A stretch of 63,744 nt of DNA, counting the filler, from Dugesia japonica (taxonomy: Eukaryota): NCBI GenBank assembly GCA_001938525.1. It is 6 parts of 6 records of this genome, joined end to end, with 100 filler letters (N's around TTAATTAATTAA, not from the genome) between each part and the next. Parts side by side here need not be neighbours in the genome. Positions count along the whole stretch, not along the records: positions 26,882 to 39,852 come from MQRL01633705.1; 5 more parts are not named here. One strand, given 5' to 3'. Both the position numbers and the translations under genes were made by a program. Every line of letters starts with the position of its first letter. Position 1 is the stretch's first letter. The notes below the pieces were generated by a model. That model was not told where the DNA came from. It did no database searches and saw only the letters and a list, made by a program, of their open reading frames with translations. Positions 1 through 63,744 of the stretch are shown piece after piece.

Positions 1-54
1 AAATATATATTAAAACAGTTGAATATGAATATTTGAATGTAAATTCACTTTTAG

Positions 55-3000
55 ATCTTGCTTGCATGGTGCTATTGTGAATTCTGAAATTATTCCCGTG
101 GCATGTTTAGATAACTCCTGTAAATCTACAATACAAGATCGTGAAATTCGTGCTGTTAGATTATTATTTTATTTATTAAAAAATGGCTAGCCAATTAATT
201 GAGCAATATAAAATACTTAATGAGCATTATAAAATCGAAAATGAGCATTATAAAAATTTAAATTTTGAACATCATAATATGAAAAATAGTACATTATTTT
301 AATTTTTTGAATCTTAAGCTGAGTAATTATGAAACATATCTATATAAACAAGTTTTAAAAAAAATTTATTGTTATAATTTCCAATCAATAAAAATTCATT
401 TTAATCAGATTAATGATAATTGTGTTTGCATTTGGAAATTTATAACAGAATTAATTGAACAATAATAGTTCCCGAAGAAAGCATAAACGAAATATTGAAC
501 AATTTGTAAAATAGAAGAACAATTTTGATATTGCTTGTGAAAAATTTAAAATAAAATTTTTTTATAATTACAATTATTGCAAGAATAATTGTTAAACTTA
601 ACCATTGATCGCATTTGAGATTTTATTAAAATAAAGAAAGAGCTTCTATCAAAATAAAACGATTATTGAAATTCAAAATTTCGACAATAGTCTTCTTCCT
701 GTACATGTACCTTTTCCAAAGTTCCTGTATTATTTGTCAAAATAATACATCATATGCTGAATACAGTTGATATGAATGTTTCAAAATTGATGAATCGACA
801 AATTCCATACCGTTATATAAAATGTTTACATAAATGAAATTATAGCGTTTTTACATACCGCAAGCGTAGTATTCGAATATGCAAATATCATAATATAAAC
901 TTTATAACCAAAATCTCAAAAATAACAGTTGAACAATAAAGAATAAATGTCGATCACGTATTAAATACATAACGATTATTATTCAGTGAAAATCATATGG
1001 GAATCCTAGGGAATTNNNNNNNNNNNNNNNNNNNNNNNNNNNNNNNNNNNNNNNNNNNNNNNNNNNNNNNNNNNNNNNNNNNNNNNNNNNNNNNNNNNGT
1101 AATATATGATTTGAATCGAGGCAAATTCACTTTAATTGGAACTTGATTTCATGTGATGGTTCATATAACACTAACATTCCCGACCTGATTGTCAACCGAA
1201 ATTAGATTTTAATTATATAATCAGTTAAAGTACATAAATAGTAGATTCACATTGATCTAATTTAGAATTGATGGTATCTGGATTTCTTTATTTTGACCAT
1301 TTATTTACAATTGATGTGACAGTAACAATGAATCTTAATTATAGCATTCGTTCTGTTAAAGTATATTCAACCTTTACTAAACGATTTGTAGCTTCCAATG
1401 CATTGTTCGTATTTATTGCTTATATTAGGCTACTAATTAATTATAAATACGTATTTAAATTAAAATTTAAATGTGTTTATTGAAAAATTAAAGAATATTG
1501 TGTATTAATTATATAATTTTTCATATAACTATTGCTACTTTATTATATTTATTGCTAACATTGTGTTTTTTAAAAAATAATGCTCAATTAGTATTATTTT
1601 AATGCTCATTTAAATATAAGTCTTAAAAAATTGACAAAACGTATCATCGAGTGTTCATTGAAAATTTCCAAGCTTTCGTAAAACCAATACATGTTAATAA
1701 ATGTAATGATTCATAACTAGGAAAACCGAAGAATTGACCTTATTGCATTATTTATAGCGCTTTTAAATTGCAATTATTTTTTAAATTGACTTAATAACTT
1801 TTTATTTTATTATTAATTTAACTATTTGAAAAGCCAAATTTTTATTAAATTTTATTAAAATAGCATATCACGTAATTTTTTATATTTTCTGGGCTAAAAT
1901 TTCGATCTTTTGCAATTAGTTTTTTCATCATTGAAAAGCTTCTTTCCACTTCACAAATAGTAGTAGGACATTCGAAAAGTAAAGAATGTTTGTGAGAAAA
2001 TTGACCCAATCTTCAAACCAACTATTTTTGAAATTTGCGAATTATTGAATCTTTCACCAATTTTACAAACATCATATCTAAAATTTAAGCTATTCAAAGC
2101 ATGAAATGCTTGCCTTATTAAAAATGATAGAGATTCAGTTTTGTAATGTATCAAAAATACATTTAATTTGAGATGCTATTTTTATCAAGATTGATGGAAG
2201 AGATTCTTGATTCATAGATTTTTATATTTTGCCTACTTCCCATCATTATCAAAAGCATTAACAATTATTTTAACGAATAGCAAGTTTTTTTAATTAGCAC
2301 AATGCTATATCTAGTCATGTTTCTCATCTAGTCAAAACCACTTTGGGAGGTATATCAATTTGCTTAAAGCATTCTCGTGTGGTTTTTATGATATGACAGT
2401 TTAACTGTAGCAATCAAATAATTTGCATCTGTGAAAAAATCTTGAATTCTCGTTGAACCATTATGTCATTATAGATAGTTTACATTAAAAATCACCCGTG
2501 AATGATTTAGTGGGCTCATTTAGATACTTCACTTTATAAGAAGTAATCTTGTTGCTCTTGGATTTTGTAACTTTCGACATTACTCAGTGAACAGAGGAAG
2601 AGCACAAAATGTATTATAAAACAAATTTATTTTTAATTTTTTAAATTTTGGAATTAATTGAATTTTAAGGTTTATTGACAAATTGACTTCAAAATTTCAA
2701 AATTGGTAGTTAAATGACTAAAATTAGGAGACGCAATTCGTTCATTTTTTTAAAAACATGTAGTTATCGCGGTGAATTCATTTTAAGGTTGTACAATAAA
2801 TTTATATTCACCCGTTATTTTTTTGTTTTTTATCCCGGTTCTCAAAACATTTGCCTTAGGAGAACGTTATGCGAAGATGGTTCATATTTTGAGTAAATAA
2901 ATAAATATTCAACATTCAAGAACAACTTCATTTTTTTTATCAAATTCAGCATTTAAATAAATAAATAATCAAATAATAAATTAGTTCTCATCTTTAATAT

Positions 3001-6000
3001 TTCATTTCGTAATAATTTTAAATAATTTATTAGATCCTAAATGAGCAAGAATATGAAATTTTTGGTGATAAATCTTTAATGATTGCTCGATCTAAATTAC
3101 GGGATATCTTTCACTGCAAAAAGCCAGATTGCAAATATTTTGGAATTTGCGATGATTTGAATTTGGAATATTTTATTTGTCCTGCTTGTAAATCATTAAA
3201 TTGTATCAAATGTAATGCTGTCCATAATGATTTAACATGTAAAGAATTTCAAATATCTAATGGTAGTTCTAAAACTTTAGATGTAAAAAGTATTGAGTTT
3301 ATCGAAGTAATTTATTAATTGTGCCATATTAAATTGAATATATTTCTTCAAGAAAGAAATTAAAGAAGGAAAATCTATGAAATGTCCAACATGTGGATGT
3401 ATTATTAAAAAAGCAGGAGGTTGTAATTGGATCAAATGTCCTCAATGTAAATTAGAATTGTGTTGGGTATTAAAAATGCCACGATGGGGACCAGAGGTAA
3501 TATTTTGGAGTGAAATTTTGTCAAAATTACTCATTTCTTAGTAAAATTACAAAAAATACGAATTTACTATTGTGTTATCCGTAAAGTTCGTGCTGATTTT
3601 TATTATGTAAAATTAAAACAGGTTTTAATATATAGGAATGATTGAAAACAAGTCACACGTATATATTCTAAAAGGTAAATGACAGTTGAATTAATAAACA
3701 TAAAATGATTTGTTTAAATAATCATCCAAAGTTTTGCGCCAATTTAAATATGGAAGAATATAATAATCATTATAGACAGTATGAGGCTTTTCTTTTACCG
3801 AAAAGGTAAAAACGTTACACACGCAGCAAACAAAATATGCACTGTTTATGGTAAAGTTGCTTTATTTGAGAATACTGTTCGGAAGAGGTTTGCTAGGTTT
3901 AAAGCTGGGGATTTCAACCTTTACTATAAGGATCGTCTGGTCGACCCAGCACTACTGATGAAGATCAGGTAAAAAACACTTGTTGACACTTGAATTAGCA
4001 GAAATGTTAAATATATCGAAAACCACCATTCATGAACATTTATTGAAGTTTGGATACATAAACCGTTTAGATATATGGATTCCACATAATTTAAGTGAAA
4101 AGGACTTAATGGATTCCATCAATATTTGTGACTCACTCTATAAACCCAATGAGATAACACCATTTTGGAAGCAAGTACTGGCATGAGATGAGAAATGCAT
4201 CATTTTTAATAATGTTCAGCGGAAAAGATTCTGAGGAAGGTGAATAGGATAACTATTAACCACCCCGATCTTCATTCTAAAAAAGTTATGATTTATGGCT
4301 GGTGATGTCCTAGAAGACATCGAAACAACGATGTTTTGATCTTTGCAATTGAAAATAAATTCTATTTATTAAATTTGTTTTTCAAAATATTTGTTTAGTT
4401 TACAATGGAAAAGTTAATTTTTAGATAATGAAATTTTTAAAATGAAATTTATTAATGGTATGCACCATATTTCCGAGAAAATGCTCAGTAAATTTTAAAT
4501 TTAATGTTATAATTAATTACCAATGAAAATTGATTTTAATCAGATTAATTTAAATTGTGTTTCTATTTAAACGTTTATAACCAGAATGAATTGANNNNNN
4601 NNNNNNNNNNNNNNNNNNNNNNNNNNNNNNNNNNNNNNNNNNNNNNNNNNNNNNNNNNNNNNNNNNNNNNNNNNNNNNNNNNNNNNNNNNNNNNNNNNNN
4701 NNNNNNNNNNNNNNNNNNNTTTAAATGTTCGCTTGTTAAAATATTATTTAAACTAATTTCCATAACTCTCCCTATTTTAAAACGTTTTGCATCGCTTTAG
4801 CCACTTTATTCTCCTGATTTTCAAACCGTTTGTAAACTTGATTTCCCTTTGATGTGCTGACACGAATCTCATTCTTCTATATGGTCCTTCATGCTGAAGA
4901 TTGTTTTTATTCCTCCTGTGTGGTTCTACCCTCCCTAATACCCACTCTCCCTTCTTGAATTATCTTTGTCTGCGTCTCTCTCTTTCCAAATTCATCATCT
5001 TATCTGCTGCTTCGTGTATCGGAAAAGTTGCTTTTTCTTATGTTTAATTGTCTATTGACGTCATAAATATACCACCAAATTTCTGAAAGAGATGACATAA
5101 ACTTTTATTGTCGTTTTATCATGACATCTTTTAAGCATAATTCCTTCCCTACACATCTGAGTGAGTTTTCTTCAAACAATCAGCTTCAATCCTTTTTATT
5201 TCATCAATTTTTACTCCGAATTTATGCATCGTTTCAATGCCACCTATAAATTCTGGGTGAATTCTTTTGACTATGATGACTTGAATTATTTGAATTTTTT
5301 TATTCCAACGCATTTCTAGTTCTGTTGTATCTAATGGTTCTTCGCGATTTGTAAACGCTCTGTTCAATTTGGTATTATATGATTTCAAAAGGTTTTTTAA
5401 TTTTTATCCAATACCCTTCACTCATAACTGTCTCCGACGCACGTGAATCCCATGACATTTCTAAACTTACTCCGTTGATATACACTTCACTCCTTTCTCG
5501 ACCATCTTCCTTCTCAAATATCTCTCATCATCATTTCGATTTGTTTCGCCATTCTTTACACTAACTCCATTGACGAAATGAATGCAATTGAGCCTTTTTA
5601 GATTTTTCCATTTCAACATCATGTGTTGCTATACTCTCATCTTCCTCATTCTATTCGCTTTATTCTTCTTGAGTATACATAATTTTAGCATTACTTCTAT
5701 CTCCCGAACCCTGTTACATCTGACATTGTCTTAGACTGTGACCACTTTTACCGCATATTAAACATCTGTTCTTTATGTACATTGATATCACCAGTGTACG
5801 TGTTGTCCCTCACGAAGTCTCTCCTCTTGAGGCTCTTGGATCCCTCTGCTCCTTTTAAAATAGCTTCTTGCTAATTGTTTCATTGATACTGTGGGTCATG
5901 ACCTCATCTGTGTTCTATTTATTGGGTCCTCATTTCTCTGTAATTACTCTGATATTCTTTCAACTCTCGCATAATTTGAAATTGTATTAACTTGACCTCA

Positions 6001-9000
6001 TCTTTTTTCTATGTTGTCTATTAATGTGAACGTTTCTTTAAACTCGTCTGTATTCTATTGTTTCCGTAAAATAATCTCCATTTCAACTTTATTATCTGCA
6101 CAAAATACTAACATATTTGTCATAATTTTCTCGTGTGTAAACTCTGAAAATAATATTTATACTAAATCCTCTATATTTTTAAAATAAACATCAAACTCTT
6201 CATTTCACGTCTATATTTAACCAAATTTTGAAAATCTATGACTACTTGTTTTTCTTTTTAAAATGCTAACCCATCAACTATTTTCAATATCATGGCATAT
6301 TCTTCTAACAAATCTTCGATTAATCGATCTAAATGATATCGCCTGAATTTTAATTATTTAATTCGTTAGTAATTTTCTTTTATTATAATTAATCTTGTAA
6401 TGAAAGAGTAGAATTTATCTTATCCCTAAACGGATTTATTTTAAATATATAAATTAAGGGCCGGTTTTCTTATAAGGCTAAATATATCCCTTACAATCTG
6501 TTTGGGTGTAAGTTCNNNNNNNNNNNNNNNNNNNNNNNNNNNNNNNNNNNNNNNNNNNNNNNNNNNNNNNNNNNNNNNNNNTACTGTTCCGTTAGATATA
6601 TAATAATTTAATGCATATTATTATTATCAATATTAATATTGTTTTTAATTTTTCTATTACATGCCTAGGATTCTTTATTTTCTTTTTCATTGTTATTTTA
6701 CTTTTTGTGATATTTTCATTTCTTGGATTTCGCTTTGTTTATTTTTCTTTATGAATTATTTGATTGGTACTTCTTTTTCAATATTGGGTTTTAAGAACAC
6801 TGATTTACTGTTATCAACCTTTAGTATTATATATTTTCTGTATCTGTTCACTATCAACATTTAATTTAATAATATTTGTTTATGTTAGTTTAAACTCTGT
6901 GAACGAAAAAGGGTATTTGATGATTTTTTTCCTACCGGAAGTGCGAATATATTTGTTATTTACATGCAGTGTTAAACTTTTTGCATGATATTTTTCATGG
7001 CCCAAGCTATTGATTACGAAAAAAAATCATAATTAGTGCCGACAATGGAAATTTTGAAGCAAATTATTTTCCTTGAATTATCTAATCGTAAAAGGATCGT
7101 AATGATATATTTATTTAAATAAGAATAATTTTTTAGTTTAACGCAGTGCCCCAATCTATTTTAGCCGAATGACCACTTTCGCTATAGTTTCATCTGTAAA
7201 TAAGTCTACCGCCCACCTAAAATTTATAAAACTAATTATAATTCAAATACTGTACTAATAAAACAGAATGCAATGACTGGTACAGTTCTAGAGATTTCAG
7301 AGTTAATGCGCTTGGTTTTTGGATGCCAAAGACATAATGTGGTTTCCGATTGGTATGAAACAGTCTCAAATCATCGCTCTTAGCTATATCCAGATTGTTT
7401 GTTTGATTAGTGATGAGGTTAGTTACTAGGCTGAATCCATGTACATATTTGCAGCTCAATCAAATCGCGAAAGTGCGCTGACATGTCAGTTTCTAAGGAT
7501 TTTCGACATTTGCCAAATTTCTCTATGTNNNNNNNNNNNNNNNNNNNNNNNNNNNNNNNNNNNNNNNNNNNNNNNNNNNNNNNNNNNNNNNNNNTATTCT
7601 GTTGGTGCAATGCCAACTTCTGAATAAATGTGACAAAGACTTTCTTAGAATCGATTAATGTCACAAGCTGTCCTTGATATTTCAAATTGATATCATGGAA
7701 CTTTTGGAATATTCCAGCGAGGTAGAACGGATCTTTCTTTGCAGCTGTCAATTTCTCATAAAGAGTGAGTCACCATATGAGTCAAATAATTGTAGGATAC
7801 TGTCAAATAATTCTGTAAATCTTACTAAGTAGTTGCTTTTCGACAACCAGCGAACTGCAGTTTTAAGAAGTNNNNNNNNNNNNNNNNNNNNNNNNNNNNN
7901 NNNNNNNNNNNNNNNNNNNNNNNNNNNNNNNNNNNNNNNNNNNNNNNNNNNNNNNNNNNNNNNNNNNNNNNNNNNNNNNNNNNNNNNAGTGCTTAGCTAC
8001 GAGGTGTTGTGTGTGTACAACACAATAAATTGTGAACATGTCAGGAACAGTAGTTTTCAAAGGCGCTAGTAATCCATGATAGAGACCAACCATCGCAGAT
8101 ACACCATCAGTTGCGCAGGCAACAATGTTTTTAAAAGGAATATGCTTCATGCCTAAAAAAATTTCAAAGTGACAAAGATTGATTCTTCCTTGTAAGCAGT
8201 GAATAATGTTNNNNNNNNNNNNNNNNNNNNNNNNNGTTTGTGGTCTTCATCGAAATATTTGACACAGCCTATAAACAAATCTTCATTCTCAGGTAACGTA
8301 GATTCATTCTGGTAAGATGAGTGCATCAACAATATTATGAGGTTTACCAAACATCGTACTATGCAACCAGTTCGTTTAACTATTGCATTACTTTTTTGAA
8401 ACATTGTGGTAATTGTTTGTTGTTCCTTGAATTGCTTATTCAGAATTTTAAAATTATCCACTGTCTTATCCTTTTTTTCTGAGTGCATAGAATTTAAATG
8501 TGCTTAAAGGCGTTATGACTTCATGGCCTCATTTGAGAAACTGTTTTTTCATTGAGACTTGCTTGTCATTAAGAGCTTTAATAAATCCATATGAGAGATA
8601 GTCCAATGAATACTGCCGGCAACACTTCTTCAATGATGGCGTGTCCTTATTCAATCCTGATGATAATCAAATGCAAACAAATGTATTTGTAAAGTATTTA
8701 AGTTGACAAGCAAGCATTATGCCTACGTGCAGTGTGCTGCTTANACACATATTACTCATAAAAGCAAAAGACAAACTATGTAAACTTTAAAATAATAGTT
8801 GCACTGTCTGTAGGATGAGTAAGTGAATGACTACGCTAGATCGCTGTACTGTAATTTGTCTCAAATTGTTGCGAGTATGATTACCTGCATTATTAGTAAC
8901 AGAACTTTTACGAGTTTCGTGCATATACATGTAGCATAGGCTATTTACAACTGGGTNCAAATACTGGGACAACGCAGCTAAAATGATTGGTTGTTGGTCT

Positions 9001-9556
9001 TGGTGAATGGTGTTTGGTTTATCCGAGCGAGTGTACAAATTCTAGTAATATCTGGGTATAGTCAGCAGATAAATTTCCGAAAAGATAATTCCCACCTATA
9101 CACAGAGCGCTCACCTAATGCCCACTTAATATTTTCTAACGCCCACTAAAGGGTGAAATCGCCCAAGTTGAAGGTTCATGGTTTAACATCTCAATCCCCA
9201 AATTTTAATAAAGAATTTAAAAGTTAATGTAAAATGAAAGAATAAAAATGCTTTCGGTATAACTTTTTAGATTAATATTTAGTTAAAGCAATTTTTTTAT
9301 TATTCCAATTTTTTAAATAAGCGATAGTTCTAATGCCTTTTAATAATCTAAGCAAATTCATTAATTATAATTTTTGTAAAAAAATCAATTTTAAAATAGT
9401 TGAAATTTATTAATGTAAATTTGTATTCATAATATAACTTAAAAATTTAATCCCTTTGTTTAAAGAATTTAATTTTTTAACATTTCTAGGGAAACGGAGA
9501 CATATCTGGAGGATGTAAATGTGGTGTGAATAATATACTATGTTCCCCCGATTGTT
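55..9556 (+). CDS. RBCK1: HOIL-1/RBCK1-like RBR E3 ubiquitin ligase, 3' part (4 visible exons: 55-154, 3034-3306, 3353-3496, 9490-9556+)
   Basis: GT-AG exons splice in frame: SCLHGAIVNSEIIPVACLDNSCKSTIQDREIRA (RING1 end); FHCKKPDC..CPAC..NCIKCNAVH..TC (IBR); MKCPTCGCIIKKAGGCNWIKCPQCKLELCWVLKMPRWGPE (RING2 with catalytic Cys); GNGDISGGCKCGVNNILCSPDC (HOIL-1-type C-terminal Zn tail). The 5' exons lie outside the window and the last codons fall in the gap. Confidence 0.9.
560..700 (-). repeat. Dispersed Penelope pLTR-like repeat with a degenerate hammerhead motif
   Basis: Shares ataattacaattattg..gaataattgtt..accatt..catttgagattt..aaaata..gcttc.atcaaaa with copies at 26440-26540, 40655-40685 and 49460-49620; minus strand reads GAAGAA-GAC-TATT-GTC-GAAA. 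Confidence 0.6.
3570..4305 (+). mobile_element. Degenerate mariner transposon, 5' part, in an RBCK1 intron
   Basis: TA followed by a mariner-like TIR (ttgtgttatccgtaaagttcgtgctgatttt); HTH (TVRKRFARFKAGDF), WIPHNL (WVPHEL motif), first catalytic Asp region (DEK), LHSKKVM; frameshifts and stops. Confidence 0.88.
4740..6330 (-). mobile_element. Decayed Gypsy gag-protease remnant
   Basis: HPEFIGGIE (compare PDLIGGVEF in the other Gypsy copies) and a degenerate DSRASETV aspartic protease motif; heavily interrupted. Confidence 0.55.
7144..9182 (-). mobile_element. Degenerate hAT transposon (Buster/Charlie-like)
   Basis: ACATDGVSAMVG, IYCVVHTQHLVAK (CxxH motif), AVRWLS, INLKYQG; the ends resemble CAGTGGTTCCCAAC-type TIRs. 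Confidence 0.85.
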
Positions 9557-9656
9557 NNNNNNNNNNNNNNNNNNNNNNNNNNNNNNNNNNNNNNNNNNNN
9601 TTAATTAATTAANNNNNNNNNNNNNNNNNNNNNNNNNNNNNNNNNNNNNNNNNNNN
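9557..9656. other. Artificial scaffold linker
   Basis: N44-TTAATTAATTAA-N44, with stops in all six frames; five identical copies in the window. Confidence 0.97.
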
Positions 9657-10418
9657 TTATTCTTTTATTGATTTGCCACAAAAAATTCCCCGAATCAACC
9701 TGTCTATTTAATTTACCTCACAATGATCAATGGACAAAAATTCTCTCATACAATGAGAAATATCGATTTAACTAAAGCGGATCATATTGTGATTTAATAT
9801 GATAAAGTCACACAAACTGATAAAAAGATCTATCTTTATAACGGATTATATTCTACTATCTTTAAAGGTGTGTGAGTAAGAAAAAAATGTTGATTATATA
9901 ACAATAGACTTGATCAATAAGTATGAAGAAGCAAATTTAAAAAGTAAGAGTAATATTAATATTCTGATTAAAAGTGATTTAAAGTGACGTAGAAGATATT
10001 TTTCCCAAAATTTGAACGTTAAAGAAGAATTTATACGTTTATTTGCTTTACTGATGCATGTTATTGAGATTGGGAAAAGCTCAACTAACTCATTTCATAA
10101 CATGTCAGTAGACACATCGCCATCCGACAATAACAAGTCAGTTGAAATGTCTAATGGCAGTAAGCCTAGTGTTCAATATAAGAATTGCTAGAGATTGTTA
10201 TTGACTGGGTAACTTACTGGGAACATTTATTATTATTTATCTTTGTTAATTATAATTCCTATTGATAACAACTATATTTCCTTAGAAGATAATGATTATA
10301 TTATAATGAAACTAAATTAGTTAATAAAATTAACGTATGTTTAAAATATATTTATTTATGCATATGTCGATTTACTTATATAAAGGTCAATATGATATAT
10401 TATGTTTTCGTCATATCA

Positions 10419-10419
<1 letters not shown>

Positions 10420-10486
<67 letters not shown>

Positions 10487-10536
10487 NNNNNNNNNNNNNN
10501 NNNNNNNNNNNNNNNNNNNNNNNNNNNNNNNNNNNN

Positions 10537-10600
<64 letters not shown>
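10420..10600. repeat. (TAT)n microsatellite
   Basis: Perfect trinucleotide run containing a gap. Confidence 0.98.
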
Positions 10601-10603
<3 letters not shown>

Positions 10604-11479
10604 TGAAACAGTAAAGCAAAAAATATTAATAATAAGTCTGTGCGGGAAATTTAAATATTAGGTCTGCGGGGAAGTTTAAATATTAAGTCTCCACAGAGAT
10701 ATAATATTCTTAAAACTGCCCGCGGAATTTTAATATTATTTCTGCCCGGATGATAGTTAACATTGACCTAATAAAGATTATCATGGAAATGACTTTGACC
10801 TACATTCATTCGACCTTCAAGTATTTCCCCAATCAGAACTGAGTATACTAAATCAATCTGACTTTGAAAATTCAACCTTTAATTATTTCAGCTTATCAGA
10901 ACCAGTTGCCGTGTAACGAGTTTAGAAGGCATCCAGCAGCATACATTAGCTTCATATTTTACAGACAACAAATGGACATTCCTAAAACATCTAGAGGGTT
11001 TGTTGGTTTTAACATGACAAGAAGCTTGCACTTTTATGTTACTTTCACGCACTCTGGAATTTTGCCAATCATGGATATTTTCTTTTTTGTAATAGTGTCA
11101 TGATCGTAAAATTCATTCTAGGCACTAAAAATCGCGTTGATGTTATGTGAGTTGTTAGATTTGGAAATAGAGTTAAGCATAAAATATATATTCTAAAATA
11201 AAATGACACTGTAACAAATATATATAGCTTTNNNNNNNNNNNNNNNNNNNNNNNNNNNNNNNNNNNNNNNNNNNNNNNNNNNNNNNNNNNNNNNNNNNNN
11301 NNNNNNNNTTATCACATACATATGTCGATTTACTTATATAAAGGTCAATATGAAATATTATATTATTAGTCATATCTCACAGATATAATTAATAATTGAA
11401 AAATAATAAAAAAGAATATCCAAATAGTACAATTGGAAATATTGCAAAATAATTGAATATAACAATAAGAAAATTAAAT

Positions 11480-13960
11480 GAAATTTTATTGCTTCTATCT
11501 TTGTTAGATCTCTTTTGATACCTTCTTTACTGATAACAGGTCCCAAAAATTTGATCTCCTTTCGCATGAATTGACATTTCTGCGGATTCACTCTTAGACC
11601 AGTATTCTTAATTTCTTTCAATGCTTTATTAACCATTTCATAGTGTTGTTCCATTGTTTCGGTAAATATGAGGATGTCGTCTAAATAAACCATTGCTCCT
11701 TTTATTTTCCCGATTACTTTATTCATCATTTTCTGGAATGTACCAGGTGCTACTGCAATTCCAAAAGGCATTCTATTGAATCAAAATTGCCTTTGTTTGG
11801 TCGAAAAAAGCCGTCTTCTATTGAGAATCTTTACTGAGTTCCACTTAATAGTATGCATTTCCCAAGTCTATTGAGCTAAAATACTGCGTACCTTCCAAAG
11901 CATCTAGCATTTCGACTACATTTGGCATAGGAAAAACTTGTCTTTCTGTTATTGCATTGAGCTGTCTAAAGTCTAAGCATACTCGTATATCTATTTTTTT
12001 CCTTTTCCCAACGCAGATTAATGGCGTATTCCATTGAGAATTACACTTCCGGATGATACCATTATCACACAGATTTTTGATGGCCTATTCAATCTTCTCT
12101 TCTAGATACATTGACAATAAGTTTTTATGTTGATTGGACTTCCTTTAGTGAATACTCGATATTTCGTATAATTTGTGCATCCCATGTTCCATTTATCCAC
12201 CATAAATACATCTTCATTTTTCTGAAAACTCGTAGCTAATATATGATCTTTGTCAATTTCTAGAATTCGCATTGTATGTCTCAATCGTTTACCCATCTCT
12301 ATCTGCCTTCCAAATTTTGCCTTTATGTTGCAAAAAACATTTTCTCGATAATTATAAATGTTACTTTCTTGCATACTCCTGAAATTAAAACTTCCACACG
12401 TATTTTTCCAATTGTCTCCAATGACCTGTTATTCGCACAGTGCAATCGTTCTTCGCTTTTCTCTAGCATTATCTCTCCGAGCATAATAAATCCTTTCATG
12501 CTCATTACATGTATTCTTGCTCCTGTATCTAACAAACAATCAAACTGGTCACCCTTGATCATCACTGAAATGCTAGTTCTCTCTTGCATTTTTATCATAC
12601 AAAATTTCTACATTCTGTTTCTCTTCAATTGTTCCTATCACTTCTGCTTTGTTAACTTCCGGATCATTAAAACGTTCTCTTTTTAAGAATCTGTAAATCT
12701 TTTCTCTCACTTTACTCGTCTTATTCCATTTCTTGGTCTCTTGAGGATATTCAAACGGTATCTCCTTTATTGAATGGCTCCAACCAACTCCTCTACTAAA
12801 GTAGCCATGCCTTTTGAGTATTCCCTTCTCGGATCTACATTTTCTTTTATGCTCTCAGAAAATATCTCTTCATTCTCATCATCATCCTCTTCTTGAATGG
12901 CGTGAATTTTTTTGGTCCGACTTCAATCTTTTCTTTGTTGTCCGCTTTTAGAATTGTATCTTCTCTCTTCTAGTCTAGGTTTATTAATGTTCAAATAACA
13001 TTCTTCTACTCAGTGACCCGGTCTTTTACATCTACGCATACAATTTCTGTGAACATCTTTTTGATATGACCGATCATATCGCACCCAAAACACGTTTCCG
13101 GTTTCTTGTCTGGATAATTTCTACTTAAATGGCCTTTTTTGTGACAAGTCCGACATTCCATATGATAATTCTTTGGACACTCTCATTTTGTATGCCCATA
13201 ATTTCGGCATGTCCAACACTGTTGTTCTGTTCTTTTCGTAACTCTCTCGATATTTTGTCGCCTCTCTCCGGAAAGTTGTTCACGTGTAACACACACGTAA
13301 CTCTTTACTACATTAATAGGTTCTCTTCTTTCTATTTTTTCAACTAATTATAGCTTTTCTTTTATATCCTCTTCTTTCTACAATTTTTGCAAATTATTCT
13401 CTTCTGTTTTTTACTATCTGCACAAATTATTAGCATTTTTGATAAGAGTTTTCTTTCGTCAGCTCGCCATTTGCTAAACGTTTATCGACCAAATCTTCCA
13501 CTTTTGTAAAAACACCTCAAGTTCTTCATTCTGTAAATCTTCAAGATTCTGTAAATCTTTTATTATGTCTCTCTTGCTCTCAAAAGCTAATCGCAATCTC
13601 TCTCGATATACATCAACTTTCTTCAATGTTTTCACATATGCTTCCATTAAATCTTCATGAAGCATACCTGTTACCCAACGTTCCCGATCTTTTTTAACAA
13701 CGATGTTCTTAGCCTCAAAGTATATTTCACATCGTTTGATAAACCTCTCTAGATTATTGCCCTTGCAAAATATTTTTTTGCAACAATCTCTTTGTGATCA
13801 CATCAGTGTTTACCGCTGCCACCATGTTAGATGAAATTTTAGAACTTATCATTTTATAAACATGAAAATTTAACTCTATAAAATTTATTTCAAAATAAAA
13901 CTATAACATCATTATTTGTTTAATGCAAACAAATTTAAAAATTCATATTTAAAAACGGAA
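11480..13960 (-). mobile_element. Gypsy LTR retrotransposon family A, 3'-truncated (5' LTR part, PBS, gag, protease, RT)
   Basis: LLDTGA protease motif; MPFGI..APGTFQ and YLDD RT motifs; gag homologous to 43780-44921; LTR edge at 13825. Confidence 0.92.
13812..13824 (-). promoter_or_regulatory. Primer-binding site, tRNA-Leu type
   Basis: TGGTGGCAGCGGT immediately after the LTR-terminal CA; complementary to a tRNA-Leu 3' end (CCGCTGCCACCA). Confidence 0.75.
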
Positions 13961-14519
13961 AATATTAATATTTAAATTTTTATATTTTATTAATATCTAA
14001 TTTCAAAACACTAAAATAAACATTTTTCATTCATTTAATTTTATTTAAAAATCTTTAATTTATTTAATAAAATTATTTTCTTGATACAAATTTAAATATA
14101 CTTTTGATTTTAATAAATTCCGTTTTAAAAATAAAAAATTTAAATCTGTTTTTAAAATTCTATCTTATAGTATATATACCAATTCATTACAAGTATACTT
14201 ATTAATTTATTGAAACAATTTGCAAATTTTAGTAATTTTAATAATAAAAATCGGTAATAATTTATTTTCCTCGAATTAGAGTAAAATTATTTATTTATTA
14301 TTTAATTTTCTATTTTTAATTTAATATATTTAGTTATTAAATTATTTATAATCGATAACCTCTATCCATTAAAACAAAACTAAAATATTGAATTTCTAAA
14401 ATATTCTAAAATAAACTAAGACTACTACTTTTCATAACATATCTTAAAGATTTTCGTCCCGAAAATTTATAACAATTTAAAGGAAAAAAGTAAGTAACGC
14501 CATTTAAAATAAAACTTTA

Positions 14520-14560
14520 TTGTTATATATTTCGACGGATTAACCATCATCATCAGACAA
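14520..14560 (-). ncRNA. Minimal type I hammerhead ribozyme motif (PLE-associated)
   Basis: TTGT-CTGATGA-T-GATGG-ttaat-CCGTC-GAAA-TATA-TA-ACAA: stem I, intact core with one extra U, 5-bp stem II, palindromic stem III. Lies ~460 bp downstream of a same-strand GIY-YIG ORF. Confidence 0.75.
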
Positions 14561-15018
14561 AAATGAAATAAATGAGTTTATTCAGTCTGCATTATTCAAA
14601 TAAAGATTAATACGATTATACTGAATATAAGATGGCTAAAATTCTTAATTTTTAAAATTTTTAACCAACTTTTCAATAAAAAATTTATTTATATGATAAT
14701 ATTTTATTACTGTTACCTATAAAATCAAAAATTATTTCCCCCTAAATATTTATATTTTTTAATTTTAGATTATATTAAACTTTTTTAAAACCTATGAAAA
14801 TTGAAATTTATTTCAAAAAAATAAATAGAAAACCTATGAAGTAATAAAATCTTTACTTTAAAAAATAAAATATAAAGCCTATAAAAAATTTTGAAAATAA
14901 ATTAAGATTTCAATAAAAATTGAAAAATNNNNNNNNNNNNNNNNNNNNNNNNNNNNNNNNNNNNNNNNNNNNNNNNNNATTTTGAAAATAAATTAAGATT
15001 TCAATAAAAATTGAAAAA

Positions 15019-15430
15019 TTACTTTATATCCAAAAAATTTTTAAAATTTTTTTTTAATTTAGTCGAATGAGCTGTCTGTACATTAATGCTTGGATTATGA
15101 AATCTAATCATTAACGCCTCATACAATACTCTCTCCCAGTAATTCTGAAATTGCTTAGACAAAATTTTAAAATTTGAAATTTCAACATTCGCATTGCAAT
15201 TACTTTTATTTTTATTTTTATGCTCAGCAATATTACTACCACCACCAAAATGATTATGCTCTTGAACCTTTGTACAGAGATGACGGGCAGTCTCTCCAAT
15301 ATATGTGGCATCACACCCATTACATTTAAATTGATAAACAATGTTAGAACACAAACCAATTGGTGTATAGGATTTATTAAAAAAGCAATTAACAATCTTA
15401 TGTGAAGTAAAGACAATTTTCAATAAAGGA
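15019..15430 (-). mobile_element. Penelope-like element C-terminal GIY-YIG endonuclease fragment
   Basis: KIVFTSHK..SNIVYQFKCNGCDATYIGETARHLCTKVQEH..EALMI..NPSIN. Confidence 0.9.
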
Positions 15431-17640
15431 AGATCCTTAGCAGCTTTCAGAATCGAATAGAAATCCACCGTATTTATCATTTTTAGGTTTAGGAGGTTCA
15501 TTGGGTTGGACTGATTCCGGTTTGTAGATTGATGTCTACTCTATAATGTAGAGCAGGTTTATGTCAATAAGTGGTTTTCTTGCGCAAAGAAGTTGAATGT
15601 AACCGCAGACTAGTGGCCCACAATCGTCTCTATTGGATTGGAGTTGATGTGGGACAGAATCTTTATTAAGTCGGATTCTTTTATCAATGAGCTAAATGGT
15701 CTGTTTGACATCTTTTCTTACTTCCGGATTATTGTTATTGTCCATTATAGGGTCTAATATAGTAACAGAAAGATTATCTATGAAGATCAAGACACAGTGA
15801 TTTTGATTGACATGTAGAGTGGCAAAGATCATTTTTTTAAGATTAATAGTATCTTCTTTCCAAACAGCGGTGATTTGGAAATTATATCTGACAGCAGATT
15901 GAGTTGCCCAAAGAGAAATAAAAGTGGCTACATTGGGATCCATAAAATTTAAAGTGAACGCTTCGATTTGAGAGTCACTGAACCGAAGTTGATCATCTTC
16001 AGGCGGCTTTTTCACAGCCAAGTGGTTTGAGCCAACAGTGACGCCTGAACTTCATTTGCTAGTTGCAGAGTTAATTTTCCTGGGGATGGAAGTGACAATG
16101 TTCGCTTCGTGACTACGGGTGTGGTGGAACACGCAGCTGATGTTAGGTCTGGGAAGAATATCTTCACCCGTATGATCTAATGATTCTTAGAGGAGTTCTG
16201 ATAGGTGAGTGGATTCCGTGGAAGGATTAGAATCCGAAAGCAGGTGTTCTTCATCTATATTGAGAGGTATTGGCTCTGAGTGATCGATGTCTGTAAAACG
16301 ATTTTCTGAGATTTCTTCAATAGTTGCTGTTATTTCCGTGGACGTTTGAGGATTGAGTTTACTAAGGAGTCTATTGAGTAGGTTTTTAGTATTAATATTA
16401 AGTTTGAGATCTTTGTGGGCGAAAAGAAAATTGGCAAGCTCTTTAAGCGTAGAGTAGTTGAGAAATTTTAGTTTATTTGGGGTCTTGAAGTTAGTTAATA
16501 TTTTAAAGAAATCTAGGTTAGTTTTCTTGACAACTGGCGGCTCTTGAGAGACTAGATGATTATTTTATTGACTGAGGAAAGTGGTGGTTTTATGTTTCAC
16601 AAAAAGTGAAATAACTGAAATAGCAGAAATTTGGAGATCATGAGGTAGATTGTTATCATTTTGTTTCACTTTAACTAATCTACGAATAAGTCTGAAGTCA
16701 CACGGGAGTGCAGTTGCGTGCTGTTGCTCTAAAAGATAAGTGATAGATGCATACTTCAGTTTTAAAGGAGGCATGATTGAAGAAATTGCACGATGGGTTG
16801 CAAAAACTGGCCTTAGAACAAAATTTCAGGTGATAAGAACATATACAGTTGTCGGATTTTTGGGGTTGACCTTCTTGATTATAATCTGAGTTTGATTTAT
16901 TAGTGTTTAGAGTCTTAAGATTTTCATTATGAGTAGCATTTGAAGAGTTATGATTTTGATTAGATGATTTTTCTAAATTGTCATTTTGAGAAATATGGTT
17001 TGAGTTTCGATATTTACTGTAAGTAAGCGGTTTTTTGCACTTGATATCTAGGTCATTATATTTATTGTGATAAAAACAGATATTTCTTTTGAATTTATCA
17101 GACGTAGTTAAATTTCTGGTATTATTCGAATCAAAATTATTATTAGAAACTTTGGATTTAGTACAATTTGAATCAGCTTTATTTTTAGCTTTATTCATGG
17201 GTTTTTCAGAACTTACGTGACTAACGTTTATTATCTAGTAATTCATTATTAATTTTATAATTACTTTTAGGAGTTTCTAAAGCATTTCGATTATTGATTT
17301 CAATATTAAAGGCCGATAATTTAAGGTCAATCAGTTTAATTATCAGTTGTGAGATTGATGAATTTGGAGATGAATTTTGAAGATTGCTATTTTCAAATAA
17401 AGGATTATTGTTATTGCAGTGTGGATGTGGTTTTTCAGCAGCTAGTTGATAATAAATGTTTGCTATAGATGCATGATTATAAGCAGCGTTTTTATCAAAA
17501 TCGATGATTTCAGCATTCAGATTAGATTTATCGTCAATTTTCAAAATTTAATTATTTAATAAATTATTCATTTGATTATTTACATGGTTATTTTGCGTAT
17601 TCAGTTCAATATTATCACATTGGCTACAATTTATACTATT
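15430..17640 (-). pseudogene. Disrupted TE-type ORF: three CxYH..C..PC zinc-knuckle-like motifs plus a Ulp1/SENP (C48) cysteine protease
   Basis: CFYHNKY, CSYHLKF..FCNPSC, CIYHL.F..ARNC; IFATLHVNQNHCVLIFID..ILDP then, in the same frame past one stop, PHQLQSNRDDCGPLVC. Confidence 0.7.
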
Positions 17641-17991
17641 TACATTATTAGCCGAATTTTGATCATATTTTACCTATTATATTTTTATTAAAATTTCTAC
17701 TGCATCACATGTAACAGCAAAAAAAGTTATATTTCCAGCTTTAGTAATCGTAACTGAATGTTTCATAACAAATGAGATGCTTGAAAATTTCAAAAATATA
17801 CTCCTATCTAAATAGTGTCAAAACGAATTCAAAACATGGCTGAAGATATCGTATCTCAGTTAAAAGAAAACTTCAATAATATTAACTGCAAGCTTTGGGC
17901 AATACAACTTGTAATAAATACTTGTTATATATAAATATATTTGTTATTCATTTAAAATAAACGCTTCGATCAAAATTGTTTTTTTTATTTG

Positions 17992-18133
17992 GTATTTGAT
18001 AGCAATTTGATATTTCAACTTAGTCTTCTTCATAATTGACTTCTTCAGGAATTGATTTCATAAAAAAGGTAAATTCCTGAAGAAGTCAATTATGAAAAAG
18101 ACTAAGTTGAAATATCGAATTGTTATCAAATAC
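17992..18133. repeat. Inverted repeat of pLTR/hammerhead-like units
   Basis: ~60-bp arms (17992-18053 and 18073-18133), each containing CCTGAAGAAGTC..GAC TAA GTTGAAA. Confidence 0.75.
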
Positions 18134-18233
18134 NNNNNNNNNNNNNNNNNNNNNNNNNNNNNNNNNNNNNNNNNNNNTTAATTAATTAANNNNNNNNNNN
18201 NNNNNNNNNNNNNNNNNNNNNNNNNNNNNNNNN
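18134..18233. other. Artificial scaffold linker
   Basis: N44-TTAATTAATTAA-N44. Confidence 0.97.
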
Positions 18234-19257
18234 AAAATAAAAAATGTCTAACAATATGAATTCTGATTTTCAAAATGAATCAACAATTGAAGATTTACCT
18301 AACAAGGAGTAAAAGCAATAGAATCGATGCGTGAACTATGTACAGTCTATGATGAATCAACTATACGCTATGATACCTGCAAGATATGGTTTGTTTGCTT
18401 CCATTTAAAAGATGTCAGTATAAAAGTAAGTTTTCGCACAAGTCGTCATGTAACAACCGAAAATAAATCAGACCATAATGCACCCGCGAGCAATACATAT
18501 GAGCTAAACATTCAACAACTACAAGGAAAATAAAGTTATGGGACTAAAGAAGTTGAAAAAACTGGTTCTACATAATTTATCAGTGTTATGTAATAATATA
18601 CTCAAGTGAAATGCATTCGATCCATTTCTTTAACGGATAATAACTGCGTATGAGAACTAAATTGCATACGACAATACCAAGCGTCGACGGTCATGATGCA
18701 GTCCAATTACCAAATGTGGTCCATTTCTCCAAATGTTATGCATTTGATTGGATTGGACGGCATATTTTATTAAGTACTGGTTTCAAGTAGTCAGATTATC
18801 AATTAGGTCATGTATTGTGCTTAAATTGAANNNNNNNNNNNNNNGGTTCAGTAGACATTTGAGTAGAGAAAATGTAGTCTTTTACTATGACAACGCCAAA
18901 ACAAATACTGTTTTGGCGAAAAAGTCTAAATTGAAAGAGTTTAGTTAACAAGAAAAACAGTATCCTCCGTACTTGCCAGATATAGCTCATATGGACTAAC
19001 CATCTTTCCAGATCGTTGAAATTTCATCTAAATACACAAAAGTTTTATTCCTTGAACGATATCAAAAGTGTATTGACACCATTTTGCAGGAAAACTCCAA
19101 AAGTTTTATGAAAATGGCATAACGACATTACTACAACGCTAGCAACACGTTACCCATCAACATGGCAATATTATAATTAAATATTAGTTGCATGTCTTAA
19201 CTTTGGTTTTTAATTTTGATTTAAAAATAGAACATAACTTATTCTACAATCCAATAT
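18234..19257 (+). mobile_element. Degenerate mariner transposon
   Basis: RELCTVY..CKIWF HTH, YDNTKRRRS, DNAK, and YLPDIAHMD (YSPDLAP-like); 3' TIR-like acttattctacaatccaata. Confidence 0.85.
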
Positions 19258-21699
19258 TTGTATATGCATCTGTTTCTGAATCTACATAGATAACGGCACG
19301 ATTAACTGTTAAATATTTGATATTTCCGTTGTTAAAAACATAATGCTTTCCAGGTAAATCTGGTGTTTCGACGGATAATAAAATAACAAATAACATTTCT
19401 TAGAGTACATCTACTTTGATTATCGATATACCGAATAATAACAACCTTGGAGAATGTATCTATTGGTTCACTTAATATTTCTCAAGAAATAATCTTCAAC
19501 GATTACGTTTACTTTGAATAGTATTGATTATTAAAATTTAAAAATAAAATATAAAAATGGATAATTGAATTAAAAGAAATAATTAATTATTAAAAAATTA
19601 AAATCAATATTTTTTCAATAAATATCTTGAAAACTAAAATGAATTCATTTAAAAAATTTATTAGGGAAATATCATTAATTAAATTAGATAAGATGGTTAA
19701 ATTTAAAATAATTTTACTTTTAAATATTTATAGGAAATAGGTTTGCTATGAAAATATTAGAAATTTAGAGAAAAAGAAATTTGTTTGATGAATATTTACT
19801 TAAGCTCAAGTAAATCAAGGTTTCATTAATAATAATATTTTAACATCGTATTAACTAATTCAACATATCAAGTTGTCTATGATCACAATAATTCATGTTT
19901 TACTGCATTCCATATCGATTTGAAAACTATTGCTGTTGTTTTGATTATCGAATGATAACCAAACGATACTGGAAAATTTAATAGAAATAAATATACGTGG
20001 CAAATTTCGGTAAAAATTCGTGTTAATCAACAACAAAGTCTTTAGCCAATTGNAGCTTTACCCATTTATGATTAAAAGAATAACTTAATTCGGATATTGA
20101 TTTACAAAGCATTTGACAAGTTATTAATAATTCTGCAACATAAATTTGCATATTGACAAAAACGGCAAATATTTAAATATATTATATTACTAAACTAATT
20201 ACACCTTGTACAACATCCTGATAATGCTTTGATATAGTTAAAACACAAAACGTTTATAATAATAGAACATTAAAAAAACACTATTTAAACATATTTATTT
20301 ATTTAAAAAAATCATTTAAAATCATTCAAAAAACCCATATACTTGATATGCCGAAGAAACTATCAAATACACCCGAGTTTTTTTCTTTAAAACTTTATAT
20401 CATTTTATATAGGATATTTTTCAGTATTTAAACAACCGATGTTTTGTCACATATAACTACGGACATAACCAATTAATGGTTTATATTAGTATTTGGTATT
20501 ATAATAATGATGCCATGAAACCCCGTGAATGTGTTGGTTTATGTTTATTAATTTACTTAAGACACTTAAAACCATATTTTCTACTATATAATGGATCGAT
20601 TGATTATTTTGTGAACGAAATACTTCACATTAAATCAATCCAAGCAACATAATATATAAATAACTAATTGAAAATTTAGTTTATTTAACAAAATTAAAAA
20701 TGATTATAAAAAAGAATTATTATTTTGTAATATTATTATTTTGTTAAATAACTAATTAATTATTACAAGTTTATACTTCAAAATGACCTTTTCGAAATTA
20801 AATTATTGTTAATGAATATTTAAGCGAATGGGTTTTAAAATAAAACTTTCAAACTAAATAAACTTTTTAACAAAAGTAACTTTAAAAAANNNNNGATTGA
20901 AAAATCATTGAAACTTAAATTATTTGAAATTTTACAATTTTTCTCTGTATAAAATTTCAAAATATAAAATTTAAACTCACTTAAATTAAAACAAATTCAA
21001 TTCCATAATGATTTGTTTTCACCCTAATATTATATTACTAAACTAATTAAACCTTCTTCAACATCCTGATAATGCTTTGATATAGTTTAAACCTATTTTG
21101 TGTCATTTTCTTTAATTTTGTACTTTTGCCCTGTTTATTCTTATTTTCTTCATACTTATATTTTACATTTTGTAAGTCAACAATGATACATGGTTTATTT
21201 TAATGATTAATAGTGTAAATTTCAAGGATTTTATTACGTAATATGGCATGCCTCTATTAATAACTCATTTTTTAAAATTGATTGGATAAAGGATTAATAT
21301 ATGAGTCCATTACAATAACAACATGAGTGTATTATAAATGTCACTCGTGACATTTTAGCATCATTCAGCAAAGGTAATCACAATCATAGAAAATATTGAT
21401 TTCTTTTTCTTGTAAATAGCCAGATACCTAATTATCAGTTACATTGTAGTAAATTCCATCTTTTAACTATAACTTATACATTATTATATGGTTTTGATAT
21501 TGTAAATATGAGTTAATAATGGTTAATCTTCTCAAGTACTAGATTTATCATTGAAAAACTATGGACATATCATAAAAAAATATGAGTTTTACTATTGAAA
21601 ATAAGGGTTTGGACATAGAAATTACTTAATAGAGTAAATCTGTTATCCAATTACATTGAAATATTTTTTTGAATACAATCACTAAATCAATTTACTACG

Positions 21700-22400
21700 C
21701 TTAATTCGTTTACTTTTTGTCATTTTCACACATATTTCCCTCTATTTAGCCATTTCAACATAAAAATAAAGGTTTTATACTTGAATATAAGACCATAGGG
21801 GCCAGATACATTCGATAAACCAATTGTTCTAGATTGAGGGATTTGTGTTAGTGCACTAGTATCCATCTACTAAACTAAATCATTAAAATGTACACTTATG
21901 AAATATTTTGATGATACTAAATTTAGATTAAGTTTAATTTTAAAAAAACTTCCAGTTACTTAGGCAACAAATCTACTACACCAAAGGTTTGCACGCTAAC
22001 CTAGTTTATCAATTTAATTGTAACAAATGTGATGCCACATACATTGGAGAGACAAAACGTCATCTTCGCACAAGTGTTAGTGCACATCTGTAACTGAGTA
22101 AAAAAATCATGTCTGTTGCTGCAAAAATAGAAAAAGCAAAATAAGCATCGATGCATTTAGAGTTTTGAAAAGCGGTTTTGGTAATTATTTTTGAATAATT
22201 GTGTGCGAGGTTTTAAAAATTGGGTTGCATAATCCGATTCTTAATAAACAGATTGACGCACATTCATTTTAAAATTTATTTTAATCTTATTTTATAGGAT
22301 TGAATACATTAACAGGTTTCATTGGCCAGTATATAAACACTTATTTTACAACCAGTAACCTTTGATGGACATAGTTTCGTTCAAAACAAATATTACAAAT
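21700..22400 (+). mobile_element. Decayed Penelope-like element 3' fragment (GIY-YIG)
   Basis: NLVYQFNCNKCDATYIGETKRHLRT..H at ~21995-22090, then EVLKI..HNPILNKQ; a very degenerate hammerhead-like string near 22360-22390. Confidence 0.8.
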
Positions 22401-23245
22401 AGAAATTTTCTTTCATAATATATATATATATATTAGAACAGATTAGAATCATATAATTAATCACAATGTCTTGAAATTTTAATGCATTAAAATCAAAATG
22501 ACATTGAAAGAAAAGCGTTTTAAAATGATGATTAAAGAAAAAAAGAAAATCAAACTGAATAATTTAGATTCATTTATGAAAATAAAATTTCTTTTTATTT
22601 AAATTTAAAGAAAATTCCATTTACATTCTAATAACAACCAATCCCGAATCGAAAATCCACGTGTCTTATTCACATGTTTGATATGAGATCAGAAGGGAAA
22701 AAATATTTCGATTTCAACAGGAAAATCTTTATTGAACAAAAAAGAGGATTACAGAAAAATTATTAAAATTAATTTGATTAGAATTTATTGAATTAAATTT
22801 TGATATCACAATTAAGGTAATTAATTTTTGAAAATAAATTCTGAAAATATGGAAAACAAAACGTTTTATTATTATAGGAAATAATATTTATTTGGAAATA
22901 AAAGTTTTTTGGGAATTTATTTTTAATGTACTGATATAATTCTCAATTTTGTTTACACTGAGCAACTCGATCATGCCTGTTGACTTTAACTTGAAATCTG
23001 GACTTGCTGTATCGTAGATGATAATTAATATTTAATACTCTACTATTAGAGATTGTAAATGTTGCTTTTGAGATTTGGGTGTGGCGAATAGTTTCTTAGA
23101 GAAAGTAAACTGTTGATACGATAGTTAATAAAATATGTTACGATTTTCCGAAAAATAAAAGGGAAAACAAAAAATATTTATTTCAAAAATCATTTTCTTA
23201 TATTCAATACTTCGAATGGAAGTTGTAGTATATTGCAATACATTC

Positions 23246-23246
<1 letters not shown>

Positions 23247-23313
<67 letters not shown>

Positions 23314-23412
23314 NNNNNNNNNNNNNNNNNNNNNNNNNNNNNNNNNNNNNNNNNNNNNNNNNNNNNNNNNNNNNNNNNNNNNNNNNNNNNNNNNNNNNNN
23401 NNNNNNNNNNNN

Positions 23413-23466
<54 letters not shown>

Positions 23467-23480
23467 TAATAATAATAATA
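23247..23480. repeat. (TAA)n microsatellite
   Basis: Perfect trinucleotide run containing a gap. Confidence 0.98.
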
Positions 23481-23499
23481 TAATATATACCAAATAAAA

Positions 23500-26400
23500 A
23501 AATTGCCCAGATATTTAAAAATCTGTGAATCACTCTTACACCCCCTCTCTTTAAAATTCTTTTTAATCTTTTTCACATTTTTTCAATCATCCTGCCTTCT
23601 GAACTTTTCAGCAGGTATCATTTTTCATGCATCTGTTTTATCACCTCGTATGGACCTGTCTTTGATCTGCTTTCTTTCTTAATTAGCACCGCGTCTCCAA
23701 CATGAAAATGCATATTTGTTGGTGTCAACTCTATATAATCTTTATTCTTTTCTCCATTATTAAACCATCTTTCTCTATGTATCTTCTTACCGAATATCAC
23801 TTATGCTGAACTTATCCCCAAAGTCTTCTGGCTTGTTGAATTAAGTGTATATTCAATTTCTGGTATTAACTCTGCCCAATTTATATTCTTTTTATCTTTT
23901 AATGTTGCATTGATGAAATCTGTGATCATTCTGAATTGACGTTCTACTATTCTGTTGGCATTATGATGATATTGACTTGAAAATCAAATCATTATATTCA
24001 TTGAATGTGTTATCTTTTTAAAGGCTTTTGATTCAAAGATCTTCGCACAATCTACATGTATCTCTTTTGGAGCAACAAATCTCAGTATACATTTATAGAT
24101 AATCGTTTTCTTTATTGATTTCTCATCTCGTTTAACTAGGGCTATTAAGCATATGTATCTGCTAAATTTATCTATTATGGCACATATATATCTTTTTCTT
24201 TCTAAGGTTTCTTGGAATGGCCCATAGATATCAATATAAATACTCTCAAACGGTTCATTAGCCTTTACTTTATTTTGTTTTCGTTAGTGAATCTTTATGT
24301 AACGGAACTTGATAATATGCATTACTCAAATCCACCGTACTAAAATATCTTGCACAACTCAAATTGTCTAGAATTTACTTTACATTAGGCTTCGGAAATG
24401 CCTTTCTTTTTGTGATTGCATTTAGTTTTCTAAAATCTAAACATAATCTAACGTCTTTCCGTTCTTTTTCTAAACACATATTAACGAAGGGTTTCATTGC
24501 AAATTGCACTTCCTAATAATGCCATTATTAAATAAATTCTTGATTGCTTCATCTATCTTAATGCATTGGTTGTTTCCATGGTTTTCTATTTATTGGTTTT
24601 CTATCTGTGATTATTTGATGTTCTGTCACTTTTCTTTTACCAATATCCCAGTTGTCTGCCATGAATACTCCTTTATGAATCATTATAAAGTTTTCTAAAT
24701 ACTCATTTAGCTTGTTAATCAATATTTTATTGCTTTCTGTACTCTCATCCGTTGTATTGCGTCTATACTTTGCTTCTATATTACAAAGAGACATTGTTTT
24801 TCCTCGCATTTAGTTTCTCTCAGGAGTTGGAATCCAAACTGTTTCTGTAATTATATTCCTCCTATTAGATCTGGATGTATCTATTTCATCACAATGAATT
24901 TAATAGTTTCGCTTTTATTCTCGAATTTTACTTCTACCTTTATCGTACCTCCGATTTTGAGTAGACTATTATTGTAGACTATTAAATTTTCTTCACATTT
25001 TAATATATTGACTTCACTCAATCTTTCCAAAATTCACAAACTTATCCCATTAACTCCTGCTCCAGTGTCTAACAAGCCATCAACTTTTAAGCCTTGTATT
25101 TCAACTTTTATAATTGGTCTACCTTGCATCTTGTCATAACTTATCTCTTGTCGCTTTATCTCTTCTATCGTCAGAAGTTCACTGTCGCCTTCTCCATTTA
25201 TATCATTGATCATCTCTGGTTGGTCTCTAATAAATTCTTTCTTTACAAACTTGTAAACGTTTTCTTTTAGATCATTGTAATCATCTACTCGGTTATCTTC
25301 CTTTCTTATATTTATATAATTATTTTACTACTTTTCCTTTTATTAATAATACTGCAATCTTTTGGGATACTTAATTCAACTTTCCGACAATCTTAACTTC
25401 GGCCGGAGCTTGGCCATTTGAGTATTCATCTTGATAATTATTTGACCCATTATTACAATAGTGAGCTTTGTCTTCTCTACATGTCTGATTTTTCTCATTT
25501 TCCTCAATTAAATTAACTTGACTTTCTTTCCTTCTTGTGTAATTATTTCTATTGTTCAAATAATATCTTTGTTTGCCATTTCCGAATTCATTTCTGGACT
25601 GTTTATTTTTATTCTAATAACTAAACTGTCTGTTCATATTTGTCCTCTGTGTAGTGTCCTTTCTTGTTGCATCTTGAAAAACTACCTTTATTACAGTTTC
25701 TTCTTAAGTGTTGTTCAGATCCAGAAGCATTTTTTACTTTCTTGACAATTTCTGCTTACATGAACTTTTTTGTTACAAGTCCAGCACGTGATTTTTCGTC
25801 TTTCCTTGTTAATGTTCTGTTATATTCCTTCATTACGACTCTTACTGAAATTTCCTTGTTCTGAACTGCATCTCTGTAGTTACAAACTACATTGATTTTT
25901 TTAGTTTTAACTTCGTCTTTTATGCCTTTCCTCTCTTTTATTGCTTTAAATACATCTTTGACTTATTCAATTTTTCCTGATTTGATCTTATGTTTAATCT
26001 TTGCAACTATTCATTATTATCTCCTTTTTTAAGTCATCTTTGTTTCATAACTCTTCTACCAAGCCTTCAATCTTCTTCTTATAGATACTTATATGCTCTA
26101 CATTCCTTCGATAATTTAGAGCTTCCTTCATATGTTTAATCATTGTTGATGGCTTAAAGAAAGTCTTTCTTTATTCCATATAGATAACGAAATTTTGTTG
26201 TCTCCAAAATATATTTTACGACATCATTGCCCATTTCGAAAATTCCAGGGTTCATTGGTTCTTTAAGCATATCCAATGATGCGTTGGTCGCTATATTAGT
26301 TAAATTTACAACCTTAGAACTCTCCATAAATTTGGATTTATTATTACAAGATTTTTGATTAAGACAATAATGATGATGAATAATCCATAGTATTCAAACA
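23500..26400 (-). mobile_element. Gypsy LTR retrotransposon family B, internally deleted (gag, protease, RT start, integrase, PPT)
   Basis: LLDTGA at ~25060; FMADNWDIG RT start; integrase with GPY motif (KTGPYEVIK); PPT aaagagagggggTGT at ~23540. Confidence 0.85.
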
Positions 26401-26781
26401 AAATACATAGGAAATTTAATTTCAATTTTTAATAAATTTTATAATTACAATTATTGTGAGAATAATTGTTGGACATAACCATTAATCACATTTGAGATTT
26501 CATTAAAATAAGAAAAGGCTTCGATCAAAATAAAATTTATTTTAATTAATTATTGAAAAAATATCGACTTTAATTTTACAAAATATTTTTACGTGAATTA
26601 TTTTTCAACATAATTTTTAAAAATAATTTTTATACTTTTATAATTTTGCTTAATATAATATATATCAATTATTTAAATAATTTGCATTTAAAAAATGTTT
26701 TATATTCTAAAAATCTGTTTTTACTTTTTTACAATAATATTTGAATGTTTCAAAAAAATAAATTTTAATATAATATAATAT

Positions 26782-26881
26782 NNNNNNNNNNNNNNNNNNN
26801 NNNNNNNNNNNNNNNNNNNNNNNNNTTAATTAATTAANNNNNNNNNNNNNNNNNNNNNNNNNNNNNNNNNNNNNNNNNNNN
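26782..26881. other. Artificial scaffold linker
   Basis: N44-TTAATTAATTAA-N44. Confidence 0.97.
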
Positions 26882-28110
26882 CACTAATTACATCACTAAT
26901 CGGGGGGGGGGTTCACTGAATGTGTGCTGGCTATTACTCCTACTATCTATCTACTAACATAATCAGAGATGGTTTACGCTGTTTCCAATAAATTTTGCTT
27001 CCACCACTATTTTTCATCGGTGACATCTATATTCAGTATCGAGAGATTCACTTCGGGTATGATTTTATAATTTCTATAGAAGAGTTTCTTATTAACTTAT
27101 TAGACTTATTTCTAATATATTATTCAAATAATGAATTAATTCGATCATATATTTATTATAACCAACACAATATACTGTGATAATGAAAATTCATAAATCA
27201 TTACAAAATTAAACAATGTTACTCACTAGTTAAAGGAATTCTGCAACTTGAAAAAATAACAATGAATTGGTAAGATTTTCCTTGATTCTGCGGTCATCAC
27301 TAAAATCAAAATTTTCTTCCTTTAGAGTGTGAGTCTAACACTTAAAACTTTCCTGAGAATTGGTTCTGAAAATTTTTTGTATAGCCGTTCACAAGTGAAA
27401 TGAAAACTTTTTTAGGGTAATTTCGCTAAGTTTTCGGGGGGCTTTTATAGGATTTTCTTTACAACTCGACTCTTTTTACATTGGGTGCCATTTTTATTTT
27501 CTGGTTTGCCGTTTCTAATTGGTACCAGGTCTAAAATTGTTACGATTTCTGATCGCCTAATTGGTGCCTATTTTTAGGACACCCTGTGATTTTTTTAGCT
27601 TTATCTTTTGTTTATTTTCTGGCCTTTCATTGGCCAGTTCTTTAAAATTCTTTCCGGACCCTTCTAATAACGGTACTTTTTTTTAGTTAGAAAAATCTAT
27701 TGCAGCATGCTGTTCTGCATCCAAATCTTCTTTCCGGACTTCTTTCGATTTTTCTAAGCGGGGAAAATCGTCATTGACTGATTTTCTTGTAATTTAACTT
27801 CTTTTTTCCGATAAAATTAATTATATCCCATATCTTCTGATTTTAATTAATAACAATTATCCCGTTTTTCAATGATAAATTTTAATTTTCCTCATTATAG
27901 TTATTGAATCTAAACCTTGTTGTGGTAATATATTTAGCCGTTTATTACTTAATCATTTTCAGCTCTTCTTGAATTATTTAATATTGGTTAATTATTGAAA
28001 TGCGGTTTTCTTATTAATTAATCTGATCGAATAGTTTCCTTCTCTTCTTCTACACCCGTGTTTGGGCCCCTGAAAGTATTGTATCCATGATCAAGTGTTT
28101 CACCCCAACA
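26882..28110 (-). mobile_element. TGTTGGGG-element copy 1 (5' end, promoter and leader; runs off the scaffold end)
   Basis: Minus strand begins TGTTGGGGTGAAACAC at 28110; CCAAT boxes, TATAAAA at ~27445, donor A|GTGAGT at 27227/27226. Confidence 0.65.
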
Positions 28111-31100
28111 ATATTCTTTAGTATCTCAGTGCTTGCGTACGTGTATTCTTTTGAAACAGAAATACATTGCATGAAAATGAGACATTGAATATTGTCTATA
28201 ATTTTCCACGCAAATTATAAATTTTATCACCTCTCTTGAAGCATTCGTTTTTTAACTATAATAATTCCCTTTTTTATCAAAGGGATGATTGAAGAATAAA
28301 AAATAAAAACCAATAAACAACTAGTGGTAGTTTAATTTTTTAAATATTTCAACTGTATATTATTAATATCGCTTAATCGCAAAACTGACAGTACAATGAC
28401 TTAGTTATACAAATGTTTTGTTTGCATATCGATAGTGACGATTGGGGAGTCTAAAGAAATAAGTAACTAATGGTATGTAACTTGATTTTGGTGTCAGACC
28501 TAGATTGTAAAGATAAGACTTTTAAAAATTAAGACACCTGATAATTAACGTGTAAGGGGAACATCTCAGCGAAACACCACAGATCTGTTTCATCGGGATG
28601 TTCAATTATGCCATTAGAGAGGATGTGGGCTAAAAGTTGCTTCCTCCAAGCATTACTGTTAAAAGTTCTTATATTGTGTCAGTCAGAGTTTACATTGAGA
28701 ATAGTCTAATGTTGCCAGTGGCCCTCAGTAACGTTATTCTAGCAGCAGTATTAAAAGTAAAAGCCATGCTGGTTCCCTTGATTTTACTGAGAGGGGCGGC
28801 TCAATAGTCGATCGGCCAGATACGCATAACGATCATATCATCCTATTTATTAAAAATTAGAGCCACATACCATAATAATGATACACATATAGCGTGATAA
28901 TAATGCTAATAATAATGTTAATCAATATAATAATTCTAATGATAATATTAGGAATAATAATAATGAGATTACTAATAATATTAATAAATAATACTAATAA
29001 TTTTAACTTGGTGGAAAGTTTCATTATATTCACTCATAATATCACTACATCCATAATCACGGAGGTAATATATTGTCAGAAATTATTATATTTAATTGAA
29101 ATGATTCTACTATCTGAAATCACGACAGGTAATTATGTGAACTGCATCGTTCAAATTTAATGTATAGACCTGACATTTCCACACGGAATCTATTCTTAGT
29201 AATGCTATCAATCCCGTTTGACTCATGGATATTGGTCGTAATCATTTTAATGTTAACATTTAATAAAGTAATAATGTCGATAACAGAAGATAGATACTCG
29301 TACTTATTGTGGTGATCTTAAATCATGATATGGGTAAAAATCATATTCATCTCAGTGATTGCATTACCAATGTATGTGATGCCTATCGTCTAAATAAACG
29401 AATATCAATGCATGAGTCACCAGAGAGGGTTATTTCCATAATGGGCAGGACAATACAAACTACTGAAACACACGTCTCAATTGATCACTACTAATGTTGT
29501 TAACCAATTTGTTTAGTGATAGTGATGCCGATAATTCAGATAAGGATCGTACCTGTTGAATAACAATATTGATGTAGAACATTAACGGCGAACAGGTGTC
29601 ATGGTGATAGTGACACACCCAATAATGTGATTGCATCTCTCTTTATATTGCAAGTATTTTCACTGATGAATTATTGTGAGTATGTAGCACCTGAGGTGAT
29701 TCATAAATTGTCAGTGTCCGAAGTGAGGTGTGTATTCATTTAGATGGTAATTTTCTGGACTTGCTATGGCTTACGATCGATAGAGTGATATATATACTGT
29801 CGAAGTGAATTATCGGTGTTGTTACTTTATGTGTGATGCTACTCGGTTGCTGTTTGGAACAGAAGTTTTTGTTTGTTACTACTGTACAGGGTTCGTGAAT
29901 AGATAAGTACATTGATCACCTGACATTGGATACTGGCATTACACATTTTTAAACAATAGACAGTTTACATAGAAGAAATTTTTTATTAACGAACAATATA
30001 ACAATATGACACAAATAACCAAATNAAAATCACTACTCACTTCTTTATAATTATTTTCTGCAACGGGTTGAACAATTATTAATCGATTTCCACTGAATTA
30101 CGAGAGTCTACTATTTAGCTTTAATTAAATTCTGCTGTTTCACTGACTGGGAATTTTCTTCTACAATCACAGAGTTATTTCAACTAAAAATAATTGATGG
30201 TGATTTCTGTCTTACACTTTTCTCGTAGTAATATGTTGCTGACAGTTTTAACACAAATGTTTTCCACTGACAATTAATAGTACACGGTTTTAATAACTTT
30301 AATTCTCACAAATTTTGAGGGTGATATATTGATTTATTTTACTGGTATCCCACCAAATTGAGTTATTGTTTTATAACGTGATTGATATCGAGTAATATCA
30401 GTTTTTAAGTTGTTTTTTCTTCTAAAATTCAGGGGTTTTATATACCCTTTTCCGATGCATCTCGGCACAAATTTTATTGGCTGCTATTTTTAATTTGAAA
30501 TTCTTGTTCTTGATTGGTGTTTGTGCCAAATTTTAGATAATTTTGACAGTTTTGAGGATTTACATTGGTGGCTATTTTTCAGTCATCATGTGATCTGTTG
30601 TTCTTTGTTTTATTTTTATTTCTTGGACTGTTATTGGCCCATTTTTTTAAACCTTGTGGTGGTCTTTCTGATGGTGACAGGATTTTCTTATTTCGAAATC
30701 TTACTGCTTCTTAACCTTTTCTTTTCAGATTTTCTTGTTATGAGTCCGTGTGATTCTTCTGAGTGGAGTTATCCTTGAGAAACCAATTTTGGACTAATTT
30801 AAATTCATTTTTGTTCCAAAATAATTAATATTTTTTTCGATAATTAAATATTTTTCCAATAATCATTTTTCCTATTTTAATATTTATTTAATATTTTTCT
30901 TTAATCATTAGCACTGAAGAGGGTTAATTTAGTTTATCTACCGACTTGTATCCCTTTTTCTTTTTCAATTGTTATATTTTTAATCATTCGTAATTGTTTC
31001 AATTATTTTCTTATCGGGAAAAATATTGTACTTTTCGCTGCATTTACTTATTTTTAATTGACTTTCTTTACAACTCCTTTCTTCCTGATTTTACGTTCTC

Positions 31101-31150
31101 GGCCACCTGGGCCTTTTTCTTCTATATCATTCAGGTGTTTCACCCCAACA
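28111..31150 (-). mobile_element. TGTTGGGG-element copy 2 (5' ~3 kb, interrupted by copy 1)
   Basis: Begins TGTTGGGGTGAAACAC at 31150; TATATAAA at ~30440; donor A|GTGAGT at 30041/30040; 28550-28650 encodes LLAHILSNGIIEHPDETDLWCFAEMFPL, a paralog of 33760-33840. Confidence 0.7.
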
Positions 31151-31899
31151 TTATTATTATTATTTTTAGTGTTATTATAATTACTATTAACATTAGTAGC
31201 ATTATTATTATTACGATGATTATTATAGTTGCTATTATCATTATTAAGGTTACAAATATTGCCATACGATCATTANAAATATAATTAACGATGTTATTAT
31301 TGTTACGAATATTGTCAGTGTATGCGCCACTACTAATATCATAATTTGGCTTCTTGTTATAAGTGTTGGGGTAAAACGCCCGTTTAAAAAAGAAAAATAA
31401 GGCCAAGAAAACCCAAATCAACAAAAGAACGGCAGGACCATTACAGTTACCAATAATGAAATGCAGAAGATAAAGCGTGAANNNNNNNNNNNNNNNNNNN
31501 NNNNNNNNNNNNNNNNNNNNNNNNNNNNNNNATGCAGAAGATAAAGCGTGAAATAACCATTGGAAAAAGAACGAAATAAACTTGGAGATAGATACGAAGA
31601 ACCGGGTAACATAAAACTAAAATACATCAGTATTGGGAATTAAAAGAAATTATCCAATTCATAATAAAAATCAAGAAAATCATTAGGGGAGAATAATTAA
31701 TTAACAGAAAAAATATTAATTAATTTGGAAATAAGAAGAAGTAAAATTAGTCGAAAATCCGTTTTACCCGAAAACCTCCGTTCAGGAAAGTCAGAGAGAA
31801 TCCGGGTAAGAAAATCCAGAAAGAAAATCGTAAGAAGCATTAGAATTTGTTAAGAAGAAAATCCTACCACCATCCGGAAGGTTGNNNNNNNNNTTTCTT

Positions 31900-32383
31900 G
31901 ATCGGGCCAATAAGAAACCTAAAAATAAAAATAAAACAAAGACACAATTATCATGTGTCATTCCAAAAAAACCCACCAATTGCGGCTCCAAAACTCTGAA
32001 AATATTTTAGAGAATTGGTACTAGAGCCAATAGGAAGCCTAAAATTCCAGTTAAAAATAACCAGCGAATCTGTACAAGGTTGGAGTGTAAAGAAAATTCA
32101 TATATAAGGAATCATGAAATTAACAGAAAAGGTAGCATCCAAAATAAATTTTATTAAGCCTTTACAAGGAACACTGTTTAATATTCGTTATAATTCAAAA
32201 GAAGAAGCCCAGCAGAATTTTTACCGCAAANNNNNNNNNNNNNNNNNNNNNNNNNNTCAGTTATCGCGCATCGGAAAAACAGAAAGTATAACTCTCGTTA
32301 TCAACTGACCAGGAAAATAATTTCTTTGCCTCTTGTGGTTAACAACTGTTGCAGAAATTCCTATTGAAAATTCTACAGTAAGT
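31900..32383 (+). promoter_or_regulatory. Pol II promoter (three CCAAT boxes, TATA) and leader exon ending at a splice donor
   Basis: CCAAT at ~31906, 31976 and 32026; TATATAA at 32101; A|GTAAGT at 32377/32378; same layout in both minus-strand copies. Confidence 0.6.
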
Positions 32384-33688
32384 GTTTGTCATGTAATTTG
32401 GATTTAATATAAATTACAAGTTGAATGTGATGCATTTTTATATTTTAATTAATATTTTAATATACAATTACATTCAATAACATCTAAAATGTTTTTGTTT
32501 TCCAATTTGTAGTCGAACAAATGTATTTGGGTAGCATGATCCTGACCATACGATCTACAAATTAAAAGATCTGGTGAATTTAAGTCGATTTTATACATCA
32601 ATCATTTTTCCTGCTCCCAATAGAACATACATCATCAATAAATCAATAATGCATTCGTAGTGATAAATGATTTACAAAATAATAATAGGAATCGATGAAC
32701 CAGTTAGCAGAATAAGTTAGTTGCACATACACACCTACTAGTATTTAAACCCCAGTGTGTATTGCTAGCTGCTGACTTGTTTACTAATGCTAAGCAACCA
32801 CATTCGTTAATTTTTTTAAAAACTTAAAATTTGCCTAATTAAATAACTTTTATTATGTCGAAGAAATATAAGTTTGTTACACGGGAAAATGTGAAACTTC
32901 ATCGCCCTTCATAAATTATCTAAAGTGTGGTTGTTATTATATTCTTAAAATGATCAATATCTTTATTATTAGCATTATGAATCTTTGCGATTTCGATGAT
33001 AGCATTATGAATACTATTATTATTAATCGTGTTATTGCTATTATTATCCCTACTAGCCGTGATGGAAGTATCATTTTTAATATTACGATTCGTATGATTA
33101 TTATTCTTATTATTAACATTCTCACACCGATTATTCCACTTATTGCGCACAAAATCATTACCTTTACTCCTAGGAATCCTTATTACTAGTGTATCAATAT
33201 GGTTTAGACCCCAGAAAATGATCGACAATGTTAATTAATATTATTCAGGGGATTGTTGTCCTTGATTGTGATAAGTCTTCATATTACTAGTAAGGGACAG
33301 TGGTAACTATTCTTTGTAGCGGATTGAAATCACGGTTAATAATCGAGTTTATGACTGCTATGGTCAATAAATTTTTTTTGGCTGGCGTTATGATGACTAT
33401 TCCAAGCATTAAGATGAGATGAGTGGTGTCAGTATTATTATCATCAGTATTATATTTGCTTTTAGGGCCATGATTAACAATCGCTTTATGAACAGTCTTT
33501 TTTAAATGATATACTGTTAACAGTAATATTTCTTTCCATGGTCTCCTGAATGCCGCTAATGGGACCTCAGTGTGGAAAATAGCAGTACAGATCACACTGT
33601 TAGACATTCTTATTGCGTATTTTTTAGTCAGACTGAGAGAACCTCAATTCTAAATATAGACTTTTGGTATTTGTCATCTTTCTAGTTA

Positions 33689-33894
33689 ATGCCGGCAGAA
33701 CTGAACCATACCTTACAGTGGATCAGACAACAGCGACGGACCACTAGAATGAAACAATTAATAGCCCATCTATTGACTCGGGGTAGAATAGAGCATCCTG
33801 ACGAAACCGACCTTCAATGTTTCGCGAGATGTTTCCCCTAGTTGAACAAGATGATTTGGACAAAGAACGAGAAAACGAATGGCATAGTGCTTAA
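33689..33894 (+). pseudogene. Element ORF-0, small unknown protein with a 1-bp frameshift
   Basis: Acceptor ttctag then ATG; LIAHLLTRGRIEHPDETDLQCF(A)EMFPL is conserved in the minus-strand paralog. Confidence 0.6.
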
Positions 33895-34045
33895 CCTACG
33901 TCGGGTGAATCTTATCCCTCACGTCACCTTTAAACTAGTTGTGGTTGTATCATCCCTGGTGTTGTTATTTTCTTTAATCTATATAAATTGTCTTTAGTGT
34001 TATCTTAATAATCATTATAAAGAATTTTTTTGTTTTTCACGAGAA

Positions 34046-34396
34046 ATGGACTCAGTTTGGGAACAGACCATAGACCGCAGAACTCGCTGGGTGGTTTTTA
34101 GACGCCACCATAACCCGCATAATAGAGATGCCGGTATCTTGATGGATCAGTCTAACCTGGAACCGGTTGAGGCTACAGTGGCTCGTATCCAGAGCTTCGG
34201 CGAGAGGATACGATTCCAGCAGTGGAACGGGCCCGTACGCAACCATGCCACATCCTTTAACTACCAACCACCGGCTCCACCCCCTGCAGTACAGGCTTTT
34301 ATTTCTAATTTACTCTGGGGCGTGAGAGATCCCACCGGGGTAGTCGATACAGAGAATACCGCTCCCGTCAACGATATGGAAGGGGATTCACAATAA
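34046..34396 (+). CDS. Element ORF-A, 116 aa unknown protein
   Basis: Intact ORF after a polypyrimidine-AG, AATAAA overlapping the stop; paralog at 36201 shares W...DRR....F.R..NPHNR.AG.L.D..NL. Confidence 0.75.
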   Translation: MDSVWEQTIDRRTRWVVFRRHHNPHNRDAGILMDQSNLEPVEATVARIQSFGERIRFQQWNGPVRNHATSFNYQPPAPPPAVQAFISNLLWGVRDPTGVVDTENTAPVNDMEGDSQ

Positions 34397-34580
34397 AACC
34401 GTTATTTTGAGCAAAACGATAACTAAATCACTGTTTTCTTTAAAAATAAACGAGTCTAGTTAAAAGTTTTATTTATTTTTTTTTGTTGTTGTTTTATTTC
34501 TTTTTACGGTAATATCAGAATGTACGGTTGAGTGTTGAGTGTACCATTAATAACGCATAACGATTAATTACTATTTGTAG

Positions 34581-34939
34581 TGCATTTCTCTCTGAATCGT
34601 CTTTCAGCCCCGACTAAAAAGATGCGAGAAACTAGTGAGGACCAAGAGATGACTTGGGACCTCTACCGTCTTGCAAAGTGGCGGTGGGAAGCTGAGACGG
34701 CAACAGCTGAGGCTAAGGTCACATGCTATAAACGAAAATGTCTGGCTTTTAAAGCAGAAGTAGAAGCGACCCAGAACCAAGAGAGAATATGGAAATTACA
34801 AGTTGAATCCTTCACCGAAATCATTAAGTCGTATCAAGAGCGTGAGAATAAACTAGTAGGAAACATATTGAAATTGAGGACAGCTATACCTTTGACCCCA
34901 CTCATGGTCGATAAAGGAACACAGACCAACCGCTCCTGA
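34581..34939 (+). CDS. Element ORF-B, ~119 aa coiled-coil-like protein starting at AG|TG
   Basis: tttgtag|TG CAT TTC; AATAAA at 34969; decayed paralog at 36831-37180. Confidence 0.7.
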
Positions 34940-35060
34940 GTTATCATTATTGACCTTTGATTAACGTTAATAAATTGTCTTTATTTTGTATAAATTTTTC
35001 TTTGTTTTGTTTTCCGATCTTAAATTTAGAGTTTACCGACTTAACTATAATTTTCTTTAG

Positions 35061-35413
35061 TGCCACGGATTGTATTATCAACTAAACTGCAGAGATGCCA
35101 TCGTATCATGCACCGTCTGTTATTGGAACGGCACTTAAAACGTAAAACAGACCGGGCTCTTCTTAAACATTTGGCCCAGAGGGATAAATTGATAAAAACG
35201 TTGGATTTAATTGTAAAGAAACAGAGTGATTTAGCGTCCCAAACCAAGTCCCTGGAAGCAGAGACCAAACAACTGTTACAACGAAAAATAGAATTTCTGA
35301 AACAGTACATAGCCGACCTTTCCCGCCAGATAGGTAATCCAACTTGGGTCCAGTGGGACGATCATGATGACGTCGCCACCTTTAATTTTTCGTTAACGGA
35401 CCCAGCTCAGTGA
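35061..35413 (+). CDS. Element ORF-C, ~117 aa coiled-coil-like protein starting at AG|TG
   Basis: ttctttag|TG CCA CGG; AATAAA at 35455; paralog at 37298 (tgtag|TG CCG AGA). Confidence 0.7.
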
Positions 35414-35702
35414 TTAGATCCAGGAGCTTTGAATCTGTTGTAAATGTTTTATAAAATAAATAGCGTATCGTTAATGGTGTTTCTCTTCTAATAAATTAAA
35501 AAAGAAAATATATAAGGAAAATAATGAACCCGAATACAAAGGTTTGTGGGCGTGCACCTCCCATTAAGCGAGGGGTCAACCACCATAAGCTGAATACCTA
35601 ACCTGGGGGCGTTAGGTCAAATTCTTGAAAGGGTTCCCCTGAGGGCTGTTTTTCCCCAGCCACAAATATCTTCGTCCAACTCAGGTGGGACCCCAACATA
35701 AG

Positions 35703-37902
35703 TACGAATTAAGGCGAGCATGTTGCATTTAGAAGACGAGTTGACCTACAGTGAATATTTTCTATTTCCTCCTGCAGGCACACACTGTTCTCAGCTTTTA
35801 AATTTTTTAAATTATTATGTCAACGATAAACATTCTATTAACTAAGAAATAGATTTTTTCATGTCCGACATTTTAACAAGGACGCTAAAAATAATTCGGT
35901 AGGAGCGGAAACGTTCTCGAAAAAAAGCTATTAATCGGCCATTTATTCTTCCACGATGTTGTCCTGTATCCAGTCGAGTTAGATCTCTAATGCTTCAAGG
36001 AATTATATCCCTTTCCCTAGGAAGTTGACTTGGACATGGAACCATGACTACATTTTGGTGTTTCACTTTTGGTTTCTCTGTAAAATAAATAATCTCATAT
36101 TTATACTTCATTTCTCTTTTCATTAATGTGCATTGCTATAATTGCTGTCAAATCAATGAATAACTCATTTCGACTTATTAATTTTCTTTTAGATAAAAAA
36201 ATGGAACATAAGTGGGAAGTGCATTTAGACCGGCGTATCGGAAGATTAATATTCAAACGATATAAGAACCCCCATAACCGAAACGCTGGGGTGTTGGTAG
36301 ACCGTTTTAATCTGTCTTCAGAACAGGCCGAGGACGAGTGACAATGGGACGCCACCAAGCGTCGTGCTTTTTATGAATGGAATAGTCCCAATCGAGAACG
36401 AGAGGTATATCATTCCACTACGGCTTTTCCACCGGTTAACAGTGAAGAGCTTCGTACCACCAGTGAGTGACACGAAGGCCCTTCTGTGATTTCAGTTTCT
36501 ACCATTTTTCTCCAGATTGGGCGAATTCGTAAATAATACACTTTAAGAGATACGAAATAGGAGAATGGCGGTAGCGCAGAAAATTTGGTTTTAGGTGATA
36601 ATGACGAAACTATATAGCAATTCGTACCTCTTGATGACCACTTTTAGTGTTAATAAATTATTTTATTATTTTCAAGCATCTTTTGTTAACTCTCGATCTT
36701 AATCACAATAATTAAATGGTTTATCAAGCACTAAGTAATTGGTTATGATGAGGTTTCAACTTTAATGAAACCGACTAATTATTCATATTCTCATTGTTTA
36801 CATATAATATTTTAAATACATTTTTTCCTGTGCATTCTGCCCTAAATCGTTCTGTGGCTCCCACTAAAAAGGTGCGAGAAAAAAGTGAGGACATGGAAAT
36901 GACGTGGGATTATATCGTCTCGCGAAACGTCGATGAGAGGCAGACACAGTTACTGCCGAATGTAAGGTAAAAAGGTATAAAAGAAAATGCAAAGCGTTTT
37001 GCAAAGAAGCAGAGGCCTCCCATACCCAAGAGAGGCTTTGGAAAACTTAAATTAAATCATTAGATGAAATTATCCGGTCCCTTCATGACCGAGAAAATAA
37101 ACTGGTCGCAGATATTTTGGCGTTAGGGAAAGCCATGCCACTAGAACCACTAATGGTGGATAAATCCACACAAACTTCATGCCCTTAACTTGATGTTAAT
37201 CTTTTTGATAATGAAAATACATTGTTCCGTTATAACGGGCCATTCATGTTTTTTCAATTGAATGAGTTTTTTAGTTATTTAATTATTTCTTTTGTAGTGC
37301 CGAGAATCAGACTTCCTATCAGTTTACGTCGCTGCCACCGTCTTATTCAAAAATTAATACTTGAGCGTCATATCAAGAGACAAAACGCGCGCTACTACGA
37401 CACCTTTCCCAGCGCAATCGGTTAATTAAGAAGTTAGATGTCATAGTCAAAAAGCAAGGCGACTTGGCCAATCAAACAAAAAAAGTACTCCAGCACAAAA
37501 TCGAGTTTCTAGAGCAATACATTGTTGACCTTGCCAGTCGTCTCGAGCAAGAGACATGGACTCGCTGAAACAGCGAGAACGACGAAACCGCTTTCGGCTT
37601 CATCCCTGAAGAGCCAACCCAGTGGTTAGACCCGGGTGCTCTGGATTTTATGTATTCAATTGGAAATAAATTTTTAATTCTAGTACATTATTAATTCGTT
37701 TTTGATAAATTAAATTATAAGAAAAATAAGGAACCAGAAACTAAAGGTATATGAGTGTGTACTTCAAATAAATTATGGAAGTCAACCGCTCTATACTGAA
37801 AATCTAATTAGGGACATAAGATCAATTCTTGAAAGGGTCCCCTGAGGGCTGTTTTTTCCCCAGCAACACTTTTCTACATCTAACTCAGGTGGGACCCCAA
37901 CA
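35703..37902 (+). mobile_element. TGTTGGGG-element copy 4 (3' half; probable host of the complete copy, continuing at 31151-31363)
   Basis: Decayed ORF-A, B and C paralogs in the same order; same terminal hairpin and CCCCAACA end at 37902. Confidence 0.75.
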
Positions 37903-38313
37903 TTATTATTATAATGAAATCTGCCCCTGAGCCACCGTTCCTGAGAAGAAACCAAAAAATAACCGTTAAATTAAGCGGAAAGAATTTTTTTATTATGAAA
38001 TAAAGCGCTTGAATTGCACGATTAAAGCTAAAATATAGGTGCACGAGTTTTTATGATGCCTTCCTCGCTCTACCATGCACGACTGAAATGACAAGCACAA
38101 AATATTTTCGCTTATTATCACTATCAGTAGAAATATAATTTTATCTTTTACAGTAAATTTAATGATAATCTAACTTTGATAAAATTTATCTTATATTTTA
38201 TTCAGTCTTAATTTAAAATAAATTATCATTGAAAGTATGCTTCACAATTATTTAATCAATTTAATTTTATTATAATATTAAAACTGTTATTCGATTTTAT
38301 CGGAGTTCATTTT

Positions 38314-38660
38314 AGTAAATACTAGTAAGAATAAACACGCGAGTTAAATTATCCAGAGAGATCTTATTGAACGATCAATTGCGTTATCGGGCTGAGTTGA
38401 TCAAATTCCAGAAAGAGCTGCACGAAGCCCAGGAAGAAATTTTCAACTAAAGGGGAAAGTGAGATTGCTACGAAACTGGTTGAGTGGCAATAAGGTAAAG
38501 GAGCTGGCCCTCATGCACAATAATCGAATGTTGCTAGCTATTTCAAAAGTTGCGCAGAATGATAAATTTAGGTATTAGGAAATTTTCGACCACCTTGGCA
38601 GAATTATTAGAAGGATCCAGCCTAGAAGATCGTAACTATAACGGAAAGTGCCATCTAAAG
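38314..38660 (+). pseudogene. Decayed coiled-coil ORF of a related element
   Basis: After ttttag: ELIKFQKELHEAQEE..NKVKELALMHNNRMLL, similar to HKSRELALQQANRLIV at ~50950-51000 (-). Confidence 0.45.
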
Positions 38661-39342
38661 AGAAACTATTTAATTTCATATCCAACTGACTAAAATCGAG
38701 ACAATGTACACAATTACTTCATACAAATTAATGATTTTCAATATTTTTAAAATAATATGATAGTATAACTTTTAAGTTATTATCTGTTTATAATATATTC
38801 CAAGTCACATAAATTTTAGTTTGATCAGAATACAATTCTTAAGGTTTATGGTATATTTCAGTGCGCGTATGTTATTGAGCATTGAGAAACTATAATAACA
38901 ATTTATTTTACGTTTATGAAAAATTATTTTAAAGACTTGGAAAAACAAAATATGTTAACTTCAAATAATAATAATAAAAATTTATTTATCATTTTTCACT
39001 CTACAAATATATTTAAATAAATATATTTAAATTTAAAGCGAAAAACTATTTTTTTTAAAAATTGATAAAATGTAGTCTTCTTAAATTAAAATCATTATTT
39101 TTTTAGTATATTTTAATTCATATTTCGAATTTTAATTGTGTACATAATAAAAATATAATTAAAATATGTTAATCTTAACATTAAAATATTTTAATAAAAC
39201 GTTATTAAGTCAAATTTTTTTCTTAAAAGATATAGTTTTAAAATGCAATTCTAAAGCATTAATTTTTTTAAACTTATGTAAAGCTTGGAAAATTTAAAAT
39301 TGTTTAAAATTACTTATTTTTCAGATATTTTAAAGAATTATT

Positions 39343-39685
39343 ATGACCGATTTTATTGAAACTGGTAACGATACAATTGAAGATATATTTTTAAATCGTC
39401 TTCATACTGTCGATATAAAGAAATATGATTTATATCATTTTGAGGAATTCATGGTTGATGATAGGAAATTTTTATTTCGATTATCTACCAATAAAGATTT
39501 AATGACTGTTGTAACAACAATGAACCAAACTCATATTTTACTCGTTTCAGTTACAACCAACAATGATCACGAAGAAAAATTAAGGAAAATCCACAAATAT
39601 ATTTTACTCAAAGAAACTCAAGGTATAAATTAAGAATTTATAATTATTATGTTTATTTTCGTTATTAGGTTCTGGTGATTCTTGA
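39343..39685 (+). CDS. Small unknown host gene (exons 39343-39622 and 39669-39685)
   Basis: Open frame, a 46-nt GT-AG intron (same size as the RBCK1 short intron), a stop, and a downstream AATAAA. Confidence 0.5.
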
Positions 39686-39852
39686 TAAAAGTCTAAAATC
39701 AATGTAATTAAAATTGCAATGATACTTTGCATTTTGTATTTAATAAAAAGTCTTAATTTTGAAATTCTTAATTTCGTTATGAAGTTCTAGTTACATAATG
39801 TTTATGTAGAGAAATAAATAGTATAAATCGATGGAATTGTTTTTAATTAAAA

Positions 39853-39952
39853 NNNNNNNNNNNNNNNNNNNNNNNNNNNNNNNNNNNNNNNNNNNNTTAA
39901 TTAATTAANNNNNNNNNNNNNNNNNNNNNNNNNNNNNNNNNNNNNNNNNNNN
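39853..39952. other. Artificial scaffold linker
   Basis: N44-TTAATTAATTAA-N44. Confidence 0.97.
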
Positions 39953-40685
39953 TGGAGGAGTCAGAGGCTCCTGGATTTGTAGGGATATAGCTCGGTCCTT
40001 TATTTAATAATTCAATTTGTTTGCTAATAAATGTATATTCTGTTAAATTTTGGAACGGAAGAACTGTTGTATTTTCACTATCATCTGAGTGTAGAATTGT
40101 TTTCATTTTAATTTTTTCTTCTGTTTTAGATTTTTCAGAAAGAAGAGTTCTTAATTTCTTTTCAACAAACAAAAGAAATTAAGAACTCTTCTTTCTGAAT
40201 AAACTAAAACAGAAGAAAAAATAAAAATGAAAACAATTCTACACTTCACAGAAAGAAACATGAACAAATTTTAATTAAAGAAGATAAACCTCAAATTNNN
40301 NNNNNNNNNNNNNNNNNNNNNNNNNNNNNNNNNNNNNNNNNNNNNNNTTTCTAAATGATTCTTCATCTTCTTTTTTTAGAGGAAATGGTAGTGGTTTATT
40401 TCCCTTCAGATAATTGAGTTCACTATAGAGTTTTTTACGAAGAAGAGTTAACCATTGAAAGCTCTGACGTTTAGATAGTTCTTCGGATTGATTACATTGA
40501 AAGGTATTCTTGAGTTTGTTTTTAGTACTCAAACCAAAAGGTATTAGTTCTCTTCTTTTACATTCACTTATAAATTTGATGATTTTGAATTTTGTAAATT
40601 TTCATTGCATTGAATAAATCAAAAAGTCCACGGTTGATGGCGCTTGCCATAAGAATTTTATAATTACAATTATTGTGAGAAAAAT
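39953..40685 (-). mobile_element. Penelope-like element 5' ORF region, preceded by the dispersed pLTR repeat
   Basis: ATG at ~40650; FISECKRRELIPFGL and NLTEYTFISKQIELLNKGPSYIP are typical PLE N-terminal motifs; the pLTR repeat abuts the ATG. Confidence 0.7.
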
Positions 40686-41052
40686 TTTCAAAAGAATACA
40701 AAAAAATGGACAGTTTTGAAAATTTTCAAAAAAAATACTAAAAAATCAAAATTAAAAAATGCTAAATATAATATATCTATAATGTCTAAAAGACTTTTCT
40801 GTATTAATCAAAAAGATTTTTTTTGAAAATTTTTTGAGTTGATTTCAAAATAAAATCATTAAAATCATTAAATTTTAAAAAAAATAAAAAATTAAAATCA
40901 TTAAATTTTAAAAAAAATAAAAAATTAAAATNNNNNNNNNNNNNNNNNNNNNNNNNNNNNNNNNNNNNNNNNNNNNNNNNNNNNNNNNNNNNNNNNNNNN
41001 NNNNNNNNNNNNNNNNNNNNNNNNNNNNNNNNNNNNNNNNNNNNNNNNNNNN

Positions 41053-41229
41053 GGGAATTTGTAATTATTACAGGAAGTTTATAGAAAACTACGTAAGAAA
41101 ATCAAACATATTAGAGCAGATGTGTATCGGACCAATCAACAAGAAATTAGAATAGACAGATGAAATAAACGATACTTTTGAGGGTCGGATAAAATCTTTA
41201 ATGACCGCACCAATATTGAGTTTTCCGGA
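41053..41229 (+). mobile_element. Older Gypsy pol (RT-connection) fragment, left half of the host element
   Basis: GICNYYRKFIENY..LMTAPILSFPD. Confidence 0.8.
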
Positions 41230-44200
41230 TGTTAGTTGAGTTTGGAAAACTCATCGTATCATCAATATCAAAATTCAAATTCATTACTTTGTTTATTTTT
41301 ATTAAAATCAAAACTATAACCAACATTATTTGTATTTCAAACAAATTAAAGTCATGTGCTTTAATTGGTGATCTTTTTTCTAAAATTTAAAAATTAAAAC
41401 GTTTATTTATTAAAATTAATTTTAAAATTTTATTTATTAAAAAATTAAACTTTATTATTCAATAATTATAATTTATCCTTAAATCAATACTTGTTTATTT
41501 AAATTTTTCATCAATAACTTAAATCTCTTTTAACAAAAGATTTTAAAAATAAGATCACCAATCACATAAAAATTTCAACTTGCTTTTAACACTGCTCACA
41601 TCCCTCTTTTTTAAGAAATTTTTTGATCTTCTCTACGTTTCTTTCGAGAAAATGTCCGTTTGTAATTGTCCGGATGTAACGTCTATCATGAATCTTCTTC
41701 TTGATCTTATAGGGTCCTTCATAATGATCTTGGTACTTGTTCCTTGTTTCATCTTTCACCAAGACCTCATCACCAATCTCGAATTGTCCTATGGTTAATA
41801 TTTCTTCCACTTGTTCTTTGTGCACTCTTTGAGAATTGGTTTCATACCATTTTCTCTGCTTATTCTCTTCACAAATACGATTTCAGTAGGGCTTTTACCG
41901 ATAATTTTCTGTTTTGTAGCATTTAAAGTAAATTCTATCTCTGGCAATATATCTGCCCAATCTGAGGTTTTTTTTATGATCTGTTCTGAGAATAAATCTC
42001 TTCTCATATAAGTAATGTTTGAAATGAATACAAAAGTAGTAAATTGCGAGAAATACTTTCCGTGTAGTACAATTTCCTTTCTCATGACTCGTCATTGCGT
42101 GTGACCCATATGCAATTACTGTTTCTTGTCCATTGTTGTCTTTTTGAGATAGTATTGTCCCAATAGTATCGAAACTCGTATCCGAGTCCAAAATAAATCC
42201 TCTATTTATAAATGGAAACATAGTATTGGGGACACCACTAGTGCTTCTTTCATTTCATTAAAAACTTCTTTTAATTCATTCACCCATACAATTTTCTTGT
42301 TACATGTCCCACTACACAGCTGTTCCAACAATCTAGCTTTCTTTGAATAATCTTTAATAAACTTTCAATAGTAATTGTAAATTCCCAAAAAGCTTCTCAT
42401 TTTCTTAACGCAGTTTGGTTTATCGAAGTTCTTAATTGCTTCTATTGTAGTTGGGTCTGTTTTGATACCTTCTTTGCTGATAATGTGTCCCAAAAATTTA
42501 ATCTCCTTTCACATGAATTGACATTCTCCAGATAAACTCAGACCAGCCTTTTTAATTTCTGTTAATATTTTATTGATTATTTCGTAATGTTGCTTCTCTT
42601 TTTCGGTGAAAATGAGAATATCATCTAGATAAACCATTGCTCCATTTATTTTTCCGATTAATTTATTCATCATTTCCTGGAACGTACCTGGTGCTGTTGC
42701 AATTCCAAAAAGCATTCTAATTAAACAAAATTGCCCTTGTTTGGTCGAAAAAGCCTTCTTTTCTTGAGAATTTTCACTGATTTCCACTTGGTAGTATACA
42801 TTTCCCAAGTCTATTGAGCTACATTACTGCGTACCTTCCAATAAATCTAGCATTTAGTCCACATTTGGCATAGGAAAACTTGTCTTTCTGTTATTGCATT
42901 GAGCTGTCTAAAGTCTAAGCATAATTGTATGTATTTTCCTATTTCCAAACACAGATTAATGGCGAACTCCATTGCAAATTACACCTCCGGATGAAACCAT
43001 TATCATATATATTCTTGATTGCCTTTTCAATCTTTTCCTATAGATTCGTCCGTTGGGGATATGGTTTTATGTTGATTTGATCTCCTTTAGTGATTATTTG
43101 ATGTTTCGTTAAGTTTGTGCATCCAATGTCCCATTTATCCGCCATAAATACATCCTCATTATTCTGAATAATCACATTCAATCTATGATCTTTGTTCATT
43201 TCTAGAATCTTCATTGTATGTTTCAATCGTTCACCCGTCTGTATTTATCTTCCAAATTTTGCCTCGATGATTATTGACGTCTACATTGCATTTTGTCTGA
43301 AGATGATACCCAAAATTATTCTGAAATTCCACTCCACCAATTAGATCTGGTATTAATTTCTCTACTATTATAAATGTTACTTCCTTGCACACTTCTGAAA
43401 CTACAACTTTGGCACGTATCTTTGCAATCGTCTCCAATGAGCTGTTAATCACGCAATGCAATTGTTCCTTGCTTTTATTTAACATTGTTTCTCCGAGTCT
43501 ATTAAAGCCTTTCATGCTCCTCACATTTATTCTTGCTCCCGTATCCAACAATCAATCAAACTGTTCATCATTTATCATCACTGAAATGCTAGGTCTCCAT
43601 TGCATTTTATCATACGAAATTTCTGCATTCTGTTTTTCTTCAATTATTTCTATCATTTCTGCTTTGTTATCTTCCGCACCATTTAAACTTTCTTATTTTA
43701 GGAATCTGTAAACCTTTACTCACTTTACTCGTCTCATTCCATTTCTTGCCCTCTTGAGGATATTCAAACGGTATCTCGTTTAATGGATGGCTCCGACCAA
43801 CTCCTCTACTGACGGAACCCTGCCTTTTGGGTATTCTCTTCTTGGATTTTCATTTTCTATTATGCTATCAGAAAGTCCTTCTTCATTCTCATTATCAAAT
43901 ACTTCTCGAATGGCATGAATTGGTTTTGTCCGACTACAATCTTTTATTTGTTGTCCGCTTCTAAAGTTGTATCTTCTCTCTTCTAGTCTAGGTTTATTAA
44001 TGTTCGAATAACATTCTTGTGCTCTGTGACCCGGTCTTTTACATCTACCACATATTATTCCTGTGCACATCCTTCTGACATGACCAATCTTACCACACCC
44101 AAAACATTTTGGTGGTTTCTTGTCTGGNNNNNNNNNNNNNNNNNNNNNNNNNNNNNNNNNNNNNNNNNNNNNNNNNNNNNNNNGACACTCTCTTTTTGTA

Positions 44201-45169
44201 TGCCCATAACTCTGGCATGTCCAACACTGTGATTCTGTTCTTTTTGTAACTCTCTCAATATTTTGTCTCTTTTCTCCGAAACGTTCTCCGAAAAGTTCTC
44301 TGAAACATTTTCCGCGTGTTACACTAGCGTAACTCTTTACTACATTAATAGGTTCTCTTCTTTCTATTTTTTCAACTAATGTTAACGTTTCTTTTAAATC
44401 TTCTACTTTCTCAAGTTTTTGCATGATTATCTTTTCTTCTGCTTTTTGACTATTTGCACAAATTAATAGCATTTTTTATAAGAGTTTTTCTTTCGTCAGC
44501 TCTCCATTTGTTAAATATTTATCAACCAAATCTTCCACTTTTTTAAATATACCTCAAGTTCTTCATCACCACGTTGATAGCTTACAAGATTTTCTAAATC
44601 TTTTATTATGTCTCTTTTGCTCTCAAAAGCTAATCGCAATCTCTCTCGATATCCATCAGCTTTCTTCAATGTCTTTACATATGCTTCCATTAAATCTTCA
44701 TGAAGCATACATGTTACCCAACGTTCTTGATCTTTCTTAGCAATGATGTTCTTTACATCAAAGTATATTTCACACCGTTTTTTAAACTTCTCTAGATAAT
44801 CGCCTCTGCATAAAATTTTTGGCAACAATCTTTCTGTGATTGCATCAGTGTTTACCGCTGCCACAATATTAGTTAAGTTTGGAAAACTCGTCGTATCATC
44901 AATATCAAAGTTCGAATTCATTACAACGCTTTATTAAAATCAAAACTATAACCAACATTATTTGTTAATCAAACAAATTAAAACCATGTGCTTTAATTGG
45001 TGATCTTTTTTCTAAAATTTAAAAATTGAAACTTTTATTTATTAAAAATCTAAACTTTATTATTCAATAATTTTAATTTTTCCTTAAACCAATATTTGTT
45101 TATTTAAATTTTTCATCAATAATTTAAATCTCTCCTTTGAACAAAAGATTTTAAAAATAAGATCACCAA
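41230..45169 (-). mobile_element. Gypsy family A element with two LTRs; RNase H-to-integrase deletion
   Basis: 3' LTR 41230-41600 (TG..CA, PPT aaagaggga); 5' LTR ~44869-45169 truncated; gag with CCHC knuckles, LDTGA, YLDD, RNase H (DTS..RTDH), integrase C-terminal GPY. Confidence 0.95.
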
Positions 45170-45600
45170 GAGAGTTGAATAATAACAAGTCATAAAAAGA
45201 AATACTGCATTATACGAAAAGATTTATTGGCTGTGTATTATTTCTGTTTGCATTTCAAACATTACTTGTACGGTAGAAAATTTACACTTAGAACAGATCA
45301 CAAATCTCTAATTTTCCTGATAACGACAAAGAAACTAATTACGTCGCAATTTCAGACATAGATTAATTATCTGAGCAGCTTAGACATGGTTTTGGAATAA
45401 AGAAAAGAAGTTCAACATGCTAATGCAAACATGTTATCTATACCAAGATGTGAGGTATGTGTACAATGTCAAATGTTACATGAAGATGCCAAGAAAGGGA
45501 AGATTAAAACGAGAATAATGAACATAATTGAAAAGGAAAAAGAAGATCATTCAAATATTTCTGAGGAAACAGATTTGATCAAGAAAATGATATAAAATGA
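45170..45600 (+). mobile_element. Older Gypsy RNase H fragment, right half of the host element
   Basis: LLAVYYFCLHFKHYLYGRKFTLRTDHKSL..HANANMLS. Confidence 0.85.
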
Positions 45601-45959
45601 TCCAAAATATAGTATAATAAAATGATATATTAATAATAATAATTATTGTCCTTGGAAATAATTATTGTCACCCTCCAACTCCAAAAATAAACCGGCCTGA
45701 TATTCTCGAGATACAGAAACGTTTTTGTTCTTGATCTTTTTATGTAGCGATTTCGACATCGGGTTCCAATCGGTTTTCTGAGAATATATNNNNNNNNNNN
45801 NNNNNNNNNNNNNNNNNNNNNNNNNNNNNNNNNNNNNNNNNNNNNNNNNNNNNNNNNNNNNNNNNNNNCTTCTTATTGAATAATTGAAACAGATAATTCT
45901 CTGAATTATTCTCTGCAATTTGATAGTTTTTTTGGAAAGGGGTTTGCGACCGATAAAGT

Positions 45960-46040
45960 TTGGGAACCACTTCTATGTTTTGCGGGGGGAGCGCCAAAAA
46001 GGTTTTGTGCCCAGGCGCCCGTTATGCTCGTTACGCTATT
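45960..46040. mobile_element. hAT-like terminal sequence
   Basis: GC-rich island ending gcccaggcgcc..gctcgttacgctattg, resembling CAGTGGCGTAAC-type ends. Confidence 0.35.
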
Positions 46041-47558
46041 GAGAACTATACTCAACAACATTTTCTATGAAATAGACTAGTTTATAATTAAATTTGAGAA
46101 TAAAATATTTTTTGAATAAATTATTTTTAGCTAGAAATTATCAGAGGTCAATCTGAATCGATTTTTGTAAAAATTTCGACTAATAATTGTTCAAAAAATT
46201 TTGGATGTTCCGAATTCCCATAAATAATTCATTTAAAATATTTAAAAATTTTCATATTATTCAAACAACATGGGTTGTTCACCCGGATTTCCACAAAAAA
46301 TTTTAAATTATCTTTTAAAAACTTGAAAATTTAAACAAATTTGACTTTTCACATGAATTTCAGTAAAAATAAAACCCAAACCGAGCATGAGGAAATAATA
46401 ACTCAAATTCACCTAACAGTGACAGTAAAAATTACACATACCGAGTATATAATTGACCAAAACCATCCAATAATTACCCAAACTGACCATTCACGAGAAA
46501 TTAATGGACCAAGATTGCCCAAACAGAGTAAATAATTTACCGAATCACTCAAACTAATCCCGAGAAAAGATTTAATCAAATCATCCAAATTTTTCATTCC
46601 CGAAGAAATATTCGACCGAATCACCAAAACATTACTCTAAACCAGTCGAAAATTGACCATATTCGACCTCACCGAGCAAATTATCAACCAAATTCTCACC
46701 GAGAAACTTCTAGACAAAAACCATCCAAAACCAATCAAAATTGGACCTCATTCGATGGCACAGAATAAATTTCCTACCAAAAAGCTTGAAGTAATTTTTA
46801 CAAACTAAAAACAGGAAAAGTTTAAAACCACTTTTAAATTTTAACCCGAAAATAGCACCGTTATTTAAAAACTTTTACTAAAATTAACACCATTTTTAAC
46901 ATTTTTTTTATAGCCTTCACCAAAAAAAACATTATTTTTAAAAATTAAACTACTTTTAAATATTTGGTGTTATGCACTACTATCTACCTACCTTTCTACA
47001 ACCAAAAAGTCAACTGTTAACTTTGACATCTTCTTTGTATTTTTCCATGTCGATACATCATAAATTAGAAACTTTAAAATTTTTTTAATAAATAATTTAC
47101 TCCATTTCATAAAATCCAAATCATATTTCTAATTTTAAATTATTATTACGTTACTTTACACTTCTACTGGTTATAAAACAATTGACTCTTTTCAGCCCAA
47201 TTTTTATGTCCTCCATATCACACCACTAGTTCTTTGATTGTATTGCTAGATAACATAATCGGTTGGATTTCATTTAACATATCACGTTTTACAATTTAAT
47301 AATCAACTAGTGGTGTACAACCAGCGAGTTATCCATTTCTGTGTAGTAATAATTTGTACTGAAAATGGTTAACATTGTTAGTGGTTTATATTATTAAAAT
47401 TCATCTATTTTGGTTTTTAAGCAAATTTAAAGCCACGCGATTTTATGGACATACGTAAATATTTTCAAAGCGTTAATTTAAATTCGCATAAAAACAACTT
47501 TAAAATTAATTTCTCTTATTCAATAGATAATACAATTTTATTAATCAATTTATAAGAA

Positions 47559-48152
47559 ATGTTTTCTGATAATGAAAAAATCAATCACCAATTTCAATGT
47601 TCATTTGATTTATCAAATTCAATTTCACAAGCATTAATTAGACTTTCATTATTAAACAATAAAGAAAAAGAGAAAAAACCGAAAATCTTCAACGAATGGA
47701 TTACTGTAACGATTAGTTATAAAACTTTAAAATCTCAAAATCGTAGTAAAAGAAAAAAATCAAAAAAGAAACACAATTCAAATACAAACTCTCAATTTAA
47801 TCATAAAATGAAATTTTCAGTTAATTGCACTGATATAGAACAAGATTTACATTTAGAAAATTATCGGAAATTCAAACTGATGCGTAATAATAATAATAAT
47901 AATNNNNNNNNNNNTCGTAGAAATGTTAATTTGAAAAATGTTTATTTGAATACGTCTGTAGTAAATAATTCTTATTTAAATATTGAAAATAAATCTCAAC
48001 AAAGAAACAGTTCATATTCGAGAATTAATTCTAATTATTTTTCTTCTATCAAAAAAACGATATCAAATAGAAAAATAAAAAATCCAATTTCCCGGAAAAG
48101 CATTTCTTCTCCTGTCTACTTACTTACAACAAAATCATGTTTCCGGAAATGA
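47559..48152 (+). CDS. Hypothetical K/N/S-rich protein
   Basis: 197-codon open frame in very AT-rich DNA; no recognisable domain. Confidence 0.35.
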   Translation: MFSDNEKINHQFQCSFDLSNSISQALIRLSLLNNKEKEKKPKIFNEWITVTISYKTLKSQNRSKRKKSKKKHNSNTNSQFNHKMKFSVNCTDIEQDLHLENYRKFKLMRNNNNNNXXXXRRNVNLKNVYLNTSVVNNSYLNIENKSQQRNSSYSRINSNYFSSIKKTISNRKIKNPISRKSISSPVYLLTTKSCFRK

Positions 48153-48640
48153 TTGTTTTCAGATGATATATTTTATTTAAAATTATTTTCAACTTTTCTA
48201 CTTGTTTTTCTTTTGTAGAAAAATATCTATTTGAAATGAAAAGTTTTGGTAAGAAAAGAATTTATCGAAATTGTTCAGTTGGAAAGATTTTCGAAGAATA
48301 TGAATCATAATATTTAGAGAGAGAAATAATTAAAAGATTTAATTTTTGGAATCTTAATGGGGAAAAAATCAAATTATAAATTTCATCGTAAATTATTTAT
48401 TAGAATTTTAATGTAAAAATGGTTTAGTTTTACCAGGTGATACAAAAACCTAAATGATTAATGTTCTAGTAAATATATTTCAATGGAAATAATCATTGAT
48501 TTATTTTAACAATACTTTATATCAATCTTGTATAGGTTATTCGTATAGAATGATTCTGTAAAATATAAAAACATGAATATAGTTTATATAAATGTTTTTT
48601 TGTTTATTTATGTAATATGCATAGTGTGTATTACACATTA

Positions 48641-48740
48641 NNNNNNNNNNNNNNNNNNNNNNNNNNNNNNNNNNNNNNNNNNNNTTAATTAATTAANNNN
48701 NNNNNNNNNNNNNNNNNNNNNNNNNNNNNNNNNNNNNNNN
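48641..48740. other. Artificial scaffold linker
   Basis: N44-TTAATTAATTAA-N44. Confidence 0.97.
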
Positions 48741-49459
48741 TATTTTTCTATTAACTTTTAATAAACATTCAAAATCTTCTCTCAATTCATATCACAAAAT
48801 TTTTTATCAATATTTTTTCGTTTTTTTTAAAAATTTAATCTTTTCACATCGATACTGATACTATGTTTTTAAAAAATTTTAATTATTGTAATTATTGAAA
48901 ATCATATTAATCTTAGGTTTATCATCTTTAATTAATATTTAATTAATTAATTAATGTTTATTATTTGTTTTTTTCTATGAATTGTAGAAATGTAGCCTGT
49001 TCCTAATGTTTTCCATGTAATATGATGTTTTTCTGGTAAAATATTATATTTTTGTTGAAAGTGTTTGAAAACTTTGCTTTCTTTTTGTTTGANNNNNNNN
49101 NNNNNNNNNNNNNNNNNNNNNNNNNNNNNNNNNNNNNNNNNNNNGTAAGTAATATTTTTTTATTGTATATTTAAACTAAAAGGATTTCATTAAATTAAAA
49201 GCTTCGATCAAAATGTTGTTTTTTTAAATATATTTTTAATTGTTAGTATTTCGAATTTTTTACTTTTTTCTTTTACAGGATTTAACTTTTTGATTTCTTA
49301 AATATTTATTATAATAATAGAAAAAAATTTGGAATTTATTTTATTGAATTTTAATTGGTTAATCAATTTAATTATTATAAATTTCCTAAAATCAATGTAA
49401 TTTTTAAGAATTATTTAAATCAAACAATTAAAATAAATATTGAATAAATCAAGAAGTTA

Positions 49460-49620
49460 ATTTCTGAAGAAGACAATTATCGAAAATTTGAAATACTAAC
49501 AACAAATAAAAAATTATAAAAAACAACATTTGAATTGAAGCTTTTAATTTAATGAAATATCAAACACGACCAATGGTTTAGTCCAACAATTATTCTCGCA
49601 ATAATTATTGTAATTGTTTA
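49460..49620 (+). repeat. Penelope pLTR-like repeat with a hammerhead core
   Basis: CTGAAGA-A-GAC-aatt-ATC-GAAA (one stem II mismatch) followed by the family consensus. Confidence 0.6.
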
Positions 49621-50499
49621 ACTAATTAATCAATTTATTAAAAATTGTTGGTTTAAAAAGCCGGAAAAAGAAAAACAATAGTTATTATAAGAGATGTTAG
49701 GGTGCTAAGTAGTGGTTGCTTAATAGTGTTATGTAATATTGTAATTTAGACTTTACTGTATGAAAAATAGAATTACAAAGTAAACATTTTAAATATTACT
49801 TAAAATTGAAATAAAAATGAACAATTAAAACAAGTATATTTTAAATAAAATTATAAATAATTTAAGTTACTAAATATAGTAATTTTTATTACTGAAATTA
49901 GCTAAATAATTTTTATCAAATAACGTCACATCTATTTTTAAGTGTGATTTGTTATAGGAATAAATTAATTAGTTTTATTTTTGATGGACAACACATAATT
50001 AAATGATGGTGCCATTTAATTTTGATTTTATGACGAGGTAAACGTTTGTTGTTTATGATAAATTCACTTAAGAAACATTTTTTTGGTTTGTTTATTTAAA
50101 AAATTTTAATTTCAAAAATTTTGATAAATAATTTGGTTTGCAAAAATTTTATTTTGATATTTAATATTTTTTATTGAATATTCAGTTCATTGGCATCCAT
50201 TAATTTCCTGCAAAGAACGAAATCCTGGTTGGATAGTTGATCCTATATTTCTGACTAAGTCAATGTTGTGAATTTAAAGAAAAACAGTAGAACAAAAAAA
50301 TTATCTTTTGTCATTATATTGAGGAGATTCCAGTTAGTTCCACCAAGTAAATAACTTCGCAGTTTAATCGTGGTAATGTATTACTGTGATATTCTNTTTT
50401 AAGCTTAAATAGGAGCACGAAAAGCTTGGGATAACCCCACATATAAAAATTTATAAGCTGCCATATTTTATTGACTTACTTGTAAATCTGTTATATTTA

Positions 50500-52010
50500 A
50501 TAAAAGTTTATAAAATGAGTTGGGATTCTAGGCTTTTGATGTTCACTTAATTTACTTTCTCGCTTGACTTTCATCCATATAATTACGGATTGAATCATCT
50601 GTTTAAGAGGCAACCTAAAGTCCCCAAGTATTTATGACACCTCTGCGTCATGCTCCCTTCTCCCAGGTTCAGCGAAACTTTGTGGTATCGCGACTTACAC
50701 TGTTTGAAATTATGCTTACGGACAACATTTATTTCGCTCAGTTAATCACTTCTCAATGTTTACTACTGGCTATACATAACCAACTGATCTATAATAATAA
50801 GACACAACGACAAAATTTTATTATTCAATGTTCACGCGTCCAAATCCACCACTTGAGTATCGTCCATCGCGTTTTCCTTCTCGGGCTAAGTACTCCACAG
50901 GGTTCGGAGAGTAGCAAAATTTGCAGCTTCATTCACTGCGTACCATTTAATCAAATCTACTATGAGCCGATTTGCCTGCTGTAGTGCTAACTCCCGTGAC
51001 TTATGCTGGATAGGCCGAGTTTAAGACTTAGTGACCACTTGGTTGAGCCGTAAAACTTATGCCTTCAATTCGTGCTTTTTTTTGCTTCTATTTTATCGCT
51101 ATGTCCACCAAATCTCTATTTTCAACTGAACTCTCCCTATGATTAGACACTAAATAAATAACCAGTAATTTTCATTATCATTTCACATTTAATAAATGAT
51201 TATTTTCGAATTATAAAGATGATCACATTAGTTTTGCTTATAAGTTTCTGAATAACATTAAAAATAATAGTATTTTCTATTTTTTTTTGTTTACAACTGC
51301 CTCTNNNNNNNNNNNNGTGCAGAACAACAAAAAAAAGAAAAATTTGTTAACTGTGACATACGTATCACCAAAAATCTTGTAAAACCATATCCAATTTTTG
51401 TATCGATTCAATCTTTACTATCATCGGGTACCAAACCTTTGTAAGATCCTTGGTGTCGTCCATCAACTGTGATAACAATCGCTCTTCCATCCGTTCTATC
51501 AGCTCTCAGTGCTCCATAATCTGTTTGGTTGACAGTGCTATGTCCTCAATCATCGCCTGCATTTCTTGTCGTAGTTGCGCGAGCTTAATTTCTGGTGTCT
51601 GGTTAGTAGTTTGGAAAGCATCGAACTTCTGTTTCAATCCACGATTTATGTTAATCAACTCTTGTTGGCCACGTCTAATCTCGGCTTTATTTTTCTCGTT
51701 GATGGTCTTCTTCTCCTCAAGCAGCTCCACTGTAAACACCCAGGGGATTTTATATAATCCTTCACCGTTGTTGCTTACCATCAACGGAAATAATAGTTGT
51801 ATCATTACTCCAGATCATCCAGAAATAATACAATTAATAGATTAGCAAATAGGTTCAAAATAACAGCTACAAGAAATTTCTCTTTTTATAACACTGCAAA
51901 ATAATTTTTAATGACAATTAAAATTTAGCTAGCAACTATCGTTTTAAAAAAAAGGTTTGTGAATGATACATACAACTAGTTTATATACTATCCGCGTTTC
52001 TGATTGGCGT
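50500..52010 (-). mobile_element. Relative of the 27-38 kb elements: promoter plus a series of decayed acceptor-led ORFs
   Basis: CCAAT..TATATAAA on the minus strand at ~51980-52008; coiled-coil ORF 51380-51805; tttag|TG ORF 51149-50832 followed by AATAAA. Confidence 0.45.
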
Positions 52011-52817
52011 TTCACTTTTGATCTCTGTTGCCACTCACCGCATACCAATTGTCTCACCACTCCTCGGTCATCATGCATATGCTTTGTTACAGCAGAAATC
52101 TCCAATATTCAGCAAGTCACAACATGTATACCACCACACTACCTTTTATAGAGTACTTGGAGTTATTTGATTGACACTGATTTTGGAAAATGCAAAGTGG
52201 TATTATCAATACGGTAAGTGCTTTTTTATCTGCTGATTCATTGACTGATTTCATTTATTTTCAGATTTAGTTTTTCCAAACCATTATCAACAATCGCTGG
52301 TCTGGACTCAATTATAATACAAACAATTACTACTAATAATATTGATAACTACAAATAATAATAATGATGATGAATAGAAATAATTATAAATTATTACAGT
52401 AATGATATTGTCTTAAGGACCTTTCTATTATTATTATTATATAAATAAGTAGTAAGGGAATGACGATTTTGATCACACACCCCCCACCATAAATCACCCA
52501 AGCAAAAGAAAGGCCCATCGCAGGGGATAAAAGTGATGGATAGTGAATTGTGAGAAAAACACTAGTTTTGAGTAAAAACTTCAAAAAGAATCAAAATTGT
52601 GAAATTATAAGGAGAGAGTGATCAAACTCGTCATTCCCTTACTACTTGAAGATTGGTGATTGATGATTTTTCCCAGAATAAAAAAACTAATAAATATTAA
52701 ACTAAAATATTAAACTAAAATATTAAAGTAAAATATTAAACCAGAAACAATGAAGAAAAAGTGGTTATAAAAGTCCAGCAAGGAAAGGGTAAAAAGGGGT
52801 TATGGTGCTGGGTTCAA

Positions 52818-55800
52818 TCATTTATATCCATGTGGAAGTGTTGTAATTCCATCATATAAAATATAACGTTTAAGCTACTTTTCTTTGTTTAAGATTATAA
52901 ATCTGATGTAATTTAGACCTCATTGAATAATTAGTATCATATATTATTTCTTTATTAAATAGTGAATTGTAATATTGTTCACGTCTAATTTGATTATGAG
53001 AAGCAACACCTTTATGTTTTACATAATCATTTTTATCTTTGAAAACTAAACAATAAGATTTTGCTTTGATAAAGAATCCTTCTATTATATCATTAGAGGA
53101 TGCATCTTCCATTTGGAATAGAATATCTCCAAGTAAATGTTTTATCTTGGGAAAGAATTCTTCTCATAATTCACCTTCATGTATAAATTCTATAATTAGT
53201 GAATCAGTATCAGAATAATGAATTTTGTATTGGTTTGAAATAATTTTAATTAAATCATCATATACAAATTTATAGATTATTATTTTCGCATACTCCAAGT
53301 CAAAGAAACCTATAAAAAGAAACTTGTTAAATAGAATACTATTCTTTCTATTAGTAATAGTTTCTAAATTTTCATTAAATATTTTACTAGATTTACATTA
53401 TGGTTTTAAAGCTTCAATTTGAAATTCTTTATCTGAAGTTACAATTTTAATATTCTTCCTTTTTCTAATATTTTCTAAGGTTTTACCATAAAATGAATTA
53501 TTGAGTAATTTGTACAAATTATCACCAAAAGAATTTCCATTAAGTTTTGCCTCTTTTCTTTTAGTGATATCATGTTCAATATAAGTTTCTAACCATGTAC
53601 TAGTTTCCATTATAATTTTACTANNNNNNNNNNNNNNNNNNNNNNNNNNNNNNNNNNNNNNNNNNNNNNNNNNNNNNNNNNNNNNNNNNNNNNNNNNNNN
53701 NNNNNNNNNNNNNNNCAGTTTTTTAATTTTAGAGAGTTTAGACTTACCTAATAATTTCTTTTGTAAAGGGCTTAACATTTCATATTTAATTTCTTGTTGA
53801 TCAACACAAAGAGGATAACATTTAATTCTTTCTTTTAGTTCATCAGGATAATCTAAATCTACTTCATAAATATAATCCTTGAATATTCCTGGTTTGGTTT
53901 TACTAGAGGGGTCGCGAATCTCAATATCATCTGTTGGAACATAATCTAAATCATCACAATTAATAAATACTCCAGTTGGTAATCTATTAGTCATACATGC
54001 TGCGTATAAACTATTCTGATCAAGGTTTTTAATTGTATTAGTAGGTGATGATTTAACATAACGATTACCAGTTACACCCGAAAATCCACCTCTAATACCA
54101 CGTTCTATTTTTAAGACATTATCAAAGTTAATTCTATTTACATTTTTCAAATGAACTTTACTAAACTTTAATCCTGCATTCCAAGTATAACCGGGAGCAG
54201 AAAACCATAACATGGATCAATTCCATTTTCAGCTAAACATGTAGACCTAAGAGCTTCAAAGAAATGTGCTAGAATAAAAGTATCAAGCTTTAGGTAATGT
54301 TTAGTATATTCATAAATGTTATTGGTAGACTTATAACCTTGAAGAAATGAATTATAATCCTTTTCATTCATTTCTTTCTGTTTTAATACATTGAAGAAAT
54401 CTTCCCTAGTGGGTATTTTGTTAGAGGTTAACTTTTTAATTACTGATTCATAATTTTCACCTTGTAGATAATTATAAGGATAGAATCCTTTCTTAGTGGA
54501 AAGACCTTGTGATTGTAATAAAGTATAATTATTTGATTTAGTTAAATTAACTCCCATTAACTCTACAGACGTAAATGAGCACATTCTTAATGAATCAAGA
54601 AACCTAATCCTTCTGAATTGATAATATATATAATTTTCATCATCATGTGGAATTAGAGATTTTATATCTTTAGGAAAGGTTGAAGATAATTCTGGAAATA
54701 ATAAGTGCTTATCAAAACCAGAGATATTATGAAAATAGCAAGGGATAAAGTAATTCCTTTCATGTAGAGATTTATCATGTAAATTACATTCCTTGTGAGC
54801 ATAACCTCTAAATTTATCATCAAGGTGATTATGATCAATTACAATTGGAGACGAAGTCACCGCTTCATTATTTAATTCTTGATCACAATAATAACATTTG
54901 TCACTAGGTTCATCTTGGGGTAGAGTTTCAGGGTCTAATTTATAACACGTGTTTAAAACTAAAGATGATAACTTTTCTTCCATATAATCTAACCATGCAA
55001 TGAAATCTGTAATATTAACAAATCCATTATATGTTGAAGGAAATAAATCTCCATACCTACTTACAACATATGCACCAATAAGTAGAGGGTGATGTTTATT
55101 ATCTAAATCTACCCATGTTTCAGTATCACAGTAAATTACAAATGGAGATGGATTTTTAAAGTAATGTTCTTCCTCATACATGAACTTTATTTGTGCTGGT
55201 TTATTATGTAAACATTCTTGTTGATGATTATTAAATTTATATAGTGTACTATACCTCATCATACAATTGATACATAATTCTGGTTTATTTCTCTTATTTT
55301 TATCCATGTAAAGTATACGCAAATCTTGTACAAGGGAGAAATAATTTTGATAGAGTATTAAATTACATTTCCTTTCACTTGGAATTGTATATGAATCATA
55401 GTGTGAAATGTAAATGGGGGTAATTTCAACTTTTCGGTTATCATCATGATTATAATCTTCAACTTCAAATATATTAACTTTGAATTCATTCTGTAATTCA
55501 AACCTTTTCACATCAGAAATCTTTATTGGAAATTCAATACCTTCAAAATTCAACTCTTGTTCATATTTATAAAGATGGTTCAAATCATTAAAATCAGGAT
55601 GAAGGTGAGCAAGTATGCTCCACATGAAACATTTCTGATCTCTATTTTTAATATTAATAACGCCTCTTCTATTGTATTGGTCGGGGAGAGGAAAATAATA
55701 ACTTCCAATTGAAGATTGATATCTAAACAATTCAATTTTAAATGAAAGTATAGAGTCTAAACTCCAACCAGAACCATGTAGTTCCTTTTCATACATTTGC

Positions 55801-56549
55801 TCTTCAAGATCAATTAAAATTTGATTTACAATATCTTCAATTTGATTATCCATTGTAATTCTATAAGGATCAGATTGAAAGCTGTTTTCAAAATCTGCAC
55901 TTGAATCGAAAGTAAAACTCTTTATATAAGAAGTTTTAATTGAAAGGTTAAACAATACATTTTTATATTTTGAATGATAAATTTTAATTGCTTCTTCAAT
56001 TTCCGCTTTGTATTCATATACTTTGTTTATGAATATTCTTTTAGTAAAATTTGAGTGTGGTTCTTCTTGTTCTGGTTCTAGTTCTGGTTTAGTTTCTGGT
56101 TCCTCTACTTTTATATCAAGATTATACTTCAATTCTACCTTTGACCTTCTAAATGTCTTTACAGAATCAAAAGTTAAATCTTTAAATAAATCCTTCAATG
56201 ATTGATTATCAGTTGAACCATCAAATTTTATCTGAGGTAATTCGTTTCTAAACAGTTTTAATAAATCTTTAGCGGGTAAACCACTTTTCAATTTATGACT
56301 TTTTTCACTAAAGTGACGATTAGAGTTTTTTTCATTATCAAAAGTCTTGTTANAAATTTTACATTCTTTAATAAACTCTATTGGGTTTTCCAAGAGCTTA
56401 ACTTTCTTCAAATGAGCTTTAGATTTTAAATGCTCACCACGACGATATTTACTTCTAAATGTTAAGTTACAAGGTGAACAATAAAGATCATTGGTTTTAT
56501 CATTGGTTATACTAGTGGTTTTATCAATGGTTTCACTACTGGTTGCCAT
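52818..56549 (-). pseudogene. polB: Protein-primed family B DNA polymerase with N-terminal zinc fingers; frameshifts and stops
   Basis: YCDTET, FHNISGFD (exonuclease); DHNHL..FRGYAHKECN (HNH-like); DQNSLY, KLLNNSFYGK, YSDTDS, KSY, TLPHGY. Confidence 0.95.
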
Positions 56550-56704
56550 TTTATAGTATTTAAATCTAAGTTAAATAGAGAATGGTTAGAGAGAATAGTT
56601 TTACTAATGGTTTTAGTAATGGTTTTACTAATGGTTTTACTAATGGTTTTAATATTTTATATTTTATATTCAAGCTGTTTTTAATATTTATATTTTAAAG
56701 ATTT

Positions 56705-57330
56705 TCATTTTATCTTTGGTAATTCTTTCGAGTGGTTATACAAGTGTTTATCCAAGTGTTTATCCAAATGTTTAGCTAAAGCTTTGGTTATATTTTCCAA
56801 TTGTTCTTTTAGAACATCTTTGGATGGTTCAACTTCGGATAGTACAACTTTGGCTGCTTCTTTTATTGCTAATAGTTTAGTCTTTACTTCTTTAATAATC
56901 TCTTTACTTTTGGTTATTTCTTCATCAGTCAAAATATCATCTTCTAATGCTTTACAATGAAATAAAAATAGTTCATTTTTAACGGCTTCTAATTCTTGAA
57001 CCATGTTTCTATATTTAGTAATTCTTTTCTTTATTATACTTACCCTAAGGAACCCATATGCAATTAAATATATTATGGGCATGCTGGCAATTATTCCTGT
57101 AACTACTAATGGAATACCAAAACCAAGAGTTCCTAGGATAATTATTGACCCTGATGCAATACCAATGATTGTACTTATACCAACATCCGTAAATCTAATT
57201 ACATTATCAAACTTTGACCATCTCTTTAATAGTTTATTATAATGATCAATCTTTTCTTTTATCCAATTTAAATCTGATTCAAAATCAGAAAGTCTTGATT
57301 GATTAAGTTTATGTTTGAAGGTTGATATGG
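56705..57330 (-). CDS. Polinton hydrophobic-hairpin protein (GasderminX-like in adintovirus nomenclature)
   Basis: The frame extends upstream of the called ORF through GISTIIGIASGSIIILGTLGFGIPLVV, then KALEDDILTDEE. Confidence 0.65.
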
Positions 57331-57624
57331 TTATATCAACCTATTATATTAACCGTTATAATATAATGTTAATAATAACAATGTTAATAATAATAATGTT
57401 AATTATAATATAACTGTTATAATAATAACCTGTTATATTAACCCCAAAGGGTTAACTAAAGGGTTTTTACAAGGGTTATTATCTTGACTCTTGATGATAC
57501 CATCTCCAAACATTGATTCAACTGAATTTTTATAACCACTTTTAGCATCAAAACTTTCTTTTTTCTATCTTTTGGTTTCTTGTTTATATTTTCAAAGAAT
57601 TCTTTAAAATTTAAATCAAAACAG

Positions 57625-58256
57625 TCAATATTTACATGCTCGGGGATAAATTGTATCTGATTTTCTAAGTCCTAACTTAGATATATAAATATTTCTTACT
57701 TCTTTGTTATCAGATCCATAACCAAATATTATATATCTTAATTCATCTGTTACTTTAATCAAGTTACCCCATGTAGCTTCTGGAATATATCCAACAAGAA
57801 AATATTCAACATTATCTTTTTTAACTAAATATATTTTAGTTGGTTCAATTCTTAATTCAGTGAATATTTGTCCTTTTGGAGTTCTTACTTCAAATTTCTT
57901 AGGGCTAAAAGATTTATTTCGATACATATCAGTTGGAACATCTTCAATTCTAAATGGTTTAAATTCATCTAAATATTTAAATTTTAATCTATTAGCTTCT
58001 TCAATTATTTCTTCATCACTTTTTTTGATGATTAGATTAGTGGCTACACTTTGTAAACCACTTTCCACATTCTTTATTGCTTCAATTGTAGGTTTTTGTT
58101 TAAAGGTCTCATCTTCAATTAAAAAAATTAGAATCTGTTTGTTGAGATACTAATAAATTAATTAATTTATTTCTACCTTTAATTTGATCTCTTAATATTT
58201 TAATTCTAGCACTAACCCAATCATCAGGATCATATTCTATGTTAAGCTTATCCATC
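57625..58256 (-). pseudogene. Polinton conserved hypothetical protein, frameshifted
   Basis: MDKLNIEY..ILRDQIK..ETFKQKPTIEAIK leading into the 147-aa ORF. Confidence 0.5.
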
Positions 58257-58411
58257 CTTTTTTAAATAGAAGGATTAGAATATGGTCTTAAATATATTCC
58301 ATCTCCTTGAGAAATAATCTCAACACCTTGTTTAAAATTCTTTGTTATATTTTTGGTTATATTTTTGATTATACTTTTGGTTATTGGAAGATCAATACTA
58401 CTCTTTAAATA

Positions 58412-58810
58412 TTAATATAAAGCACTTCCTTGATAAGAATTTAAATAAATTCCTAAACCCTCTACTTTAGTTTCTAGTTTAGCCTTTGCACTTAATTCAT
58501 TATTTAATATTTCTATTCTTTTCTCGACTTCTTGGGTCTCTTTTTGTTTCTTGATTGCATCCCTAGAGTTACTAACAGTACTCGCAATTCCAGATGCTAC
58601 TCCTGCTGTTCCCACTAACCCAGCAATTATGGTAGGAATAGCAGCAAGGAATGCGAATCCACCTTGGTATTCTTTATCTTGATAGCGACCCTTAATTACT
58701 TCTTTAACTCTTTTCTCAATCCAATAATTTTTACCATTAATTACAACAGATTTACATTTATCACTATTTACTAAATCCATTAATCCTTGTTCACTAATAT
58801 TAGTAGTCAT
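58412..58810 (-). CDS. Polinton small core/pX-like protein
   Basis: QGGFAFLAAIPTIIAGL..GVASGIA amphipathic segment; GLGIYL..Y motif, repeated downstream as GDGIYLRPY. Confidence 0.65.
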   Translation of the reverse strand: MTTNISEQGLMDLVNSDKCKSVVINGKNYWIEKRVKEVIKGRYQDKEYQGGFAFLAAIPTIIAGLVGTAGVASGIASTVSNSRDAIKKQKETQEVEKRIEILNNELSAKAKLETKVEGLGIYLNSYQGSALY

Positions 58811-58850
58811 AAATACTATTTATATAATAAATATTTTTAGTTTAATAATA

Positions 58851-59132
58851 ATGCCATTGGTAATTATTGATCAAGATCGTTTTGAAAAATATCCAGAAGT
58901 GATGAGAAAGTATAATGATCGTTTAAGTCAATATAACATGAATAAAAATAATAATAACCTTAGACAATATGCTACAAATGAATTTAATGAAATTAAATCT
59001 AAACTTGAACGTCTTAAATTCAAAATTGAACAATGTTATAATCATTATTTAAAAGGGAGATATGAAAATATTAAATATGATATTTACTTTTGGGTTTGTT
59101 ATTATAATAAAGATTATGATTCTTCAGATTAG
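58851..59132 (+). CDS. Polinton hypothetical protein
   Basis: Intact 93-aa ORF between core genes. Confidence 0.45.
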   Translation: MPLVIIDQDRFEKYPEVMRKYNDRLSQYNMNKNNNNLRQYATNEFNEIKSKLERLKFKIEQCYNHYLKGRYENIKYDIYFWVCYYNKDYDSSD

Positions 59133-59156
59133 AATAAACCATTTAGAATAAACCAT

Positions 59157-60010
59157 TTAGAATAAATTATTCATGGATAATTCTTTTTCTCTATCTAGAT
59201 AAAAGTAATTGTATTTCTCTTTCCAAGGGTAATTTGTTTCAAAATCATATTCATCCTTTGAATGGAATATGTTATTAAATAAATCATGATAAACATTATC
59301 CTTATCTCTTTTCCCCAACTTGAAGAAGATGAAACAATTACTATTATTTCTAATTGAATTTTTATCCAAATCATAATATGTTTGAGCAATATATATTACA
59401 TTACAATTATTATGTTTACTTCTAGTAAAGTAAGACTTTTGAATCTGTTGATTTTTCTCATTTACTACATCATCAAAGATTATTAAATTATTCAAGTCTT
59501 TTGGTAACTTATCACATGGTGATATATCACTAGGTTTATTACTAATTGTTATTTGAATTCTATCTGGATAATATATTATCGGTTCAACATACTTTTTCTC
59601 AATAAACCAATTAATAATTTCTATTAATTAATAATTTCTATTGGTAATTTGAAATCACAAGGTACTAAATGTTGCTTTTCGAATATTAATAANAAATCTT
59701 GTTTTGATAATCCAGCTTCAAATCCATGTTTAATTAATTGAATTTCAAACTGATTAATTGTTGTGCTAAAGATTATTAGATTATTCTAATCTATGAACTG
59801 GGTCCAAAGGTGTTGGCTAGATTCTTGGTTAGATTCTTGATTATTCTCTTCTATGGACCCCACCTGTAAAATCATTCTCATTAATAAAACATTCTTACCA
59901 CAACCCAAAGATCCAATAATTAATAATCTAAACTGAGATGGAAATATCTTATGTTTAAATTTACTTGCATTAGCTTTCCAAATTAATGGATCAATATTAC
60001 TTGAAGGTTG
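59157..60010 (-). pseudogene. A32/FtsK-like packaging ATPase, disrupted
   Basis: FRLLIIGSLGCGKN (Walker A), LIIFDD (Walker B), FTRSKHNNCNVIYIAQ, IRNN. Confidence 0.9.
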
Positions 60011-60055
60011 TTTATTATACAGTTTATTAAAGATATAAGTTAAAGAGAGCTCGCT

Positions 60056-61417
60056 CTATAATAAAGTCTTTTGAAGTTCATTGTCATAAAATCTACCAAG
60101 GATTTCTTCATTATTCAAATTCATAATTTCACAAGTAAAGGGTTTTGTTTGATATACTTTTGTTACAATAAATATTTCACTTGTCCATTTAGCTGTAAAT
60201 CCTTTTTCAAATTTATACTTGTATTTAAATATTCTTACTCGATCTCCAATTTTAAATTGTTGTTTAAAGGTGAAGTTGTCATTCATCTGGTTATTAATTA
60301 TTTCTTTAATCTTTTCAGGTTCATTACTAGCTTCTAATAGACTAACTTTAATTGAAGAATGAATGGTATTATTATAATCATTTACAATATCTTGTAATAG
60401 TTTATTATTCCAATTTTGGTTTCCAACTGAGGTAAAATGTTTATATAGTTTGTTTTTTAGAGTTCTGTTAAACCTTTCAATGAAGACAGCTTTACCTTCA
60501 TTTTCAGTTGAATATAAATTAATATTATTTTCATTACAAAAGGATTTAAAATACTTGTTATAAAATTCAGATCCTTTATCCACCCATAAATTATTAGGAA
60601 TTCAATTACTTGATTCAATAATATTTTCAAACCCTTTTGTAATTATTATTCCAGTTTTATTTTTACAAGTTTCAATGAAAGCAAAACTAGTATACAAATC
60701 AATTACTGTTAGTATTACTCTCTTGTTTATAAATATTAAATCAGCTGACCAAGTTTCATCTTTATCAATTATTATTACTTTAAGAAAGTGTTTTGGTTTT
60801 CTATATTCTTTGTGTAATTCTCTTGATAATATCGAGCTCGCTCCTTGGATAACCCCTTGGCCTAATAATATTTTACCCTTCATTGCTAGTTTAACTAGAG
60901 CTCTTTGTCTTTTTTCAGATGTTGATGGCTTTTCAATATTATTCAAATCATGTATCATGTTTACATCAGCTAAATGTCTATCTCTTAAATCTTCTGATTT
61001 GTAAGCTAGATCATGTTTTAAAGCACATTGATCTACTCTATTAATAGGTTCTTCTCCTGGTTTTGGTTTATTATTTTCATCTAACCTTAAATCTAACCTT
61101 GTTCCCGGCCCAATATAATTATGTTTAAACAAGTGTCTTTCACCAGGACACTTGGCTGTTGTAAAAGGGTTATACTTTGGATTTAATAATGTAGATGTTA
61201 ATTTAGAAGATTGTAAGTCACCTCCCTAGGATAACCCTTGTGTAACACCTTTGGATAACCCTTGTGTGAAACCTTGCATAACCCCTATATTATTCCACAA
61301 TTTGGTTATTTCATTGGTTCGGTCACTTGTACTTTTACATGTTCTATCATGTCTGGCTTTATTCTTTTTACCTAATACTTTTTTACATTTAGTACATTCA
61401 TAATTAATTAAAGACAT
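60056..61417 (-). pseudogene. Single-frame ZnF / PLA2-like / rve integrase ORF (454 codons, two internal stops)
   Basis: Three called ORFs share one frame: CTKC..HDRTC; YIGPG and HDLAY; WSADL, WVDKGSEF, IERFNRT (D,D,E); GRFYDNELQK tail. Confidence 0.88.
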
Positions 61418-61518
61418 TTTTGATTATACTCTTTATAACCACTTTTGATTCTTCACTTCTCTTACATTAGTTTAAACCCATTCCCTTTACATTCTCTGTA
61501 TAAATAATCTTTGAATTT

Positions 61519-61719
61519 TCAATCTTTAATTCTACATGCTTTTCTTGTAATATTATCCAATACAATTTTCCCTTTAGTTCTGAATCTTTGGTAATGTGGT
61601 AATTCAGTAATTTGGTTTCGTTCAATCAACTCTTTCATAATATTACCACAATCTTGTGATGAAAGTTTAACATTATCTTCTGTAACGAGAGTACAATTAA
61701 AACTAGGTAATTCAACCAT
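61519..61719 (-). CDS. Polinton hypothetical protein (possibly continuing 61780-62109)
   Basis: Open frame in the gene-dense element. Confidence 0.35.
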   Translation of the reverse strand: MVELPSFNCTLVTEDNVKLSSQDCGNIMKELIERNQITELPHYQRFRTKGKIVLDNITRKACRIKD

Positions 61720-61779
61720 ATCAGGTTTCTTTTCAAGGTTAAATTTCTCTAATATCTTATTATGTTAATCCCTCTCCTT

Positions 61780-62109
61780 TTAGAAAGATTCTTCTAATTG
61801 TTTTATATATTCAAAGTTCTTTTTATTTTCTGCATTTAAATGATTAATGAAATGATTCTTACAATCACTTTCACAAAACTTACTAACTAATAAACTTATA
61901 ATTATTTTAAACTTTTCAGAATCTTCATATTTATTTATCTCTGAATGTAACCCCCTCAACATTGTTATATAATTGTTTGCTGTTTTCTTTGTCAATTCAA
62001 GCTTACAAAAATTATTAATTTCCTCAGCACTAAACTTTTCCAAGGCAGCAAATTTATCTATTGTATTAAATAAAGTATTTAAACTAAGAACATCTTTTTT
62101 TCTCTTCAC
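61780..62109 (-). CDS. Polinton hypothetical protein
   Basis: 109-aa open frame. Confidence 0.45.
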   Translation of the reverse strand: MKRKKDVLSLNTLFNTIDKFAALEKFSAEEINNFCKLELTKKTANNYITMLRGLHSEINKYEDSEKFKIIISLLVSKFCESDCKNHFINHLNAENKKNFEYIKQLEESF

Positions 62110-62140
62110 TCATTTTCTATACAAATAATTTAAGGAAATG

Positions 62141-62350
62141 GTAATCTGAAAACTGTAATCTGAAAACAGAACTGTAATCTGAAAACAGAACTGTAAACAG
62201 AACAGAAAACAGAACAGTAATACAAAAACAGAACAGTAATACGAAAACAGAACAGTAAATAGAACAGTAATCTGAAAACTGTAATCTGAAAACTGTAATT
62301 TGAAAACTGTAATCTGAAAACTGTAATCTAAAAAAGGTAATCTGAAAACG
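62141..62350. repeat. Tandem GTAATCTGAAAACT / CAGAACAGTAA array between divergent gene blocks
   Basis: Mixed ~14-mer and shorter units, directly visible. Confidence 0.9.
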
Positions 62351-62382
62351 GAACACGGTAAATGATTTTTTTCAATATAGAA

Positions 62383-62745
62383 ATGTCTTCTAATTTAGAG
62401 GAAGAAGAGTTTCATGAGTTGTTAAAAAGTTATGATTTTATAAAAAATTCCTTAATTAGTTTTTCTAGAATATATGGAATATGTGTTAAAACAATAACAA
62501 AATATTTAAACTTACTTAACATTTCCTATAATAAACAAACTAGAGTAATTAAACAAAAACGTAGTATCAATGGAAGATTTACTTATTCTATAATTAGATC
62601 TACTCAAAAGAAACATATTCATCAAAAACCTATTCAACAAGAATTACCCTCTCCAAATAAAGATAAATCTTATTTAGATTACAATAATATGTCTAATGAA
62701 GAGTTTCTCAAACAAGTAGAAACCTCTGTTTGTAATACTAAATAA
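62383..62745 (+). CDS. HTH-like protein, paralog 1
   Basis: SFSRIYGICVKTITKYL..KRSINGRF; duplicated immediately downstream. Confidence 0.65.
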   Translation: MSSNLEEEEFHELLKSYDFIKNSLISFSRIYGICVKTITKYLNLLNISYNKQTRVIKQKRSINGRFTYSIIRSTQKKHIHQKPIQQELPSPNKDKSYLDYNNMSNEEFLKQVETSVCNTK

Positions 62746-62765
62746 AGTTAAATTATTATTAATAA

Positions 62766-63083
62766 ATGTCTACTAATTTAGAGAAAGAAGATTTTCATAA
62801 CCTTTTACAGAATTATGATTTCATCAAGCCTTCAGTCTCTAGTTTTGCAAAGAAATATGAAATCTCTGAGAAAACAATTAGAAAACATTTAAATTTATTA
62901 AAAATATCATATAATAAACAAACAAGAAACATTAATCAAAAACGTAGTGTTAATGGTAGATTAAGTTATTCTTTACTTAATCCTAATCATGATCCAATTC
63001 AAGAAGAACCCATTCAAAGTGAAAAAAATACTTATCTCCCTATAAATATTAATATAACTCTAAAGATTAATAATAAACAATAA
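62766..63083 (+). CDS. HTH-like protein, paralog 2
   Basis: SFAKKYEISEKTIRKHL..KRSVNGRL. Confidence 0.65.
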   Translation: MSTNLEKEDFHNLLQNYDFIKPSVSSFAKKYEISEKTIRKHLNLLKISYNKQTRNINQKRSVNGRLSYSLLNPNHDPIQEEPIQSEKNTYLPININITLKINNKQ

Positions 63084-63222
63084 ACCCACCATCATAACCC
63101 ACCATCATAACCCACCATCATAACCCACCATCATAACCCACCATCATAACCCACCATCATAACCCAACCATCATAACCCACCATCATAACCCACCATCAT
63201 AACTCACTATCTTAACCCACCA
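63083..63222. repeat. (AACCCACCATCAT)n 13-mer tandem repeat
   Basis: About 10 near-perfect units. Confidence 0.92.
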
Positions 63223-63270
63223 CTTTGGTTATACATTTGTTTAATATAATTAAATATTCTACTATAAAAA

Positions 63271-63534
63271 TTGGATAACCAACTAGATAACCAACTAAAT
63301 AACCATTTCTATAGTCAACCTTGTGATTTAACTTTTAGAAGTAAATATAATAAACAGGAACATTTAAAATCTAAAGCTCATTTGAAGAAAATAACTCCTT
63401 TAGATTATATTACAGAATGTAAAATTTGTAATAAAACTTTTAATAATTCAACAAATTCTAACAGTCACTTTAATGGTAAAAGTCATAAGGTTTTATCTAA
63501 TGATTCAACGCAACACCATAACCAAACACCATAA
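63271..63534 (+). CDS. Stand-alone copy of the pPolB N-terminal zinc fingers
   Basis: PCDLTFRSKY..EHLKSKAHLKK..ECKICNKTF..HF..KSHK matches the pPolB N-terminus. Confidence 0.6.
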   Translation: MDNQLDNQLNNHFYSQPCDLTFRSKYNKQEHLKSKAHLKKITPLDYITECKICNKTFNNSTNSNSHFNGKSHKVLSNDSTQHHNQTP

Positions 63535-63744
63535 CCCAACACAATAACCCAGCACCATAACCCAGCACCATATCCCAGCGCCATAACCATTTTTTACACT
63601 TTCCTTGCTGGACTTTTATAACCACTTTTTCTTCATTGTTTCTGGTTTAATATTTTAGTTTAATGTTTTAGTTTAATATTTTAGTTTAATATTTTAGTTT
63701 AATATTTATTAGTTTTTTTATTCTGGGAAAAATCATCAATCACC

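Follow-up and report, generated by a model that had tools for sequence, protein, structure and literature searches.

A 4.3-kb mobile insertion with LTR-type ends carries four small genes under purifying selection in Dugesia japonica

RESULTS

A genuine mobile insertion with LTR-type ends

The element described here, E1, is a genuine 4.3-kb mobile DNA insertion carrying four true genes under purifying selection, and it is probably a solo LTR left by a giant Gypsy-type (Metaviridae) element with a cassette of accessory genes in its LTR. The window in which it lies is a 63,744-nucleotide stretch of six joined parts from Dugesia japonica assembly GCA_001938525.1. The insertion is delimited by the following features.

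31364..35698, plus strand: E1, whole element, 4,335 bp (ends and empty-site joint)
31360..31363, plus strand: TAAG target duplication, left copy (sequence; empty-site joint)
35699..35702, plus strand: TAAG target duplication, right copy (sequence; empty-site joint)
31364..31372, plus strand: left short inverted repeat (att-like), fitting TGTTRNR (end comparison)
35690..35698, plus strand: right short inverted repeat, fitting YNYAACA (end comparison)

The termini (TGTTGGGG at 31364 and CCCCAACA at 35698) and the TAAG words flanking them (31360-63 and 35699-702) are as the original prediction had them. The inverted repeat is perfect over 9 bp, with 15 matches over the 31 positions that follow. 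Termini of this type recur more often than chance predicts: the window has five, all lying between 28.1 and 37.9 kb, compared with 0.34 expected from base composition. All five visible ends fit TGTTRNR...YNYAACA, which the portion of PMC3601003 drawn on here gives as the consensus of the LTR short inverted repeat. The outer flanks of the other family ends in the window are TTAT, ATAT, and TTAT.

An empty-site joint (31358 to 35698) was present in contigs from both public DNA runs examined, at one contig per run with a short side of 28 letters; it skips 4,339 bases, that is, 4,335 plus 4. The proposed integrase-type insertion signature is thus supported by a 4-bp duplication at the empty site as well as by the fit of all five ends to the LTR consensus. 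The filled left junction (31165-31432) was spanned by a contig in both DNA runs, and N gaps are present inside E1 in the draft assembly. We also noted a second joint near the empty site, of equal depth, which skips 88 bases; because of this, the contig that shows the empty site may derive from a paralogue of the host copy E2 (see below) and not from the allele.

A nested family of four

E1 and three relatives (E2 to E4) form a nested family of four within 11 kb, 60-76% alike.

31151..31359, plus strand: E2 (the copy hosting E1), upstream piece with ATT-rich tract (sequence comparison)
35703..37902, plus strand: E2 (host copy), 3' part with decayed ORF-0, ORF-A, ORF-B, and ORF-C (sequence comparison)
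28111..31150, minus strand: E3, left end, promoter, and ORF-0 remnant (sequence comparison)
26882..28110, minus strand: E4, left end, promoter, and donor A/GTGAGT (sequence comparison)
32937..33189, plus strand: ATT-rich tract of degenerate triplets, within the predicted intron of E1 (present also in E2 and E3)

The earlier reading overlooked that E1 lies within a decayed relative and that two further relatives lie upstream. The four E2 ORFs have decayed through stops and frameshifts, and the right end of E2 is followed by TTATTAT. E3 sits in the ATT tract of E2 in the opposite orientation, and its sequence 3' of ORF-0 does not resemble ORF-A. E4, which is cut off at a contig gap (26881), is likely inserted into E3. 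The ATT-rich tract is likely a preferred insertion target. E3 and E4 were considered as a 5'/3' LTR pair, and this was rejected, their identity being just 61%. No joining of family pieces to the Gypsy remnants of the same window was seen.

Four ORFs are under purifying selection

33689..33841, plus strand: ORF-0, 50 amino acids, predicted acceptor at 33686 (C-terminal block comparison with E3)
34046..34396, plus strand: ORF-A, 116 amino acids (first 65 amino acids 40% identical in E2)
34581..34939, plus strand: ORF-B exon, beginning ag/TG, 119 amino acids if the leader A completes ATG (pN/pS 0.31; predicted helix)
35061..35413, plus strand: ORF-C exon, beginning ag/TG in E1 and E2 (37298), 117 amino acids with the spliced ATG

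The four short ORFs that had been proposed are present, and a selection test between copies returned pN/pS values of 0.30-0.49 for all of them: 0.38 (0.24-0.61) for ORF-0, 0.49 (0.36-0.66) for ORF-A, 0.31 (0.22-0.43) for ORF-B, and 0.30 (0.22-0.39) for ORF-C. Synonymous sites were close to saturation. In frame-shifted controls the ratio was 1.08-1.80, apart from the codon-mirroring antisense frame (0.46). A C-terminal 29-residue block of ORF-0 is 72% identical in E3, and the ORF-C product is basic and coiled-coil-like. The stretches between acceptor and first ATG, an upstream extension of ORF-B and ORF-C that the earlier reading overlooked, also show the coding signal (pN 0.18 versus pS 0.63 in ORF-B and pN 0.32 versus pS 1.08 in ORF-C), and the internal first ATGs of the two ORFs read V and I in E2. 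These analyses indicate that ORF-0, ORF-A, ORF-B, and ORF-C are true genes under purifying selection. Such long-term selection on cargo would suit lineages that replicate together with their genes.

Three of the ORFs were also said to have their own AATAAA. This holds for ORF-A (34392, 34445), ORF-B (34969), and ORF-C (35455, 35490), ORF-0 being the one that lacks it, and is weak evidence alone because the window has 2.9 AATAAA per kb. ATT-rich and antisense ORFs at 32872-33643 were rejected as genes, no common open frame existing in E2 and E3.

Promoter, leader, and predicted splicing

31907..32108, plus strand: predicted Pol II promoter, CCAAT at 31907, 31976, and 32027, TATA at 32101 (spacing kept in E3 and E4)
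32130..32377, plus strand: predicted leader exon, ATG-free, with 26 N inside (start placed from the TATA box)

The predicted CCAAT/TATA promoter is present in E1, with CCAAT boxes at -194/-125/-74 relative to the TATA box (32101), and its spacing recurs in two relatives (-193/-124/-73 and -184/-115/-73). The E1 leader ends A/GTAAGT, with the predicted donor at 32378. Together, the leaders contain a single ATG over 791 nt versus 12.6 expected, a count for which the E3 donor was picked post hoc among candidates. The ORF-B and ORF-C exons open directly at predicted splice acceptors (ag/TG), and the leader ends in A; therefore, splicing would build their start codons. We propose that the promoter would yield one ATG-free leader, spliced to one of four last exons, so that each mRNA would encode one protein, the final A of the leader completing the ATG in ORF-B and ORF-C. 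E1 was almost uncovered in both oligo-dT RNA runs (about a quarter of each was read), and no splice joint from the leader was seen in either. Of the RNA reads placed, 99% fit only in part, and poly-T loose ends at 34467-34506 were set aside as oligo-dT artefacts.

ORF-B is predicted to be helical and carries an LC8-type motif

34907..34927, plus strand: LC8/DYNLL-type motif VDKGTQT in ORF-B (motif match; VDKSTQT in E2 at 37156)

Structure modeling placed residues 12-101 of ORF-B in a helix, followed by a disordered tail (pLDDT 53-61), so that the protein is predicted to be a single helix of ~90 residues with a disordered tail. The model of ORF-A was unusable (pLDDT 42). The LC8 motif [D/S]K.[T/V/I]Q[T/V], as defined in the part of PMC3078936 consulted, occurs three times across the six-frame translation of the window, two of these being the ORF-B copies; both copies keep it in the disordered segment beside the predicted coiled coil. 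ORF-B may act as a coiled coil that binds the host hub LC8.

Searches for relatives of the four proteins

The proteins had been reported as unrecognized and the element as lacking a transposase, and the searches bear this out: no relatives were found, and neither an rve/DDE domain match in the four ORFs nor any longer ORF in E1. Homologue searches returned one candidate for ORF-B and three for ORF-C, none of which passed. An ORF-B profile run against 1.84 billion representatives gave a single match (E 1.3e-4), to a generic coiled-coil protein. Atlas searches with ORF-C and ORF-A, and searches of PHROGs, PDB sequences, and viral contigs, gave nothing usable; Pfam gave only sub-threshold matches, mostly to coiled-coil families. 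These blanks say little on novelty because no relative was found for a neighboring host IBR exon either. Rfam gave one sub-threshold match, and the tRNA search gave none. A single metagenome sequence (L001) matched the right-end motif of 19 nt; this match lies inside a GC-rich, bacterial-type ORF and was dismissed as chance. Open-access literature listings yielded no account of a multi-gene LTR of the E1 kind.

The right-terminal 190 bp and family depth

35455..35495, plus strand: AATAAA signals 3' of ORF-C, with a GT-rich stretch at 35475
35509..35568, plus strand: possible compact LTR core, second TATA-like word and poly(A)-like word (putative function)
35631..35693, plus strand: predicted terminal stem-loop (z -3.4 in E1, -1.15 in E2)

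TATAA lies 187 bp from the right end in E1 and 186 bp in E2, and a poly(A)-like word (ATTAAG in E1, AATAAA in E2) lies 135 bp from it. This second TATA is without CCAAT, and TATA-like words occur 1.5 times per kb in the window. On sequence grounds, motifs in U3-R-U5 order (TATA, AATAAA, GT-rich) occur in two possible layouts of E1. The final 190 bp could be an ordinary LTR core (TATA, R with a poly(A) signal, and U5 hairpin), which would place the genes in a 4-kb U3.

The z score of the E2 hairpin is not significant, and the 5' half of the stem-loop falls in a stretch common to far more copies than the element interior. No two-sided (compensating) change separates the E1 and E2 hairpins, the pair count being uninformative (two rows, with a register slip). 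RNA run X18 holds a related subfamily over the terminal motif, with loose portions of reads (median, 42 nt) extending to approximately the element end. The variant of this subfamily at 35645 (49/49 and 29/30 reads) appears, by eye, to be matched by a change in the partner arm, at a loose end that shows 0.65 agreement and is offset by one base.

In both DNA runs, the right-end motif was ~200- to 500-fold deeper than the least-covered interior bins (in X1, 187,952 versus 384-988), contig depth not being equal to copy number. Many family copies carry internal deletions in these runs. No shared sequence beyond 35698 was seen among the 24 loose ends listed.

DISCUSSION

The original prediction left the choice between a solo LTR and an integrase-mobilised cargo element. 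The solo LTR is the reading we favor; for the cargo reading, a Ginger-type assignment fails on inverted-repeat length and target. As a solo LTR, E1 would stem from a full-length element that a retroviral-type integrase inserted, somewhat preferring AT-rich or (TTA)n tracts, and that LTR-LTR recombination then reduced to one LTR; copies would pile into each other because the family itself carries an AT-rich/(TTA)n-type target tract. Counting against an LTR are the absence of PBS, PPT, and Gypsy-remnant junctions at family ends in the window, the lack of shared sequence beyond 35698 among the loose ends listed, the scarce RNA coverage, the second TATA without CCAAT, the non-significant E2 hairpin, the absence of two-sided change between E1 and E2, the possible paralogy of the empty-site contig, and the need for genome-length RNA to read through at least five internal AATAAA. 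A less probable alternative is that the 4.3-kb unit is the whole element, a stand-alone non-autonomous cassette whose genes aid its own spread and which is mobilised in trans by the DDE integrase/transposase of another element, as DNA or as a retroelement-particle passenger. No PBS-like TGG, purine tract (PPT), or gag-pol adjoins any of the five visible ends in the window, which agrees with the earlier statement that PBS and PPT are missing and would fit such a cassette, but solo LTRs are without PBS and PPT by definition. The excess depth at the right end and the internal deletions are as expected of short non-autonomous derivatives, but the depth contrast is also explained by many diverged subfamilies. 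A gene set with poly(A) signals would work as a self-contained unit, and Ginger2, in the excerpted account of PMC2836005, gives 4-bp duplications at AT-rich targets. E1, however, has no long inverted repeats, and purifying selection over saturated dS would not be expected for trans-mobilised DNA-element cargo. It is doubtful that the unit was never an LTR and represents a new stand-alone integrase-mobilised class, with LTR-type ends, a large and diverged family, a self-carried target, a modular cassette of genes whose starts are splice-built from one leader, and proteins making LC8-type host contacts.

Splicing of a leader to alternative exons has parallels in viruses. Literature listings, as far as they go, record viral proteins that bind LC8, and both the leader with alternative-exon expression and the LC8 motif of E1 are virus-like. 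Even so, it is very unlikely that E1 is an integrated piece of some unknown DNA virus (segmented or satellite) using a retroviral-type integrase: no relative was found in viral contigs, PHROGs, or the Polinton of the window, there is no capsid or polymerase ORF, and the ends are LTR-type rather than Polinton-type. Polinton ends have long inverted repeats and a 6-bp duplication. An assembly artefact, or chance ORFs within a non-coding repeat, would account for the N gaps inside E1 and the absence of RNA support in the runs examined, but this explanation, the most improbable here, is largely refuted by contigs across the filled left junction and the empty site in both DNA runs and by selection on all four ORFs.

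LTRs are viewed as regulatory sequence, with roughly one accessory ORF in the known exceptions. If the solo-LTR reading is true, a four-gene LTR would mean that each solo LTR leaves behind a complete gene cassette with its own promoter, many copies of which would be masked as non-coding by repeat annotation. If instead an internal domain is absent, E1 would be a new kind of element. E1 offers small orphan proteins under selection, with a host contact (LC8) that can be tested, and a compact example of predicted expression where the start codon comes from the splice choice. Like the LC8-binding coiled-coil proteins in the part of PMC3078936 used, ORF-B matches motif positions -5 to +1 and has a disordered tail beside a long helix; those proteins have D/E at +2, whereas ORF-B has N or S and is without sequence relatives.

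Among known elements, Ginger1 and Ginger2/Tdd share TGTNR ends and a 4-bp duplication with E1, and Ginger2 favors AT-rich targets, according to the excerpts of PMC2836005 from which all Ginger comparisons here derive. Inverted repeats there are 40-270 bp in Ginger1, about 50-180 bp in animal Ginger2, and about 50-300 bp in Ginger2/Tdd. E1 was rejected as Ginger1 (9 bp versus 40-270 bp; TAAG versus CCGG/CCGT) and as Ginger2/Tdd (inverted repeat too short; target not RTATAY). Ginger elements carry a Gypsy-like DDE transposase or are short non-coding derivatives, whereas E1 has four unrelated genes and no transposase. Closer in size are the giant LTR elements described in the portions of PMC6431247 available to us. 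The planarian giant Gypsy Burro/GYPSM1 is over 30 kb long, of which the internal region takes up to 25 kb, implying multi-kb LTRs; it occurs in thousands of copies and carries accessory ORFs as well as host-manipulating domains. Its accessory ORFs are internal, and those portions do not mention genes inside the LTR; E1 was compared with Burro by description only. E1 may or may not be an already catalogued Burro-type LTR, and a full match to a catalogued giant-Gypsy LTR, which is possible, would lessen its novelty. Plant Ogre/Tat LTRs are multi-kb like E1 (1.9-6.5 kb in Ogre), but their extra ORFs lie in the internal region (PMC6431247, same portions). Genes in or beside an LTR, expressed via splicing or a second promoter, are represented in the consulted text of PMC12789967 by MMTV sag, HIV nef, and the foamy virus accessory genes. 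The entire sag ORF lies within U3, which in MMTV holds this one ORF (plus a rem exon); E1, in contrast, has four ORFs that share a predicted leader, with separate poly(A) signals and with start codons that splicing is predicted to build.

E1 is a polymorphic insertion

E1, the element at 31364-35698 (4,335 bp), begins with TGTTGGGG, ends with CCCCAACA and is flanked on both sides by TAAG. Its perfect inverted repeat is 9 bp long; further inward, 15 of 31 positions are identical. The termini and TAAG duplication of the original prediction were confirmed by an empty site: in contigs of X1 and X7, public DNA sequencing runs of different studies (the window itself may derive from one of them), a joint leads from 31358 to 35698, skipping 4,339 bases, which is E1 plus one TAAG. 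The filled left junction also is spanned by a contig in each run. Depths of the filled form, the empty form and the flank bin were 20.9, 19 and 35 in X1 and 8.8, 7.35 and 19 in X7. Contig depth is not copy number, and these values fit a heterozygous E1 insertion, since the filled and empty forms sum to approximately the flank depth. The empty form could instead be a paralogue, given that a second joint nearby, of equal depth, skips 88 bases and that the empty-site joint has only 28 letters on its short side. Allele or paralogue, it shows the pre-insertion state, and E1 is a real, polymorphic insertion of the integrase type.

E1 belongs to a self-nesting family

Five such termini occur in the window against 0.34 expected, all within 28.1-37.9 kb. 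In addition to E1, they delimit the following copies:

31151-31363 and 35703-37902: E2, the decayed copy surrounding E1, its ORFs carrying stops and frameshifts
Left end 31150, minus strand: E3, inserted in an ATT-rich tract of E2
Left end 28110, minus strand: E4, likely inserted in E3, the remainder hidden by a contig gap at 26881

Aligned blocks between copies are 60-76% identical. TTATTAT adjoins two of four insertion sites versus 1% of positions (P about 0.0006; spotted post hoc), and we infer that, if the family prefers ATT-rich targets, the tract it carries itself would account for copies nesting in one another. X1 depth across E1 was 384-988 in the lowest interior bins, up to 7,972 in the ORF bins and 187,952 in the last bin; these depths indicate a repeated family that shares its right-end motif far more widely than its interior. 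The family is large and old as well as self-nesting.

Other features of the window

The window is AT rich and rich in AAT repeats, with Gypsy and Polinton remains, a combination reminiscent of planarian genomes:

3034-3318, plus strand: exon encoding an IBR domain, likely part of an RBR ubiquitin ligase, for which longer proteins yielded no relative
11370-13939, 23984-25324 and 41229-45169, minus strand: three decayed Gypsy copies with gag zinc knuckles, RT and integrase, two of them 82-84% alike
15019-15540, minus strand: ORF whose motif resembles the GIY-YIG endonuclease of a Penelope-type element; no Pfam match at E 0.05
15692-17547, minus strand: Ulp1 protease fragment (PF02902) adjoining N-rich ORFs with Cys/His repeats; this may be a decayed transposon
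38370-38660, plus strand: decayed coding-like stretch directly beyond E2, matching nothing else in the window
52655-63744: Polinton-like element of ~11 kb, bounded by 171-bp inverted repeats (89%), with PolB pieces (PF03175, protein primed) and integrase-like and phospholipase A2-like ORFs
62362-63083, plus strand: two tandem HTH-like ORFs (75% alike) inside the Polinton end, surrounded by 13-, 14- and 19-bp tandem repeats at 62100-63600
9557, 18134, 26782, 39853 and 48641: five spacers of 100 bases each, in which two runs of 44 N enclose a 12-mer that has stops in every frame; they likely are artificial joins between contigs, across which the order may not be real

Four genes under selection

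E1 was predicted to hold four short ORFs: ORF-0, ORF-A, ORF-B and ORF-C. Comparing their codons with those of E2 and E3, with stop codons left out, indicates that they are real genes under selection: pN/pS was 0.38 for ORF-0 (57 codons), 0.49 for ORF-A (69 codons), 0.31 for ORF-B (114 codons) and 0.30 for ORF-C (108 codons). Every bootstrap interval lay below 0.7, with synonymous sites close to saturation. Shifted-frame controls, run on a pooled set that included a misframed ORF-A piece, gave 1.08-1.80; the exception, at 0.46, was the antisense frame, whose codon positions mirror those of the sense frame. After ORF-0, the sequence of E3 (28111-28555) is unlike ORF-A; the gene content of subfamilies may differ.

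As anticipated, none of the proteins is recognisable: no search, including Pfam, PHROGs, PDB sequences and viral contigs, returned a relative. The IBR-domain host exon likewise returned none, so this lack is weak evidence. The predicted fold of ORF-B is a single helix (residues 12-101) plus a low-confidence tail containing VDKGTQT in E1 and VDKSTQT in E2. VDKGTQT matches the LC8/DYNLL motif, including the valine at -5, making ORF-B a candidate LC8/DYNLL binder. With all six frames of the window read, this pattern is found at three places, two of them in ORF-B copies. According to PMC3078936, that valine raises affinity and the motif lies in disordered sequence next to a coiled coil; ORF-B shares motif and setting, its tail adjoining the predicted long helix. 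ORF-C is basic and coiled-coil-like, and the structure model of ORF-A was unusable.

Predicted expression

The proposed promoter is present: its TATA box is preceded by three CCAAT boxes, and the spacing is kept in E1, E3 and E4. Downstream lies an ATG-free stretch ending in A, followed by the donor GTAAGT at 32378. Pooled leaders of the three copies contain 1 ATG in 791 nt versus 12.6 expected, the E3 donor having been chosen among candidates and the E1 leader including 26 N. ORF-B and ORF-C each follow an acceptor with the sequence ag|TG, in frame, and splicing would let the last A of the leader complete their ATG. Their acceptor-to-first-ATG stretches are under selection, and those first ATGs are not retained in E2. 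ORF-0 and ORF-A have weaker upstream acceptors and an ATG each. Transcripts would run from the promoter through the leader into alternative ORF exons. This splicing prediction was set before reads were compared; the claimed leader exon has its ATG-free stretch and donor, but no splice joint was found in two oligo-dT RNA runs (about a quarter of each, 85% likeness), in which E1 was almost uncovered.

A solo LTR or a cargo element

The ends were taken to indicate either a solo LTR, the lone terminal repeat left after loss of a Gypsy-type retrotransposon's interior, or a cargo element. Their integrase character held: all five visible ends fit TGTTRNR...YNYAACA, an LTR integrase signal (PMC3601003). 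Between the two readings, a solo LTR is reasonably probable. Judged from sequence, the final 190 bp resemble a compact LTR core, with TATAA 187 bp (E1) or 186 bp (E2) from the right end, a poly(A)-like word at 135 bp in both, and a stem-loop after it (z of -3.4 in E1 and -1.15 in E2). In X18, an RNA run, 57-73 reads of another subfamily cover the right-end motif, reaching about the element end; judged by eye, the variant of that subfamily at 35645 may be matched by a change on the partner arm. These reads fall downstream of the ORF-C poly(A) signals, as expected of a transcript that starts in a 5' LTR and continues across U5; read-through of host transcripts explains them too.

Against a solo LTR, none of the five ends adjoins a PBS or PPT, as originally stated for E1, and no family piece is joined to the Gypsy remnants of the window, which have no sequence link to the family. 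At least five AATAAA would lie in the path of a genome-length RNA, and the 24 loose ends listed share no downstream sequence. A stand-alone cargo element seems rather unlikely, and a viral segment very improbable.

Comparison with known systems

No LTR anatomy appears in the accessible portions of PMC8532177, PMC11410931, PMC13238120, PMC13465017, PMC13309565 and PMC10899757, and Burro is unmentioned in three supplementary files of PMC11410931. A literature search on ORFs inside Gypsy LTRs found no paper fitting by title or abstract start; E1 may already be named in repeat libraries or supplements. Ginger membership was rejected, since Ginger elements require inverted repeats of at least 40 bp (PMC2836005) versus the 9-bp perfect repeat of E1.

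E1 bears four orphan genes under selection, in a unit predicted to combine a leader with alternative exons. In operation it resembles an LTR that carries accessory genes, and it is a putative member of that class. Giant Gypsy elements are known whose LTRs span several kb and which have accessory ORFs (PMC6431247). With an LTR core in the last 190 bp, the genes would occupy a 4-kb U3; MMTV carries sag in its U3 (PMC12789967), whereas the putative U3 of E1 would carry four genes.

Follow-up and report, generated by a model that had tools for sequence, protein, structure and literature searches.

An LTR-like insertion with four small ORFs and a predicted leader that may complete split start codons

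Organization of the insertion and its relatives

The window, that is, the whole stretch of 63,744 nucleotides (filler included) that was analysed, is composed of AT-rich, animal-type scaffolds. It carries a complete insertion, U1, nested among three older relatives, U0, U2 and U3 (Table 1), the four units being 61–67% identical. U1 is the only one of the four in which both ends and the target-site duplication (TSD) can be assessed. Its termini are TGTTGGGGT (left) and ACCCCAACA (right), with TG...CA ends, and the duplicated TAAG has a background frequency of 0.004 per site. The terminal inverted repeat is perfect over 9 bp and extends loosely to about 35–40 bp; the loose repeat to about 40 bp has P values of 0.01–0.3 across six pairings, and inverted similarity past 40 bp is inconsistent (P<0.05 in 1 of 12 pairings). 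A hairpin at the right end of U1 does not surpass shuffled sequences (z -0.96 to +0.22), and Rfam gives 0 matches in 26882–39852. Over its last 1.1 kb, U0 is 61% identical to U1; it ends with CCCCAACA. It carries broken copies of the four U1 ORFs (D', A', B', C'), with stops in A' and B' and frame breaks near 36909 and 37376. Note that the sequence-only reading of this DNA contained neither the limits of the units, nor their TSD-flanked LTR-like context, nor the gypsy env precedent and the downstream ATGs presented below.

Table 1. Features of U1 and of its relatives (positions in the window; in motifs, a slash marks the exon boundary)
Feature	Position	Strand	Remarks
U3, 5' part of relative	26882..28110	-	inserted in U2; promoter, leader; cut by scaffold end
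U2, 5' part of relative	28111..31150	-	promoter, leader, donor, ORF-D homologue
Left TSD	31360..31363	+	TAAG (4 bp), flanks U1
U1, complete 4,335-bp insertion	31364..35698	+	both ends and TSD
Predicted promoter	31907..32107	+	CCAAT at 31907, 31976, 32027; TATA at 32101
Predicted leader, ATG-free	32129..32377	+	start inferred as TATA+28; ends in A
Donor GTAAGT	32378..32383	+	only GTRAGT in U1
Predicted first intron	32378..33685	+	ATT-rich tract near 33000-33150
ORF-D, 50 aa	33689..33841	+	own ATG 3 nt past acceptor (AG ends 33685)
ORF-A, 116 aa, orphan	34046..34396	+	own ATG 2 nt past acceptor (AG ends 34043)
Candidate 8-nt micro-exon	34519..34526	+	has ATG; phase 1; GTTGAG donor is weak; missing in U0
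ORF-B	34581..34939	+	TG directly after AG; 119 aa if upstream A completes ATG
Phase-1 donor A/GTGAGG in ORF-B	34635..34640	+	also in U0 (36885)
ORF-C, orphan	35061..35413	+	TG directly after AG; 117 aa if A completes ATG
Right-end block	35490..35698	+	77% to U0; AATAAA just before second TATA-like box (35511)
Right TSD	35699..35702	+	TAAG (4 bp), flanks U1
U0, 3' part of older relative	35703..37902	+	U1 inserted into it

The CCAAT boxes and TATA of U1 align with those found in U2 and U3. The U1 leader includes 26 N (32231–32256) and a conserved GTTGCAGAA at 32348, and the U2 leader is 376 nt long and ATG-free. Leaders of the three 5' copies (U1, U2, U3) contain 1 ATG in 820 nt versus 10.9 expected; the U2 leader alone has 0 versus 7.2 expected, with 0 of 2000 shuffles as low. 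Each of these copies has exactly one GTRAGT, a single strong donor. Each time it follows an A, as the sequence-only reading had described: CTACA/GTAAGT at 32377/8 in U1, and A/GTGAGT at 30041 in U2 and 27227 in U3, both on the minus strand. An A directly precedes GTRAGT in 19 of the 37 window sites, and with this background of about 51% the terminal A in three of three leaders is weak when taken alone (P about 0.13). In U1 and U2, in-frame stops immediately precede the terminal A of the leader. A coding micro-exon from GTTGCAG to the donor (23, 17 and 14 nt, all 2 mod 3) was discarded, as two of the three copies have in-frame stops.

The four ORFs of U1 have no Pfam match above cut-off, integrase and transposase included. 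ORF-D has homologues in U2 (about 28556–28642, minus) and U0. No ORF-B homologue is found in 5.8 billion proteins, nor in viral or metagenome contigs; its search against PDB sequences yields one match only (E 0.48) and the Atlas only unnamed clusters with low recognition. ORF-C has 0 matches in 1.84 billion proteins, and ORF-A has no Atlas match and a single-sequence model with a pLDDT of 40.6. Exact look-ups for homologues found 0 of 6, and scans for family DNA motifs had no match in viral or metagenome contigs, nor in genome contigs. ORF-B and ORF-C are both coiled-coil-like and mutually unrelated (P=0.37). The carboxyl terminus of ORF-B carries DKGTQT (34910–34927; DKSTQT in U0), which resembles an LC8 anchor, and host LC8 is predicted to dimerise the protein through this conserved TQT anchor. 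The products are likely accessory regulators, including two coiled-coil proteins. AATAAA signals are found at 34392 and 34445 for ORF-A, at 34969 for ORF-B, and at 35455 and 35490 for ORF-C. Within 130 nt of ORF-D, U1 contains no AATAAA-like signal, and at this exon the proposed choice among poly(A) sites is not confirmed.

Coding constraint at the acceptors and proposed source of the start codons

At the AG/TG acceptors 34581 and 35061, and at 37298 in U0, the frame completed by one upstream base is open for 118, 116 and 41 codons, respectively, while the remaining frames are open for 4–25 codons only; on these points the sequence-only reading was accurate, as it was in stating that ORF-C lacks a usable upstream ATG. 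A TG follows 59 of the 707 pyrimidine-rich YAG sites (8%), and in-frame stops lie 3–4 codons upstream of both U1 acceptors. A further site proposed to share the arrangement, 51149 (minus strand), does have AG/TG but its frame closes after 19 further codons. It was rejected as a paralogue: there is no blastn match to U1, tblastx E values are at least 0.09, and its protein likeness to ORF-B/-C is not convincing (P values of 0.05–0.9).

In-frame ATGs are present further downstream, at 34622 and 34649 in ORF-B and at 35108 in ORF-C. The first of each ORF reads GTG and ATT, respectively, in U0. The codons from the acceptor to this first ATG define amino-terminal extensions (13+15 codons) that can be compared with the older copy U0: 18 of the 28 residues are identical, 10 codons are synonymous, and pN/pS is 0.31, versus 0.30 for the ORF-B body. 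The 28 pseudo-codons upstream of the acceptors have 1 identical, 0 synonymous and a pN/pS of 1.12. Purifying selection acts from the acceptors onwards, and since the extensions evolve like coding DNA, translation should start at or before the acceptor. It is very probable that translation of ORF-B and ORF-C begins at the acceptor. Their AUG would have its simplest source in the terminal A of the leader, a proposal that is somewhat favoured.

Some observations count against a split start codon. The spliced AUG of U1 would carry T at -3; the ATG at 34649 (ORF-B codon 24) is in frame and kept in U0; and ORF-B' in U0 reads cctg/TG at 36831, where the AG is lost and GTG kept. The loss of one base there is expected because ORF-B' is dead, with stops and a frame break. 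As to conservation across copies, which had been put forward as a check, the terminal A is found in 3/3 leaders, and AG/TG is kept at C' and not at B'. With flatworm SL trans-splicing, an SL that has AUG as its last three bases would bring frame 0 into use from the acceptor on. This source of the AUG was discarded: frame 0 closes after 4 codons in ORF-B and 25 in ORF-C and is the wrong frame.

In the mechanism proposed here, the predicted CCAAT/TATA promoter of U1 would direct synthesis of a single AUG-free leader, likely spliced to alternative 3' exons. We infer the transcription start, the splicing and the use of alternative poly(A) sites. The AUG of ORF-B and ORF-C would be composed of the last A of the leader and of their own first UG, while ORF-D and ORF-A would bring their own AUG 2–3 nt past the acceptor. 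Splicing would select the exon and so yield one protein per mRNA, leaving ORF-B and ORF-C silent on unspliced or read-through RNA, for instance genomic RNA. The full account, a solo LTR with a single promoter and leader, alternative exons and A/TG starts, is plausible but falls a little short of being favoured.

Nature of the insertion and alternative readings

U1 has several hallmarks of Ty3/gypsy solo LTRs: a TGTNR start, which is common to gypsy LTRs (PMC2836005, in the passages cited), a short inverted repeat, a duplication within the 4–6 bp range, and a Pol II promoter and poly(A) signal inside the repeat, both as motifs only. Against this assignment, no gag-pol, PBS or PPT adjoins any end in the window. 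U1 is nevertheless probably a solo LTR of a large retrotransposon, and the parent element is likely a large, Burro-like Ty3/gypsy element. The sense strand of the element is presumed, as is its LTR status.

ORF-B and ORF-C could be internal or terminal exons of the same element fed by a phase-1 coding exon, and any upstream phase-1 exon would fit coding conservation from the acceptor. Its possible sources, taken jointly, make an unlikely alternative: the micro-exon at 34519–34526, the front of ORF-B through the donor at 34635, or else an internal-region donor of the parent element joined to the 3' LTR. The micro-exon, already raised as a caveat in the sequence-only reading, exists as a candidate and has an ATG and its own pyrimidine-rich acceptor; U0 lacks its weak GTTGAG donor, and other copies show G>T at 34526, the base with which it ends. 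Donor 34635 is in phase 1, present in U0, and could link the ORF-B front in frame to ORF-C. The exon that it closes ends in A, so that ATG would be made anyway, and constraint on the protein may be what keeps this donor conserved. Only weak phase-1 donors are found in ORF-D and ORF-A. It is distinctly improbable that ORF-B and ORF-C start instead at ATGs further downstream or at the genomic GTG, formed by TG and the G of the AG, in RNAs that use the upstream acceptors 34518 and 35029, AG/TG being then partly coincidental. Pyrimidine-rich AGs do exist upstream, ATG 34649 is conserved in U0, and ORF-B of U0 keeps GTG without AG, but base loss is expected in this dead ORF. Downstream ATGs leave the pN/pS of 0.31 in the extensions unexplained, and GUG, which lies in a poor context, would be needed in two unrelated ORFs, a less parsimonious solution. 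Chance AG/TG in decaying repeats devoid of an expression programme is very improbable: acceptors were picked post hoc, the YAG-TG background is 8% and the example at 51149 fails, but codon-level constraint from the acceptors, ATG-depleted leaders and conserved promoter boxes speak against it.

The proposed expression from a common leader could also hold in a unit that is not an LTR but a non-autonomous Ginger2-like DNA transposon or an integrase-mobilised (retroviral-type) satellite, which is rather unlikely. Ginger2/Tdd elements are described in the cited passages of PMC2836005 as having TGTNR ends, a 4-bp TSD and AT-rich targets and as tolerating introns; the TGT...ACA ends, duplication and AT-rich target of U1 match this description. 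The loose inverted repeat to about 40 bp agrees with it, and a DNA element easily explains retained introns. However, terminal inverted repeats measure 40–270 bp in Ginger1/Ginger2 (45–260 bp in Ginger2) and only 9 bp are perfect in U1, which, unlike Ginger2/Tdd, carries neither a long repeat nor a transposase. The latter is absent from the complete, TSD-bounded unit, as it would be from any non-autonomous copy. Selection on four ORFs across subfamilies would better fit LTRs of autonomous parents.

Known systems and sequencing runs

A split start codon alone is not new. The initiator of env in Drosophila gypsy and springer-subclade errantiviruses is made by splicing, as AT/G (PMC2585583 and bioRxiv 2023.08.03.551782, cited passages). 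The model for U1 shares with gypsy env an LTR element and an ORF whose initiator exists only at the junction. They differ in that gypsy env involves AT/G and one internal gene, whereas in U1 the split would be A/TG and serve two unrelated orphan ORFs, the terminal repeat itself containing the donor and every acceptor. The errantivirus hallmark of AT/G joined to an F-type env ORF is not seen in U1 (where the junction would be A/TG and the ORFs are orphans of 117–119 aa), which leaves the comparison of how the two work unaffected.

Burro/GYPSM1 elements, giant Ty3/gypsy elements found in planarians, are described with multi-kb LTRs, a total of >30 kb and up to 25 kb of internal region (PMC6431247), and with thousands of copies, accessory ORFs and an AT-rich host (PMC6431247, PMC11410931; cited passages). 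U1, with 4,335 bp, is in the range of multi-kb LTRs, the likeness to Burro being by description in these passages, not by sequence. The cited part of PMC6431247 mentions no ORFs inside Burro LTRs, while U1 has four. If the host is a planarian, the U1 model bears on Burro-type elements, for which a supporting role in stem cells and regeneration has been reported (work cited in PMC13465017). Burro codes for a giant gag-env-pol polyprotein with BIR/BCL2/ankyrin domains; no internal region lies in the window.

MMTV sag, HIV nef and foamy virus bel/bet are accessory genes borne by or overlapping the LTR and expressed from spliced RNA, some of them from a second promoter. They are one gene or a spliced pair with intact AUGs; U1 would have four exons, separate poly(A) signals and an LTR-internal promoter. 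The adenovirus major late unit joins a common non-coding leader to alternative 3' exons and poly(A) sites. It comes from a DNA virus with a lytic cycle, its bodies each carry an AUG of their own, and there is no homology to U1. A multi-gene, alternatively spliced cassette within an LTR was not found in a literature search. That a family of giant invertebrate retrotransposons carries an adenovirus-like multigene unit in each LTR, with the leader donating the A of AUG, is a tentative idea, more doubtful than probable.

If it is true, each of many solo LTRs would form a cassette complete in itself, with orphan genes that modulate the host, among them one for a predicted LC8-binding coiled-coil protein, and only splicing would license their translation. 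LTRs are usually viewed as regulatory DNA with one ORF at most. A repeat in which four selected genes come with introns and with several poly(A) signals has to cross the RNA cycle of the element unspliced; split start codons would neatly keep such genes silent on genomic RNA. Through solo LTRs, working gene cassettes would be spread across the host genome, and annotation that is based on ATGs and masks LTRs would miss them.

In the sequencing runs, neither a junction from 32377 nor a GT..AG joint occurs among the 10 + 15 joints listed for eight of 24 runs, in which RNA cover is scant. Reads 99% alike to U1 number 0 in X3, 3 in X4 and 1 in X7 (raw RNA; 6%, 25% and 25% of the runs read), and read depth stays under 1 on all of ORF-A, -B and -C in the three runs. 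The U1 subfamily is nearly silent there. Contigs of X10, X13 and X17 cover almost only low-complexity sequence, and a pile of raw reads at 34467–34505 is poly(T) noise. X1 and X14 resemble DNA, since both read through the introns in unspliced form. Among the X14 contigs from diverged copies, two regain similarity at 34578 and one at 35055, i.e. at the acceptors. In one X14 contig over the leader, positions -1 and -4 relative to the terminal A are changed; none of the changes listed falls on the A or the GT. These contigs, the coding constraint at the acceptors and the ATG-poor leaders lend partial support to the earlier claim of one promoter and leader with A/TG starts. Raw RNA run X4 shows transcription of a diverged relative, with 22 reads over an ORF-B' stretch and 76 over the right-end motif.

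The insertion that carries the cassette

The window consists of AT-rich scaffolds with N spacers between them, and the putative split-start feature lies on the scaffold at 26882–39852. The donor at 32377 and the acceptors at 34581 and 35061 are all inside a single insertion, U1 (31364–35698), with left end TGTTGGGGT, right end ACCCCAACA and TAAG flanks on both sides. U1 interrupts an older relative, U0, within its ATT-rich intron; the 3' part of U0 extends to 37902. The minus-strand relatives U2 and U3 start at 31150 and 28110, respectively, U3 being nested within U2. Identity among these copies is 61–67%, and many further copies at 80–99% identity are present in contigs of sequencing runs X1 and X14. 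Over 26882–37902 the four relatives form a nested stack, with AT-rich 4-mers (TAAG, TTAT, ATAT) at the insertion points; two of these fall within the ATT-rich intron, which may reflect a preference for self-targeting.

The inverted repeat at the U1 ends is perfect over 9 bp and loose to ~40 bp, past which no consistent signal is seen; it is LTR-like and too short for the Ginger elements outlined in PMC2836005. None of the unit ends within the window has a PBS, PPT or gag-pol beside it, which is expected for solo LTRs, but the LTR class is inferred. The cassette of selected genes is real, and its host element U1 is likely a solo LTR. The U1 family, in the multi-kb size of its putative LTRs, its many copies and its accessory ORFs, is reminiscent of planarian Burro elements (PMC6431247), to which it may belong. 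The cassette possibly occupies the U5 region, a huge LTR U3 region (compare the second TATA-like box at 35511) or a position antisense to gag-pol. This box, near the U1 right end (35490–35520), is directly preceded by AATAAA, and the pair is kept in U0. The arrangement recalls that of the HTLV/BLV LTR.

Coordinates of U1 reading frames, conserved motifs and neighbouring elements
Feature	Position	Strand	Remarks
ORF-D	33689–33841	+	
ORF-A	34046–34396	+	
ORF-B	34581–34939	+	
ORF-C	35061–35413	+	
Conserved GTTGCAGAA	32348–32356; 30064 (-); 27247 (-)		14–23 nt before each donor
ORF-B C-terminal tail, DKGTQT (U1), DKSTQT (U0)	34910–34927; ~37160–37177	+	Shortly after helical part
Polinton/adintovirus-like element	52450–61225	-	polB PF03175, E 1.9e-10; PLA2-like domain PF08398, E 4.8e-08; integrase fragment
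IBR-domain host exon (RBR-type E3 ligase)	3034–3318	+	E 5.5e-05
Ordinary Ty3/gypsy elements (several copies, decayed); Penelope-like endonuclease fragment	11370–13800; 15019–17550; 23984–25324; 41586–44930	-	

Leader, reading frames and the putative split start codon

CCAAT boxes and a TATA box are aligned across U1, U2 and U3. Each copy has exactly one GTRAGT, 14–23 nt 3' of a conserved GTTGCAG; the conserved GTTGCAGAA could be an element of the start site or the acceptor of a non-coding micro-exon, used for instance when a 3' LTR is the splice target. The donor at 32377 and the two minus-strand A|GTGAGT donors are present as the sequence-only reading stated, but of the 37 GTRAGT sites in the window 19 are preceded by A, which makes the conserved terminal A weak by itself. 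One leader contig of X14 differs beside this A and, among the differences listed, not at it. The three leaders (TATA+28 to donor) hold one ATG in 820 nt for 10.9 expected, a depletion that comes mainly from U2 (0 for 7.2; U1, P = 0.09; U3, P = 0.45).

A predicted first intron of ~1.3 kb is followed by four ORFs with a GC content of 43–52% versus 22–33% in between. ORF-D and ORF-A have their own ATG 2–3 nt beyond the acceptor, while ORF-B and ORF-C open with TG. AATAAA is found downstream of ORF-A, ORF-B and ORF-C but not behind ORF-D in U1. ORF-B and ORF-C are unrelated to each other and coiled-coil-like (weak Pfam matches, below cut-off), and protein, viral and metagenome contig searches and exact look-ups yielded no homologues. 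The ORF-B tail DKxTQT is a putative LC8-anchor-like motif; LC8 clients are described with such a TQT anchor and a matching distance from the coiled coil (PMC12017986).

A promoter near 32100 would generate the leader, which would be spliced to one of the four ORF exons; the transcript would be cleaved at the poly(A) site that follows this exon (ORF-D would use that of ORF-A). The AUG of ORF-B and ORF-C would arise only at the splice junction, so that unspliced or read-through RNA could not make these proteins. Adenovirus, MMTV, HIV, foamy virus and the flatworm SL provide comparisons. The AG|TG boundaries at 34581, 35061 and 37298 are confirmed, the long frame being the one that needs a single upstream base. 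Their proposed conservation in paralogues holds at 37298; at the paralogous site of ORF-B the AG is gone.

Both ORF-B and ORF-C have in-frame ATGs downstream of the acceptor, whose use would leave 13 and 15 codons untranslated. Between U1 and U0, 18 of these 28 residues are kept and 10 codons are synonymous; differences by codon position are 10/7/18 (third-position excess, P = 0.02), and the pN/pS of 0.31 is the same as in the ORF-B body (0.30). Immediately upstream of the acceptors, 28 pseudo-codons share one residue (pN/pS 1.12). Where U1 has the first in-frame ATGs of ORF-B and ORF-C, U0 reads GTG and ATT; the ORF-B Met at codon 24 is nevertheless kept. In-frame stops lie 3–4 codons 5' of both U1 acceptors, and in three X14 contigs from diverged copies the similarity returns at 34578 or 35055, at the acceptors. 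Taken together, these observations mean that one base has to come from an exon further upstream. An ATG-free leader with one strong donor makes A|TG the simplest source of the start. Rival suppliers of the base are a candidate micro-exon at 34519–34526, whose donor is weak and which is absent in U0, a phase-1 donor at 34635 for ORF-C, and donors in an internal region outside the window. GUG initiation is a further rival, consistent with the GTG that U0 retains at ORF-B despite the lost AG. Split initiation at ORF-B and ORF-C is, on sequence grounds, moderately favoured.

The start codon of gypsy env is made by splicing, as AT|G (PMC2585583; bioRxiv 2023.08.03.551782) and not as the A|TG proposed for U1. 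The literature found, mostly as titles and abstract openings, mentions no multi-ORF alternatively spliced cassette inside an LTR; ORFs of this kind may already be annotated in Grohme 2018, Lee 2026, the supplements of PMC6431247 or Repbase. PMC8532177, PMC11410931 and PMC13465017 give context only.

Transcription of the family

Eight of 24 listed sequencing runs were compared (raw runs X3, X4 and X7 being 6–25% read) with a junction threshold of 3 reads. No run recorded as RNA contains the stretch. Of the 25 joints listed, not one begins at 32377 or has GT..AG ends; depth over ORF-A, ORF-B and ORF-C is <1 in X3, X4 and X7, so that a junction could not reach the threshold there. X4 reads from a more distant relative cover part of ORF-B', the U0 version of ORF-B (22 reads), and the right-end motif (76), and a 94-nt X10 contig (81% over 34603–34659) extends the ORF-B frame on both sides, stop-free by eye. 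Members of the family must thus be transcribed somewhere. Short motifs at 35619–35657 and 37066–37106 match many high-depth X1 contigs (32 and 41, respectively) and X4 RNA reads, which points to a more distant subfamily, both abundant and transcribed, that has ORF-B and the right end in common with U1.

Neighbouring elements

Other scaffolds carry gypsy RT and gag, the IBR exon, which has no near homologue by protein search, and a Polinton-type polB/PLA2/integrase cluster. This content marks the host as an animal, and its base composition hints at a planarian. The Penelope-like fragment (15019–15540) was recognised by eye, without a Pfam match. The site at 51149, earlier thought to repeat the AG|TG arrangement, meets a stop after 19 codons and bears no likeness to the U1 unit. 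It falls in a separate decayed unit (50400–52440, minus strand) of similar look, with an AAT-rich stretch, GTGAGT at 52038, GC-richer blocks and a coiled-coil-like frame (~51370–51814) broken by one stop. This unit has no detectable homology to U1 and may represent a distant family built along the same lines. The Polinton/adintovirus-like element is inserted in an AAT-rich tract, and an inverted AGTAGTAAGGGAATGACG pair (~52448 and ~52640) is a candidate for its terminus.
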